Shown: positions 1-42,955 of the stretch, one piece after another
Numbering within the stretch: the stretch's first letter is position 1
How the letters are laid out: every line of letters begins with the position of its first letter
NCBI GenBank assembly: GCA_023336875.1
Contig: JAMBLH010000023.1
Coordinates: 1 to 42,955, forward strand
Direction: 5' to 3'
From: Actinomycetes bacterium
GTDB taxonomy: Bacteria; Actinomycetota; Acidimicrobiia; Spongiisociales; UBA5794
Length of the DNA stretch: 42,955 nt
Translations under genes and position numbers: made by a program
Notes under the pieces: generated by a model
What the model was told of the DNA's origin: nothing
Seen by the model: the letters and a program-made list of their open reading frames with translations, nothing else
The model's database searches: none

Positions 1-3
1 CAA

Positions 4-61
4 TCGACGTGAACCTATGCAGCGACCCGACAAAGCCGGATGCACCTCTCGCAGTTCGTGG
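4..61 (+). repeat. Direct repeat copy A (~58 nt); partner at 404-461
   Basis: tcgacgtgaacctatgcagcga...cctctcgcagttcgtgg aligns by eye with 404-461 tcggcgtgaacctacgcagcga...cctctggcagttggcgg at roughly 80% identity. Confidence 0.6.
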
Positions 62-72
62 ATTGAGGTTTA

Positions 73-151
73 GGGGGGACAGGAGACGAGCGTAGCGAGG
101 ATCTAGGGGGGAGCGCGAGCGGGAAAGCGCGGCGTTCCTTTCGAGCCCCCC
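73..151. repeat. Partial copy of the hairpin-terminated repeat family (see 163-373 and 33882-34063)
   Basis: ggggggacaggagacgagcgtagcgaggatctaggggggagcgcgagcgg aligns with 33894-33945 ggggggacggcagagcgaagcgatgcaggggggagtgcgagcctgcgagcgg. It ends in gagcccccc (143-151). Confidence 0.45.
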
Positions 152-162
152 AGTCTCTGATT

Positions 163-373
163 GTCCTCCCCTCGTGGGAGGACGGAAGGGCGACGAAGTC
201 GCTGTTCCGGAGGGGGCGCAGCCCGCATGCCCTCAACTTCACACTCCGGCAACTCAAGGCTCTGCACGTCAGAGAGCACTGCCTCCGACCAGAGGGTCCA
301 ACCGCGACGGGTTCGCAAGCCGGAGCCCGCTCCTAACTCGCTTCGCTCGTTGGTCCTCCCACAAGGGGAGGAC
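163..373. repeat. MITE/REP-like element with hairpin-forming terminal inverted repeats
   Basis: The left end gtcctccc-ctcgt-gggaggac (163-183) and right end gtcctccc-acaag-gggaggac (353-373) are each perfect 8-bp hairpins and are mutually inverted. The internal cgggttcgcaagcc and gcgaagcg motifs are shared with the 33882-34063 copy. No ORF. Confidence 0.6.
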
Positions 374-382
374 GACCAGATA

Positions 383-407
383 CCGAATTCGTGCACATCG
401 AATTCGG
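383..407. repeat. Perfect 9-bp inverted repeat hairpin
   Basis: ccgaattcg (383-391) and cgaattcgg (399-407) flank a 7-nt loop tgcacat. Confidence 0.5.
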
Positions 408-461
408 CGTGAACCTACGCAGCGAATGGACAATCACAGATACGCCTCTGGCAGTTGGCGG
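404..461 (+). repeat. Direct repeat copy B (partner of 4-61)
   Basis: See copy A. The two copies bracket the repeat elements at 73-373. Confidence 0.6.
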
Positions 462-522
462 AGAGAATGAGGAATGAAGCCGTGTTGCACACAGGAGGGA
501 CTGTTGATCTGTGGTAGGGTCG

Positions 523-538
523 TGTTTCACGTGAAACA
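523..538. promoter_or_regulatory. parS: parS centromere-like site (ParB binding)
   Basis: tgtttcacgtgaaaca is a perfect 16-bp palindrome matching the canonical parS consensus TGTTNCACGTGAAACA. It extends to an 18-bp palindrome at 522-539 and ends 3 nt before the rsmG ATG (542). Confidence 0.85.
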
Positions 539-541
539 CCT

Positions 542-1165
542 ATGAGCGATCAACACAGACTCGACAGAGTGGGTGAGTGGTTGGGAATCGAGTGGTCGAG
601 GGATCAGCGACGACTCCTGATGGTGTATCAGCAGTGGCTCCTGGATGAAGCCATGCGGGCGGGAGGGATCGGCGCGGGTGAGGCTCCACGGCTGTTTGAT
701 CGCCATATCGGAGATTCCCTAGCCTTCCTCCGGCTAATCGGCGAGGCCGCTTCGACGCTGATTGACGTGGGATCCGGTGTCGGTCTGCCCGCGATACCCA
801 TTGCCATAGCACGTCCGAACCTGGCGGTAACACTGGTCGACCGATCGGAGCGGCGTTCTGGACTCGCCGCTCGTGCATTGAGAATTCTCGGGCTTGGGAA
901 CGTGGACGTACGAACGATGGACATAGCCGATATCGACGACACCTTTGATATCACGACATTCCGTGCTTCGCTGAGGATCGAAGAGGCCGCAATGGCATAT
1001 CAGCGGCTTGGGACACAGGGCGGCAGTGGGATTTTCGCCTGGAGTAGACGGGAGCAACCTAAATCACCCCCTCCGCCCCCGGCTGATACTATCTTCAACC
1101 TTGTATCTGAGGGTGCGGGCGTATTTGATTCGCCTGCTTGGCTTCTCAGGATACAACGTAGTTGA
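542..1165 (+). CDS. rsmG: 16S rRNA (guanine527-N7)-methyltransferase RsmG/GidB
   Basis: 207-aa ORF with the SAM-binding motif IDVGSGVGLPAIPIAI. It sits directly upstream of parA-parB, the usual arrangement. Confidence 0.85.
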   Translation: MSDQHRLDRVGEWLGIEWSRDQRRLLMVYQQWLLDEAMRAGGIGAGEAPRLFDRHIGDSLAFLRLIGEAASTLIDVGSGVGLPAIPIAIARPNLAVTLVDRSERRSGLAARALRILGLGNVDVRTMDIADIDDTFDITTFRASLRIEEAAMAYQRLGTQGGSGIFAWSRREQPKSPPPPPADTIFNLVSEGAGVFDSPAWLLRIQRS

Positions 1166-1187
1166 CACACACAGGAGCTCACAAGCG

Positions 1188-1964
1188 ATGTCCTCAGCCA
1201 CAATAGTCGCCATCGCAAACCAGAAAGGTGGCGTTGGTAAATCAACAACGGCCATAAATCTGGGAGCAGGCCTTGCATTTCAAGGCGAACGAGTGCTTAT
1301 CGTCGATCTGGATCCCCAGGGCAACACGAGTTCGGGATTGGGGATCGACCGCTCGACTATCGAGATGTCGACGTACGACGTGCTCGTCGATGATGCAGCC
1401 GTCAGCGATGTCCTCGAACCCACGTCTGTACAAGGCCTTCATGTGCTTCCCGCAACAATCGAGCTAGCTGGCGCCGAGATCGAACTTGTGTCGATGTTCT
1501 CAAGGGAGCAACGATTGAAGAAGTCGCTCAAGGAGATTGGCGATGACTACGACTTTGTCCTAATCGATTGCCCTCCATCTCTTGGGCTGCTGACGATCAA
1601 TGGCCTTGCCGCGGCCGACGAGGTACTTATTCCGATCCAGTGTGAGTACTACGCACTTGAAGGAGTGAGCCAGCTGACGCGAAACATCGAATTGGTCACC
1701 GGGAACCTAAACCCTCAACTCAAGGTTGAAGGTGTTGTACTGACGATGTTCGATGGCCGCACGACCCTTGCTGCTGACGTCGTCGAACAGGTGAGGAGCC
1801 ATTTTGGCGATACGGCCTACAGAACGGTGATTCCCAGGACAGTACGCCTGTCCGAAGCGCCGTCCTATGGAGAACCGATCGAAGCATACGACGATATGTC
1901 ACGAGGAGCGATCGCCTACAGGGAGCTTTCGCGCGAGTTCAGGAGGCGCCATGGCCGCACGTAA
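1188..1964 (+). CDS. parA: Chromosome partitioning ATPase ParA/Soj
   Basis: ATG at 1188 preceded by AGGAG. Deviant Walker A NQKGGVGKSTT and typical ParA body. The long ORF from 1008 is an upstream extension without homology-like sequence. Confidence 0.92.
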   Translation: MSSATIVAIANQKGGVGKSTTAINLGAGLAFQGERVLIVDLDPQGNTSSGLGIDRSTIEMSTYDVLVDDAAVSDVLEPTSVQGLHVLPATIELAGAEIELVSMFSREQRLKKSLKEIGDDYDFVLIDCPPSLGLLTINGLAAADEVLIPIQCEYYALEGVSQLTRNIELVTGNLNPQLKVEGVVLTMFDGRTTLAADVVEQVRSHFGDTAYRTVIPRTVRLSEAPSYGEPIEAYDDMSRGAIAYRELSREFRRRHGRT

Positions 1965-2811
1965 GAGTGGACTGGGGAGGGGCCTTGATGCCCTGCTGCC
2001 CCAGGACAGACCGATCTCGGGCTATGCAGAGATCCCTACAGATGCTGTGGCGCCCAACCCCAAACAGCCGCGCGCAGAGTTCGACGCTGAGTCTCTGGAC
2101 GCTCTGGCGTCCTCGATCGAAGCGATTGGGCTGTTGCAGCCGATCGTGGTTCGCAAAGTGGCGGATGGGTACGTTCTGGTTGCAGGAGAGCGGCGACTCC
2201 GGGCGGTGAAACAGGTTGGCCTTGAGTCGATTACGGCCGTGATTCGCGACGAGGGGGATGACGAGGCGAATCTTACCGAGGCTCTCGTCGAGAACCTGCA
2301 GCGCGAAGATCTCAGCATTCTCGAGGAAGCTGCAGCCTATCAGCAGTTGCTGGAAGAATATGGAATGACTCATGATGGTGTGGCCAAACAGGTGGGGAAG
2401 AGCCGATCAACGGTTACGAACACGCTGCGTCTGTTGCAGCTTCCGACTGCAATACAGGCGATGCTCGTCGGGGGAGAACTTACCGCCGGCCATGCAAGAG
2501 CGCTCCTTGGATCAGAGGATGAGGCATATGCCGTACATATCGCCGAACGCGCCTCGGCCGAAGGATGGACGGTCCGGCGCGTGGAGGAGGCGATCAGGCT
2601 GCGGGCCACACAGGGGCAGACCTCGAGCACCCGCTCCAAAACCATTCGACCGGCTGCGATCATCGAACTCGAGGGGAGGCTTCAGGACAGGTTGGGTACC
2701 ACGGTGCGTATTGACTACCGTGGCAAAGGAGGAAAGATCATGATCAAGTACTCCTCGTCCGACGATCTGGAGCGCATCTACAGACACCTCTTCGCACCTG
2801 GACCCGAGTAG
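1951..2811 (+). CDS. parB: Chromosome partitioning protein ParB/Spo0J
   Basis: ATG at 1951 preceded by AGGAGG. GLGRGLDALL N-terminal motif, ParB box GERRLRA, HTH region. Overlaps the parA end by 14 nt. Confidence 0.92.
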   Translation: MAARKSGLGRGLDALLPQDRPISGYAEIPTDAVAPNPKQPRAEFDAESLDALASSIEAIGLLQPIVVRKVADGYVLVAGERRLRAVKQVGLESITAVIRDEGDDEANLTEALVENLQREDLSILEEAAAYQQLLEEYGMTHDGVAKQVGKSRSTVTNTLRLLQLPTAIQAMLVGGELTAGHARALLGSEDEAYAVHIAERASAEGWTVRRVEEAIRLRATQGQTSSTRSKTIRPAAIIELEGRLQDRLGTTVRIDYRGKGGKIMIKYSSSDDLERIYRHLFAPGPE

Positions 2812-2836
2812 GCCGGAAGTCTGTGGCCCGGTATCC

Positions 2837-3790
2837 CTAGCCCTCGAACATCGACGCGAGCGAGTTGGCCACGATGCGGCCCGTGCGACGATTCATGGAT
2901 CGGAGTGCAACGATCACCGCAGGAGATCGCGTTTCTTTCAGCATTGGGAGGGTCTTGCCCTGGGGTCTCACGCCGAGCCGTTCAGCGAGGCGTGTTGCAA
3001 TCTCAAGCCCGCCCTCGGATCGGGAATGCTCGGAATGAAAGTAGTACACACCCTCATCGCCGTCGCCGACGAGCAGAAATCCAACAACGACGTCCGTGTC
3101 GAGACGATTTGCTCGCTGGGCCCGCAATCGTGCAGGAGGCTCGGTATCGACACTTCGGCTTATTGTTGGAGCCGCACCCAGAAGCTGAAGTGCTCCAAAA
3201 GCCGCGGTTGTCGCGGTCCATGCCTCAAGCCCCTCGCGTAGGTCTCGGCATTCCGGATCGAGGTAGATACGCTGCCCGGCGATGCTGGTGGGCAATGAAG
3301 CGAGCCATTGACGCTCGCGAACTGCCTCACGACCTGGCTTCTGAGTTGCCATCTCCATTAACTGCAACTCTTCGCTGACGATTGCTCCAGAAATCCCATC
3401 TTCTGCCAGTTGGCGGTTGGCCTGGAAATCCAGGAGTCCCTTGAGCGTATCTGGTCCAAAGACACCGTCGACCTTGCCTGTGTCGAACCCGAGCGAGTTG
3501 AGAAGAGCCTGCAGCCGGGCAACGTCGTCGCCTCGCATCATCGGAACACGGTGGTAGAGAAGTCGGTCGCCCAGCCGGTACCCAGCATCCACGATGGCTC
3601 GCCAGGTATCGGGACCGACTATTCCGTCGACAGGGAGGCCCCTTTCGGTCTGGAACGCTGCAACGGCAGAAGCGGTTCCCTCTCCAAAGACACCCGGTTC
3701 GTCGGGGAGCACTGAATGGCTCAGCACCGTTAGTCGATCCTGAACGTCGCGAACCGGTTCGCCGCGATCTCCCCGGTGATAGAGCCGCAC
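2837..3790 (-). CDS. CwlM-like protein: two peptidoglycan-binding repeats plus an N-acetylmuramoyl-L-alanine amidase (Amidase_3-like) domain
   Basis: Two PG_binding_1-like repeats (VRDVQDRL...DGIVGPDTW and VARLQALL...DGVFGPDTL) precede an amidase-like C-terminal half. Its position next to trxA/trxB matches mycobacterial cwlM. GTG start. Confidence 0.75.
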   Translation of the reverse strand: MRLYHRGDRGEPVRDVQDRLTVLSHSVLPDEPGVFGEGTASAVAAFQTERGLPVDGIVGPDTWRAIVDAGYRLGDRLLYHRVPMMRGDDVARLQALLNSLGFDTGKVDGVFGPDTLKGLLDFQANRQLAEDGISGAIVSEELQLMEMATQKPGREAVRERQWLASLPTSIAGQRIYLDPECRDLREGLEAWTATTAAFGALQLLGAAPTISRSVDTEPPARLRAQRANRLDTDVVVGFLLVGDGDEGVYYFHSEHSRSEGGLEIATRLAERLGVRPQGKTLPMLKETRSPAVIVALRSMNRRTGRIVANSLASMFEG

Positions 3791-3805
3791 AAGTCCGAAT
3801 CGACG

Positions 3806-4132
3806 TTAATTCAGGAACTCGGAGAGTTCAGATGTGAGCTGGCCCTTGCTTCGAGCTCCGACGAACCGACGCTGCTCCTCGCCGTCCTTGAAGACGATGA
3901 GTGTCGGGATGCTCATCACACCATAGGAACTCATCGTCGTGGGGTTCTCGTCGACGTTGAGTTTGGCGACGGTCAGCTTGCCTGCATTCTCACCTGCAAG
4001 TTCGTCGAGCGGCCCGTCCATCATCTTGCATGGGCCGCACCATTCGGCCCAGAAGTCGACAAGAGTTGGCGTGTCTGAAGCGATCGTGGCAGCGAAATCT
4101 GCATCCGTGACTGTGGTTGTGTTCTCACCCAT
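3806..4132 (-). CDS. trxA: Thioredoxin
   Basis: WCGPC active site. ATG at 4132 preceded by AGGAGA. The ORF-track extension to 4228 has no thioredoxin-like sequence. Confidence 0.92.
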   Translation of the reverse strand: MGENTTTVTDADFAATIASDTPTLVDFWAEWCGPCKMMDGPLDELAGENAGKLTVAKLNVDENPTTMSSYGVMSIPTLIVFKDGEEQRRFVGARSKGQLTSELSEFLN

Positions 4133-4179
4133 TGTGTCTCCTGACTTTGAACCCGCAAGGGGCGGAGTTGATTGTGTTC

Positions 4180-5100
4180 CTAGGACTGTTCGTGCAGCCA
4201 GCGCTGTGCATCGAGTGCGGCTTGGCACCCCAACCCTGCTGCAGTGACGGCTTGGCGATAGACCTTGTCTGTTACATCTCCCGCAGCGAAGACGCCCTCG
4301 ACGGAGGTCGCCGTCGCGCCGGGCTCGGTAAGCACATAGCCATCCTCATCGAGGTCGATCTCACCCGCAAACACCTTTGTGTTGGGGGTGTGGCCGATGG
4401 CGACGAACACGCCGTCGGCTTCGAAGTCGGTGACTTCGTCCGTTTTGACGTTGCGGATCTTGGCGCCCGTCACGAGCGTGTCTCCGACGATTTCGACAAC
4501 GACGGAATCCCAGAGCACGTCGATCTTCGGATGTTCGAGAACACGATCAACCATGATGCGCGATGCTCTGAACTCGTCACGCCGATGCACCACAGTTACC
4601 TTTGAGGCGAACTTTGTGAGGAAGAGCGCTTCTTCCATTGCGGTGTCTCCTCCTCCCACGATGAGGAGTTCCTTGTCTCTGAAGAAGAACCCGTCACACG
4701 TGGCGCAAGCGGAGACGCCGAACCCCCTAAGCCTTTCCTCGCCCTCGACACCGAGCCAGCGTGCAGAGGCACCAGTTGAGATGATGATGCTCTGCGCGGA
4801 ATAGGTGTCCTGACCAACGGAAACCGTGAACGGCCTTTGGGAGAAATCGACGTCTGTTACGTCCGAACTGACGATTCGGGTACCGAACCGTTCCGCCTGC
4901 TTTCGCATCTGCTCCATAAGGTCCGGCCCCATGACACCGTCGGGGAAACCGGGATAATTCTCGACGTCGGTTGTGATCATGAGTTGCCCGCCGCGCTCCA
5001 TGCCTTCGATCATGAAGGGTTCGAGATCGGCGCGAGCTGCGTAGATGGCAGCGGTCAGACCCGCGGGTCCTGATCCAATGATGAGAACTGTTTCGGTCAT
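4180..5100 (-). CDS. trxB: Thioredoxin-disulfide reductase
   Basis: GSGPAG FAD motif, redox-active CATCDG, 306 aa, AGGAG upstream. Confidence 0.93.
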   Translation of the reverse strand: MTETVLIIGSGPAGLTAAIYAARADLEPFMIEGMERGGQLMITTDVENYPGFPDGVMGPDLMEQMRKQAERFGTRIVSSDVTDVDFSQRPFTVSVGQDTYSAQSIIISTGASARWLGVEGEERLRGFGVSACATCDGFFFRDKELLIVGGGDTAMEEALFLTKFASKVTVVHRRDEFRASRIMVDRVLEHPKIDVLWDSVVVEIVGDTLVTGAKIRNVKTDEVTDFEADGVFVAIGHTPNTKVFAGEIDLDEDGYVLTEPGATATSVEGVFAAGDVTDKVYRQAVTAAGLGCQAALDAQRWLHEQS

Positions 5101-5105
5101 GCGAA

Positions 5106-5411
5106 CTACTCCTGCTGTGCTGATCTGTCCTGGGGATACCGCCGAGACCAGACAAAGGCACCCACCAGTATCAGGATCAGACCCACCACGGCGTAGGCGG
5201 TTTCCGTACCCATCAGCGCCCCAAGCGCACGGAATATTCCCACGAGGAGCCAGACAACTGCGGTGACGCCCGCTATAAACGCTATCACGCCGACAGCGGC
5301 CCAGGTGACTGCGACGGCGGCCCGATCGACCGTCATTTCTCTGATCTTCGTGGCGAGTTGCTCAAGACCGTCCGCAACGCGGACAGGGATCGATGGGTTT
5401 TGTTCAGGCAT
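5106..5411 (-). CDS. Small membrane protein (2-3 predicted TM helices)
   Basis: The hydrophobic stretches AAVAVTWAAVGVIAFIAGVTAVVWLLVGIF and YAVVGLILILVGAFVW follow an amphipathic N-terminus. Likely start is ATG 5411 (or 5420). The Arg/Pro-rich upstream part of the 181-aa ORF looks non-coding. Confidence 0.5.
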   Translation of the reverse strand: MPEQNPSIPVRVADGLEQLATKIREMTVDRAAVAVTWAAVGVIAFIAGVTAVVWLLVGIFRALGALMGTETAYAVVGLILILVGAFVWSRRYPQDRSAQQE

Positions 5412-5496
5412 AGTGAGCATGAGCCTAGTGGTCTGTCGCAGAATTGGATGCCGTGTCTCTCCGGTCCTCGACGCCCCTGGCGGCGTCCTCCGCCTT

Positions 5497-5516
5497 GGCG
5501 CAGTCCAGACTGCGCC
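5497..5516. terminator. Palindromic hairpin between the anti-sigma gene and the membrane-protein gene
   Basis: ggcgcagt-ccag-actgcgcc is a perfect 8-bp stem with no U-tract. Confidence 0.3.
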
Positions 5517-5610
5517 TGCGTTGTGCGTCCTTGCCAGGAACGCCGATGCCACGTAGACACCCAGACACCAGTCCAGCGACAGACCACCAGTAGCCCGCCG
5601 AGATCGTCGT

Positions 5611-6459
5611 TCAGCCCTGGGGTGCGTGTTCGACCAGTTCGCAGGAATCAAGCACGAAGCTCATTCCGTCTTCAACACCGTCGCCGAAATCGAATCCGAC
5701 ATGGACTGTTGTTTGTTCCCCCTCGACATCTGCGCCGATCACGAGAACTTCGAGAATCTCATCGGGAAGTTCAGTAGAGAGTTCGTTGAGGCACGCATTG
5801 ACTTCGTCCGAACTCAGGTCCACGCGAGACTTGAAGCTCAGATTGGACATCTGACGCTGAACGCTTTCGACACTATCGGCGCCATCAGCCTGGTTCAGGA
5901 GTTCGTCGAGTCCAAAGGAGTCCGTTTCATATACCGACACAGGACCCTCAATGGGAGGAGGGGGTACAGCGGCACTGTCGAATTCGGCTCCTCCAGAATC
6001 CTCTGCGGAGGCGGATGCGGCAGCGGTTGTTTGAGGAGCTGATTCGGCGACCTGCGAGCTTTCTGCAGAGGCATCATCGAGCTGCATGCTGACTTCCTGG
6101 AATGAATCCTGCTGGGAGCCGGGGAAGACCACGAACGCGAACACCACTACAGCAGCGGTTGCCATTCCGAACGCTGGCACCCACCATCGGGACTTCGTCT
6201 TGGGTGCCACTGCCGCGGGTGACGCGACTGGCAGGAGTCCGAGCTGTGTGGTGAGGTTCATGCGAAGCGTTGAACGTTCGGCCGCGTTCATCACGGGGGG
6301 TGGGGCCGACTGAAGGAATTCGAGAGCGACAACCTGCTCAGCGTACTCGGCGGCGAGTTCGGGGTCGGCCTCGATACGCGCCGCGGCTTCCCCAGCAGCT
6401 GTTGCGCTGAGGTTGCCCTGTGCAAGCGCAATGATGAGGTCGCGGTCTTTGTCGTTCAT
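5611..6459 (-). CDS. Anti-sigma factor (single-pass membrane protein)
   Basis: Its start overlaps the sigma-factor stop by 4 nt (ATGA). One TM helix (WWVPAFGMATAAVVVFAFVVF) and an acidic extracytoplasmic domain. The position matches the anti-SigM locus of mycobacteria. Confidence 0.6.
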   Translation of the reverse strand: MNDKDRDLIIALAQGNLSATAAGEAAARIEADPELAAEYAEQVVALEFLQSAPPPVMNAAERSTLRMNLTTQLGLLPVASPAAVAPKTKSRWWVPAFGMATAAVVVFAFVVFPGSQQDSFQEVSMQLDDASAESSQVAESAPQTTAAASASAEDSGGAEFDSAAVPPPPIEGPVSVYETDSFGLDELLNQADGADSVESVQRQMSNLSFKSRVDLSSDEVNACLNELSTELPDEILEVLVIGADVEGEQTTVHVGFDFGDGVEDGMSFVLDSCELVEHAPQG

Positions 6460-7040
6460 GTTTCTCCAGTGTCTCCCTTTGGATGCTCAGGTGGGGGCCT
6501 GAGGTTCCCGAGACTTTGAGCAAGTTGCTTTCGAGCTCGGAAGAGCCGACTCTTGATAGTCCCTGTCGGTACATCGAGGGTATCGCTGGCCTGCTCTAGC
6601 GACATGCCCTGAAGATCGACCAGCACGACGGCTGCTCGGAATTCAGGGATCAGTTTTTGGAGCGCAACCTCGATATCGGAACGAACGTCGACGGCGTTGA
6701 AGGGGTCCATTGCCTGGGGATCGGCAGGGTCGTGTGTGTCTGGAAGTTGATCCGCTCTCTTACGTTTCTCGCGACGAAGATGGTCATAGCAGGTGTTCAC
6801 CGTCACCCGGTGGAGCCAGGTCGAGAACGCAGCCTGCGCCTTGTACTTGTCAGCTTTGCGAAACACGGTGAGGAACGTGTCCTGTGTGGCGTCGAGGGCT
6901 GCCTCACGGTTCCGAAGCATGCGGAGGCAGATCGCAAACACACGGTCCTCGTGTGCTGCGACCAACTCGTTGAATGCATCGATGTCCCCAGCGAGGTACT
7001 GGTCGATGAGCTCGATGTCTTGATCGGCACGGTCAGTCAT
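6456..7040 (-). CDS. ECF (sigma-70 family) RNA polymerase sigma factor
   Basis: Region 2 (FNELVAAHEDRVFAICLRML...DATQDTFL) and region 4 (MSLEQASDTLDVPTGTIKSRLFRARKQL). ATG 7040 is preferred; a GTG at 7067 is also possible. Confidence 0.85.
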   Translation of the reverse strand: MTDRADQDIELIDQYLAGDIDAFNELVAAHEDRVFAICLRMLRNREAALDATQDTFLTVFRKADKYKAQAAFSTWLHRVTVNTCYDHLRREKRKRADQLPDTHDPADPQAMDPFNAVDVRSDIEVALQKLIPEFRAAVVLVDLQGMSLEQASDTLDVPTGTIKSRLFRARKQLAQSLGNLRPPPEHPKGDTGET

Positions 7041-7046
7041 GTGGAG

Positions 7047-7116
7047 ACGACAGTAGACACACGACACACGACATACGACAACGGTCTCCGATCGTGTGCA
7101 GTATGTTGTGTGTCGA
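7047..7116. repeat. Tandem heptad repeats (acacgac x3) forming an imperfect hairpin with gtgtgtc-rich sequence
   Basis: gacacacgacacacgacatacgac (left arm) and gatcgtgtgcagtatgttgtgtgtcga (right arm). It lies between the pseudokinase stop and the sigma-factor start. The motif cgacatacgac recurs at 18264-18274. Confidence 0.4.
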
Positions 7117-7118
7117 TT

Positions 7119-8408
7119 TCAAGGCGCAAAGCGGATGTCGGTGATGCGGGTCTGATAGGAGCCGTCCGGTCGTTCAGGTAGGTTCGTGAGCCAGAGGAGC
7201 CAGAATCCGCCGCCACGAATGGGTAGCTGAATGCGGGACTCAGCGAGAAGCAACGTGCCTCGCGCAATGTGTTCCCACTCCGCCGGGTCCTCGGGGGCGG
7301 AGGCTGCCCAGGCAATGGCGAATGTCGTACCGGGGGAGCCGCTGATGTACACGGTCTCGGGCGTGCCCTGGAGATCGAACACCAGACCGACACCGTCCTT
7401 CACCTCGCTGAGCTGTCTCGAGTAGGCCTCGGTCTCCCATGCTGTTGACCGATCACCGTCTATCGCATTCGGGATCGTGTCATCTCCCTCCGTTCCGTCA
7501 CCGAGAGGGTCATACACGGTGACGGTTGCGGGTAGACGCGTGGCATCATCGGTTTGATCGGTGACCTGGGGCGGAACGGTTGTCGTGGACGTTGTGGGCT
7601 TGGCTGAGATCGGATAGAGCACGGGCGAATTCGGATCGAAGTTGGCGGCGAGTCCTACCGCGGCGACGAGCGAAATGAGGAGAACTATTGCACCGAAGAG
7701 TGCGAGCGTTCGCCAGGGGCGAATCGGGACCCCCTGAGCCGCTGCAACGTGAGGAGCAGCCTGAAGAGACCGCGCCAGTGCAGCTGCATCCAGCGTGCCA
7801 TCGATCCCACCCCTCAGCGCCTCGTCCACCCCGGGGGCAATGCCGTCGATCACATCTGAGGGGAACACGGTCGTGTCGTTGGTGCCGGTGATCGCGGCTC
7901 GGAGCACCTCGGCGAGAGCCGTGGTGTCGCTAGCAGGATCTGACCAACGTTGGTTCCTACCGAACGCTCCGAGCTTGACAGGATGGGCCGCCGAGAAGTG
8001 GATGGATGAAGTGTCGATGGCACCGTGGACACCGCCGAGATCGTGAAACTTTGAGAGGGCGAGGCAGAGCCCCGAGGCGTTCGGCAGGAACTCGTCGACT
8101 GGAATCGCTTCATCCGCACGAAGCCTGTCGGCGATCGTGACACCGCCATCCCACTCCGACACTGAGTATGCCGAAGCGGTCGTTTCTGCGGCAGCGAACA
8201 CCTTCTGAAGGTGGATGTCATTGAGTGCGGCAGCAGAGCGAACGCTCTCGAGAAACACAACGTGACGCTCCGGTGACGACTCGGGGGCCAGATATCTGAT
8301 AAGCACAGGTCGATCAAGCGACTCGTCCTGTCCAAACCACTCTTCTATATCCCCGTCGCTACCCAGGCGGATGTTGAGTCGATATCGATCGGGGAGCCTG
8401 GGAGGCAC
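7119..8408 (-). CDS. Membrane-anchored pseudokinase with extracellular discoidin/F5-8-C-like domain (MviN C-terminal-like)
   Basis: Kinase-like fold with catalytic residues replaced: VLIRYL instead of VAIK, VHGAIDTSS instead of HRDxKxxN, LGAFG instead of DFG. One TM (ALFGAIVLLISLVAAVGLA). C-terminal NAIDGDRSTAWETEAY motif. Confidence 0.7.
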   Translation of the reverse strand: MPPRLPDRYRLNIRLGSDGDIEEWFGQDESLDRPVLIRYLAPESSPERHVVFLESVRSAAALNDIHLQKVFAAAETTASAYSVSEWDGGVTIADRLRADEAIPVDEFLPNASGLCLALSKFHDLGGVHGAIDTSSIHFSAAHPVKLGAFGRNQRWSDPASDTTALAEVLRAAITGTNDTTVFPSDVIDGIAPGVDEALRGGIDGTLDAAALARSLQAAPHVAAAQGVPIRPWRTLALFGAIVLLISLVAAVGLAANFDPNSPVLYPISAKPTTSTTTVPPQVTDQTDDATRLPATVTVYDPLGDGTEGDDTIPNAIDGDRSTAWETEAYSRQLSEVKDGVGLVFDLQGTPETVYISGSPGTTFAIAWAASAPEDPAEWEHIARGTLLLAESRIQLPIRGGGFWLLWLTNLPERPDGSYQTRITDIRFAP

Positions 8409-8412
8409 GGAC

Positions 8413-9177
8413 CTATCCGGACTTGAGTACTGCCAACGATTCCGGGAGCTGGACGAACCCCTCGGTCTCGTAGAGGCCGATCGCTGACGTGTTGTCGAAT
8501 TGCGTGTTCAACAGGATGGCCCTCGAACCCTGACGCCTGGCGCTTCTACTGGCTGCCCGTACGAGGCTGCGGCCCATCCCCTGGCCCTGCCAGTCGGGAT
8601 GAACTGCAACACGTTGGAGATAGGAGATCGCATGGCCGTAGCCAACGACGGCGAACCCCGCAAGACCCTGGTCGCCGTCCCTTATCACGAGGACACTCGA
8701 CTTGGAGGTTGCCTGGGTCGATTCCGCAAGCGCAAGGTCGTCGAATCTCCAGAACGCGGGAAAGGCGACGCGGTCGATCTCGAGCATTGCGACAAGGTCA
8801 GGTTCGGCATCGCGCACCACGAGATGTCGGGGAGCGTCAATCGGTTCGTCGAGACCAAGCCGCATGAGAGCTAGATCGATGTAGTCGGTAAACCCAGCGG
8901 ATTCCCATGGCTTCCTGGCGGAGCGTGACAGCGGCGTTGACAGGATGGCAGGTGCGCCAGCGAGTTTCAGCTTCTCCACACACGCTCCGATGAAGCCGCT
9001 TCCTCCGCGAATGACGCGAAGCGATGCGTCGTCAACGCTTGAGTTCCAGGGCCGAGCCTCTGCTCTGGCCCATCCACGGCGAAGCGAAACAGAACCTGGC
9101 CAGGTTCCACGTTGAAAAACTCGATGCGGTGTGTCTACTAGTGCCAAGACCTCTCCGTGGGTCGCGCCACGCGCCAA
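8413..9177 (-). CDS. GNAT family N-acetyltransferase
   Basis: C-terminal acetyl-CoA motif VHPDWQGQGMGRSLV and FYETEGF-like tail (LYETEGF). The N-terminal boundary is uncertain. Confidence 0.7.
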   Translation of the reverse strand: MARGATHGEVLALVDTPHRVFQRGTWPGSVSLRRGWARAEARPWNSSVDDASLRVIRGGSGFIGACVEKLKLAGAPAILSTPLSRSARKPWESAGFTDYIDLALMRLGLDEPIDAPRHLVVRDAEPDLVAMLEIDRVAFPAFWRFDDLALAESTQATSKSSVLVIRDGDQGLAGFAVVGYGHAISYLQRVAVHPDWQGQGMGRSLVRAASRSARRQGSRAILLNTQFDNTSAIGLYETEGFVQLPESLAVLKSG

Positions 9178-9224
9178 CAGGGTAACCGCGATTCGTGGGG
9201 GTCAGGTGCATGGGACAATTCAGG

Positions 9225-10238
9225 ATGTCCATTCTGCTCGTAACCCATGAATCAAGTAACGCCCACGTCACTCCATCTGGCCATCCTGAGAAAGTCGATC
9301 GACTCATTCCCGTCATTGACGGAGTGCGCGCTGCGTCTACCGAGATAGTTGATCTCGAGGCGCCCGCGGTGGATCGCAGCGTCCTTGAGTTGGTTCACGC
9401 ACGCGAGTACATCGATGAGTTGGCCGATTTCTGCGCACTGGGTGGAGGCGGCTTGGATCCCGACACATACGTCGCACCTGCATCGTTCAATGCAGCCATG
9501 CACGCGGCTGGTGCTGGCCCTGCCGCGGTGGAGTCGCTCACTGGAAGCGACGTCAATGCAGGATTTGTTGTGGTGCGACCTCCTGGCCACCACGCGCTCC
9601 GAGCTCGTGCAATGGGGTTCTGCCTCTTCAACAATATTGCGATCACCGCCGCGTACCTGAGGCAGCGTGGAGATAGGGTCGCGATTGTCGACTGGGATGT
9701 ACATCACGGGAACGGAACCCAGGAGACTTTCTATGGAGATCCGGATGTCCTGTACGTCTCCGTCCACGAGTTCCCCTTGTATCCGGGGACAGGTTGGATC
9801 GGCGAGAGTGGTGCAGGGAGCGGCGTGGGCACCACAGTGAACGTTCCCCTGCCGGGTGGTACGACCGCAGACTCCTATCTGGCTGCTTTCGCTCGGATAG
9901 TCCTGCCGGTTCTCGAGGAGTTCTCCCCGGACTGGATACTCATCAGCAACGGATATGACGCGCATCGCCTCGACCCCCTCGGCGGCCTGCTGCTGGAGTC
10001 GGAGCACTATGGATGGCTTGCAAAGTCGATTTCGGACCTGCTGCCCACACGGAACGTGATCGCGTTTCTTGAGGGTGGATATGACCTCAGAGCCCTCAGG
10101 GAATCCTCCACCACAACAGTTGATGGGCTCACAGGGCACGTCGCTGAGTTCGACTTGCCCGAAACTGTCTCCGGTGCGGCAATTCGAATGGTAGATCTTG
10201 CCATTGAATCTCTCTCCCCGTACTGGGAACTTCGTTAA
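9225..10238 (+). CDS. Histone deacetylase-family (AcuC/HDAC class) deacetylase
   Basis: RPPGHHA, GFCLFNN and DWDVHHGNGTQ motifs. ATG 9225 starts at MSILLVTHE. Confidence 0.85.
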   Translation: MSILLVTHESSNAHVTPSGHPEKVDRLIPVIDGVRAASTEIVDLEAPAVDRSVLELVHAREYIDELADFCALGGGGLDPDTYVAPASFNAAMHAAGAGPAAVESLTGSDVNAGFVVVRPPGHHALRARAMGFCLFNNIAITAAYLRQRGDRVAIVDWDVHHGNGTQETFYGDPDVLYVSVHEFPLYPGTGWIGESGAGSGVGTTVNVPLPGGTTADSYLAAFARIVLPVLEEFSPDWILISNGYDAHRLDPLGGLLLESEHYGWLAKSISDLLPTRNVIAFLEGGYDLRALRESSTTTVDGLTGHVAEFDLPETVSGAAIRMVDLAIESLSPYWELR

Positions 10239-10298
10239 GGAGTTGAGCTCTGCGTCCGATATCGGTTGAGGACACCATGCGTATTTCGGGAGTAGAAC

Positions 10299-11390
10299 GT
10301 GACAGATTCGACAACGAGCCTCGACGAGCTCCTCGAAAAACTCGTCTCGCTCGAAGGGTCTGATCTACACCTCAAGGTCGGTTCGCCGCCCGCCTACCGG
10401 ATCGATGGCCTGCTGCATCCCGCGGAGCTGACCCCGCTCTCCGCGGAGGATACGCACAGTCTCCTGCTGGGCCTTCTGCCTGATCGGTCAGAGGGCTCCA
10501 TCGATGATCTAACCGACATCGACTTTGCCTACGGGCGAGCAGGTCTTGGCCGATTCCGTGTCAACGCGTATCGGCAACGGGGGTCCGTGAACATTGTCGT
10601 ACGATCAGTCGCCCCTGCGGCAAAGTCCCTCGCCGATCTCGGTCTGCCGACGGCAGTTGCGGATTCGTGCGAGGAGTCGAGTGGGTTGATCATCGTCACC
10701 GGCCCGACAGGTTCAGGCAAGACGACAACCTGTGCTGCAATGATCGACCACATCAACAACTCGCGCAGAAACACGATCGTGACGATCGAGGACCCAATAG
10801 AGGTTCTTCACAGGGACAAGAAATCGATCATCAGCCAACGCGAGGTCGGAGTGGATACCCCATCGTTCACTGAGGGCGCGTATGCGGCTCTTCGACAGGA
10901 CCCTGACGTCATCTACGTCGGTGAACTCCGCGATCGGGACACCATAGAGGCCGCTCTTGTGGCGGCCGAGACCGGCCATCTGGTGATCACGACGATGTAC
11001 ACACTCGATGCAATGGAGACCATTCGAAGAATTCTCGACTCTTTCCCCCCCTACCTGGAGCGCCGCACACGCCAGATGCTCGCCACGACTCTGAGCGCCA
11101 TTGTTTCGCAGCGGCTAATCACGCAGGCTGACGGAAATGGGCGGGTCGTAGTAGCTGAAATCCTCGTCAATACCGAAGCCATTCAAGAACGGCTGATCGA
11201 CCCCGAGCAGACGGACGATGTGCTGGAAGTGATGATCGAAGGTGCCTTCTACGGGATGCAAACCCTTGATCAGGCGATCACCAAGAAGTATCAATCTGCT
11301 GACTTAGCATTCGCCGACGCTCTTATGCATGTGACCGCCCCGAGGGACTTCAAGATCGCGGCCGGCGTCGGCCAGGCCGCAGCGAGCTGA
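10299..11390 (+). CDS. pilT: PilT-type type IV pilus retraction ATPase
   Basis: 363 aa. GSDLHL N-terminal motif, Walker A GPTGSGKTT, Asp/His boxes (IVTIEDPIE, LRQDPDVIYVGELRD, TGHLVITTMYT). GTG start. Confidence 0.85.
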   Translation: MTDSTTSLDELLEKLVSLEGSDLHLKVGSPPAYRIDGLLHPAELTPLSAEDTHSLLLGLLPDRSEGSIDDLTDIDFAYGRAGLGRFRVNAYRQRGSVNIVVRSVAPAAKSLADLGLPTAVADSCEESSGLIIVTGPTGSGKTTTCAAMIDHINNSRRNTIVTIEDPIEVLHRDKKSIISQREVGVDTPSFTEGAYAALRQDPDVIYVGELRDRDTIEAALVAAETGHLVITTMYTLDAMETIRRILDSFPPYLERRTRQMLATTLSAIVSQRLITQADGNGRVVVAEILVNTEAIQERLIDPEQTDDVLEVMIEGAFYGMQTLDQAITKKYQSADLAFADALMHVTAPRDFKIAAGVGQAAAS

Positions 11391-11440
11391 TACAAGGCAG
11401 CTGAGAGCCGAACAGCTGGCACAGGACGCGCTGTCCCGTC

Positions 11441-12067
11441 GTGAATCTTCCTACTCTGTCGGCCATGCCCGAATTCGAATGTCGCGACTGTGGCACGTCC
11501 TTCACGTTGCCCGAGTCGATACTCAAGAGATATCCCGGTTGGACGCCTCGCCAATGCCGCGACTGCAGGAGTGGCGAGAGTTCCAATCAGTCCCGGAGTG
11601 AATCCGAGATCGGGTCGTCGGGTGGCGGCCCGAGGACTGGCGTGTTCACCGATGGAAGTTCGTCTCCGAATCCAGGACCAGGAGGCTGGGGCGCCGTGTA
11701 TGTGAAGGAGAACGAGATCATTGACGAGGCGTACGGATATGGTGGAGAGACCACGAACAACCGCATGGAACTCCTTGCGCTGATCGAGGCGGCGAGCCTC
11801 GTGCCAGAAGGCACGCCAGCCACTGTCTATTCCGATTCGAATCTGGCAGTGAGAACCATCAACGAATGGGCAGCTGGCTGGGAGAAGAAGGGGTGGCGGC
11901 GCAAGAGTGGGCCTGTGCAGAATCTTGATCTCGTCAAGGAGGCATACCGGGTCTACAGGCAGCGTCCCAATCTCGACGTCACCTGGATCAAGGCACATGT
12001 CGGCTTTAGATGGAATGAGTACGCCGACGAGCTGGCCAACAGAGGAAGGCTTGAGGGCTCGAGATGA
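11441..12067 (+). CDS. rnhA: Ribonuclease HI with an N-terminal CxxC...CxxC zinc-ribbon-like extension
   Basis: RNase H core with FTDGSSSPNPGPGGWGAV, TNNRMEL, YSDS and NEYADELA. The N-terminal ~45 aa carries ECRDCG...QCRDCRSG. Start is GTG 11441 or ATG 11465. Confidence 0.85.
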   Translation: MNLPTLSAMPEFECRDCGTSFTLPESILKRYPGWTPRQCRDCRSGESSNQSRSESEIGSSGGGPRTGVFTDGSSSPNPGPGGWGAVYVKENEIIDEAYGYGGETTNNRMELLALIEAASLVPEGTPATVYSDSNLAVRTINEWAAGWEKKGWRRKSGPVQNLDLVKEAYRVYRQRPNLDVTWIKAHVGFRWNEYADELANRGRLEGSR

Positions 12068-13446
12068 TCCCCGACCGCATGGCTGCAATGATGTCCGACG
12101 ATGTTGGCGAGCTTGCCGCGCTATTTGGTACAGAGGGCCACGTCCTGTATCTCGTCGGAGGATCCGTGAGGGACGCGCTCTTGGGGCGCGACAATGATGA
12201 TCTCGATTTCACGACCGATGCAAGACCAGACGATATCGAACGCATCGGAGCGGGATGGGCCAGTTCGGTGTATCTGGCAGGGAAGGCGTTTGGAACCATC
12301 GGCCTGGTGAAGAACCAGCATATCTACGAGATCACGACGTTCCGCTCCGAGATGTACCGCGACGATTCCCGTAAACCGGTCGTCTCCTTTGGCGATGACA
12401 TCGTCGAGGACCTCGCTCGGCGTGATTTCACGGTCAATGCCATGGCGATCAGGATTCCAACAAATCTTGGCGACGAGCCAGAGATGATCGATCCACACGG
12501 CGGCTTGCAGGACCTTGTGGCACAGGAGCTGCGGACACCCATGGACCCAGCCATCTCCTTTGGTGACGACCCGCTCAGGATGCTCCGGCTATTCCGATTC
12601 ATGTCCACGCTTGGCTTCACCTCGAGCGAGGATGCGCTCAGGGCAGTCGTGCAGCTCAAGGAACGGCTTCAGATCGTCTCGGCAGAGAGGATCCGCAACG
12701 AATTCGACAAGCTCATTGTGGGCGATCATGTCGTTGGTGCCCTCGAGGCACTCGTCGACAGCGGTCTGGCAAATGAATTCATCCCTGAGCTGCCTGCCCT
12801 CGCCGTGGAACAAGATCCCATCCACAAACACAAGGACGTTCTTGCTCACACGATTGCGGTGGTTGGCAAGTCTCGTCCAAGGCTTCGACTGAGGCTTGCC
12901 GCATTGTTTCACGACATCGGGAAGCCAGCTACGAGGGAGTTCGGAAAGGGCGGAGTGTCGTTCCACCACCACGAGGTCGTTGGTGCCCGCATGACGCGTA
13001 TTCGCATGAACGAATTGCGGTATCCCAAGGACATGATCAAGGACACATCACAGCTCGTGTTTCTGCACATGCGTCCCCACACCTACAAGATGGGTTGGAC
13101 CGATTCGGCGGTTCGTCGTTATGTGCGAGACGCCGGCGCTCTGCTTGAGGACCTCAACGAGTTGGTCCGATGCGATGTGACCACGAGGAATGAGCGTCGA
13201 GCGCGCACCATCTCGAAACGCATCGACGATCTCGAGGAGCGGATCTCTGAGCTTGCGGCGAAGGAGGAGCTCGACAGTCTGCGTCCACCTATTGACGGCA
13301 ACGATGTCATGCAGCATCTGGGATTGAAGCCATCGCGTCAGGTTGGCGAGATCATGAACATGTTGCTCGAGCACCGCATTGAGGAGGGCCCCTTCACGAA
13401 AGCGGAGGCATATGCGATCCTGGACGACTGGGCAGCTTCGCGATAG
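12064..13446 (+). CDS. CCA tRNA nucleotidyltransferase / poly(A) polymerase family protein with HD domain
   Basis: GGSVRDALLGR...DLDF nucleotidyltransferase head and HD motif LFHDIGKP. The start overlaps the rnhA stop (ATGA). Confidence 0.85.
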   Translation: MIPDRMAAMMSDDVGELAALFGTEGHVLYLVGGSVRDALLGRDNDDLDFTTDARPDDIERIGAGWASSVYLAGKAFGTIGLVKNQHIYEITTFRSEMYRDDSRKPVVSFGDDIVEDLARRDFTVNAMAIRIPTNLGDEPEMIDPHGGLQDLVAQELRTPMDPAISFGDDPLRMLRLFRFMSTLGFTSSEDALRAVVQLKERLQIVSAERIRNEFDKLIVGDHVVGALEALVDSGLANEFIPELPALAVEQDPIHKHKDVLAHTIAVVGKSRPRLRLRLAALFHDIGKPATREFGKGGVSFHHHEVVGARMTRIRMNELRYPKDMIKDTSQLVFLHMRPHTYKMGWTDSAVRRYVRDAGALLEDLNELVRCDVTTRNERRARTISKRIDDLEERISELAAKEELDSLRPPIDGNDVMQHLGLKPSRQVGEIMNMLLEHRIEEGPFTKAEAYAILDDWAASR

Positions 13447-13464
13447 GTCTTTCCTGACCTCTTC

Positions 13465-13498
13465 TATGCACTTATTGTTGCATATGCGTATACTGAAT
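13465..13498. promoter_or_regulatory. Putative ArgR operator plus -10 element for a leaderless argC transcript
   Basis: AT-rich patch with ATGCA (13466-13470), TGCAT (13479-13483), ATGC (13484-13487) and TGAAT (13494-13498). TATGCA-N8-TGCATA is a perfect inverted repeat. TATACT (13489-13494) lies 6 nt before the argC ATG. Confidence 0.45.
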
Positions 13499-13500
13499 GG

Positions 13501-14529
13501 ATGTACTCCGTCGCAATTCTCGGTGCCTCCGGCTATGCCGGTGGCGAACTGATCAGATTCGTCGACAACCATCCTGGTTTCGAGGTGTCCTTCCTCGGCG
13601 CACACCGGAGCGCGGGGGAGACGCTCGGTGCAGTGCATCCACAGCTATCGGGCGGAGATAGAGCACTCGAGGCATTCGATCTCGAGAGGGTTTCTGAGAC
13701 CGACCTGGTCTTCATGGCTCTACCCCATGGCGCTTCGGGCGAACCCGCCATGCAGCTCGCAGGCAGCGGGTCGAAGATTGTTGATCTGGGGAGCGACTTC
13801 AGACTTGACACGCCGGAGAGGTATCTCGAGGCATATGGCCAGGATCACCCGTACCCGGAGGAACTCGGAAAGTGGGTGTATGGGATTCCTGAACTTTTCC
13901 GTGACTCGATTGCGCCCAGTGATCGGGTGGCAGTGCCAGGGTGTTATCCAACCTCTGCGATCATTCCGCTCGTTCCACTTATCGATGCACGGCTCATCGA
14001 AACCAGAGGCATTGTGGTGGATTCGATGTCTGGTGTGTCTGGCGCCGGTCGAGGCGTGTCAGGCTCGCTGCAGTACGGTGCGATCGATGAGTCCGTAAAG
14101 GCGTACAGTATGCTCACGCACCGGCATCGTCCCGAAATGGAACAAACACTCGACATGTTTGGTACCGCGCCCACATCGGTGTTGTTCACACCCCACCTTG
14201 TACCGATGCAGCGCGGTCTTCTCTCAACGATCTACGCAAGCGCTGCAACAGATACCTCCCTTGAGTCACTCACCGGTGCATTCGATGAACAGTATGTGGA
14301 CGCACTCTTCGTGAAACGAAGCGAAGCTCCGCCGGAGACTCGTTGGGTTGTTGGATCCAACAATCTCATGGTGTCGATCCACCTCGATGAACGGACGTCG
14401 ACGGTAGTCATCGTCTCGGCCATCGACAATCTCGTGAAGGGTGCAGCCGGTCAAGCTGTACAGAGCGCCAACCTGATGTTCGGATTCGGCGAATCCACTG
14501 GGCTGCCGAGCGAGGGGTGGATGCCGTGA
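13501..14529 (+). CDS. argC: N-acetyl-gamma-glutamyl-phosphate reductase
   Basis: GASGYAGGEL N-terminus and catalytic-Cys context VAVPGCYPT. 342 aa. Confidence 0.92.
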   Translation: MYSVAILGASGYAGGELIRFVDNHPGFEVSFLGAHRSAGETLGAVHPQLSGGDRALEAFDLERVSETDLVFMALPHGASGEPAMQLAGSGSKIVDLGSDFRLDTPERYLEAYGQDHPYPEELGKWVYGIPELFRDSIAPSDRVAVPGCYPTSAIIPLVPLIDARLIETRGIVVDSMSGVSGAGRGVSGSLQYGAIDESVKAYSMLTHRHRPEMEQTLDMFGTAPTSVLFTPHLVPMQRGLLSTIYASAATDTSLESLTGAFDEQYVDALFVKRSEAPPETRWVVGSNNLMVSIHLDERTSTVVIVSAIDNLVKGAAGQAVQSANLMFGFGESTGLPSEGWMP

Positions 14530-15686
14530 GTGTCACCGCTGCCATCGGATTCTCAGCTGCGGGTGTTGCTGCCGGGATCAAACCCGATGCTCTCGATGTC
14601 GCAGTGATCGTCGCCGACGCGCCAAGTCCGACGGCTGGAGTGTTCACATTGAATCAGGCAGCAGCCGCCCCGGTCGTCCTTGATAGGGAGAGCCTTGGAC
14701 GCAGCGCACTCAAACGTGGCATCGTGATCAACTCCGGTTGTGCAAACGCGGCAACGGGGGACCAGGGCATTGCAAATGGTGTGGCGATGGCAGGGACACT
14801 CGCAGACCAGATCGGGTGCGAACGGGGTGATGTGCTCGTGAGTTCAACTGGGACGATCGGACCCCAGCTACCGATGGATCTGGTTCTCCCAGGTATCAGA
14901 TCCGCAGCATCTCGGCGCTCACCAACTGAGGAGTCGGCAACGCTTGCTGCCAGAGCCATATTGACGACCGATTCCGTTGTGAAGCAGTCCGTTGTCCGGA
15001 GCAATGGCTGGGTTGTGGGAGGCATGTCGAAGGGATCTGGCATGGTTCGGCCGAACATGGCAACGATGCTGGCGTTCCTCACCACCGATGCTCTCGTTGA
15101 GCCCACGGTTCTCAATGACATTCTCAGGGCCGCAGTAGAAGTGTCATTCAACTCTTTGAACATCGATGGCTGCGAATCCACAAACGACTCCGTCATTGCC
15201 ATGGCTTCAGGAGCCTCACACATTGTTCCCGACCATGACGAGTTCGCAGCGGCAATGGAAGAGGTATGTCGTGACCTTGCACTCCAGATGGCAGCCGATG
15301 CTGAGGGCACATCACGAGTCGTGACAATCAACCTGACTGGGGGAGCCGACGACGCGGACTCCAGGGCACTGGGGCGCACCGTGGCTGATTCGGCGCTCGT
15401 GAGATCCTCCTTCTATGGGGGAGACGTGAATTGGGGGAGAATCCTTGGAGCTCTCGGCACCTCGGCCATCGATATCGATCCGGGAAGGATCACTGTCGAG
15501 TACGAGGGAGTAGTCGTCTTCGAGCGAGGCATGGGCGCGGGATTCGACGAGGCAGCTTTGCTTGAGACGATCGAGACAGGCGATTTCTCGATCACCATTG
15601 ACATGGGTAGCGGCGACGGCCGGGCGCGTGTCGTCACAACCGATCTCACGCCGGAGTACGTGGCGTTCAACGGAGAACGATCATGA
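14526..15686 (+). CDS. argJ: Bifunctional ornithine acetyltransferase / N-acetylglutamate synthase
   Basis: VSVTAAIGFSAAGV N-terminus typical of ArgJ, and autoprocessing site ATMLAFLTTDA. GTG 14526 overlaps the argC stop (GTGA); GTG 14517 is an alternative start. Confidence 0.9.
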   Translation: MSVTAAIGFSAAGVAAGIKPDALDVAVIVADAPSPTAGVFTLNQAAAAPVVLDRESLGRSALKRGIVINSGCANAATGDQGIANGVAMAGTLADQIGCERGDVLVSSTGTIGPQLPMDLVLPGIRSAASRRSPTEESATLAARAILTTDSVVKQSVVRSNGWVVGGMSKGSGMVRPNMATMLAFLTTDALVEPTVLNDILRAAVEVSFNSLNIDGCESTNDSVIAMASGASHIVPDHDEFAAAMEEVCRDLALQMAADAEGTSRVVTINLTGGADDADSRALGRTVADSALVRSSFYGGDVNWGRILGALGTSAIDIDPGRITVEYEGVVVFERGMGAGFDEAALLETIETGDFSITIDMGSGDGRARVVTTDLTPEYVAFNGERS

Positions 15687-16585
15687 CAGGGCATACGACA
15701 CCTCACGCAGCAAAACCCCGTATTGCGTCGACCATGGGCAAGGCGGGCATCTTCTCGGAGGCGCTGCCCTTCATCAGCCGTTTCAGGGGGTCCACCGTCG
15801 TCATCAAGTACGGCGGCTCGGCAATGGTCGACGATCTACTACGTGGCACATTCGCAGATGACGTCGCAATGCTCCACTACGTCGGGATCAAGCCTGTCAT
15901 CGTGCACGGCGGGGGCCCCCATATCTCGAAAGCCATGGGGCAACAGGGCATCGAACCACAATGGATCGAAGGTCTCAGAGTCACAGACGAACACACCATG
16001 AGAGTCGTCCAGGCCACTCTCGTAGGGGAGATCAACCCCGATATTGTCCGGCTCATCAACAACCACGGATCTGTTGCAGCGGGGATGTCAGGACTCGATG
16101 CCAATCTGTTCGTCGCCGAGCCCGAGGATCAACGGCTCGGTTTCGTGGGAAGAGTTACCAAAGTCAACACCGATCTCATCGAGGGTCTCCAGGATCAGGG
16201 ATATGTACCTGTGGTGGCACCCATTGCGCGCGGGGAGGACGGCGCCAGCTACAACGTCAACGCCGACGTAGCAGCGAGCGTTCTGGCAACTGCCCTTGGT
16301 GCCCGAAAGCTCGTGTACCTGACCGATGTCGAGGGCCTCTATCGAAATCTCGGCGACGATGACAGCCTCATCTCCAGGATCACAACTCCCGAGTTGGAGG
16401 AGCTCATCGAAGGCGGGTCCGTCTCTGCTGGAATGCTGCCGAAGCTCAGATCAGCCATCGATGCCGTGGATGGCGGCGTCGACCAGGTGCACATCCTCGA
16501 TGGCCGGATGCAGCACGCCCTGTTGTTGGAAATTTTTACGCCTGAAGGCATCGGAACGATGATCACGATGGAGACGAGACCGTGA
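15683..16585 (+). CDS. argB: Acetylglutamate kinase
   Basis: VVIKYGGSAM, VHGGGP and NVNAD motifs. ATGA overlap with argJ. Confidence 0.92.
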   Translation: MTGHTTPHAAKPRIASTMGKAGIFSEALPFISRFRGSTVVIKYGGSAMVDDLLRGTFADDVAMLHYVGIKPVIVHGGGPHISKAMGQQGIEPQWIEGLRVTDEHTMRVVQATLVGEINPDIVRLINNHGSVAAGMSGLDANLFVAEPEDQRLGFVGRVTKVNTDLIEGLQDQGYVPVVAPIARGEDGASYNVNADVAASVLATALGARKLVYLTDVEGLYRNLGDDDSLISRITTPELEELIEGGSVSAGMLPKLRSAIDAVDGGVDQVHILDGRMQHALLLEIFTPEGIGTMITMETRP

Positions 16586-17055
16586 GAGCCGACACCAACG
16601 CCAGACGACGTGAGGTCAGGAACCTTCTCGGCTCGGGAGACATCGCAAGTCAGGGCGATCTCCAGTCGTTGTTGGCGGACAAGGGATTCGATGTGACCCA
16701 GGCGACGATCTCTCGCGATCTCGACTCGGTGGGCGCAGAGCGCGTCAAGGACATCGGTGGCTTCAGATATCGAATATCACGGCATTCCGACACCGACAAC
16801 GAAGCCGTTGCAGCGTTGTTGGAGGCGGTAGACGAGTTCGTCGAGAGCATCGTCACCTCGGGCAGTCTCATCGTGCTGAAGGTCCCCCCAGGCGCCGCGC
16901 AGTTCGTTGCAAGCCGCATCGATGCCGCTGAGTTGAACGGTTCACTCGGAACGATTGCGGGAGACGACACCATCCTCATCGTCGCCGATGAGCAAGTGGG
17001 CGTCTCGGAACTTTCAAGAAGACTTACAGGAATGGAGCAAACCCATGGCAAGTGA
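16582..17055 (+). CDS. argR: Arginine repressor
   Basis: Winged-helix N-terminus with QATISRDL. C-terminal oligomerisation/arginine-binding part with [16 protein letters not shown] overlap with argB. Confidence 0.9.
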
Positions 17056-18262
17056 CATCAAGAAGGTCGTATTGGCGTACAGCGGTGGCCTCGACACCTC
17101 CATCATCCTCAAGTGGATCAAAGAGGAATACAACGCAGAGGTCGTTACGTACACAGCTGACGTTGGGCAGGGAGAAGAGGTGGAGGAGGCGCGGGTGAAA
17201 GCGCTCGAGACGGGCGCGACCGAGGCGATCTGTGAAGACCTCACGGAGGAGTTCGTGACCGATTACGTGTTCCCCGCTTTTCGAGCATCCTCGCTCTATG
17301 AGGGCTACTACCACATGGGCACTTCGCTTGCGCGACCGGTGATCTCAAAGGGTCTCGTACGTGCCGCGATCGACACCGGTGCCGATGCCATTGCACATGG
17401 TGCCACAGGCAAAGGAAACGACCAGGTGCGTTTCGAACTCTCGGCGTACGCTCTCAAGCCAGATATCAAGGTGATCGCACCATGGCGTGAGTGGGATCTT
17501 AAAGGCAGAGCCGACCTTGTGGCATACGCAGAGCGCCACGGCATTCCCGTCCCTGTTACGCCGGAGAAGCCGTACTCCACCGATGCCAATCTGCTTCACA
17601 TCTCGTACGAGGGAGGCGTCCTGGAGGACCCATGGACCTCTCCGCCTGAGAACATGTTCGCGATGACAGTGAGTCCCGAGGCCGCACCAGATGAAGCGGA
17701 ATTCGTGACGATCGGATACGAAGCAGGTGATCCCGTGTCAATCGACGGTGTGAGGATGTCTCCCGTTGAGATCCTCACGAGGACAAATGAGCTCGGAGGA
17801 AGGCATGGCATCGGGCGAGTGGACATTGTCGAGAACCGGTTCGTTGGAATGAAGAGCCGCGGCGTCTACGAGACACCCGGAGGCACTCTTCTCTATCACG
17901 CCCACCGAGCGGTTGAATCGTTGACGCTGGACCGTGAGGTCGCCCACCTGCGCGACGAGCTGTCCAACCGGTACGCCGAGATGGTGTACAACGGATTCTG
18001 GTTCGCCCCAGAGCGCGAGGCGCTCCAATCGTTCATGGACGACGTCCAGAAACCTGTAACAGGAGAGGCGAGGATGAAGCTGTACAAAGGGCAGGCGATC
18101 GTCGACGGGCGCCGTTCCGACACGCATGACCTATACGACGAGGCAACTGTGACCTTTGAGGCAGATGATGTATACAACCAATCAGACGCCGAGGGCTTTA
18201 TCCGCCTCCAATCCCTCCGACTCCGCACGTTCGCGGAGAAAAGGCTCGGCGAAGGTGAGTAA
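17045..18262 (+). CDS. argG: Argininosuccinate synthase
   Basis: [12 protein letters not shown]-binding motif and [17 protein letters not shown] 17045 overlaps the argR end by 11 nt. Confidence 0.93.
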
Positions 18263-18333
18263 ACGACATACGACGTACGACCTACGGCATAGGACAGGAT
18301 TCGGAGTCGTGGGTCGTACGTCGTACGTCGTTT
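18261..18333. repeat. Long inverted repeat (22-bp arms, 1 mismatch, 29-nt loop) in the argG-argH spacer
   Basis: aaacgacatacgacgtacgacc (18261-18282) pairs with ggtcgtacgtcgtacgtcgttt (18312-18333). The arms are built from acgacRt heptads. It starts inside the argG stop codon. Confidence 0.7.
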
Positions 18334-18355
18334 GTCGGGCGCACGGAGGGCGGCT

Positions 18356-19717
18356 ATGACTCTGTGGTCGGGTGGGCGTTTCGAGGAGGGGCCGTCTGAG
18401 GAGCTGTGGCGGTTCACGGTGGACACCTCCGATCGGCGAATGCTCGTCGACGACATCGACGGTTCCATTGCACACGCAACCATGCTTGGCGGCGTTGGTC
18501 TACTTACTCCCGATGAGGCGGCTGCAATGCTCGAGACTCTCGGAGCGATCAGGGATGAGGCAGTGGCGGGCAGGTTCGTGTTTATCGAAACGGACGAGGA
18601 TGTTCACTCGGCGGTTGAGCGGAGACTTGGGGAAGCGATCGGCGAGCTCGCGGGCAAGCTCCACACAGGCAGGTCAAGAAACGATCAGGTCGCGCTCGAC
18701 CTGAGGCTGTATCTCAAGCGGTCGGCACGCAGCCGTATCGACCAACTCAGCGCTTTCATCCGAGTACTGATCGATGTGACGGAATCGGTGGGTGATGCGG
18801 TTGTACCGAGCTACACGCATCTCCAGCAGGCCCAGGCGATCCCGCTTGCGCACCATCTGCTCGCCTATGCGTGGATGATCAAGAGGGACATTGAGCGATT
18901 CTCCGATGTGATGGCTCGGATCGACGTATCGCCCCTCGGTGCGGGCGCATCGGGAGGTTCGTCCCTCCCGCTCGATGTGGAGGCTTCTGCTGAGTTACTT
19001 GGCATGACGGCGATATTCGATAACTCAATGGACGCAGTCGGGTCTCGCGATGTCGCGGCGGAGTATGTCTGGTGCGCCACTCAGGCAATGCTGCACTTGT
19101 CGCGCCTGTCCGAGGAACTGCTGTTGTGGTCGACGAGCGAATTCGGTTGGGCCACCTTCTCCGACGCCTACACGACGGGATCATCTGCAATGCCACACAA
19201 GAAGAACGTCGACATTGCGGAGCTCGTCCGGGGTAGGTCGGCAGCAGTGATCGGAGACCTCACGTCGATCGCTGCCCTGCAGAAAGGCTTGCCCATGACC
19301 TACAACAGAGACCTGCAGGAGGACAAGCGGATCGTGTTTCACGCGGATGACACTCTTGCGGGTTCGCTCGAAGCTCTCGGAGGCATGTTATCAACCGCGG
19401 AGTTCCATACACCTCCGCCATCTGATTGGGTAACGGCTCTTGATCTTGCAGAAGCACTCGTTGGTAGAGGCGTCCCGTTCAGAGTCGCGCATCTCCTCGT
19501 TGGAGGACTGGTCACCGAATTGATAGCACGTGGAGAGTCATTCCATGATCTGACGGAGCAGCAGCTCACCGAATTCGATGGCCGATTCGAGGGGGCCGAC
19601 CTCGCGGTGTTCGACGTCGGTGCCTCGGTGGCCGCTCGCTCGACGCACCGAGGTGGATCCATGGAATCGGTCGAAGCACAAATCCGAGACCTCGAAGCAT
19701 TCCTGACTCTCGGCTGA
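18356..19717 (+). CDS. argH: Argininosuccinate lyase
   Basis: MTLWSGGRF start after GGAGGG. Fumarate-lyase signature GSSAMPHKKN. Confidence 0.93.
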   Translation: MTLWSGGRFEEGPSEELWRFTVDTSDRRMLVDDIDGSIAHATMLGGVGLLTPDEAAAMLETLGAIRDEAVAGRFVFIETDEDVHSAVERRLGEAIGELAGKLHTGRSRNDQVALDLRLYLKRSARSRIDQLSAFIRVLIDVTESVGDAVVPSYTHLQQAQAIPLAHHLLAYAWMIKRDIERFSDVMARIDVSPLGAGASGGSSLPLDVEASAELLGMTAIFDNSMDAVGSRDVAAEYVWCATQAMLHLSRLSEELLLWSTSEFGWATFSDAYTTGSSAMPHKKNVDIAELVRGRSAAVIGDLTSIAALQKGLPMTYNRDLQEDKRIVFHADDTLAGSLEALGGMLSTAEFHTPPPSDWVTALDLAEALVGRGVPFRVAHLLVGGLVTELIARGESFHDLTEQQLTEFDGRFEGADLAVFDVGASVAARSTHRGGSMESVEAQIRDLEAFLTLG

Positions 19718-20121
19718 TGGCTGGCTACTCGGGAACGCCCCTCGCAAAGAAACTCGGGATCACGGACGGTTTCAAGGTGCTTGCCATATCTGGGCCCGCC
19801 GACCTCGATGAGTGGCTCGAACCTCTACCGGAAGGCGTGCGCATCGGGTCGAGGTTCCGCACGGCCGATATCGTGCTCGTGTTCGCAACGACTGCTGCTC
19901 AGATGCAGAGCGGTGTCGAGCGAGCCCTGAGCGCACTACCGAAGGAGGGAGCAATGTGGCTGTGCTGGCCGAAGAAAGCGTCCGGAATCGAGAGTGAGCT
20001 CCAATCACGCGACATTGTGATGGACCACATGTTGCCCCTCGGATTGGTTGACGTAAAGGTTGCCGCCATATCGGATGTGTGGTCCGGCCTCAGGTTCGTG
20101 ATCCGTAAGGAGCTGCGCTAG
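19717..20121 (+). CDS. DUF3052-like protein
   Basis: N-terminal GYSGTPLAKKLGI is characteristic of actinobacterial DUF3052 proteins (from memory). The start overlaps the argH stop (TGATG). Confidence 0.65.
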   Translation: MAGYSGTPLAKKLGITDGFKVLAISGPADLDEWLEPLPEGVRIGSRFRTADIVLVFATTAAQMQSGVERALSALPKEGAMWLCWPKKASGIESELQSRDIVMDHMLPLGLVDVKVAAISDVWSGLRFVIRKELR

Positions 20122-20128
20122 AGCCGTC

Positions 20129-20311
20129 CTACGCAGCTTCCTGGGCGGGGACCAGGGTCAGGCAGTCAGGACACGCAGGATCGCTGCAATTGGCAATAAC
20201 CTCAACGGTGAGTCCGCCTGCGTCGAACCAGGCCTCGAGCTTGCTGTTGCTCATGGCCATCAGGTCGTCGGTCTTGGTGGTGCGTGTGAGTGTGATTGAT
20301 TCCATGTCCAC
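20129..20311 (-). CDS. Small hypothetical protein (60 aa) with C-terminal CxxxxCxxC
   Basis: GC-rich third codon positions throughout the frame. NCSDPACPDC near the C-terminus. No recognisable family. Confidence 0.4.
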   Translation of the reverse strand: MDMESITLTRTTKTDDLMAMSNSKLEAWFDAGGLTVEVIANCSDPACPDCLTLVPAQEAA

Positions 20312-20393
20312 AACCTATCTCGTGGGTGTGACAGAAAACGAAATCAGGATGCGGCGCCGATGGCTGAGTCCTCGTAGCTGATAGCCTGAGACC

Positions 20394-20741
20394 ATGGAAC
20401 TGAAGCGATATGCGGACACGGCACCGTTCATGTTCGGGGATTTCGAACTGCGAGAACTCACACCTGACGCCTATGGCGGGTCGTCGTTTGCTGAGATCAT
20501 TGTTCCGATCGGTGCGGACCGCACGCCGCGGGTTTCAGAGAAGGACCATCGCATGTATGTCGGGCTGGTCGGTGAACTCGAGTTCAAGGTCGACGATGAG
20601 GTCTTCCATCTTTCGCCCGGTGATGTGCTCCACATCGACAAGGGGGAGACCTATGGCTTCCACAACGGTGGCTACGAGGAGGGTCGATTGCTTCTCATCC
20701 GTGTCCCTGGTCCCCTGCTACCTGGTGCCGCACAGCCCTAG
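20394..20741 (+). CDS. Cupin domain protein
   Basis: 115 aa. The beta-barrel-type motif GDVLHIDKGETYGFHN is preceded by YVGLVGELEF. Confidence 0.65.
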   Translation: MELKRYADTAPFMFGDFELRELTPDAYGGSSFAEIIVPIGADRTPRVSEKDHRMYVGLVGELEFKVDDEVFHLSPGDVLHIDKGETYGFHNGGYEEGRLLLIRVPGPLLPGAAQP

Positions 20742-20769
20742 GAGTCTCCTAGTTTCACGACACGAGGGC

Positions 20770-21435
20770 TCAGACGCCTCTCGGAAGGACATAGCGCCAG
20801 ATCATCACGAAGTGAACAACGCTCGCTGTAACGACCATGATGTGGAACACCTCGTGATAGGAGAACACGCGAGGCCACAGCCTTGGACGGTTCGTGACCA
20901 GCAGCAACATCCCGATCGAGTAGATCAGGCCCCCAGCGAGCGCTAGTGCTGAACCTGCCCATCCGAGTTCCTGGACGAAGGTCCACGCGATGCCTGCCCC
21001 GAGCCACCCCATCGAAATCGCGAGGATCATTGAGAACGTCTGCTCCTCACGGGGGAAGAACGTGTGCTGGAGAGCACCGAGGGCAACAAGCGCCCATGCA
21101 GTACCAAGTACGGCCCACTGCGCCCATCCGTCGAGCATCACGATTGCGATCGGCGTGTATGTGCCTGCGATGAGTACGAGGATCATCGAGTGATCGACGC
21201 GCTGCATCCGTTTCTTCCATGCATCCCTCCAGGGGATCGCGTGGTACAGAGAACTTGTCGTATAGAGAGCGACCATTGCAAGGCCGAAGACGATTGCTCC
21301 AAAGCGGACACCCCAGTTCGGTGACACCCATGCAAGAAAGCCTGTGCCGAGGAGGGCAGCGACCGCAGCGCCGCTGTGAAGGAATCCGCGAACGGGGTTC
21401 TGCATCTTGCCAAGGGTCCAGCGCTGAGTCTCCAT
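20770..21435 (-). CDS. Hemolysin III / PAQR family membrane protein
   Basis: Seven hydrophobic segments. SSLYH, DHSMI and HEVFH motifs. ATG 21435 (METQRW...) is preferred over the ORF-track start at 21564, which would overlap uppS. Confidence 0.8.
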   Translation of the reverse strand: METQRWTLGKMQNPVRGFLHSGAAVAALLGTGFLAWVSPNWGVRFGAIVFGLAMVALYTTSSLYHAIPWRDAWKKRMQRVDHSMILVLIAGTYTPIAIVMLDGWAQWAVLGTAWALVALGALQHTFFPREEQTFSMILAISMGWLGAGIAWTFVQELGWAGSALALAGGLIYSIGMLLLVTNRPRLWPRVFSYHEVFHIMVVTASVVHFVMIWRYVLPRGV

Positions 21436-21533
21436 GAGGGAGAGAGTATCGCCAAATTTGGGTATCCGTGCAAATTCTGTGGACTTCAGGGAATCCCTCT
21501 TGGGTCGGTGTGGCTCTAGGCTCGGCGTAGCCG

Positions 21534-22334
21534 ATGTCGATTGGAGTATCGGTGCACGTACCAAAGAACCTCAAGAAGCCGATATATCAGGTCTATGAGC
21601 AGCGCCTCCTCCAGACCCTCGACCATGAAGGACTGCCGCAACACATTGGTGTGATCCATGACGGACATCGGCGATATGCAAGGGCGGAAGGGCTCCCCGA
21701 CTACGCGGCTTCGTATCGGGTGGGAATGGAGAAGTTCGTCGAGTTTCTCGGTTGGACAGGCGAGCTCGAGATCCCTGCTGTTACCTGTTGGTTGCTATCC
21801 ACGGAGAATCTGGCTCGCCCTGGAGACGAACTGAGACCCTATTACGACGTGTTGATCGAACTTTTCGACCGGATACCGAAAACACCCGCTGGCCAGAATG
21901 TGACCGTGCGGTTCATCGGGAGTCTCGATCTCCTGCCTGCCGACCTGGTGGAGGCCACCAAACGACTCCAGGAGTCATGTTCCACAGGAAGCCGACGCGT
22001 CACCATTGCCCTCGCATACGGGGGGAGACAGGAGATCGTCGATGCAGTGCGCGAGCTCGTTGGCAAACTCGCAGCTGATGGAACCCCGGCTTCGGAGATA
22101 GCAGGGCACATCGACAGGGACACCATCTCTGCCGGTATGTATGCTTCCGACCTGCCCGATCCGGATCTCGTACTCCGCACATCTGGCGAGGCAAGGCTGT
22201 CAGGGTTCCTGCTGTGGCAGGCCGCCTATGCCGAGTACTCGTTCGTCGATGTGTACTGGCCGGCTTTCCGCCATATTGACTTCCTTCGAGCCCTGCGCGA
22301 CTACACCAACAGAGAGCGCCGCTACGGCAGGTGA
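21534..22334 (+). CDS. uppS: Isoprenyl (cis-prenyl) transferase, UppS family
   Basis: IGVIHDGHRRYA, LSTENL, RTSGEARLSGFLLWQAAYAE and ERRYG motifs. Confidence 0.9.
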   Translation: MSIGVSVHVPKNLKKPIYQVYEQRLLQTLDHEGLPQHIGVIHDGHRRYARAEGLPDYAASYRVGMEKFVEFLGWTGELEIPAVTCWLLSTENLARPGDELRPYYDVLIELFDRIPKTPAGQNVTVRFIGSLDLLPADLVEATKRLQESCSTGSRRVTIALAYGGRQEIVDAVRELVGKLAADGTPASEIAGHIDRDTISAGMYASDLPDPDLVLRTSGEARLSGFLLWQAAYAEYSFVDVYWPAFRHIDFLRALRDYTNRERRYGR

Positions 22335-22528
22335 CCGTCCGACTCGGTGGTTCGGTCGATGCCGGGGATCTCGTACTGCCCGCTGAGGACTTCCATTGAC
22401 GGGAGATACTGGCTGAGACGTTCGATGTTGGTATGGGCACAGGCACCCAGGTCGATCCTGCGTACGAGGGACGTACATTCCCCTTCACCGGCGCGCTCGA
22501 CCGGGTTGTAGTCACCTTGACAGACCAC
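22322..22528 (-). CDS. Possible small hypothetical protein (68 aa, GTG start)
   Basis: This is the only ORF in the 300-bp gap with GC-rich third positions, and it is on the same strand as the upstream phosphatase gene. No recognisable motif, so it may be spurious. Confidence 0.25.
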   Translation of the reverse strand: MVCQGDYNPVERAGEGECTSLVRRIDLGACAHTNIERLSQYLPSMEVLSGQYEIPGIDRTTESDGHLP

Positions 22529-22638
22529 GCCGACGCATCACCAGCGCCTCACGAGTTCGTTGACTGACCAGTCGCGCCGCCACGCCAATGCTGTCGACTA
22601 GATGCGAATTCGGCCAGTGAGGGCAGAGAACCGGGCAG

Positions 22639-23364
22639 CTATCTGGATCGCAGTTCCGACGGGATGTGATCCTGGTCATTGAATGTGCGCAGGCTTGGCA
22701 CATAGGCACCGGCGAGTGGGATAAATTTTACCCTCGCGAACGAACCGTGGAAGAGAACGTACTTCTCCCACTCCCAGGGTGACGGTGGCGCCCCCATCAG
22801 GTGAGCCAGACAGACCGAGTTGGTACCACCATGGGCAACTATGACGATCCGGCCCAGTTCATCACTGACGTCCCAGAGTCTCGGATCCTCGTGGTTCCGC
22901 GTGATCCCCCGGTTGGCAAGCAACGCGTCGAGTGCAGTGGTGACGCGATTGTGAAAGTCGCGAAACGGCTCACCACCGGGAAGGCCGTCCCACCACTCGT
23001 CCGGAGTGCGATGCCTGGTGGTCCTGAAGATGTCGATAACAGCCTCTTCGGTCACTCCTTCCCAATCGGGCATCTGAATCTCAACCAGGTCATCGATCGT
23101 CGTAATTGTCAGCCCCGTTGTCGTTGCTATCGGGTCAGCAGTCTCCTGGGAACGAATCGCTGGTGACACGATCAACTCCGTGGCAGTGGCTTTCTCGTCG
23201 GTTGCTATGCGCGCGGCAGCGAGTGTTGCCTGTTTGCGCCCAAGCTCCGTGAGGTGAGGGTTGGGCTGGGAGAGACCGTCGATGGCCCATTGGGGCTGTC
23301 CGTGTCGTACGAAGATGATGTCCATCGGTGGGAGGCTAACCCGGAAAGAACCAGAGGCCGCCAT
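22639..23364 (-). CDS. Histidine phosphatase (phosphoglycerate mutase-like) family protein
   Basis: IIFVRHGQP catalytic RHG motif and downstream HGG (VAHGGT). The start could instead be ATG 23325. Confidence 0.8.
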   Translation of the reverse strand: MAASGSFRVSLPPMDIIFVRHGQPQWAIDGLSQPNPHLTELGRKQATLAAARIATDEKATATELIVSPAIRSQETADPIATTTGLTITTIDDLVEIQMPDWEGVTEEAVIDIFRTTRHRTPDEWWDGLPGGEPFRDFHNRVTTALDALLANRGITRNHEDPRLWDVSDELGRIVIVAHGGTNSVCLAHLMGAPPSPWEWEKYVLFHGSFARVKFIPLAGAYVPSLRTFNDQDHIPSELRSR

Positions 23365-23460
23365 ATTGGCGGCCTCGGTCCGGGCTTAGACGGGAGGTTA
23401 GGAAGGCATCCTGTCTGACTACCGTATCGTCCATCTGGATACAGCACTTGAGAGGTTTTC

Positions 23461-24021
23461 TTGGATTCTTTCTCGGCCCGTAAATCGGCCCTTATCGCGC
23501 ATCTCGTTGAGCACTCGGTACGAACCGACGGCCCGTTCACACTTCGCTCCGGTGAAGTCTCGGCGTGGTACATCGATGCCCGTCAAACAACGTTCTCGGG
23601 CGAAGGTGCGTGGCTCGTTGGCAGAGCAATGCTCGCTGAGATCCCCGGAGGCATCGACGCGATCGGGGGCATGACCATGGGCGCAGATCCGATTGCCGTG
23701 GCATTAGCGATGGTTGCTGCTGATGAAGGTGTTGACCTGGCGTCGTTCTCGATCAGAAAGACCGCGAAGGGCCACGGTACTGGTGGTCGTCTCGTCGGGC
23801 CGATCGGCGCTGGGTCAAGAGTCGTTGCGCTTGAGGACACGACGACCACGGGTGCAGCGCTGGGGGAGGCCATCGAAGTGCTCAGGGAAGCCGATGTGGT
23901 TGTGGTCAGGGTTGTTGCTCTGGTAGACCGTTCGAATGGCGCGACTGCAAGGCGCATTGCCGAGCTCGGCGTACCCTATGTTGGACTGGTGACCCCCAGG
24001 GACCTCGGAGTTGAGCTGTAA
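23461..24021 (+). CDS. pyrE: Orotate phosphoribosyltransferase
   Basis: FTLRSGEVSAWYID and PRPP-binding loop VVALEDTTTTG. TTG start after GAGAGG. Confidence 0.85.
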   Translation: MDSFSARKSALIAHLVEHSVRTDGPFTLRSGEVSAWYIDARQTTFSGEGAWLVGRAMLAEIPGGIDAIGGMTMGADPIAVALAMVAADEGVDLASFSIRKTAKGHGTGGRLVGPIGAGSRVVALEDTTTTGAALGEAIEVLREADVVVVRVVALVDRSNGATARRIAELGVPYVGLVTPRDLGVEL

Positions 24022-24024
24022 CAA

Positions 24025-24681
24025 ATGCGTGCCTATCGATCACCTCTCAAGCTATTCGTCTTCGGCATCATTGGCATCGTGCTAATAGCTGCCGCTGCTG
24101 ACATCTTGTTCGGTCACTGGCTCTCGACGGCCCCTGACACCATCGACACCGCTCTCACGACTCGTGGGCGGGCACAACAACGCGGTGATGTTCTATGGGG
24201 CGGGGTGATGCTTGTTGCCGGCATCCTCATATTCGGCGGATCGGTGATAGAACTGTTCAGACGGAGGGCAACCGTTGTTGTTGGGAGCGAGGGGCTTGTT
24301 GTCGGCTCGGATGCGGCAGAGGGTCTGATCCCGTGGGCGAACATAGAGTCGATCTCAAGCACAGTCGTTTCGGACCCCTATGACGGCAGCATGCGAGAGC
24401 AACTCGTGGTCGAGTTGCAACCCAATCAGGCCATCGACAGCACTGTGGTCGAATCCGCCACCGGTGGAGGAACGATCTACGTGGATGCCCACGACTGGTC
24501 CAACCGCGTGACGGAAGTCGCGCTCGCTGCTCAGGGAGCTCACGATCATTATCAACGGATGGAAGCTGTGCGGTCCTACGAGCCGCCATCGATCGAGTGG
24601 GAGACCACTGTTGACCAATTGGATGTAGCGGAGTCGGACGGGGACACCGCCGGCGGGGAATCAGAAGAGAGTGACGAATGA
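24025..24681 (+). CDS. Hypothetical membrane protein (2 TM, acidic C-terminus)
   Basis: Two N-terminal hydrophobic helices. Begins 3 nt after pyrE, and its stop overlaps the nfo start (ATGA). Confidence 0.6.
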   Translation: MRAYRSPLKLFVFGIIGIVLIAAAADILFGHWLSTAPDTIDTALTTRGRAQQRGDVLWGGVMLVAGILIFGGSVIELFRRRATVVVGSEGLVVGSDAAEGLIPWANIESISSTVVSDPYDGSMREQLVVELQPNQAIDSTVVESATGGGTIYVDAHDWSNRVTEVALAAQGAHDHYQRMEAVRSYEPPSIEWETTVDQLDVAESDGDTAGGESEESDE

Positions 24682-25436
24682 TCATCGGATCGCATGTGAG
24701 CCCACAGGACCCACTTGGGGAAGCCGAAGCAAGGCAAGCCGACGCGGTGCAGATCTTCATGTCGAATCCGCAGCAGTGGAAAGCACCCATTCCACGCGAG
24801 GACACGGAGCTGCTCAAGGCATCACCCATCGAGTTCTACGTACATGCGCCGTATCTCCTGAATCTTGCTTCTCCCAACAATCGGGTAAGGATTCCTTCCC
24901 GAAAGGCGCTCGCCCAAACGGTTGAAGCAGCAACAACGATTGGTGCCAGAGGAGTGATCGTGCACGGCGGAAGCGTTGGGCCCGATGAGGAGCAAGCCGT
25001 TGGATTCGAGCGGTGGCGCAAGGCCCTTGATTCCTTCGACGTGACCGTTCCTGTGCTTGTGGAGAACACGGCTGGAAAAGGGAACTCGATCATGCACGAT
25101 CTTGAGAACTATGGCCCTCTCTGGGAGCAGATAGGTGACCGCAATGTTGGCGTCTGCCTTGATACGTGCCACGCGTGGGCGTCGGGGGCCGATCTTGAGA
25201 ACGCGGTTGGCTTGATTTCAGATGTCGTGGGCGGTGTCACCCTCGTGCACGCCAACGACTCGAAGGATGAGGCCGGCTCACATCGCGATCGCCACGAGAA
25301 TTTCGGCGACGGCTTCATTCCAGAGGAACTGCTGATCGGTGTCATCAAGGCGGCCGATACAGATGTGATTGTTGAGACTCCTGGGTTGGTCGAGGGCCAG
25401 TCTGCTGACATTGCATGGCTTCGTGAGCGGTTGTAG
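24678..25436 (+). CDS. nfo: Endonuclease IV (AP endonuclease family 2)
   Basis: HAPYLLNL, VVHGGS, ENTAGKG, DTCHAWA and HANDS motifs. Confidence 0.85.
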   Translation: MIIGSHVSPQDPLGEAEARQADAVQIFMSNPQQWKAPIPREDTELLKASPIEFYVHAPYLLNLASPNNRVRIPSRKALAQTVEAATTIGARGVIVHGGSVGPDEEQAVGFERWRKALDSFDVTVPVLVENTAGKGNSIMHDLENYGPLWEQIGDRNVGVCLDTCHAWASGADLENAVGLISDVVGGVTLVHANDSKDEAGSHRDRHENFGDGFIPEELLIGVIKAADTDVIVETPGLVEGQSADIAWLRERL

Positions 25437-25977
25437 CCAGTCGCCGATCGACCTCGGTGTTGCCGTCCCCTCGGAGCCGCTGGACCTTGCGATCGACTAT
25501 TCGCCGTCCGTTCATCATGGACATGATGCAGGGACGACCCACAATGTGCCGGTATCGAGTGGTCATTCGATCTCATACGGTGGCAGGGGGTACGAGCTTG
25601 ATTCCTATCATTTCCACACGCCGAGCGAGCACTCGATCGCTGGTGAGTTCGCGGCGGCAGAGATCCACCTGGTCCATACGAACGCTGCCGGTGACGTCGC
25701 CGTCCTTGGCGTGCTGGTTGACGAGAAAGAAGAAGCTGCGGGACCACTGCATTTCGGTGAGCCAACCTCGATCGAGTCGCTCCTGCCGGACACCACGACA
25801 CACTATGCGTACGAGGGGTCGCTCACCAGACCGCCCTACACCGAGGGTGTCGTATGGATTGTGATGAAGGAGCGAATCACCCGGCGTCCGGAGTGGATCG
25901 AGACGTTCAAGGAACAGTACGGTGCAAACAACCGACCTCTTCAACCCCTCAATGGACGCACCGTCACGCTCGGATAG
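25369..25977 (+). CDS. Alpha-class carbonic anhydrase, possibly a lipoprotein
   Basis: QSPIDL, zinc ligands in YHFHTPSEH and AEIHLVH, YEGSLTRPP, NNRPLQPLNGR. The TTG 25369 start gives MLRLLGWSRASLLTLHGFVSGC (lipobox VSGC) but overlaps nfo by 68 nt. In-frame alternatives are TTG 25411 and GTG 25423. Confidence 0.8.
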   Translation: MLRLLGWSRASLLTLHGFVSGCSQSPIDLGVAVPSEPLDLAIDYSPSVHHGHDAGTTHNVPVSSGHSISYGGRGYELDSYHFHTPSEHSIAGEFAAAEIHLVHTNAAGDVAVLGVLVDEKEEAAGPLHFGEPTSIESLLPDTTTHYAYEGSLTRPPYTEGVVWIVMKERITRRPEWIETFKEQYGANNRPLQPLNGRTVTLG

Positions 25978-25993
25978 GGTGCATCTCCGGAAC

Positions 25994-27481
25994 TCAGGCA
26001 ATTCCTCCCTCTCCCACGTACCACGTCGTCGTGGTGGTGCTGTCAGCAAGGTGGTCATCGTGGGTAATGAGGAGGAGCGCACCCGCGTACTCGGCGAGAG
26101 CTCCCTCGAGGCGCTCAATCGACGGAAGGTCGAGATGGTTCGTTGGCTCATCCAGGGCCAGTAGCCATTTCGGCGTGCCCAGCCCCAGGGCCAGAGCGAC
26201 CTTTCTCGCTTCGCCGGGTGAAGGTTGCTCCGAAGCAAGGATTGCTCCGGGATCCGCGCCCAAAAGGGCAACGAGAGACATCACTCTTCCCCTGTCCTCC
26301 GTCGGCAGTCCTCTGACGTCCTCGAGAAGCTGTCTTGCACGGTCAGCTGTGGTCTCCTGGGCCAGATGGAGAATCTTGCCTGGCGGTATTGCGGGCTCGG
26401 ACACGAGCTGCGTGAGGAGTGATGTCTTGCCTGCTCCGTTCGGACCGGCGATGCGAATGCGGTCGAGCCTTCTCACGGCGAGATCAACGTGGAAGAGGGC
26501 TTGAGCACCAGCTGTCACCGTTCCGCTCCGACGGACCAGGAACTCCTTGTTCGCAGGCTCGAAATCGAAAGATATGGTGCCACCTCTGACCTTTTCGATA
26601 TGTGTCGCATCGAGCTCCTCGGTGGTGGCTTGGAGTAGGTTCGTGATCGTCGCAACGGTGGTGGCGCCCGTCTTCTGGCCTCGATTGTGGGTCACCTTGG
26701 CGACCGTTCCTCGAGCATCGTGATCCTTCCTTGGGGCGTTGCGACGAATCCTTTTCCTCTCTGCATCCTTTTGCGCGGTTGTTCGATGTTGCTCGTCAAG
26801 ACGACGCCCGAGTTTCTTCTGATCTGACTTCTTCTTCTCGTACAACGCTGCTTGTTCCGTTACCCTTGCGGTCCACTCGGCGCGGGCGACGTCGTAGGGT
26901 CCGTTCCACAGATCGACGTGTCCGCCGTGTACTCGCATGGTTCTGATCGTGAGTTCGTTGAGCAGCGCTCGATCATGGGATACGATGACACCGCAGCCGC
27001 GGAAGTCAATGAGAGCCGAGGCGAGGAGATCCCGCGCTTCCCCATCAAGGTGGTTCGTCGGCTCATCAAGCAGCAGGACGTCGGGTTTGCCTGTGAGTGC
27101 GGCCCCGATCTGCCAGCGTTTTCGCTCACCGGGCGACAGTGTCGGCCATCGTCCGATGTGCTCGGGGTCCAGACCGAGCGAGGCTCTCATCCGTACGGCG
27201 TCGCGCCCCCAGTCCCAGGACAGCTCTTCGATGTCATCTGTCAGATCGTCAACCCGCTGTTCACAGATCACGGTAGGCAGTCCTACGGGTTCGACTGCGA
27301 TGGGACCTGTGCTGGATTGGAGAGAGCCAGCGATCAGGTGGAGAAGTGTTGACTTCCCGACACCATTGGCACCGACAAGTCCCGTCCATCCGGGCCCAAG
27401 ATCGAACGTGGCATCCTCGATGATCGGCACGGCAGAGGAATAGGAGAACGAGACGTGGTTGAAATGGATAGCAGCAGACAT
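25994..27481 (-). CDS. ABC-F family ATPase (two ABC domains, no TM domain)
   Basis: Walker A GANGVGKST and GPNGAGKTS. Signatures LSPGERKR and PSPGEARK. A basic K/R-rich inter-domain linker. AAGGGAG upstream of the ATG. Confidence 0.85.
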   Translation of the reverse strand: MSAAIHFNHVSFSYSSAVPIIEDATFDLGPGWTGLVGANGVGKSTLLHLIAGSLQSSTGPIAVEPVGLPTVICEQRVDDLTDDIEELSWDWGRDAVRMRASLGLDPEHIGRWPTLSPGERKRWQIGAALTGKPDVLLLDEPTNHLDGEARDLLASALIDFRGCGVIVSHDRALLNELTIRTMRVHGGHVDLWNGPYDVARAEWTARVTEQAALYEKKKSDQKKLGRRLDEQHRTTAQKDAERKRIRRNAPRKDHDARGTVAKVTHNRGQKTGATTVATITNLLQATTEELDATHIEKVRGGTISFDFEPANKEFLVRRSGTVTAGAQALFHVDLAVRRLDRIRIAGPNGAGKTSLLTQLVSEPAIPPGKILHLAQETTADRARQLLEDVRGLPTEDRGRVMSLVALLGADPGAILASEQPSPGEARKVALALGLGTPKWLLALDEPTNHLDLPSIERLEGALAEYAGALLLITHDDHLADSTTTTTWYVGEGGIA

Positions 27482-27585
27482 GGCAACTCCCTTTGTGGGA
27501 CGGGCGCGTGTGGCCCGGAGGCGGTGGGGTCCTCAGTTGGTCCTTGTCATGAGCTCCTCGTCAGCAGTCAGGGCAGTGTACAGCG

Positions 27586-28122
27586 CTACCACCATTCGTC
27601 GAAGGGAATTGGCGCACCCACTGGCGCAGCCCTTGATGATCGACGGGCAGGAAACCAGGCGAGTTCCCTGCCAGAGCCGTCGCGAGTTGCTGCTGATCGC
27701 GCATGGACACCGCGAAGGCCGAGCTGCATGACGTCCGATCCAATTGGTTGGCAGACCTCGTGAGGGATGGAATGCCCGGAAGAGGTGAGTGGATATGTGT
27801 TGGGAAGCCCGAGGCTTCCTAGCCCGACTCTGGTGATCCCGTCGGCAACTTCCTGGCGCGAAGGAATCGTTGCTGTCACGAGAACGTAGCCACGGTCCAG
27901 GTCCTCCGGCCGAACAGGTGAGCCACTGAGCATCTGGCGGATCTGGGCACGCGCCGTGTCGATGTCTTCGTTGAGGTACAAGGCGGCGTAGGAGCTGGGT
28001 GGGTTCCAGCGACCACCATGGATCTGGGCATATGTCGGGTCGAGGGGATCCTCCCATGTCTCATCGGCAACACGGAGCCACGGATATGCGTCGCGAAGTT
28101 TGGTTGTCTCTGGTTTGATCAC
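27586..28122 (-). CDS. RES-domain toxin (NAD+-targeting family)
   Basis: GGRWNPPSSYAALYL motif. 178 aa. The start overlaps the antitoxin stop by 4 nt. Confidence 0.8.
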   Translation of the reverse strand: MIKPETTKLRDAYPWLRVADETWEDPLDPTYAQIHGGRWNPPSSYAALYLNEDIDTARAQIRQMLSGSPVRPEDLDRGYVLVTATIPSRQEVADGITRVGLGSLGLPNTYPLTSSGHSIPHEVCQPIGSDVMQLGLRGVHARSAATRDGSGRELAWFPARRSSRAAPVGAPIPFDEWW

Positions 28123-28556
28123 GGCTGGACGCGTCGCAGATCGAACATAGCGACAACAGCGTCGGCGGCCTCTCGGGTGTTGCCAGATGTTGCGAGGTCG
28201 AGCAACGAGATATCACCCAATAGGGGTGCGGGACGTCGAACAACTGCGGGGATTCGCTCGCGCTTTACATATCTGTCAAGAAGGTCGGTTGCCGTTGCCA
28301 GATCAGCAACGACACCGACGCGCGACGCCGGTGGTCCGCTCGCCAACCACTTCGAGAATGCTTGGCGCGATACACCGAATACGCGAGCTGCAGCTGCGTT
28401 GCTGAGGCCCCACAGGTCGACGAACCGCTCGAGTGGCTGGGATCTCACAGCCCTGTCGAGTTCGTCCACGAGGCTGCGGGTCCACTCGTGATCTTGTTCG
28501 GCAAGTACGGCAGCTGCAGCCTCGGTTGGAGACATATCGGTGAGGGCGATCGCCAT
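28119..28556 (-). CDS. Xre/MbcA/ParS-type antitoxin (HTH plus toxin-binding domain)
   Basis: HTH AARVFGVSRQAFSKW and a C-terminal LLGDISLLDLATSG segment typical of the DUF2384-type domain. Directly precedes the RES gene. Confidence 0.8.
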   Translation of the reverse strand: MAIALTDMSPTEAAAAVLAEQDHEWTRSLVDELDRAVRSQPLERFVDLWGLSNAAAARVFGVSRQAFSKWLASGPPASRVGVVADLATATDLLDRYVKRERIPAVVRRPAPLLGDISLLDLATSGNTREAADAVVAMFDLRRVQP

Positions 28557-28593
28557 ATGTCAACCATATGTCAACCGCAACTGTATGTCAATC
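28554..28593 (-). promoter_or_regulatory. Predicted promoter/operator of the Xre-RES operon (leaderless)
   Basis: Minus strand reads ATTGACA-17 nt-TATGGT-6 nt-ATG. -35 at 28586-28591, -10 at 28563-28568, start codon at 28554-28556. Plus-strand repeats catatgtcaac x2 in tandem (28554-28575) and gtatgtcaatc (28583-28593). Confidence 0.55.
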
Positions 28594-28628
28594 CATCAAT
28601 TACGCGCTGAATGTGAAGAGCGCACGAC

Positions 28629-28656
28629 AAGGGGCGGGTTGTGGAACCCGCCCCTT
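28629..28656 (-). terminator. Strong hairpin downstream of ino1
   Basis: aaggggcggg-ttgtggaa-cccgcccctt is a perfect 10-bp GC-rich stem 16 nt after the ino1 stop. No clear U-tract. Confidence 0.5.
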
Positions 28657-28671
28657 CCGTATCTGGGGCCA

Positions 28672-29784
28672 CTATTCGTTGGTGAGGAACCTTGCGAGGT
28701 CTTCGACAGTGTTGTCCTCGTCAGCAATGAACGCCTCGACGTTGTCGTGGGCCACGTTGTCGTGGTACTGCACCGACGGTGACTTCATAAAGTACGAGGA
28801 CGGCGCCAGCAGGGGACCAGCAAGCCCACGATCCATGGCGATCTTGGCGCAACGGACGGCGTCGATGATCACGCCTGCTGAGTTGGGGGAGTCCCATACC
28901 TCGAGCTTGAGCTCAGCGCTGAGCGGAACGTCACCGAAGGATGTTCCCTCAAGACGGATGTACGCCCACTTGCGGTCCGTCAGCCACGGGACGTGGTCCG
29001 AAGGGCCGATGTGCACCGACTCTGAATTGATCTTTCGGTCGATCTGACTCGTGACTGATTGTGTCTTGGAGATCTTCTTGGACATGAGCCGCTCACGCTC
29101 CAGCATGTTCATGAAGTCCATGTTGCCGCCGAAGTTCAGCTGGTAGGTGTTGTCGATCTTGACGCCACGATCCTCAAAGAGGCGTGCCAGCTGACGGTGA
29201 ACAATGGTTGCACCGACCTGTGACTTGATGTCGTCTCCGATGATCGGAAGTCCAGCATCGACGAACTTCTGAGCCCACTCCTTGTCCGAGGCAATGAACA
29301 CGGGTATGGCGTTGACGAATCCGACACCTGCGTCGAGCGCAGCTTGTACATAGAACTCGGTCGCCTCCTGGGAGCCGACGGGCAGGTAGGAGACGAGTAC
29401 GTCCGCACCGGAATCTTTGAGTGCCTGGACCACGTCGACCGGCTCCTCGTTGGATTCCTCGATCACGCCGCAGTAATACTTGCCGAGGCCGTCGAAGGTT
29501 GGTCCGCGCAGCACGTCGAAGCCCAGATCCCCGACTTCTGCGAACTGGATCGTGTTGTTCTCACCCGCCCACATTGCCTTGGCAACGTCCTGGCCGACTT
29601 TGGAAGCGTCGACATCGAATGCCGCGACGAACTCGACATCACCGATGTGGTAGTCGCCGAGCTCGACATGCATGAGGCCGGGGATCCTGAGATCCGCGTC
29701 TGCATCCTTGTAATACTCAACGCCCTGGATGAGGGAGTTGGCGCAGTTTCCGAGCCCTGCAATGGCTACTTTCACCTTGGACAT
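28672..29784 (-). CDS. ino1: Inositol-3-phosphate synthase
   Basis: [22 protein letters not shown]-terminus. 370 aa, typical actinobacterial Ino1. PadR gene upstream, as in mycobacteria. Confidence 0.9.
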
Positions 29785-29802
29785 CGTGTCCTCCTGTGCT
29801 TT

Positions 29803-30333
29803 CTATGTGGCCGAAGCCACACCACGCTCGGCAGCGACGAGACCGTCGAGCCAGGCAATGTCTGCTTCTGTGGACTGCATCGAATGCTCCATGAGGGCAA
29901 TCCGGTAGCGATCCTCGTTCTTTGTTGCGGATCGAGCCTCGATGAGGATCTCCCGCGCGGTCTTGAGTTGCGTTGAAAGTTCCCTGCGCCTGCGGTCCAT
30001 CACCTGGATGCGGCGATCCGACGGCAGGTGGCCGAGGAAAGCGAGCCTGACCTGGAAGCCACGGTCTGTCTCGGTTGCTTCGGGATTCGTTGAAAGCAGG
30101 GTGTCGAAGATAGCAATGCCCTCCCTGGTGATCTCATATGCCTTACGGCGACCAGAGACCTTCGTCGCCTTGATGGCTCCTCGCTTCTCCAAACGGCGGA
30201 GAGAGGGGTAGAGCGAGCCAAACGACACCTTCCAGAAGCCGAGTTCGCCCAGAGCGCGACGCAGCTCGTACCCATGACGGGGACGTTCCATCAGCAATCC
30301 AAGAATGGCGAAATCGAGCACTTCGAACTCCAA
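29803..30333 (-). CDS. PadR family transcriptional regulator
   Basis: Winged-helix N-terminus ILGLLMERPRHGYEL...SFGSLYPSLRRLEKRG. TTG start. Confidence 0.85.
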   Translation of the reverse strand: MEFEVLDFAILGLLMERPRHGYELRRALGELGFWKVSFGSLYPSLRRLEKRGAIKATKVSGRRKAYEITREGIAIFDTLLSTNPEATETDRGFQVRLAFLGHLPSDRRIQVMDRRRRELSTQLKTAREILIEARSATKNEDRYRIALMEHSMQSTEADIAWLDGLVAAERGVASAT

Positions 30334-30336
30334 CTA

Positions 30337-30372
30337 TATCGTTTCGATACATCAGTATATATCGAAACGATA
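30337..30372. promoter_or_regulatory. Two palindromic operator-like sites upstream of padR-ino1
   Basis: tatcgtttcgata (30337-30349) and tatcgaaacgata (30360-30372) are each TATCG-N3-CGATA. They sit 23 bp apart in an AT-rich patch, starting 4 nt upstream of the padR start. Confidence 0.55.
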
Positions 30373-30456
30373 CATATGCGCACGCGACAGTTGATCGAGC
30401 CCACACAGAAGTAGGAGGCCACGGACGCGGGAATGGTCTGGCTGTGGGTTCGTCGT

Positions 30457-32145
30457 CTAGCTCAGACCGACGACGTTTCCGTTCTCATCAATGTCGATCG
30501 TGTGGGCAGCGGGGTGCACTCCCAGACCTGGCATTCTGTTGATCGATCCTGTGAGTGGGAGGACGAAGCCCGCACCTGCGGCCAACTGGACCTCTCGAAT
30601 TGGAAGAGTCCAACCTGAGGGCGCGCCGAGCAGGGCAGGGTTGTGGCTGAACGAATACTGCGTCTTCGCCATGCAGATGGGCAGATCCCCGTAGCCGTGT
30701 GATTCGTAGCTGGCGAGTTGTCGCTTTGCCTTGATGTCGTATTCAACGCCATCCGCGCCGTACACCCGCGTGGCGATGAGCTCGATCTTGTCCGTCAGGC
30801 TCATGTCAGGCGTGTATAGCGGTACGAACTCCGAGCCGTCGTCGGCTGCAGCGCTGACGGCCTCTGCGAGGGCGACCATTCCTTCGGCTCCACCCGAATA
30901 CGGATCGGCGATGGCCCACGCTGCGCCCTCCTCCTCCGCGATCAGACCAATGGCAGCATGCTCTGAAGCGTGATCGGTGGGGAAGCTGTTCACCGCAACA
31001 ACAGGCGTAACGCCGTGTTGGCGAATATTGGCGATGTGGCGCCTCAGATTGTCAGCGCCAGCCATGACGTCTTCGGGATTCTCCGCAGTCATCTCATCTG
31101 GAAGGGGCTTTCCCGCCCTCACCTGGAACTTCCCCGAATTGAGCTTCAACGCACGAACCGTCGCGACGATGACCGCAACATCAGGAGCCATGCCGGATGC
31201 CTGACACTTCAGGTTGAAGAACTTCTCCGCCCCGACGTCCGATCCAAAGCCTGCCTCTGTGATGAGGTAGTCACCGCTGCGAACTCCTATCTGGTCCGCA
31301 ACGATCGAGGAGTTTCCGTGTGCGATGTTTGCGAACGGGCCTGTATGAACCAGGGCAGGTGTGCCCTCCAGCGTCTGCATCAGGTTGGGATTGAGGGAAT
31401 CCTTGAGCAACACCGCCATGGACCCTGCACCGCCGATCTGTTCGGCTGTGACGGGTTCCTTGTGGCGGTCGTAACCGACCACGATTCGGCCAAGGCGCTG
31501 CCTTAGATCCTGAAGATCTGTCGCAAGGCCCAGGATCGCCATGAGCTCTGACGCTGCGGTGATGTCGAACCCGCCCTCTCTCGGAATTCCATCAAGGGTT
31601 GTCCCGAGGCCGATCACGATGTGGCGCAGCGACCTGTCATTGACATCCATCACCCTTCGCCACGTGACCCGCTTCACGTTGATCGACAGCTGGTTGCCCT
31701 GATAGATGTGGTTGTCGATGAGAGCCGCAAGCAGGTTGTTGGCGACGGTGACTGCATGGAAGTCACCCGTGAGATGGAGGTTCATCTCCTCCATCGGTAC
31801 AACTTGGGAGTAGCCACCGCCAGCAGCGCCGCCCTTGATGCCGAAGGTGGGACCGAGCGAGGGCTGGCGGAGGGTGAGGACCGCTTGTTTGTCGAGAAGC
31901 TTGAATCCTTGCGCCAGTCCAACGGACACCGTGGTCTTGCCCTCGCCGAATGGCGTCGGGTTGACTGCGGTCACGAGTACATACTTCGCCCGCGGCGGTC
32001 CCATCTCGGTGAGGGCGCCAAGATCGACCTTCGCGATGCCTCTGCCCCTGGGTTCCACATACCTGTCGGGGATCCCCATGTCGTGAGCGACATCGGTGAT
32101 TGGTCTCAGATTCGTTTCTCTTGCAATTTCAAGATCAGTTTTCAT
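30457..32145 (-). CDS. fhs: Formate-tetrahydrofolate ligase
   Basis: 562 aa. MKTDLEIA...PTPFGEGKTT P-loop and typical FTHFS sequence throughout. Confidence 0.93.
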   Translation of the reverse strand: MKTDLEIARETNLRPITDVAHDMGIPDRYVEPRGRGIAKVDLGALTEMGPPRAKYVLVTAVNPTPFGEGKTTVSVGLAQGFKLLDKQAVLTLRQPSLGPTFGIKGGAAGGGYSQVVPMEEMNLHLTGDFHAVTVANNLLAALIDNHIYQGNQLSINVKRVTWRRVMDVNDRSLRHIVIGLGTTLDGIPREGGFDITAASELMAILGLATDLQDLRQRLGRIVVGYDRHKEPVTAEQIGGAGSMAVLLKDSLNPNLMQTLEGTPALVHTGPFANIAHGNSSIVADQIGVRSGDYLITEAGFGSDVGAEKFFNLKCQASGMAPDVAVIVATVRALKLNSGKFQVRAGKPLPDEMTAENPEDVMAGADNLRRHIANIRQHGVTPVVAVNSFPTDHASEHAAIGLIAEEEGAAWAIADPYSGGAEGMVALAEAVSAAADDGSEFVPLYTPDMSLTDKIELIATRVYGADGVEYDIKAKRQLASYESHGYGDLPICMAKTQYSFSHNPALLGAPSGWTLPIREVQLAAGAGFVLPLTGSINRMPGLGVHPAAHTIDIDENGNVVGLS

Positions 32146-32215
32146 GCCGACACGTTACCTATGCCCGTGTAGGAGTGCCGACCGAATGCCACGTATCTGT
32201 GAAAAGTCCGCGACA

Positions 32216-32791
32216 ATGGAGACCGTGATCACGCACACTGTTGGAGGGATTCTTGCCGGTGGAGATAGCAGCCGCATGGGCACATCCAAGTCGTTGCTCG
32301 TAGTCGACGGCATGTCATTCCTCGAGCGCATCCATAGAACCATGACGGCAGTGTTCACTGAGGTGATCGTGTGTGGTGGTTCCGAGATACCGTCCGATGG
32401 CGTGTTGATCCCAGACGAGCAACCAGGCCATGGACCGGTTGGCGGACTGCTCTCAGCGCTTCGGATTGCGAGGGGACGCCCTGTGTTCGTGACGACGGTC
32501 GATATGCCGGTCGTGACATCGGAGGCGATTCGGTCCCTTGCAGAACCAGAGGCGCAGGGGAGCACGGTCAGGATCGCGCAGGTCGCCGGCGAGGATCAGC
32601 CGCTTTTCGGGGTCTACGGACCCGACGTGGAACCGATCGCTCGCACGATCTTCGATGAGGGTCGGCGATCGGTGATGGCAGTGATCGATGAGGTTGATGA
32701 TGTCACAAGGATCACGATCGATTCTTCTACCCTGTTCAACGTCAACACAAGATCGGATTACAACGTGCTGATCGAAAGGTACGGACTGTGA
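32216..32791 (+). CDS. mobA: Molybdenum cofactor guanylyltransferase
   Basis: GGILAGGDSSRMG motif. ATG 32216 is preferred because the ORF-track start at 32096 would overlap fhs. Confidence 0.8.
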   Translation: METVITHTVGGILAGGDSSRMGTSKSLLVVDGMSFLERIHRTMTAVFTEVIVCGGSEIPSDGVLIPDEQPGHGPVGGLLSALRIARGRPVFVTTVDMPVVTSEAIRSLAEPEAQGSTVRIAQVAGEDQPLFGVYGPDVEPIARTIFDEGRRSVMAVIDEVDDVTRITIDSSTLFNVNTRSDYNVLIERYGL

Positions 32792-33099
32792 AGATCAGGC
32801 TTGCGGATGACGAGATACGCATCCGTCTCAACCATGACGATGTGGTTCGATTGATCGATGGGGGCACGGTCGACTGCGTGGTGATGCCCGGTGCCTATTC
32901 GATTCGGATGACGACCTCCGCCCACACACGATCCGAAGTCGGCTTCACCGCCACCGGCATCGACCTTACGATTCCCCCCGGTGTGCTCCCTGACAACCCC
33001 AACGAATTCGAACCACACACGTGGGGTGGTGACGCCGGGCATCCACGCGTAATGATCGAGTTGGATAAGCAACGTCGCCCGAGAACACGTAGCGGCTAG
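32788..33099 (+). CDS. Hypothetical protein (103 aa)
   Basis: The GTG start overlaps the mobA stop (GTGA). Its stop overlaps the fdhD stop convergently. No recognised motif. Confidence 0.5.
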   Translation: MKIRLADDEIRIRLNHDDVVRLIDGGTVDCVVMPGAYSIRMTTSAHTRSEVGFTATGIDLTIPPGVLPDNPNEFEPHTWGGDAGHPRVMIELDKQRRPRTRSG

Positions 33100-33875
33100 G
33101 AAATCCTCGTCCCACCGCAGTACACGTTGAATCCGTCCTCCGAGAGGAATCCAACGACCGTCATTCCGAGCTCGTCTCCGAGGTCCGCTGCGAGGGATGA
33201 TGCTCCGGATACGCCAGCGATGATTGGCATCCCTGCAACTGCGGCCTTCTGCACCATCTCGAAGCTGAGCCGTCCGGAAACAATGAGAACGAGATTGGAG
33301 AGTGGCCACCGGTCTCGTGAGAGGGAGCCGACCAGCTTGTCGACAGCGTTGTGGCGGCCCACATCCTCCGCAATACCCATGAACTCTCCTTCGGGGGTGA
33401 ATGCTGCGGCCGCGTGGATGCTTCCTGTGCGTCCGAAGACGGGCTGTGACCGCCGCATCACCGCCGGTAGAGATCTGAGCCTTGTGGCGCTGACGGTGGG
33501 ACCTTGACGAATGGTTCTTGCCGTGACTCGAACCGCGTCGATGGACGCCTTCCCACACACTCCACACGACGATGACGTGAACAGGTTGCGACGGAACTGC
33601 TCCGGATCCACCGTCACTCCATCTGCGAGCACTATCTCGTAGCGGTCGCCCTCGGTCGATCCCTCAGTGAGGCGAACTGCTGCGACCTCATCCGGAGTGA
33701 GCACGATTCCCTCCGTGAGGGAGAAGCCAAGTGCCAGATGCTCATCTTCGCCTGGTGTCCGCATCAGCACCGCAATAGGCACTCCTCCAAGCCGAAACTC
33801 AACCGGCGCCTCTTGGACGAGTTCGTCGGTGGTGGTTTCTGCTCCAGCGGCCGAGTAGCGAACGATCTCCCTCAA
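33096..33875 (-). CDS. fdhD: Formate dehydrogenase accessory sulfurtransferase FdhD
   Basis: SSSCGVCGKASID cysteine motif and GRHNAVDK. TTG start. Confidence 0.88.
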   Translation of the reverse strand: MREIVRYSAAGAETTTDELVQEAPVEFRLGGVPIAVLMRTPGEDEHLALGFSLTEGIVLTPDEVAAVRLTEGSTEGDRYEIVLADGVTVDPEQFRRNLFTSSSCGVCGKASIDAVRVTARTIRQGPTVSATRLRSLPAVMRRSQPVFGRTGSIHAAAAFTPEGEFMGIAEDVGRHNAVDKLVGSLSRDRWPLSNLVLIVSGRLSFEMVQKAAVAGMPIIAGVSGASSLAADLGDELGMTVVGFLSEDGFNVYCGGTRIS

Positions 33876-33881
33876 GACTCT

Positions 33882-34063
33882 GTCCTCCCTTCAGGGGGGA
33901 CGGCAGAGCGAAGCGATGCAGGGGGGAGTGCGAGCCTGCGAGCGGCTTGGGGCACAACCTTGTTCTGGTTCCTCGGGTACCGGGTTCGCAGGCTCAAGGT
34001 TCCCTCTGGCTCGCAAGGAACGTAGAACGTTCCCACTTGCCCGTCCCCCCTGAAGGGGGGACG
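33882..34063. repeat. MITE/REP-like element, same family as 163-373
   Basis: Left terminus gtcctccc-ttca-ggggggac (33882-33901) and right terminus cgtcccccc-tgaa-ggggggacg (34042-34063) are hairpins and mutually inverted. An internal ggaacg-tagaa-cgttcc hairpin is present. cgggttcgcaggc and gcgaagcg are shared with locus 1. It fills the spacer between the Fe-S subunit gene and fdhD. Confidence 0.65.
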
Positions 34064-34077
34064 TCTTGGGTGTGCGA

Positions 34078-34932
34078 TCACTTCTCTTCCTGCAGGTACC
34101 CGTATCCAAAGCGGCCCTTGATGCAGAGGTGGCCGTTGGTGACGTCGTGGTCCATGGGCGACGTGACCTTGACCACTCGGTTGTCCTGGACGTGTAGCTC
34201 CAGGTTGCACCCAACCCCACAGAACGAGCAGATCGTCGTTGTGATGGATTGGCGGCCCTCATCCCACGTGTCCGCCTCGCGCATGTCGTACTCCGACTTG
34301 AACATCAGTGCACCGGTAGGGCAGACTCCGATGCAGTTTCCGCAGTACACACATGCTGAGTCTGGGAGTGTGACGTCATATTCGGTCGAGATGGTCGAGG
34401 AGAGCCCACGGCCAGCCACGTCGATGGCGAAGGTGTTCTGGGCATCAGGCCCGCATGCCGCGACGCAGCGGTAGCACATAACGCATTTGTCGTAATCCCT
34501 GATGTAGAGGTCGTCCTGGATCTTGACTGCCCGGTGGGGCTCGTATCTTCCGAACCGGTCGGGATCGACGTCGTACTTTGACATCCAGTTCTTTGTCTCA
34601 GCATCGGCAAGGGAGAGGTCAACCGTCGATGCGTAGAACTCGTATAGGGTTCGCCGAGCATCTGTAATGCGTTCCGAATCGGTCGAGATCTCCATGCCGC
34701 TCTCGACGATCCGCGAGCATGCCGGCACCAGTGTGCGGGATCCCGCTACTTCGACCACACAAAGACGACAGGAGTTGAATGGGCTGAGCGTCTCGAGGAA
34801 GCACATGGTCGGCACGTCGAGATCTTGAGCGCGGCACACATCGAGAATCGTGGCGTCGGCATGTGCTGTGACTGCGGTTCTGTTGAGGGTGATCTCGACC
34901 ATTCTTGGTTCAGGAAGTGTGGACTCGATCAC
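34078..34932 (-). CDS. NuoG-like Fe-S subunit: N-terminal portion of the formate dehydrogenase alpha subunit (2Fe-2S, 4Fe-4S clusters and Molybdop_Fe4S4 domain)
   Basis: 2Fe-2S motif CFLETLSPFNSCRLCVVEV, two ferredoxin-type CxxCxxCxxxCP motifs, and a terminal CSFCGVGC-x27-C (FS0) domain ending KGRFGYGYLQEEK. The GTG start overlaps the NuoF stop (GTGA). Confidence 0.85.
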   Translation of the reverse strand: MIESTLPEPRMVEITLNRTAVTAHADATILDVCRAQDLDVPTMCFLETLSPFNSCRLCVVEVAGSRTLVPACSRIVESGMEISTDSERITDARRTLYEFYASTVDLSLADAETKNWMSKYDVDPDRFGRYEPHRAVKIQDDLYIRDYDKCVMCYRCVAACGPDAQNTFAIDVAGRGLSSTISTEYDVTLPDSACVYCGNCIGVCPTGALMFKSEYDMREADTWDEGRQSITTTICSFCGVGCNLELHVQDNRVVKVTSPMDHDVTNGHLCIKGRFGYGYLQEEK

Positions 34933-36536
34933 GAGTCACCTCCGATCAGCCCAATGCGAATGGCAGATTCGATAGCGTTTGCTGCTGTGTGGCCAAGACC
35001 ACAGATCGAGGCATCTCGCATCACCCATCCGACGGCGTCGAGATTGTCATAGTCGGTCTGGGTGTCGGTTCCTGAGCGGATCCGGCCGACGATCTCGAGT
35101 TGTTGAGATGTCCCAACGCGACACGGCACGCATAGTCCACATGATTCGTCGGCGAAGAACTCGGCGATCCGATGTGTGATCGCGCCCATGTCGACCTCAG
35201 TGTTGAAGGCCATGATTGCCCCGGATCCAAGAGAGACTCCTGCATCGCGCCCATCCTCGAATGTCAGAGGCACGTCGAGTTGGGCCTCGGTGAGGAATGA
35301 ACCTGCCGCACCTCCTGTGAGGACCGCCCGAAGTTCGCCAACTGCACCTCCTGCAAGATTGATGAGCTCTCTCGTCGTGACACCGAACTCGACTTGATAC
35401 ACGCCGGGTTTCGCCACTTTCCCACTCACGCAGAAGAGTTTGAGTCCTGTGGACTCCTTCGTACCGAGTCGTGCAAAGGAGTCGCCCCCGTCGCGGATGA
35501 TCCCAGGGATGGCGGCAAAGGTCTCGACGTTGTTGATCAGCGTCGGGGAGCCGAACAGGCCGGATTGTGTTGGGAAGGGCGGCTTCTGGCGAGGCTGTCC
35601 CCTGAATCCTTCGATCGAGTTGAAAAGAGCCGTTTCTTCTCCGCATATGTATGCGCCAGCTCCTCTGCGGATCTCGATGTCAACACCGAAATCCGAACCT
35701 GTGGCCTCCAGCGCAGCCTCGAGCACATTCTCAGCTTCGCGGTACTCCCCTCGGATGTAGATGTATGCCTTGGTCGCGCCAACGGCCAACGCTGCGATGG
35801 CAATTCCCTCGAGAAGCACGAACGGGTTCGTCTCGATAAGCCAGCGGTCCTTGAATGTGCCTGGCTCGGATTCATCTGCATTGCACACAACGTACTTCGC
35901 GTCGCCGGACGCGTCAGCAACACCGTCCCACTTGATGCCAGCGGGGAAGGCAGCACCTCCACGTCCACGAATTCCTGACACCGTGACCTCGTTGCGAACG
36001 GCGGTGGCCCCCATTGTGCGTGCCTTGACAAGAGCATCGAAGGATGGCGTGTACAACCGTGGCGACTCTGGCGTCTCGTGCGTCCCGTCGAGTACCGATG
36101 CGACTACTTCGGCTGTGACGGGCGCGATGGTGAGCGCTGTCTCGCCTGCCCTCTGGATGAAGGCGGCCGATCCCTTCTCGCAGTGCCCGAGGCACGGCGA
36201 TCGAACCCACATACCCTCACCGTTCGGTGCGCCCTCCGGGCCAATCTCGGCCTCGAGGGTTGAGATGAGCTGGTCTCCTCCAGCAGCCGTGCACACGATG
36301 TCATCACACACCCGCGCAACACGTGCGGGAGTCGGTTCGGTTGCGATCAGGTCGTAAAACGTCGCAACTCCATATGCCTCTGCCGGGGCGACAGGAATCC
36401 GTTCAGAAATGTAGTTCAGTGCCCCATGGCTCACGAACCCGATCGAATCCTGGACTGCATGGAGCGAGGGAAGCAGAAGATGCCTGTTCTCGGCCGCGTT
36501 GTGAAAGCCACCATAGGCAACATGGTCGTCTGCCAC
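34929..36536 (-). CDS. NuoE-NuoF fusion (NAD+-reducing diaphorase subunit of formate dehydrogenase)
   Basis: The N-terminal NuoE-like 2Fe-2S motifs (CDDIVC...CLGHC) are followed by the NuoF FMN/NADH part (GRGGAAFP, YICGEETAL) and the 4Fe-4S motif ESCGLCVPCR. GTG 36536 is the first canonical start, but the frame stays coding-like up to 36656. Confidence 0.85.
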   Translation of the reverse strand: MADDHVAYGGFHNAAENRHLLLPSLHAVQDSIGFVSHGALNYISERIPVAPAEAYGVATFYDLIATEPTPARVARVCDDIVCTAAGGDQLISTLEAEIGPEGAPNGEGMWVRSPCLGHCEKGSAAFIQRAGETALTIAPVTAEVVASVLDGTHETPESPRLYTPSFDALVKARTMGATAVRNEVTVSGIRGRGGAAFPAGIKWDGVADASGDAKYVVCNADESEPGTFKDRWLIETNPFVLLEGIAIAALAVGATKAYIYIRGEYREAENVLEAALEATGSDFGVDIEIRRGAGAYICGEETALFNSIEGFRGQPRQKPPFPTQSGLFGSPTLINNVETFAAIPGIIRDGGDSFARLGTKESTGLKLFCVSGKVAKPGVYQVEFGVTTRELINLAGGAVGELRAVLTGGAAGSFLTEAQLDVPLTFEDGRDAGVSLGSGAIMAFNTEVDMGAITHRIAEFFADESCGLCVPCRVGTSQQLEIVGRIRSGTDTQTDYDNLDAVGWVMRDASICGLGHTAANAIESAIRIGLIGGDS

Positions 36537-36733
36537 TGTTCGTTCCGTTGCGCCTGACCATGTCGAATCCGGCTCGCCCAGTAGCGCATCAACGGCGGCG
36601 CGCTCGGCATCCGTCGGTGCATCAGTTGTAGTTTGATAGTCGATGGTGGCCTCGCTTCAGTGTCCCCATGATGGTCGTTCGTGCGGACCAAGGAGGAGAG
36701 CGGAATACGACATCATAATTGTATGCAGTCCGT

Positions 36734-38611
36734 CTAGAGACTCTCGATACGCACAGCCGTTGCCTTGAACTCGGCGGTCCCTGACTTGGGGTCCCAGTCA
36801 TCGATCGTCAGTTGATTCACGTCGACCTCATCTGGTGCGTGAAACGCCATGAACACCAGGCCCCTGCGCAGGCCGTCCACGATGCGCACGGGTGCTTCGA
36901 CAGATCCTCTGCGTGATGAGACTCGGACAACTTCGCGCTCTTCGACGCCAAGATCCTCGGCTTGTTCCTTCGTCATGTCGATCACTACATCGGCTCGAAT
37001 AGGTGATCGGTAGCCGCCCGACTGGACTCCCGTGTTGTAGGAGTCGAGTCGTCGCCCTGTTGTCAGCCTGATAGGGAAGTCATCGTCGAGGGGATCGATG
37101 GGTGGCATCCATTCGACTATCGAGAACGGAGCAGGTTCTCTTGGCAGGGTCTCCTCCCAGAGCCATCCATGGAGGAAAGGTGTTCCCGGGTGATCGTCGT
37201 CCGGACAGGGCCACTGGAGCCCGCCGAGGGCGTCAAGGCGTTCGTAGGACATACCCGCGTGCATGGGCGAGAGACTGCGGAGTTCGTCCCAGATGGCCTC
37301 TGCGTCGCGTGGCTCCCAATCGTGGCCAAGTGCATTGGCGAGCATCGTGATGATCTCATTGTCGTCCTTCGCCTCGCCTGGAGGATCGAGCGCCTTGCGA
37401 ACTCGCTGGACGCGGCGCTCTGATGAGGTGACGGTTCCATCGGTCTCCGCCCAGCCTGCTGCGGCGGGAAAGACCACGTCAGCCATTTGTGCGGTCTTGG
37501 TGAGGAAGATGTCCTGAACAACAAGGTGGTCGAGTCCATCGAGAAGGCGGATCGCCCTGCTGACATCTGCCTCGGACTGCGCGGGATTCTCGCCGATTAC
37601 ATACATCGCCGTGAGTTCACCGAGATCCATTGCATCGATCATCTCAGCGATGTGCCATCCGGGTTCCGCTGGAACGGGTGAGTCCCAAGCTGCTTCGAAC
37701 TTGGCTCTCGCATTACGGTCCGTAACGTCCTGGAATCCAGGGAACTTGTTCGGGAGGGCACCCATGTCGCCGCCCCCCTGGACATTGTTCTGTCCACGGA
37801 TCGGGACGAGCCCCGATCCCCACCGGCCGACGTGGCCTGTGAGAAGAGCGAGGTTGATGAGAGAGAGCACGTTGTCTGTCCCGGTGGCGTGCTCGGTGAT
37901 CCCGAGCGTCCAGCACAGTTGCGCAGTTGGCGCCTTTGCATAGTCGTGAGCAAGAGCGCGGATCGCCTCAGCGGGCACTCCAGTGATTTCCTCACCACGC
38001 TCGAGGGTCCAGGTCTCGACCGACTCTGCGTACGCATCGAATCCGGACGTCGAGTGCTGAATGAACTCGGCATTGACCAGGCCTGCGTGGATGATCTCAC
38101 GGGCGACCGTGTTCGAGAGAGCTATGTCTGATCCGACATCGATGCCCAGCCACGTATCGGCCCATTCAGCAGACTCTGAGCGTCGGGGGTCGACGGTATA
38201 CATTTTTGCGCCGTTGCGGATGCCCTTGGTGATGCGGTGAAAAAAGATAGGGTGGGCGTTGCGCGCGTTCGACCCCCACAGGACGATTAGGTCCGTGGTC
38301 TCCATCTCCTTGTAGGAGGAGGTGCCTCCTCCTGCCCCGAGCACTGCCGCCAGACCGGCGACGGAGGGAGCGTGTCAGGTACGGTTGCAGCTGTCTATGT
38401 TGTTCGTGCCGAGAACCGTCCTGGCGAACTTCTCTGCGAGAAAGTTCATCTCATTGGTTGCCTTGGAACACGAGAGCAGTCCCGTTGCCGCACCGGAATT
38501 GCGTTCGAATCCTGCCGCTGCCGTTGCCAGAGCCGTATCCCAGTCTGTCGGCTGCAGCTCGCCGTCGATCCGAACCATCGGCGAGGTCAACCGCTCATAT
38601 CGTTTACCCAT
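36734..38611 (-). CDS. Formate dehydrogenase catalytic subunit (Mo/W-bisPGD domain only), selenocysteine-containing (TGA at 38375-38377 read as Sec)
   Basis: ORFs 38375..38611 and 36734..38344 share one frame, separated only by a TGA. Joined, they read NNIDSCNRT-U-HAPSVAGLAAVLGAGGGTSS, the FDH active-site motif. ATG 38611 is preceded by GGGAGGTGA. The C-terminal molydopterin-binding domain ends AEFKATAVRIESL. Confidence 0.82.
38328..38377 (-). promoter_or_regulatory. UGA codon plus putative bacterial SECIS hairpin
   Basis: mRNA reads UGA CAC GCU CCC UCC GUC GCC GGU CUG GCG GCA GUG CUC GGG GCA GGA GG. Upper stem GUCGCC/GGCGGC with loop GGUCU. Lower stem CCUCC/GGAGG. The loop starts 22 nt from the U of UGA. 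Confidence 0.6.
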
Positions 38612-38665
38612 CTTTCACCTCCCGTCGCCAGAGCCCACGGTACCACCCCCGCACGCAAGAACCGG

Positions 38666-39298
38666 CTAGACGATGCGGCGGTCACTTGCCCAGCGGGCGA
38701 GCTCGTGGCGGTTGGAGAGTTGGAGCTTGCGCAGGACGGCAGAGACGTGGGTTTCTACGGTTTTGGTCGAGATGTCCAGGCGTCGGGCGACCTGTTTGTA
38801 CTGGTAGCCGCGGGCGATCTGGCGTAATACCTCTTTCTCGCGCGGTGTGAGTTGGTCAAGTTCTGGGTCCTCCTCGATCGGCACCGCCTTTGAGAACGCC
38901 TCGAGGACGAAGCCGGCCAGCGAAGGCGAGAAGACCGCATCGCCGGAATCCACCCTGCGGATCGCGTCGGCGAGTTCGGAGGGAGAGATTGATTTCGTCA
39001 CATATCCCCGACATCCTGCACGGATCATCGCGATCACGTCCTCAGGCGCGTCCGATACAGAGAGCGCGAGGAATCGGATGCCGGGATTCGTCTCCGAGAT
39101 ACTCGTGACCACAGCAACTCCTCCCCCCCCGGGCATGTGTACATCAACCAGTACGACATCCGGCTTGTGTGCGCGAATCTCGTCGATCGCACCATCGACA
39201 TCCCCCGAGACGCCGAGCACATCGAACTCGTCTGAGAGTTCTGCCCGTACACCCGTGAGGAAGAGAGAGTGGTCGTCCACCAGATACACCGACGTCAT
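38666..39298 (-). CDS. LuxR/NarL-family response regulator
   Basis: Receiver domain (DDHSLF...DVVLVDVHMPGGGG) plus LuxR HTH (LTPREKEVLRQIARGYQYKQVARRLDISTKTVETHV). ATGA overlap with the kinase gene. Confidence 0.9.
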   Translation of the reverse strand: MTSVYLVDDHSLFLTGVRAELSDEFDVLGVSGDVDGAIDEIRAHKPDVVLVDVHMPGGGGVAVVTSISETNPGIRFLALSVSDAPEDVIAMIRAGCRGYVTKSISPSELADAIRRVDSGDAVFSPSLAGFVLEAFSKAVPIEEDPELDQLTPREKEVLRQIARGYQYKQVARRLDISTKTVETHVSAVLRKLQLSNRHELARWASDRRIV

Positions 39299-40476
39299 AA
39301 GGTACCTCCAGGCATTGTCAGGTGGACCTCCGTGCCAACTCCGCTTGACGAGTCGATTGTCACGGTTCCGCCATTGCGCGACATCCGTCCCCGGATGGAC
39401 TCAGTGATTCCTTTGCGGTCCGCTTCGACGTTCTCGGGATCGAAGCCGCAACCCTGATCTGTGATGAACACTTCGACGTCATCGCCGGTCGCCTCGGCGA
39501 ACACTGAGACCTTGGCCGCTCCCGAATGCTGTGCGGCGTTCATCATTGTCTCCGTTGCTGCTCCGACGAGCGCCTTCTGAGCTGCGGGGGGGAGTTCGTC
39601 ATCGCCCACCACAACGACGGTGACAGGGACGTCGTGGGCCTCCTCAACTCTTGTGGCGGCCGCTCCTAGCGCGCCGCGGAGAGTCTGTTCGTCGGCAGCT
39701 TCAGGGTTATAGAGCCACGCGCGGAGGTCTCTCTCCTGAGCTCGTGCAAGAGTGACCATCTTCTTCGGATCCTCTGTGCGCTGGATGAGCGCGAGGGACT
39801 GGAGCACGGAGTCATGGAGGTGAGCCGCCATCTCGGCACGCTCCTCGGAGCGGATGCGAGCTCGGCGTTCCGTACCGAGATCCTCAATCAGGGACCAAAA
39901 CCACGGACCACCCACGATGACGAACCCAACAAGCGTGAGGATTGTCGCAATGACGAGAGCACCCACCGATTGAAGCCCATCGAGCGACGTCAGCACGAAG
40001 GCTAGACCAGCGATCATCATGGCAAGGCCACCGAGGACAAGCCACCACGGACGCCGTGACGAGCCAACAACGCCTTCGAGAGACTGCTCGTAGTTGAAGC
40101 CGGACGTGTCGATTGCGATGGCGAGACCGAAGAGGACGAGCACGATCGGCCACGTGGCAGGACCGAACCAGAGCCCGATTCCCTGGAAGAGGAGCATTCC
40201 TGCAAGGAACATCGCGCCGATGCCGATCTTCTGTCGCGTTGTGGCTGAATGCGATTCAGGGGGTCCCTTGGCCTCAGGAACGATGAGCGAAGCGAGCACG
40301 TACGCGATGAGGCCAACCCCGCCAGCAAGCATCGCGGAGAGAAATGCTGCCCGAACGTATATCGGATGGATGCCGAGTCTCTCGCCGATTCCTCCAGCAA
40401 CGCCGGTGAGCATGCGCTTGTCTACCGATCGAAGGAACGGCCAATCGATTGTCTTGTGTCCAGAAGTCATTGCCAC
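39295..40476 (-). CDS. Sensor histidine kinase with N-terminal PspC domain (HisKA_3/HATPase)
   Basis: PspC motif RMLTGVAGGIGERLGIHPIYVRAAF, multiple TM helices, H-box AAHLHDSVLQSL, and ATP-binding part with NAAQHS...DQGCGF. Start is GTG 40476 or ATG 40470. Confidence 0.85.
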   Translation of the reverse strand: MAMTSGHKTIDWPFLRSVDKRMLTGVAGGIGERLGIHPIYVRAAFLSAMLAGGVGLIAYVLASLIVPEAKGPPESHSATTRQKIGIGAMFLAGMLLFQGIGLWFGPATWPIVLVLFGLAIAIDTSGFNYEQSLEGVVGSSRRPWWLVLGGLAMMIAGLAFVLTSLDGLQSVGALVIATILTLVGFVIVGGPWFWSLIEDLGTERRARIRSEERAEMAAHLHDSVLQSLALIQRTEDPKKMVTLARAQERDLRAWLYNPEAADEQTLRGALGAAATRVEEAHDVPVTVVVVGDDELPPAAQKALVGAATETMMNAAQHSGAAKVSVFAEATGDDVEVFITDQGCGFDPENVEADRKGITESIRGRMSRNGGTVTIDSSSGVGTEVHLTMPGGTL

Positions 40477-40525
40477 AGTGCTCCCAATGGTGTCACAGCC
40501 TGCGCACTGTCACAACTGGGGACGA

Positions 40526-40551
40526 CCCTGAGAGAACCCTGAGACCTCAGG
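40526..40551. promoter_or_regulatory. Direct repeats and palindrome in the divergent kinase/PspC intergenic region
   Basis: ccctgaga occurs twice (40526-40533 and 40537-40544). cctgag-ac-ctcagg is a palindrome (40538-40551). tgtcaca also occurs twice upstream, at 40491-40497 and 40508-40514 (outside this feature's span). The function is speculative. Confidence 0.3.
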
Positions 40552-40607
40552 AATGGAGGGGGCTGTTCCCTATTGCGGACCCAGTCGATTCACGACACGA
40601 TTACGAC

Positions 40608-41837
40608 ATGACTGACTACAACTACAGCCCAGACTCATCGACCACGTTGCGACGCTCAGACGATCAGAGGATCTTCGCAGGAGTATGTGGAGGACTCGGC
40701 GAACACTTCGGAGTCAACGCATGGTGGTTCCGTTGGGCGTTCATCATTCTGGCATTCTTCGGATTTGCCGGTATCGCCATCTACATTGCTTCCTGGCTCC
40801 TCATTCCGGATGAGGACAGTACGGAGTCGATTGCCGGAGGGTGGTTCGACGGTCTCGACATGAGTGATACGGGCACACTCTTCGGTGTGGTCCTCATCGG
40901 CGTTGCGGCGTTAATCATTGCGACAAGCGTCTTCCACATCTCGGGTGCAATCGTCATTGCGGTCGCACTTGGCATCATCGGATTCCTTCTCTACCGGGGG
41001 GACATCCGCCCGCCCGCCAAGACCCAGCCAACAGTCGATGAAATGATCGAAGTGAAAGAGGTCGAGGAATCGGCCGACGGCACGCCAGCGGGTACGACCG
41101 CAGCGGTAGTCACGACATCAGTTGCTACGAAACCTCAACGGACGCACAGGCCGCCGAAGGAGAAGAAGCCGCGTCCGCCCAAGTCAATGCTCGGTCGGCT
41201 CACAATGTCTGTCATGCTCATCGTGCTGTCGTCCATGGCGCTTATCGAGCTCGCTGATATCACCCGCATCGAGCCGTACGAGTATGCGGCTGCGGCCATG
41301 GGCGTGGTTGCGGTTGGGTTACTCGTGGGCGCATGGGTCGGTCGGGCGTACTGGCTGATCTTCATCGGCGTTCTGATTGCCCCTGTGCTGTTCTTCTCAT
41401 CACTTCTCCCGAGCATCGCGGATTGGTCAGCCGGTGATCCTCGCTACATGCCCACATCCGCGGACGAGGTCGCTGAGAGCTATGACCTCGGGGCCGGCCA
41501 GATGACCATTGATCTGACGCAACTCTCGGCCGATGAGCTGTCGAAGGTCGGTGAGATCGATGCATCAGTGAGCCTGGGGCAGCTGATCGTGCGTCTCCCC
41601 TCCAACGTCGGCGCAACCGTGAACGCGGAAGTTGGTGTTGGCGAGGTGACCGGCGGCGAGATCTTTGAGTCCGTGTTGGTGGACGTCTACCAGTACTCCG
41701 GTGTCAACGTGGAGCAGGTATTCACGGTCGGACCGCCACCGAATGATCTTCTCCTGAACCTCGAGGTGGGCGCTGGTGAGATAAGTATCCAGTACATTGG
41801 CGAGCTTGAGCTCGGCGTGAGTGAAAGCAAGGGATGA
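40608..41837 (+). CDS. PspC domain membrane protein with LiaF-like C-terminal region
   Basis: From ATG 40608: RIFAGVCGGLGEHFGVNAWWFRWAFIILAF PspC motif, several TM helices, a proline/lysine linker and a C-terminal beta-rich domain. Confidence 0.75.
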   Translation: MTDYNYSPDSSTTLRRSDDQRIFAGVCGGLGEHFGVNAWWFRWAFIILAFFGFAGIAIYIASWLLIPDEDSTESIAGGWFDGLDMSDTGTLFGVVLIGVAALIIATSVFHISGAIVIAVALGIIGFLLYRGDIRPPAKTQPTVDEMIEVKEVEESADGTPAGTTAAVVTTSVATKPQRTHRPPKEKKPRPPKSMLGRLTMSVMLIVLSSMALIELADITRIEPYEYAAAAMGVVAVGLLVGAWVGRAYWLIFIGVLIAPVLFFSSLLPSIADWSAGDPRYMPTSADEVAESYDLGAGQMTIDLTQLSADELSKVGEIDASVSLGQLIVRLPSNVGATVNAEVGVGEVTGGEIFESVLVDVYQYSGVNVEQVFTVGPPPNDLLLNLEVGAGEISIQYIGELELGVSESKG

Positions 41838-42043
41838 ACATGGAACAACATCGATTCGACATTCTCTCATTCATCTTCGGAGCCTTGTTCCTCGCGCTCA
41901 CTGCCAGTGTTGTGTGGAGCGTGAACTTTGACTTCGGATTTGACATCGGTGCCTGGATTCTCCCCGTGGCGATCCTCGTCATCGGTGTAGCACTGCTTGG
42001 TTCAGGGATCCGTACGGCGCTACAACGAAACGCCAAGAACTAG
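41834..42043 (+). CDS. Small membrane protein (69 aa, 2 TM)
   Basis: ATGA overlap with the preceding gene. Two hydrophobic helices. Confidence 0.55.
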   Translation: MNMEQHRFDILSFIFGALFLALTASVVWSVNFDFGFDIGAWILPVAILVIGVALLGSGIRTALQRNAKN

Positions 42044-42519
42044 TAGGCGCCACCGAGTTTTGAGTGATCCCAGGTGGTGACCTTGGTCGGTTCGACGATG
42101 ACTGCGGTGTTCTTGGGCGCGAATCGGCCGAAGGCATTCTGCAGGGACTGCCTGCCCATTTCGATGGGTTCATCGCCGACCATTGGATACCTCGCGGCGA
42201 GCGCTCCATAGATCCGGAGGACATACTCGGGATCCGTAACGAGTGTGGCTGTCCCTTGGATCATCACACCTTGAAGTTGTGCATATGCCTCCCCCGCCTC
42301 GACCAGCACCGACAGGCGCGGGTCGCGCATCAGGTTCACAATCTTCTGGGATTTGGTGAAGGAGCGGAAGACGATCTTGCCGTCATCCATCGTGAACCAC
42401 ATCGGTGCCTGATGGGGTGCACCATCACCGCCGATCGTTGCGAGTTGCAGTACTCGAGTACCTTCGGAGAGGAAAGCCAGTACCTCGGCGTCCGTCATGG
42501 TGATGTCCTTGCGAGCCAT
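42040..42519 (-). CDS. Pyridoxamine 5'-phosphate oxidase-like (PPOX class, probably F420/FMN-binding) protein
   Basis: 159 aa split-barrel-type sequence: RVLQLATIGGDGAPHQAPMWF...KIVFRSFTKSQKIVNLMRDPRLSVLVE. Confidence 0.7.
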   Translation of the reverse strand: MARKDITMTDAEVLAFLSEGTRVLQLATIGGDGAPHQAPMWFTMDDGKIVFRSFTKSQKIVNLMRDPRLSVLVEAGEAYAQLQGVMIQGTATLVTDPEYVLRIYGALAARYPMVGDEPIEMGRQSLQNAFGRFAPKNTAVIVEPTKVTTWDHSKLGGAY

Positions 42520-42658
42520 GACTCCAAGGTAGCGATTGCATCGTTCTGAGTGGTCTGTGAAGGTATTTTCCTCTGCATTTCGTTCCAGTTAGCACGGCGT
42601 TAAGCGGTCTCGATGCATTGTGGAACAGTACGCAGGCACACTTGAAGGAGCCGACACA

Positions 42659-42955
42659 TGTCCCCATCAGAACCAACCGGAAGATTCACGAGAGCCACAG
42701 GAGCAGCCCTGGCAGGCCTGTTACTGGTCCCTGCCACCGCGATTGCAGCTGTTGCCATTGTTGGTGTCACGTCGTCCGTCCCCGAAGAGACGGGACGGCA
42801 GCTGGAGACTCCGATCGCGCTCGAGTCGGAGGAGTCATCTGACCACTCGTCAGATGCCGATGACAACGATGGGTCCTCGACCTCGATCACCATCCAAGGG
42901 GACGAAAACGATGACGATGGGTCTGTTACGTCAACAACGTTGGATGATGACGATG
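42659..42955 (+). CDS. Secreted or membrane-anchored acidic Ser/Asp-rich protein (5' partial, runs off the window)
   Basis: ATG 42659 is preceded by GAAGGAG. Signal/anchor AALAGLLLVPATAIAAVAIVGV is followed by D/E/S-rich sequence. The frame stays open to the window end. Confidence 0.55.

Follow-up and report, generated by a model that had tools for sequence, protein, structure and literature searches.

A probable three-subunit, NAD(H)-linked formate dehydrogenase with its alpha subunit divided behind the FS0 iron-sulfur domain

The window, the whole stretch of 42,955 nt analysed here, carries on its minus strand fdhA for the catalytic (alpha) subunit of a formate dehydrogenase (FDH) at 36734-38611 (625 aa), a nuoE/nuoF fusion for the diaphorase (beta) subunit at 34929-36644, and a gene for an Fe-S (gamma) subunit of 284 aa at 34078-34932. 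Alpha was assigned by translation, Pfam, TIGR01591 and homologues, beta by Pfam, NCBIfam and a conserved upstream peptide, and gamma by Pfam, TIGR01591 and cysteine conservation. The ORFs and their translations give the order catalytic subunit, NuoE/NuoF fusion, Fe-S protein, as described in an earlier sequence-only reading. The NCBIfam profile TIGR01591 (Fdh-alpha), which represents a single alpha subunit, is cut at position 50/51 across two of these proteins: positions 1-50 correspond to residues 233-282 of the Fe-S half and positions 51-672 to residues 5-622 of the catalytic half, so that the break falls cleanly at a domain boundary and nothing is lost. The two halves make up an alpha subunit of the FdsA/FdhA type that is genuinely divided, directly 3' of FS0, in agreement with the Pfam domains and with what that reading had claimed. 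Its argument that neither a frameshift nor a nonsense mutation can account for the split also holds, since the gene order is permuted. The permuted order would most simply go back to one ancient event, for example a tandem duplication of [nuoEF-fdhA] followed by loss of both ends.

Within alpha, the Pfam search found Molybdopterin (PF00384, residues 7-426) and Molydop_binding (PF01568, residues 515-618) and no FS0 domain; the protein scored 638 bits against TIGR01591, just under the cut-off of 666, and is 62-97% identical to its homologues. The strong Shine-Dalgarno sequence ascribed to this gene was located as GGGAGG (38618-38623, minus strand), 6 nt 5' of the ATG at 38611. An in-frame TGA at 38375-38377 (minus strand) is read as selenocysteine (Sec), residue 79, in the context SCNRT-U-HAPSV, and because a standard ORF call ends at this codon it yields only 536 aa. 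Among the relatives, each of the 58 distinct Sec-type sequences has TGA at the homologous codon, and two cultured actinomycetes have TGT or TGC there. A SECIS-type hairpin, GUCGCC-GGUCU-GGCGGC, occupies 38346-38362 (minus strand), its stem beginning 13 nt 3' of the UGA. Its GGUCU loop is identical in 58/58 distinct Sec-type sequences, its stem shows compensatory double changes (C-G to G-C, G-C to A-U and C-G to U-A), and stem complementarity is lost in both Cys variants examined (L087 and L089). No genes of the Sec machinery lie within the window.

Beta combines the Pfam domains 2Fe-2S_thioredx (PF01257), Complex1_51K (PF01512), SLBB and NADH_4Fe-4S (PF10589), and matches both the NuoF and the NuoE NCBIfam models. 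A conservative ORF runs from a GTG (34929-36536, minus strand) and gives 535 aa; the true start is probably an ATC at 36644, 36 codons 5' of the GTG at 36536, for a product of 571 aa. In relatives a conserved peptide likewise extends upstream of this GTG, and the homologous codon is ATC, ATA, TTG or ATG preceded by a Shine-Dalgarno sequence. The beta stop and the GTG start of gamma share 4 nt (GTGA, 34929-34932).

Gamma comprises Fer2_4 (residues 10-86), a 4Fe-4S dicluster domain (about 146-209) and Molybdop_Fe4S4 (230-280, E=2e-19), and its ligands specify one [2Fe-2S], two ferredoxin-type [4Fe-4S] and the FS0 [4Fe-4S] with Lys272. The FS0 motif reads C235-x2-C238-x3-C242-x27-C270, and the protein ends just past it (...CIKGRFGYGYLQEEK). 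All 16 cluster cysteines and Lys272 are invariant across 42 gamma homologues. Alignment to the FdsA chains 6tg9 and 9wxb shows that gamma lacks the ligands of the His-ligated N5/A4-type cluster, and the motif HxxxCxxCxxxxxC occurs in none of 83 split-type proteins. A model of gamma predicted on its own with AlphaFold was poor (pLDDT 58.5). Pfam, TIGR01591 and the homologues agree in placing FS0 and the Mo/Sec centre on separate polypeptides, as had been proposed; no alpha homologue among the relatives examined carries an FS0 of its own upstream.

The Fe-S gene is followed by fdhD (33096-33875, minus strand; PF02634, E=3.4e-64), which encodes an FdsC-like sulfurtransferase and bis-MGD insertion chaperone, and fdhD takes the same place in six related loci (L001, L004, L007, L008, L087 and L089). 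A mobA-like gene for a molybdenum cofactor guanylyltransferase (32096-32791, plus strand; PF12804, residues 52-195) probably starts downstream of 32096; a 191-aa orthologue sits in the same place in L004-L006. Beyond it, fhs was recognized from its translation as formate-tetrahydrofolate ligase (30457-32145, minus strand). Its identity to the genes of the FTHFS family (PF01268) found beside this operon in L001, L004 and L007-L009 is 77-94%, and it links the FDH operon to C1 metabolism.

The alpha-beta-gamma order is kept in 58 of the 61 related loci with enough flanking sequence. By record title the split order spans at least eight phyla, with labels that are approximate because most of the loci come from metagenome bins; the carriers include Acidimicrobiia, Actinomycetes, Acidobacteriota, Chloroflexota, Dormibacterota, Eremiobacterota, Eisenbacteria, Binatia and Bacillota. 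Among cultured bacteria, Thermopolyspora flexuosa and Streptomyces sp. NBC_00338 have this operon as a Cys variant, together with fdhD. The split-type Fe-S halves form one clade, with identities of at least 0.50 among themselves and of at most 0.42 to fused proteins. The arrangement is thus widespread in public genomes and metagenomes and not peculiar to this window.

We consider it likely, at roughly 78%, that the operon encodes a functional, cytoplasmic, three-subunit NAD(H)-linked Mo/W-bisPGD FDH of the type of FDH3 in Actinomycetospora chiangmaiensis. We infer that alpha, beta and gamma assemble into one complex, and likewise the route its electrons take, its specificity for NAD and the direction in which it works physiologically. 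Alpha would bind bis-MGD and oxidise formate at a Mo/W-selenocysteine centre, with Sec79, His80 and the Arg of the RGQNNVQG motif as predicted active-site residues. The C-terminus of gamma would contribute the FS0 [4Fe-4S] as first acceptor of the electrons, and also the conserved Lys (CIKG) that forms the pterin-cluster bridge in FdhH-type enzymes; with both on gamma, only the hop from pterin to FS0 would cross a subunit interface. Electrons would then pass inside gamma through the two ferredoxin-type [4Fe-4S] clusters and the [2Fe-2S], and on to the N3-type [4Fe-4S], FMN and NAD+ of beta, leaving the NuoE-type [2Fe-2S] off the path. FdhD and MobA may be responsible for cofactor maturation. 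The neighbouring fhs points to oxidation of formate released from 10-formyl-THF, giving CO2 and a gain of NADH, a reaction that should be reversible in principle.

CO2 reduction by NADH is thermodynamically unfavourable, which argues against the same enzyme working in the opposite role, in which it would make formate from CO2 with NADH as a supply for fhs and for reductive C1 assimilation, for instance by the reductive glycine pathway; we regard this role as unlikely. The fhs gene does adjoin the operon here and in the closest relatives, and FDHs of this family are reversible (PMC7171172), but the ORFs annotated in the window showed no further gene of a reductive pathway, and the A. chiangmaiensis enzyme is induced when formate needs removal (PMC7176365).

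Less probable still is a general diaphorase of the HoxEFU kind made up of beta and gamma, in which the FS0 tail of gamma would be a docking adaptor able to serve other partners, and alpha one, possibly facultative, client instead of a member of an obligate heterotrimer. Gamma is indeed HoxU-like (146 bits, under the model cut-off), it occurs in L058 with neither alpha nor beta nearby, and insertions are tolerated at the alpha-beta junction, where L004-L006 have a toxin-antitoxin pair and Chloroflexota loci have 1-3 kb. However, Mo/W-bisPGD catalytic subunits carry FS0 as their domain-I cluster, an FDH profile is precisely halved here, the three genes stand together in 58/61 loci, and fdhD comes directly next in many of them.

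That the enzyme is electron-bifurcating or ferredoxin-linked, like the HylABC-FdhF2/Bfu type, and not simply NAD-linked, is slightly more doubtful again: Pfam detected no further ferredoxin domain in the NuoF portion of beta, NuoE is fused as opposed to a separate HylC, and the carriers by record title belong mostly to groups that we take to be aerobic. A separate NuoG-like Fe-S subunit (HylA) beside a NuoF-like one is typical of Hyl/Bfu systems, but their FdhA retains its 4Fe-4S binding domain (PMC5736913), and FS0 is on gamma here.

The three grounds for refutation that the sequence-only reading had named for itself, a misassembly, homologues of the 625-aa type with their own FS0 and a half that is not expressed, all came out in favour of a real split. 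The idea that misassembly, an artefactual rearrangement or pseudogene decay lies behind it, with halves that are remnants of a once-fused fdhA, draws only on the unusual look of the locus and on the exact protein having no other record, and we reject it as extremely improbable on conservation across relatives: independent assemblies from many species, dozens in all, and closed or near-closed isolate genomes share the three-gene order and split point, all cluster ligands are invariant, the SECIS hairpin covaries, and all three subunits of an enzyme of the same architecture were detected in the proteome of a cultured actinobacterium (PMC7176365).

That enzyme is FDH3 of A. chiangmaiensis DSM 45062, described by Rohwerder et al. 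2020 (PMC7176365, Supplementary Fig. S4) and composed of FdhA3 (640 aa with Sec as U80 and no domain besides the metallopterin one), FdhB3 (a fusion of NuoE and NuoF, 614 aa) and FdhC3, a separate 316-aa protein with homology to the Fe-S domain at the N-terminus of fused alpha subunits. The FdhB3 and FdhC3 genes are probably adjacent, as their accessions are consecutive. The three proteins were 2-3 fold up on 2-hydroxyisobutyric acid (2-HIBA), whose breakdown yields formate, and formate removal required selenium (PMC7176365). By this published description the locus is alike in its metallopterin-only alpha with Sec near residue 80 (U79 in 625 aa), its NuoE+NuoF beta and its separate gamma; the FDH3 subunits are longer (614 and 316 aa versus 535-571 and 284 aa), and the host belongs to a different class, the nearest relatives of the window being labelled Acidimicrobiia. 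The sequence-only reading knew of no described FDH with such an arrangement; FDH3 contradicts this and weakens the novelty of the split. The FDH3 paper does not mention the location of FS0 on gamma, and the literature searched held neither a purification or structure of a split-type FDH nor a discussion of FS0 working from a separate subunit. The locus represents a widespread three-subunit FDH type whose one unusual and unstudied feature is that the active-site-proximal Fe-S cluster and the metal centre belong to separate proteins.

All solved relatives in the PDB have FS0 on the Mo chain, among them FdsABG(D) of Rhodobacter capsulatus and Cupriavidus necator and Fdh1AB of Methylorubrum extorquens (6tg9, 9wxb, 7vw6, 7e5z). 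FdsABG and Fdh1AB have the same cofactor chain of bis-MGD, FS0, two ferredoxin-type [4Fe-4S], [2Fe-2S], N3-type [4Fe-4S], FMN and NAD+; an FdhD/FdsC chaperone is likewise shared, and Fdh1B is, like beta, a NuoE/F fusion. FdsA is one chain where the locus has two, gamma aligning to its residues 23-304 and alpha to 307-932. FdsABG and Fdh1AB have EF before A in their gene order, and they use Cys where the locus uses Sec. These enzymes also possess, at the dimer interface, a His-ligated A4 cluster; the locus lacks its ligands, and it lies off the main electron path in the R. capsulatus enzyme (PMC7171172). No FdsD was seen in the window.

The HylABC-FdhF2 complexes of Clostridium acidurici and others and the HoxEFU diaphorase also have a protein resembling the NuoG N-terminus as a subunit of its own beside NuoE/F-like ones. 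Their break precedes FS0, so that the catalytic subunit retains the proximal cluster, whereas the break at this locus follows it; Hyl subunits also bear additional clusters linked to bifurcation. Formylmethanofuran dehydrogenase FwdB/FwdD is a precedent for a Mo/W-bisPGD catalytic unit in two polypeptides divided at a domain boundary; there the separate piece is the C-terminal Molydop_binding domain, and FS0 remains with the main subunit.

The formate dehydrogenase (FDH) genes of the window lie on the reverse strand, in a gene set covering 30.4-39.3 kb with a LuxR-type response regulator gene (38666-39298) at its upstream end. Next come alpha, a 625-aa molybdopterin protein (36734-38611) with one in-frame TGA at 38375-38377, then beta, a NuoE/NuoF fusion (34929-36536 as called by the ORF finder), and gamma, a 284-aa Fe-S protein (34078-34932). 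Downstream of gamma follow fdhD (33096-33875) and, beyond it, the formate-THF ligase gene fhs (30457-32145), both also on the reverse strand, while a mobA-like gene (32096-32791) lies on the forward strand, opposite to the operon; the role of fdhD and mobA is cofactor maturation. The stop codon of nuoEF overlaps the GTG start of gamma (GTGA), which suggests translational coupling. A promoter and terminator scan of 33000-39400 gave counts no higher than chance. The remainder of the window is ordinary chromosome, including parAB, trxB, an ECF sigma factor, arginine biosynthesis, uppS, ino1 and padR.

Pfam assigned Fer2_4, 4Fe-4S dicluster and Molybdop_Fe4S4 (residues 230-280) domains to gamma, and Molybdopterin (PF00384, E=1.6e-63) and Molydop_binding (PF01568, E=1.8e-23) to alpha. 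The domain of the [4Fe-4S] cluster next to the Mo/W active site (FS0, PF04879) was absent from the 625-aa alpha by Pfam and is located on the 284-aa gamma instead. The NCBIfam Fdh-alpha model TIGR01591 is divided in the same manner, with positions 1-50 matching gamma residues 233-282 and positions 51-672 matching alpha residues 5-622; alpha scores 638 bits against it and does not reach the curated cut-off of 666.25. The sequence-only reading had proposed an alpha subunit split after FS0, and the Pfam domains and the 50/51 division of TIGR01591 bear this out; the ORFs and the sequence likewise confirm the gamma motif it gave (C-x2-C-x3-C-x27-C...KGRFG), both termini and the GGGAGG Shine-Dalgarno sequence. 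In every solved relative among the PDB structures FS0 is carried by the Mo chain. We know of no other Mo/W-bisPGD enzyme whose proximal FS0 comes from another polypeptide.

That reading had also named related loci as a test, of the gene order and of whether catalytic homologues have an FS0 of their own. Gene order was counted by tblastn with the window proteins in the 61 listed loci having at least 4.4 kb of upstream sequence, and the colinear order catalytic, nuoEF, Fe-S of the window was found in 58 of them. In every locus examined the gamma ORF ends 8-51 residues past the FS0 CxKG, and no Cys motif precedes the domain in any catalytic ORF of these loci. Misassembly, as well as a frameshift or nonsense mutation, which the gene order had already led the earlier reading to discard, is ruled out as the cause of the split by this conservation across relatives, and the reading of the split as true and functional, which places FS0 on its own subunit, is supported. 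The exceptions to the order are L028 and L059, where the catalytic gene probably lies outside the flank taken, and L058. This last locus (5977-6987, a Chthonomonadaceae bin) encodes a split-type gamma (57% identity) with no alpha or nuoEF within 6 kb on either side, and represents either a rearranged operon or stand-alone use of gamma.

The split-type FDH appears common. Gamma has at least 8000 related proteins; the best 120 clusters show 67-91% identity and lengths of about 243-392 aa, with PF04879 as the last Pfam domain listed, and in soil-type metagenomes some of the 90%-identity clusters have over 200 members. An exact-sequence look-up of the window gamma found it not on record. Contigs with 70%- and 89%-identical relatives have the same order as the window, and alpha is called there as pieces of 78 and 536 aa, the TGA interrupting the gene call. 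A scan covering one genome for each GTDB species gave at least 600 matches and returned at least 80 loci of 53-68% identity, which by record title include Acidimicrobiia, several actinomycete families, Acidobacteriota, Chloroflexota/Limnocylindrales, Dormibacterota, Eremiobacterota, Eisenbacteria, Binatia, Bacillota and others; since metagenome bins predominate among them, the phylum label of any one locus may be wrong. We take the carriers to belong mostly to aerobic groups. Full-length Cys-type alphas, 63-65% identical to that of the window, occur in many Streptomyces and in Thermopolyspora, Kutzneria, Nonomuraea and Streptosporangium, and the operon of T. flexuosa and Streptomyces sp. NBC_00338 reads alpha-beta-gamma-fdhD; actinomycete alphas from this operon type (T. 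flexuosa, Streptomyces) share 63-64% identity with that of the window. In a neighbour-joining tree built from the Fe-S halves of 83 split-type proteins and the N-terminal regions of 26 fused ones, the split forms make up one clade, with identities of at least 0.50 inside it and at most 0.42 to the fused proteins, consistent with a single origin and wide dispersal afterwards. A representative-library search with the Fe-S half returned many fragments. Matches of about 355-378 aa were rejected as split forms, being fused Sec-type FdhA cut at their own UGA, as were P0210, a frameshifted sequence, and P0239, a fragment.

Several insertions were observed around these genes. The alpha/nuoEF junction tolerates them in L004 (5650-6187), L005 (4718-5243) and L006 (2613-3138), and also in L050, L062, L077 and L078; the insert in the closest relatives encodes a PemK-family toxin with a small ORF upstream of it. 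Chloroflexota/Limnocylindrales loci carry 1-3 kb of extra DNA at this junction, whereas the window has a short gap only. Between gamma and fdhD the window holds an insert of about 200 nt (33876-34077) missing in the 89-93% identical L004-L006, where the two genes overlap. Its folding energy is -104.9 kcal/mol (z = -6.5), and its two ends carry near-identical 20-nt palindromes, GTCCCCCCTTCAGGGGGGAC (34043-34062) and GTCCCCCCTGAAGGGAGGAC (33882-33901), for which the chance expectation is 0.01; one more copy of the palindrome lies in L008 (316-335). The insert resembles a MITE or a REP-like element. Immediately upstream of the operon, the LuxR regulator is followed by genes for a histidine kinase (39295-40476) and, divergently oriented, a membrane protein (40449-41837), both with a PspC domain. 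L004 and L005 have this trio (38666-41837) beside their operon too, and it may represent syntenic neighbours or regulate the operon.

Alpha contains CNRT-U-HAPSV, with the Sec metal ligand followed by His, and PIRGQNNVQGGGDMG, whose Arg we take to be the active-site Arg by comparison with FdhH. U or C is kept at the metal-ligand position in 60 relatives, and the TGA lies within CNRT-U-H in 58/58 distinct Sec-type sequences. Past this TGA, a 6-bp stem beginning after 12 nt forms the hairpin GUCGCC-GGUCU-GGCGGC, with the GGUCU loop invariant in all 58 Sec-type sequences and three kinds of double compensatory change in the stem (C-G to G-C, G-C to A-U and C-G to U-A). The Cys-type genes L087 and L089 encode the same VAGL peptide and have lost the stem complementarity. 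There is good evidence in these alignments that the hairpin is a SECIS element, because the loop is invariant, the stem covaries over the 58 sequences and pairing is gone in both Cys variants. The loop position presumably agrees with that of E. coli fdhF. Folding of the single sequence after the UGA was no better than that of shuffles, and across the whole window the tRNA scan found no tRNA-Sec, the Rfam scan no RNA family, and no Sec machinery genes were present.

Beta combines PF01257, PF01512 and PF10589 on one protein of 535 aa (probably 571 aa) and scores 410 bits against the NCBIfam model nuoF_fam, under its cut-off of 559. The NuoE 2Fe-2S, FMN/NAD and N3-type cluster domains are kept, and the motifs Cx4C...Cx3C, GRGGAAFP and CxxCxxC were seen by eye in the translation. 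Translation of nuoEF probably starts at a non-canonical AUC (36644-36642), 36 codons 5' of the GTG called by the ORF finder. The peptide encoded upstream of this GTG (36537-36644, reverse strand; IDYQTTTDAPTDAERAAVDALLGEPDS...) is conserved in relatives, and when the window was compared with L001, L004, L007, L008, L037, L014, L010, L011 and L025, the lineages had as homologous first codon ATC (six), ATG (two), ATA (one) or TTG (one), with a Shine-Dalgarno sequence of the GAGG/GGAG type ahead of it in every case. In four lineages no canonical start is left, because a stop lies in frame 3-18 nt upstream.

Sixteen Cys are invariant across the gamma family, corresponding to the ligands of a [2Fe-2S] cluster (C44, C55, C58, C72), two ferredoxin-type [4Fe-4S] clusters (C150/153/156/160 and C194/197/200/204) and FS0 (C235/238/242/270, followed by Lys272). 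By alignment to FdsA, the His/Cys3-ligated [4Fe-4S] cluster (A4, N5-like) has its ligands replaced by non-ligand residues in gamma: FdsA has HPLDCLTCAANGDC where gamma has TVDLSLADAETKN, and none of H117, C121, C124 and C130 of Rhodobacter capsulatus FdsA is kept. Its motif was found in 0/83 split-type proteins versus 17/26 fused proteins. In the R. capsulatus FDH structure A4 sits at the dimer interface, off the main electron path (PMC7171172), so its loss need not break the electron chain. In nine actinomycete gammas (L023, L026, L031, L054, L063, L069, L075, L084, L085) a stretch of about 30 residues, rich in His and free of Cys (…AGERD…GHHH…PD…), is inserted where fused enzymes bind this cluster. 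Electrons would pass from the Mo/Sec-pterin of alpha to FS0, the two [4Fe-4S] and the [2Fe-2S] of gamma, with the subunit boundary presumably crossed only at the first hop, from pterin to FS0; from the [2Fe-2S] they would continue to the [4Fe-4S], FMN and NAD+ of beta. An AlphaFold model of gamma alone had a mean pLDDT of 58.5, with values below 50 over all cluster-binding segments. The fhs gene adjoins the FDH operon in the window and in the closest relatives, consistent with formate from THF being oxidised to CO2 and NADH being gained; the FDH reaction may instead run in the opposite direction, from CO2 to formate.

In the fdsGBA order the nuoEF genes precede the fused alpha gene. The permuted order may have arisen by duplication and truncation: a unit of nuoEF and fused alpha would have been tandemly duplicated, after which the leading copy would have lost EF and the Fe-S part, and the trailing copy its catalytic part. 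This would give catalytic-EF-Fe-S in one step and explain split and permutation together, the order being a scar and an operon-level analogue of protein circular permutation. The 1405-aa library protein P0124, whose residues 832-1103 match the Fe-S half, may be a fusion carrying an additional upstream part. Whether the separate FS0 subunit is a functional design or the product of neutral fission is a further matter, and we consider the former unlikely, at a probability of about one in five. Under such a design alpha would have a complete pterin pocket only once gamma docks, bringing the proximal cluster and a bridging Lys, and FdhD cofactor insertion and NAD-module wiring would become separate, ordered assembly steps. 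If so, widespread soil and marine Sec FDHs could gain properties absent from fused enzymes, for example an active site shielded before assembly, or catalytic modules that can be exchanged.

The location of FS0 on a separate subunit is a genuine feature and an unusual one in mechanism, and the family that shares it is large. From a structure one would learn how much "catalytic subunit" one chain really needs, and the split FDH could matter for engineered NAD-linked CO2/formate catalysts; biochemistry is practical with the Cys variants that cultured Streptomyces and Thermopolyspora flexuosa carry. Gamma was seen annotated as "2Fe-2S iron-sulfur cluster-binding protein", "HndD" and "YjgC", and since pipelines break alpha at the UGA and name gamma generically, formate oxidation capacity is easily missed.

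Literature searches on Acidimicrobiia FDH, Streptomyces FDH, FS0 split and HoxU-like proteins gave nothing relevant, and the papers found on mycobacteria, Rhodococcus and deep-sea Chloroflexi deal with FDHs of other types. Like the window, the FdsABG/Fdh1AB type encodes a diaphorase (NuoE-like, NuoF-like) with the FDH, but its NuoG-like Fe-S domain is fused to the catalytic subunit, whereas the window has a separate 284-aa gene. The HylABC/Bfu type carries extra [4Fe-4S]/[2Fe-2S] clusters on its NuoF-like subunit, where Pfam finds no additional ferredoxin domain in beta, and has a separate HylC and FS0 on the catalytic subunit, while in the window NuoE is fused and FS0 is off alpha. The sequence-only reading knew of no described FDH with this arrangement, and the claim that it is undescribed is not supported: the literature search found it in one paper, in a supplementary legend, with no purification or structure, as the cytoplasmic three-subunit FDH3 of Actinomycetospora chiangmaiensis (Rohwerder et al. 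2020, PMC7176365), a genus not among the matches listed for a homologue search seeded with an actinomycete gamma. There FdhB3 is NuoE+NuoF and FdhC3 "a separate but homologous" Fe-S protein, and the location of FS0 goes unremarked (PMC7176365). FdhA3, FdhB3 and FdhC3 (WP_084681743.1, WP_018332443.1, WP_018332444.1) were all detected in the proteome and were 2-3 fold up on 2-hydroxyisobutyric acid, the breakdown of which yields formate, and formate removal needed selenium (PMC7176365); the architecture is thus already in print and expressed. The window FDH is therefore neither unique to the window nor unreported, and belongs to a known, barely characterised kind. By its published description FDH3 shares with the window an FS0-less Sec alpha, a beta in which NuoE and NuoF are fused, and an Fe-S gamma that is its own protein, at 640 aa (U80), 614 aa and 316 aa versus 625 aa (U79), 535-571 aa and 284 aa (PMC7176365).

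Follow-up and report, generated by a model that had tools for sequence, protein, structure and literature searches.

A predicted selenocysteine-containing formate dehydrogenase catalytic subunit, with an in-frame UGA and a SECIS-like hairpin, in an actinomycete contig

The minus strand of the window (the whole 42,955-nt stretch of DNA analysed here) carries, at 36734..38611, a gene for the catalytic subunit of a Mo/W-bisPGD formate dehydrogenase (FDH), which comprises 625 codons, including that of a predicted selenocysteine (Sec) at position 79, and is devoid of the N-terminal Fe4S4 (FS0) domain. As read from the sequence, the start of the gene consists of the ATG codon at 38611..38609 and the Shine-Dalgarno-like GGGAGGTGA (together 38609..38623), with GGGAGGTGAAAG preceding the ATG at 38611. 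The initial annotation had proposed that the open reading frames 38375..38611 and 36734..38344 form a single frame interrupted only by TGA; upon reading and translation, this proved to be the case, the TGA at 38377..38375 being the sole stop within the 625 codons of 38611..36734, at codon 79 (...LGTNNIDSCNRT-stop-HAPSVAGLAAVLGAGGGTSSYKEM...), followed by the codon for His80. Of the 35 genes of the window, 17 end with TGA, which is thus the commonest normal stop as well; the genetic code is standard, and any recoding must be local. The translated product contains the Pfam domains Molybdopterin (residues 7-426, E 1.6e-63) and Molydop_binding (residues 515-618), and aligns to positions 51-672 of the TIGR01591 (Fdh-alpha) profile with 638 bits, short of the cutoff of 666.25; the FS0 4Fe-4S domain, which in TIGR01591 resides on the same polypeptide, is absent from it. 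Its matches in the PDB include FdhF (1aa6, E 1.9e-131) and residues 307-932 of FdsA (6tg9), and U79-H80 as well as the conserved Arg, R272 (PIRGQNNVQG), align with FdhF of PDB 7qv7. The possibility that an Fe4S4 N-terminus lies frameshifted ahead of the gene was considered and rejected: the next upstream gene encodes a complete LuxR-type response regulator, so that no such domain has been lost by frameshift, and the Cys-form relatives begin at the same place.

Two further subunits are encoded on the minus strand. The flavoprotein subunit (34929..36644) is a fusion of a NuoE-like 2Fe-2S module with a NuoF-like FMN/NAD/4Fe-4S module (Pfam 2Fe-2S_thioredx, Complex1_51K, SLBB and NADH_4Fe-4S), and its linkage with the catalytic subunit is conserved among relatives. 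Its translation probably starts from ATC at 36644 rather than from GTG at 36536, as in the ORF list; the peptide at the N-terminus is conserved, and at the start column ATC is found in the window and in 20 of the closest loci, ATA in one more, and ATG or GTG in the others. Another in-frame TGA (36659..36657), located before the flavoprotein gene, was rejected as a second Sec codon, given that the sequence ahead of the conserved I/M-D-Y/L start is unconserved in relatives. The gene for the 284-aa Fe-S subunit (34078..34932) overlaps the stop of the preceding flavoprotein gene by 4 nt; its product comprises a 2Fe-2S, two 4Fe-4S and an FS0 module, the last ending in ...HLCIKGRFGYGYLQE (Pfam Fer2_4, Fer4_7 and, at residues 230-280, Molybdop_Fe4S4), aligns to residues 23-304 of FdsA (6tg9), i.e., its N-terminal third, and matches positions 1-50 of TIGR01591 with 51.8 bits. 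The FdsA-like subunit is accordingly split and permuted, with the Mo domain followed by the NuoE/F fusion and then by a separate FS0-bearing Fe-S protein, an architecture of which no description was found by a full-text literature search, with subscription journals outside its reach. Farther along lie genes for FdhD, the FDH-cofactor-maturing sulfurtransferase (33096..33875, minus strand; Pfam FdhD-NarQ, E 3.4e-64, and NCBIfam fdhD_narQ above its cutoff), a MobA-like molybdenum cofactor guanylyltransferase (32096..32791, plus strand; Pfam NTP_transf_3, E 9.1e-28, with the NCBIfam MobA families below their cutoffs), and formate--tetrahydrofolate ligase (30457..32145, minus strand; Pfam FTHFS, E 5e-243), the last of which adjoins the FDH operon in many related loci.

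The TGA lies within the motif CNRT-U-HAPSVAGL, that is, at the catalytic Sec/Cys column, where the initial annotation had placed it: it aligns with the Cys of full-length relatives and with the Sec codon of Escherichia coli fdhF. Comparison with the 80 closest species-representative relatives (65-87% identity), which were assembled independently and belong to several classes, revealed TGA at this column in 80 of 80, with Cys appearing in more distant relatives. Seven full-length relatives have Cys, encoded by TGT or TGC (NNVDSCNRT-C-HAPSVAGL), and those of the Cys type from Actinomycetota, at 62-65% identity, are more distant than the TGA forms. On both sides of the TGA, the frame is conserved, with at least 70 open codons upstream of it in 79 of the 80 loci and a mean identity across these loci of 64% for the N-terminal 78 aa and 78% for the 100 aa that follow the TGA; the decay of the downstream frame that had been envisaged as a sign of a broken gene is absent from the relatives, in which the whole FDH operon is intact. 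The anticipated mis-annotation is likewise borne out, as the start called for every database relative with 72-97% identity lies past the TGA, giving proteins 489-570 aa long, most of them 536-540 aa.

Past the UGA, the U of which is numbered nt 1, the mRNA contains an apical hairpin (38346..38362, minus strand) with a 6-bp stem, nt 16-21/27-32, and the loop GGUCU at nt 22-26 (38356..38352); an extended element (38334..38371) adds a lower helix between nt 7-11 (38371..38367) and nt 40-44 (38338..38334). Across an alignment of 81 sequences, 98.9% of the pair cells of the apical stem are paired, the loop is invariant (81/81), and there are compensatory changes of C18-G30 (to G-C, in 5 distinct rows) and of G19-C29 (to A-U, in 7), each confined to one group of similar sequences and together probably representing only two evolutionary events. 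The second of these changes replaces one A by T and another A by V in the protein, which thus pays for the preservation of the structure. No variation is seen among the 81 sequences at the synonymous sites C21, U24, C25 and G27, with neighbouring third positions showing all four bases, and the Sec forms without exception (81/81) encode the Gly with GGU and the Leu with CUG; in four Cys-form genes, the same VAGL is encoded with GGC/GGG and CTC/CTG/TTG, and the stem cannot form. In the lower helix, 95.1% of the cells are paired, the third-codon positions 9 and 42 covary (UA 44, AU 5, GC 3, CG 2, with 18 cells unpaired), and the extended element is also the minimum free energy (MFE) structure of nt 1-44. 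The fold had originally been written as CCUCC-GUCGCC-GGUCU-GGCGGC...GGAGG; these strings are present as written and the apical stem is conserved, but the proposed lower stem (CCUCC/GGAGG, nt 11-15/46-50) is paired in only 64% of the cells among relatives, so that helix 7-11/40-44 is the better fit. The 17-nt hairpin has a folding energy of -8.9 kcal/mol (z = -3.15, with 0 of 200 shuffles as good); shuffled versions of the entire 60-mer, in contrast, fold no worse than the 60-mer itself (z = 0.03 for the MFE), and thermodynamics alone would thus have missed the element. A stem-loop starting about 11-13 nt after the UGA, a G-U in the apical loop and covariation are all features of a bacterial SECIS, and this element has them. 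At gathering thresholds, Rfam yielded no match in the window or in the related locus L086, and in a permissive scan with SECIS_1 to SECIS_5 the best match was SECIS_3 with 11.1 bits versus a threshold of 63 (E 8.7), which is at chance level; the curated Rfam SECIS models do not cover this element.

Within the 43-kb window, none of selA, selB, selD or tRNA-Sec was found; ARAGORN detected neither a tRNA of any kind within the window nor a tRNA-Sec in any of 84 related loci. Motif and tblastn screens of all related loci for SelA, SelB and SelD found these only in L053, a locus from a relative in the Gaiellales that shares the TGA operon, where selA-selB lie three genes from fdhD; the other matches were to EF-Tu or other GTPases. 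The selA-selB genes adjoin the FDH operon in L053/L086. Among the best 120 matches of a database search with SelA of L053, there were only Gaiellales-like sequences, none from Acidimicrobiia, and hence no tie to the lineage of the window. SelD, SelA and SelB are, moreover, listed for Ilumatobacter coccineus, I. nonamiensis and Ca. Microthrix parvicella (Peng et al. 2016, Table S1, PMC5029168), and a further supplementary table of the same study assigns the two Ilumatobacter species the values 15 and 10, which we read as numbers of predicted selenoproteins.

The locus was compared with the closest known systems, the first of them being E. coli FdhF (formate dehydrogenase H). As the E. coli reference, we used a 47-mer of fdhF (TGA CAC GGC CCA TCG GTT GCA GGT CTG...) that was checked against the database, where it was found with at least 99% identity (100% among the matches listed) inside fdhF in 5413 of 5420 matching records, from 5419 of 5426 genomes; one record among the matches listed annotates the gene as selenocysteine-containing. 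The two enzymes share the motif U-H-(G/A)-P-S-V-A-G-L and the same two Pfam domains (Molybdopterin and Molydop_binding), and in both genes UGACAC is followed by a hairpin with the loop GGUCU at nt 22-26, in agreement with the loop start at nt 22 and the likeness to the E. coli SECIS noted initially. The E. coli stem is weaker (-4.2 versus -8.9 kcal/mol), that of the window consisting of 6 continuous pairs; U17, which is bulged in the E. coli fdhF SECIS, is paired in this element (U-G or U-A). Furthermore, FdhF, which has hydrogenase 3 as its partner, bears an N-terminal FS0 of its own, whereas in the window FS0 is on a different polypeptide and the partners are NuoE/F/G-like.

With the NAD+-dependent FdsABG of Rhodobacter capsulatus and Cupriavidus necator (6tg9/6tga), the locus shares the inventory of NuoE-like, NuoF-like and NuoG-like Fe-S modules, FS0 and Mo-bisPGD, along with an FdhD-type maturase. 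However, FdsA is one 958-aa chain with Cys, whereas the ligand in the window protein is predicted to be Sec, and the FdsA counterpart is cut between residues ~304 and 307 into two genes with the flavoprotein gene between them; NuoE and NuoF are fused in the window operon, and no FdsD was found. The tungsten FDH1 of Methylorubrum extorquens (Fdh1A/Fdh1B; 7vw6, 7e5z) is likewise a soluble enzyme combining NuoG-like Fe-S/FS0 and Mo/W-bisPGD (Fdh1A) with a flavoprotein subunit (Fdh1B), and Fdh1A aligns with both the catalytic and the Fe-S subunits of the window; yet, Fdh1A is a single chain with Cys, as opposed to three subunits and a predicted Sec in the window. The NuoE-like and NuoF-like subunits are encoded alongside the catalytic subunit (36644..34929), as in FdsABG and Fdh1AB, but the NuoG-like Fe-S module and the Mo domain, joined there within a single alpha subunit, are here on different proteins. 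In Methylorubrum extorquens, Fdh1B is itself a fused NuoE/NuoF protein. The Cys orthologues of Actinomycetota (for example, of Thermopolyspora flexuosa, Kutzneria, Nonomuraea and Streptomyces) retain 62-65% identity over the full length, also are without the Fe4S4 domain, and have the same operon order, i.e., Mo domain, NuoEF, Fe-S subunit and FdhD; unlike the window locus, they have TGT or TGC in place of TGA, no SECIS hairpin, and ATG or GTG as the flavoprotein start. The mycobacterial FDH also contains Sec, its UGA being followed by a SECIS; annotation routinely divides its gene, and selC-selA-selB are located nearby (PMC13449736), but it is a 1064-aa enzyme of the FdoG/FdnG membrane-associated type rather than the soluble split FdhF/FdsA type.

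The interpretation that we favour, with a probability of roughly 0.9, is that 38611..36734 encodes one 625-residue selenoprotein with a SECIS, the catalytic subunit of a cytoplasmic, probably NAD+-linked FDH. The observations behind it are the TGA and how widely it is conserved, the covariation in the hairpin, the domains encoded and the gene order of the operon; the combination of UGA-Sec and SECIS in an FDH is an ordinary, well-known arrangement that gene callers routinely mis-annotate. During translation, UGA codon 79 would be decoded as Sec, presumably rather than as any other residue, with the mRNA past it predicted to fold as a bacterial SECIS, that is, the apical 6-bp hairpin of nt 16-32 with its GGUCU loop over the 5-bp helix 7-11/40-44. 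By analogy with E. coli fdhF, decoding would depend on SelB, such that SelB-GTP-Sec-tRNASec binds G23/U24 of the loop and brings Sec to the ribosome. In the folded enzyme, Sec79 would ligate the metal, putatively Mo or W, of bis-PGD beside His80, with Arg272 also in the active site. Judging from the domain content and the structures of FdsABG and Fdh1AB, catalysis presumably proceeds in the direction of formate oxidation, in which case the electrons would pass to the FS0 4Fe-4S cluster on the separate 284-aa Fe-S subunit, through the other clusters of that subunit to the NuoE/NuoF-fusion flavoprotein and, finally, to NAD+ as the likely acceptor.

Alternatively, the gene could be a pseudogene whose TGA reflects a nonsense mutation or a mistake in sequencing or assembly, in keeping with the behaviour of gene callers, which take the TGA as a stop, and with the short annotation of every close relative in the database. 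However, the codon recurs in 80 of 80 independently assembled relatives from several classes, at 65-87% identity, the frame to either side of it is unbroken and conserved, the whole operon is intact, and because of this conservation the explanation is in effect already refuted, its residual probability being negligible. A genuine stop at the UGA, with the resulting 78-aa peptide assembling into the enzyme together with a 536-aa protein that has its own start (GTG at 38344), would fit a family that already tolerates one split, FS0 being on another polypeptide, and an in-frame GTG does occur 10 codons past the TGA. Yet, such a product would lose the Sec/Cys, His80 and the next 9 residues, including those of the invariant HAPSVAGL motif; the amino acids encoded from the TGA to the GTG are under strict conservation, there is no conserved start codon at this place in relatives, where the called starts vary (lengths 489-570), and the Cys forms are continuous, all of which makes the two-polypeptide arrangement very improbable.

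It is just as improbable that the hairpin has no RNA function and is a by-product of the conserved SVAGLA peptide in GC-rich DNA. Most of the stem bases are indeed first or second codon positions of conserved residues, and the MFE of the 60-nt segment is not unusual for its composition, but the four Cys-form genes encode an identical SVAGL with other synonymous codons that leave no stem possible, all 81 TGA forms agree at the synonymous sites nt 21, 24, 25 and 27 while the neighbouring third positions vary, and the third positions 18 and 30 change together. Slightly more credence, albeit still little, can be given to SECIS-aided recoding that inserts Cys or another residue, either via a Cys-charged tRNASec-like tRNA or through mis-acylation when selenium is scarce: the sequence data establish recoding and leave the chemical identity of residue 79 inferred, Cys works at position 79 in homologues, and tRNASec-like tRNACys species have been reported from some soil bacteria. 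Against this, canonical selA, the maker of Sec-tRNASec, adjoins the operon in a relative, SelD, SelA and SelB are present in cultured Acidimicrobiia, and a plain TGY codon would suffice, as it does in the Cys clade, so that the retention of TGA together with the SECIS in 80 of 80 relatives would be hard to explain.

Returning to the selenoprotein reading, TGA forms were seen in Acidimicrobiia, Thermoleophilia/Gaiellales and Nitriliruptorales, as well as in MAGs labelled Vicinamibacteria and Spirochaetia. Tentatively, and at odds that we consider short of even, these could constitute a large and, as far as found, undescribed clade of three-subunit, Sec-dependent soluble FDHs in which FS0 is supplied in trans by the NuoG-like subunit and the catalytic subunit is annotated short in every member seen. 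The FDH alpha subunit already is the most widespread bacterial selenoprotein, recorded in 822 organisms (Peng et al. 2016, PMC5029168), so that the biology is to be expected and the value of the finding is practical. Because the called proteins are without the active site, the gene is missed or treated as broken when the metabolism of marine and soil Acidimicrobiia, or of their relatives, is reconstructed; if the clade is real, selenium use and formate/CO2 interconversion would be systematically under-counted in these abundant uncultured lineages. Starting from the SECIS alignment of 81 sequences, a covariance model could be built for this SECIS type, which currently goes undetected by Rfam. 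Finally, with the gene for the FS0 subunit coming after that for the flavoprotein, and the FS0 domain being next to the metal site, the split and permuted alpha subunit amounts to a natural experiment on whether FS0 must be covalently attached to the Mo/W domain.

The gene for the catalytic subunit (Mo protein) of a formate dehydrogenase (FDH) lies at 38611..36734 on the minus strand, and its one-frame translation yields 625 codons whose sole stop is a TGA at codon 79 (38377..38375, minus strand), flanked as LGTNNIDSCNRT*HAPSVAGLAAVLGAGGGTSSYKEM; GGGAGGTGAAAG stands directly 5′ of the start ATG at 38611. The minus-strand sequence around the TGA reads AAC CGT ACC TGA CAC GCT CCC TCC GTC GCC GGT CTG GCG GCA. 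The in-frame TGA of the initial annotation is thus confirmed: the two ORFs are split by this codon alone, with no further stop between them. Among the 35 Pfam-supported genes of the window, TGA is the most frequent ordinary stop (17 genes); the genetic code is therefore standard and recoding must be local to codon 79. Read through, the protein matches the Pfam domains Molybdopterin (residues 7–426) and Molydop_binding (515–618), has TIGR01591 Fdh-alpha as its best NCBIfam match, and finds its nearest solved structures among formate dehydrogenases (HDCR FdhF 7qv7, F420-dependent FDH, E. coli FdhF 1aa6 and FdsA 6tg9); the Sec/Cys-His pair and the Arg of PIRGQNNVQG are both present.

We consider it very probable (roughly 0.9) that this TGA is read as selenocysteine (Sec), with a SECIS element, in an FDH gene. 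In a protein search, relatives at 72–97% identity are all annotated as ~490–570 aa, mostly 536–540 aa, and span just 74–86% of the query, beginning shortly downstream of the TGA. At 62–65% identity, the relatives from Streptomyces, Thermopolyspora, Kutzneria and Nonomuraea are full-length (633–655 aa) and carry Cys exactly at the TGA column (NNVDSCNRT-C-HAPSVAGL). Eighty loci with 65–87% identity to the window gene came out of a scan of species-representative genomes; most are from Acidimicrobiia MAGs, and the remainder carry the labels Gaiellales, Thermoleophilaceae, Nitriliruptorales, Vicinamibacteria/Acidobacteriota and Spirochaetia. Every one of the 80 has TGA at the Sec/Cys column, and at least 70 open codons precede it in 79; mean identity to the window is 64% over the 78 N-terminal residues and 78% over the next 100. 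Neither a pseudogene, nor an error, nor two separate genes would account for a conserved TGA with coding sequence on both sides. MAGs labelled Kiloniellales, Marinacidobacterales/Vicinamibacteria and Spirochaetia contain near-identical operons that share this TGA and SECIS (L017, L021, L026–L028 and L046–L049 among other loci), which implies that the Sec-FDH operon was transferred horizontally or that these MAGs were mis-binned.

In an ungapped alignment of 81 sequences covering nt 1–60 from the UGA (U = nt 1), 98.9% of the cells of helix 16–21/27–32, the stem of an apical hairpin, are paired. Five distinct sequences have G-C in place of C18-G30, with both substitutions synonymous, and 7 have A-U in place of G19-C29, which replaces one Ala by Thr and another by Val at once; the partner of U17 is G31 or A31, and that of C/U20 is G28. 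These compensatory changes are confined to groups of similar sequences and thus probably represent about two evolutionary events rather than twelve. None of the 81 sequences departs from the GGUCU loop or varies at the synonymous sites nt 21, 24, 25 and 27, whereas all four bases occur at third positions only a few codons distant. Four distinct Cys-form genes served as a control: they encode an identical S-V-A-G-L, with Gly as GGC or GGG and Leu as CTC, CTG or TTG, and are unable to form the apical stem. The 17-nt hairpin is stable, with a folding energy of -8.9 kcal/mol (z = -3.15); the fold of the 60-mer as a whole is nothing unusual, and no Rfam SECIS model detects the window element. The hairpin strings quoted in the initial annotation are present, with GGUCU beginning at nt 22, but the lower stem proposed there (11–15/46–50) is paired in just 64% of cells and hinges on serine being encoded as UCC, as it happens to be in this window. 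It is better replaced by helix 7–11/40–44, which is paired in 95% of cells, shows covariation of third-codon positions 9 and 42 (albeit with 18 unpaired cells), and is the minimum free energy fold of nt 1–44. With this correction, the diagnosis of a selenocysteine FDH is supported.

The likeness to E. coli fdhF also holds. A 47-nt fdhF sequence has a match of at least 99% identity (100% in the matches listed) inside fdhF in 5413 of 5420 matching records, which derive from 5419 of 5426 E. coli genomes, and shares with the window UGACAC at nt 1–6 and GGUCUG at nt 22–27. Sec-type FdhA is the commonest bacterial selenoprotein (Peng et al. 2016, PMC5029168) and actinobacterial Sec-FDHs are already known, including from a recent mycobacterial survey (PMC13449736), so that the window gene belongs to an established kind; the mycobacterial enzyme, however, is of the FdoG type, unlike the soluble FDH of the window.

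No tRNA, Rfam RNA, selA, selB or selD was found within the 43-kb window, which opens with origin-proximal housekeeping genes (1–19717 region), namely rsmG-parA-parB, trxB and an ECF-type sigma factor, and contains an arginine biosynthesis cluster (argC, argJ, argB, argR, argG and argH; 13501–19717) and other housekeeping genes. Among the relatives sharing the TGA operon, one from Gaiellales carries selA (Pfam SelA, E 5.8e-131) and selB (SelB winged-helix domain) three genes from fdhD. In this MAG (L086 8001–14177 = L053 14865–21041), selA, selB, a 491-aa ORF without a Pfam match, a MobA-like gene, a MerR/TOBE regulator and fdhD form a cluster divergent from, and adjoining, the Sec-FDH operon; neither ARAGORN nor Rfam detected a tRNA-Sec within the L086 locus. 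In Table S1 of Peng et al. (2016, PMC5029168), Ilumatobacter coccineus, I. nonamiensis and Ca. Microthrix parvicella are scored positive for SelD, SelA and SelB and Acidimicrobium ferrooxidans negative; another supplementary table lists 15 and 10, which we take as numbers of predicted selenoproteins, for the two Ilumatobacter species. Thus, the Sec trait is documented in Acidimicrobiia and is patchy within the class, as the initial annotation noted for Actinobacteria.

The less ordinary feature of the operon is a split, permuted alpha subunit common to the Sec and Cys clades. The Mo protein has no N-terminal Fe4S4 (FS0) domain, though one is usual, and the full-length Cys-form relatives lack it too; the upstream gene encodes a complete LuxR-type response regulator, so that no FS0 portion was lost through a frameshift. 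Downstream on the same strand follow a NuoE/NuoF-fusion flavoprotein gene, a gene for a 284-aa Fe-S protein (34078–34932, minus strand) that carries one 2Fe-2S and two 4Fe-4S domains and ends in a Molybdop_Fe4S4 domain, and the FdhD gene. The Fe-S protein aligns to residues 23–304 and the Mo protein to residues 307–932 of Rhodobacter capsulatus FdsA (6tg9), and TIGR01591 positions 1–50 fall on the former and 51–672 on the latter; hence, an FdsA-like alpha subunit, a single chain in R. capsulatus, is here cut cleanly into two genes right after the FS0 4Fe-4S domain (breakpoint residues 304/307). The halves are permuted, with the Mo domain first (36734–38611, minus strand), the flavoprotein gene between and the FS0 module last, an order kept in essentially every locus of sufficient length and also found in the cultured Cys-form species of Thermopolyspora, Kutzneria and Nonomuraea; in the Streptomyces Cys-form locus, the Fe-S gene is downstream, with a differently called ORF in between. 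Our full-text literature search found no published description of this architecture, which is weak negative evidence.

The flavoprotein gene probably starts at ATC 36642–36644 (minus strand), with GAGG 6 nt upstream. There begins the conserved N-terminal peptide I-D-Y-Q-T-T-T-D-A-P-T-D-A-E-R-A-A-V-D, and the column reads ATC in 20 of the closest Acidimicrobiia loci and ATA in another, while loci further removed have ATG, GTG or, in a single case, TTG; a start at GTG 36536, as in the mechanical ORF call, would drop 36 conserved codons. A second Sec codon was considered at TGA 36657–36659 (minus strand), in frame with this gene between ATG 36716 and the conserved N-terminus, and rejected because relatives do not conserve this TGA, which is also located 5′ of the likely start. 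In the related locus L003, an over-long FDH-gene match accompanies two copies of the flavoprotein N-terminal peptide (3835–6488; 6343/9293), and the contig may contain a local duplication or an assembly artefact.

We propose that Sec would be put in at codon 79 by SelB-dependent insertion directed by the apical GGUCU hairpin, and that the product would be the catalytic subunit of a soluble three-subunit FDH, from which electrons would exit via an FS0 cluster supplied in trans and then move through the Fe-S subunit and the NuoE/F flavoprotein to NAD+. Insertion directed by the hairpin is the best-supported reading, given sequence and covariation; SelB dependence, metal, acceptor and catalytic direction we infer by analogy with E. 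coli FdhF, FdsABG and Fdh1AB. Immediately upstream (38666–41837), the LuxR-type response regulator is accompanied by a histidine kinase whose N-terminus bears a PspC domain and by a divergent 462-aa protein that also has a PspC domain, the kinase-regulator pair retaining its place in the closest relatives (L001, L003, L005, L007 and L011). On the other side, a formate-tetrahydrofolate ligase gene, fhs (30457–32145, minus strand), lies beyond a divergent MobA-like molybdenum cofactor guanylyltransferase gene (32096–32791, plus strand), and in many related loci fhs is linked to the FDH operon on one side or the other. This linkage suggests a conserved formate/C1 module, which may serve C1 flux among formate, CO2 and folate-bound units.
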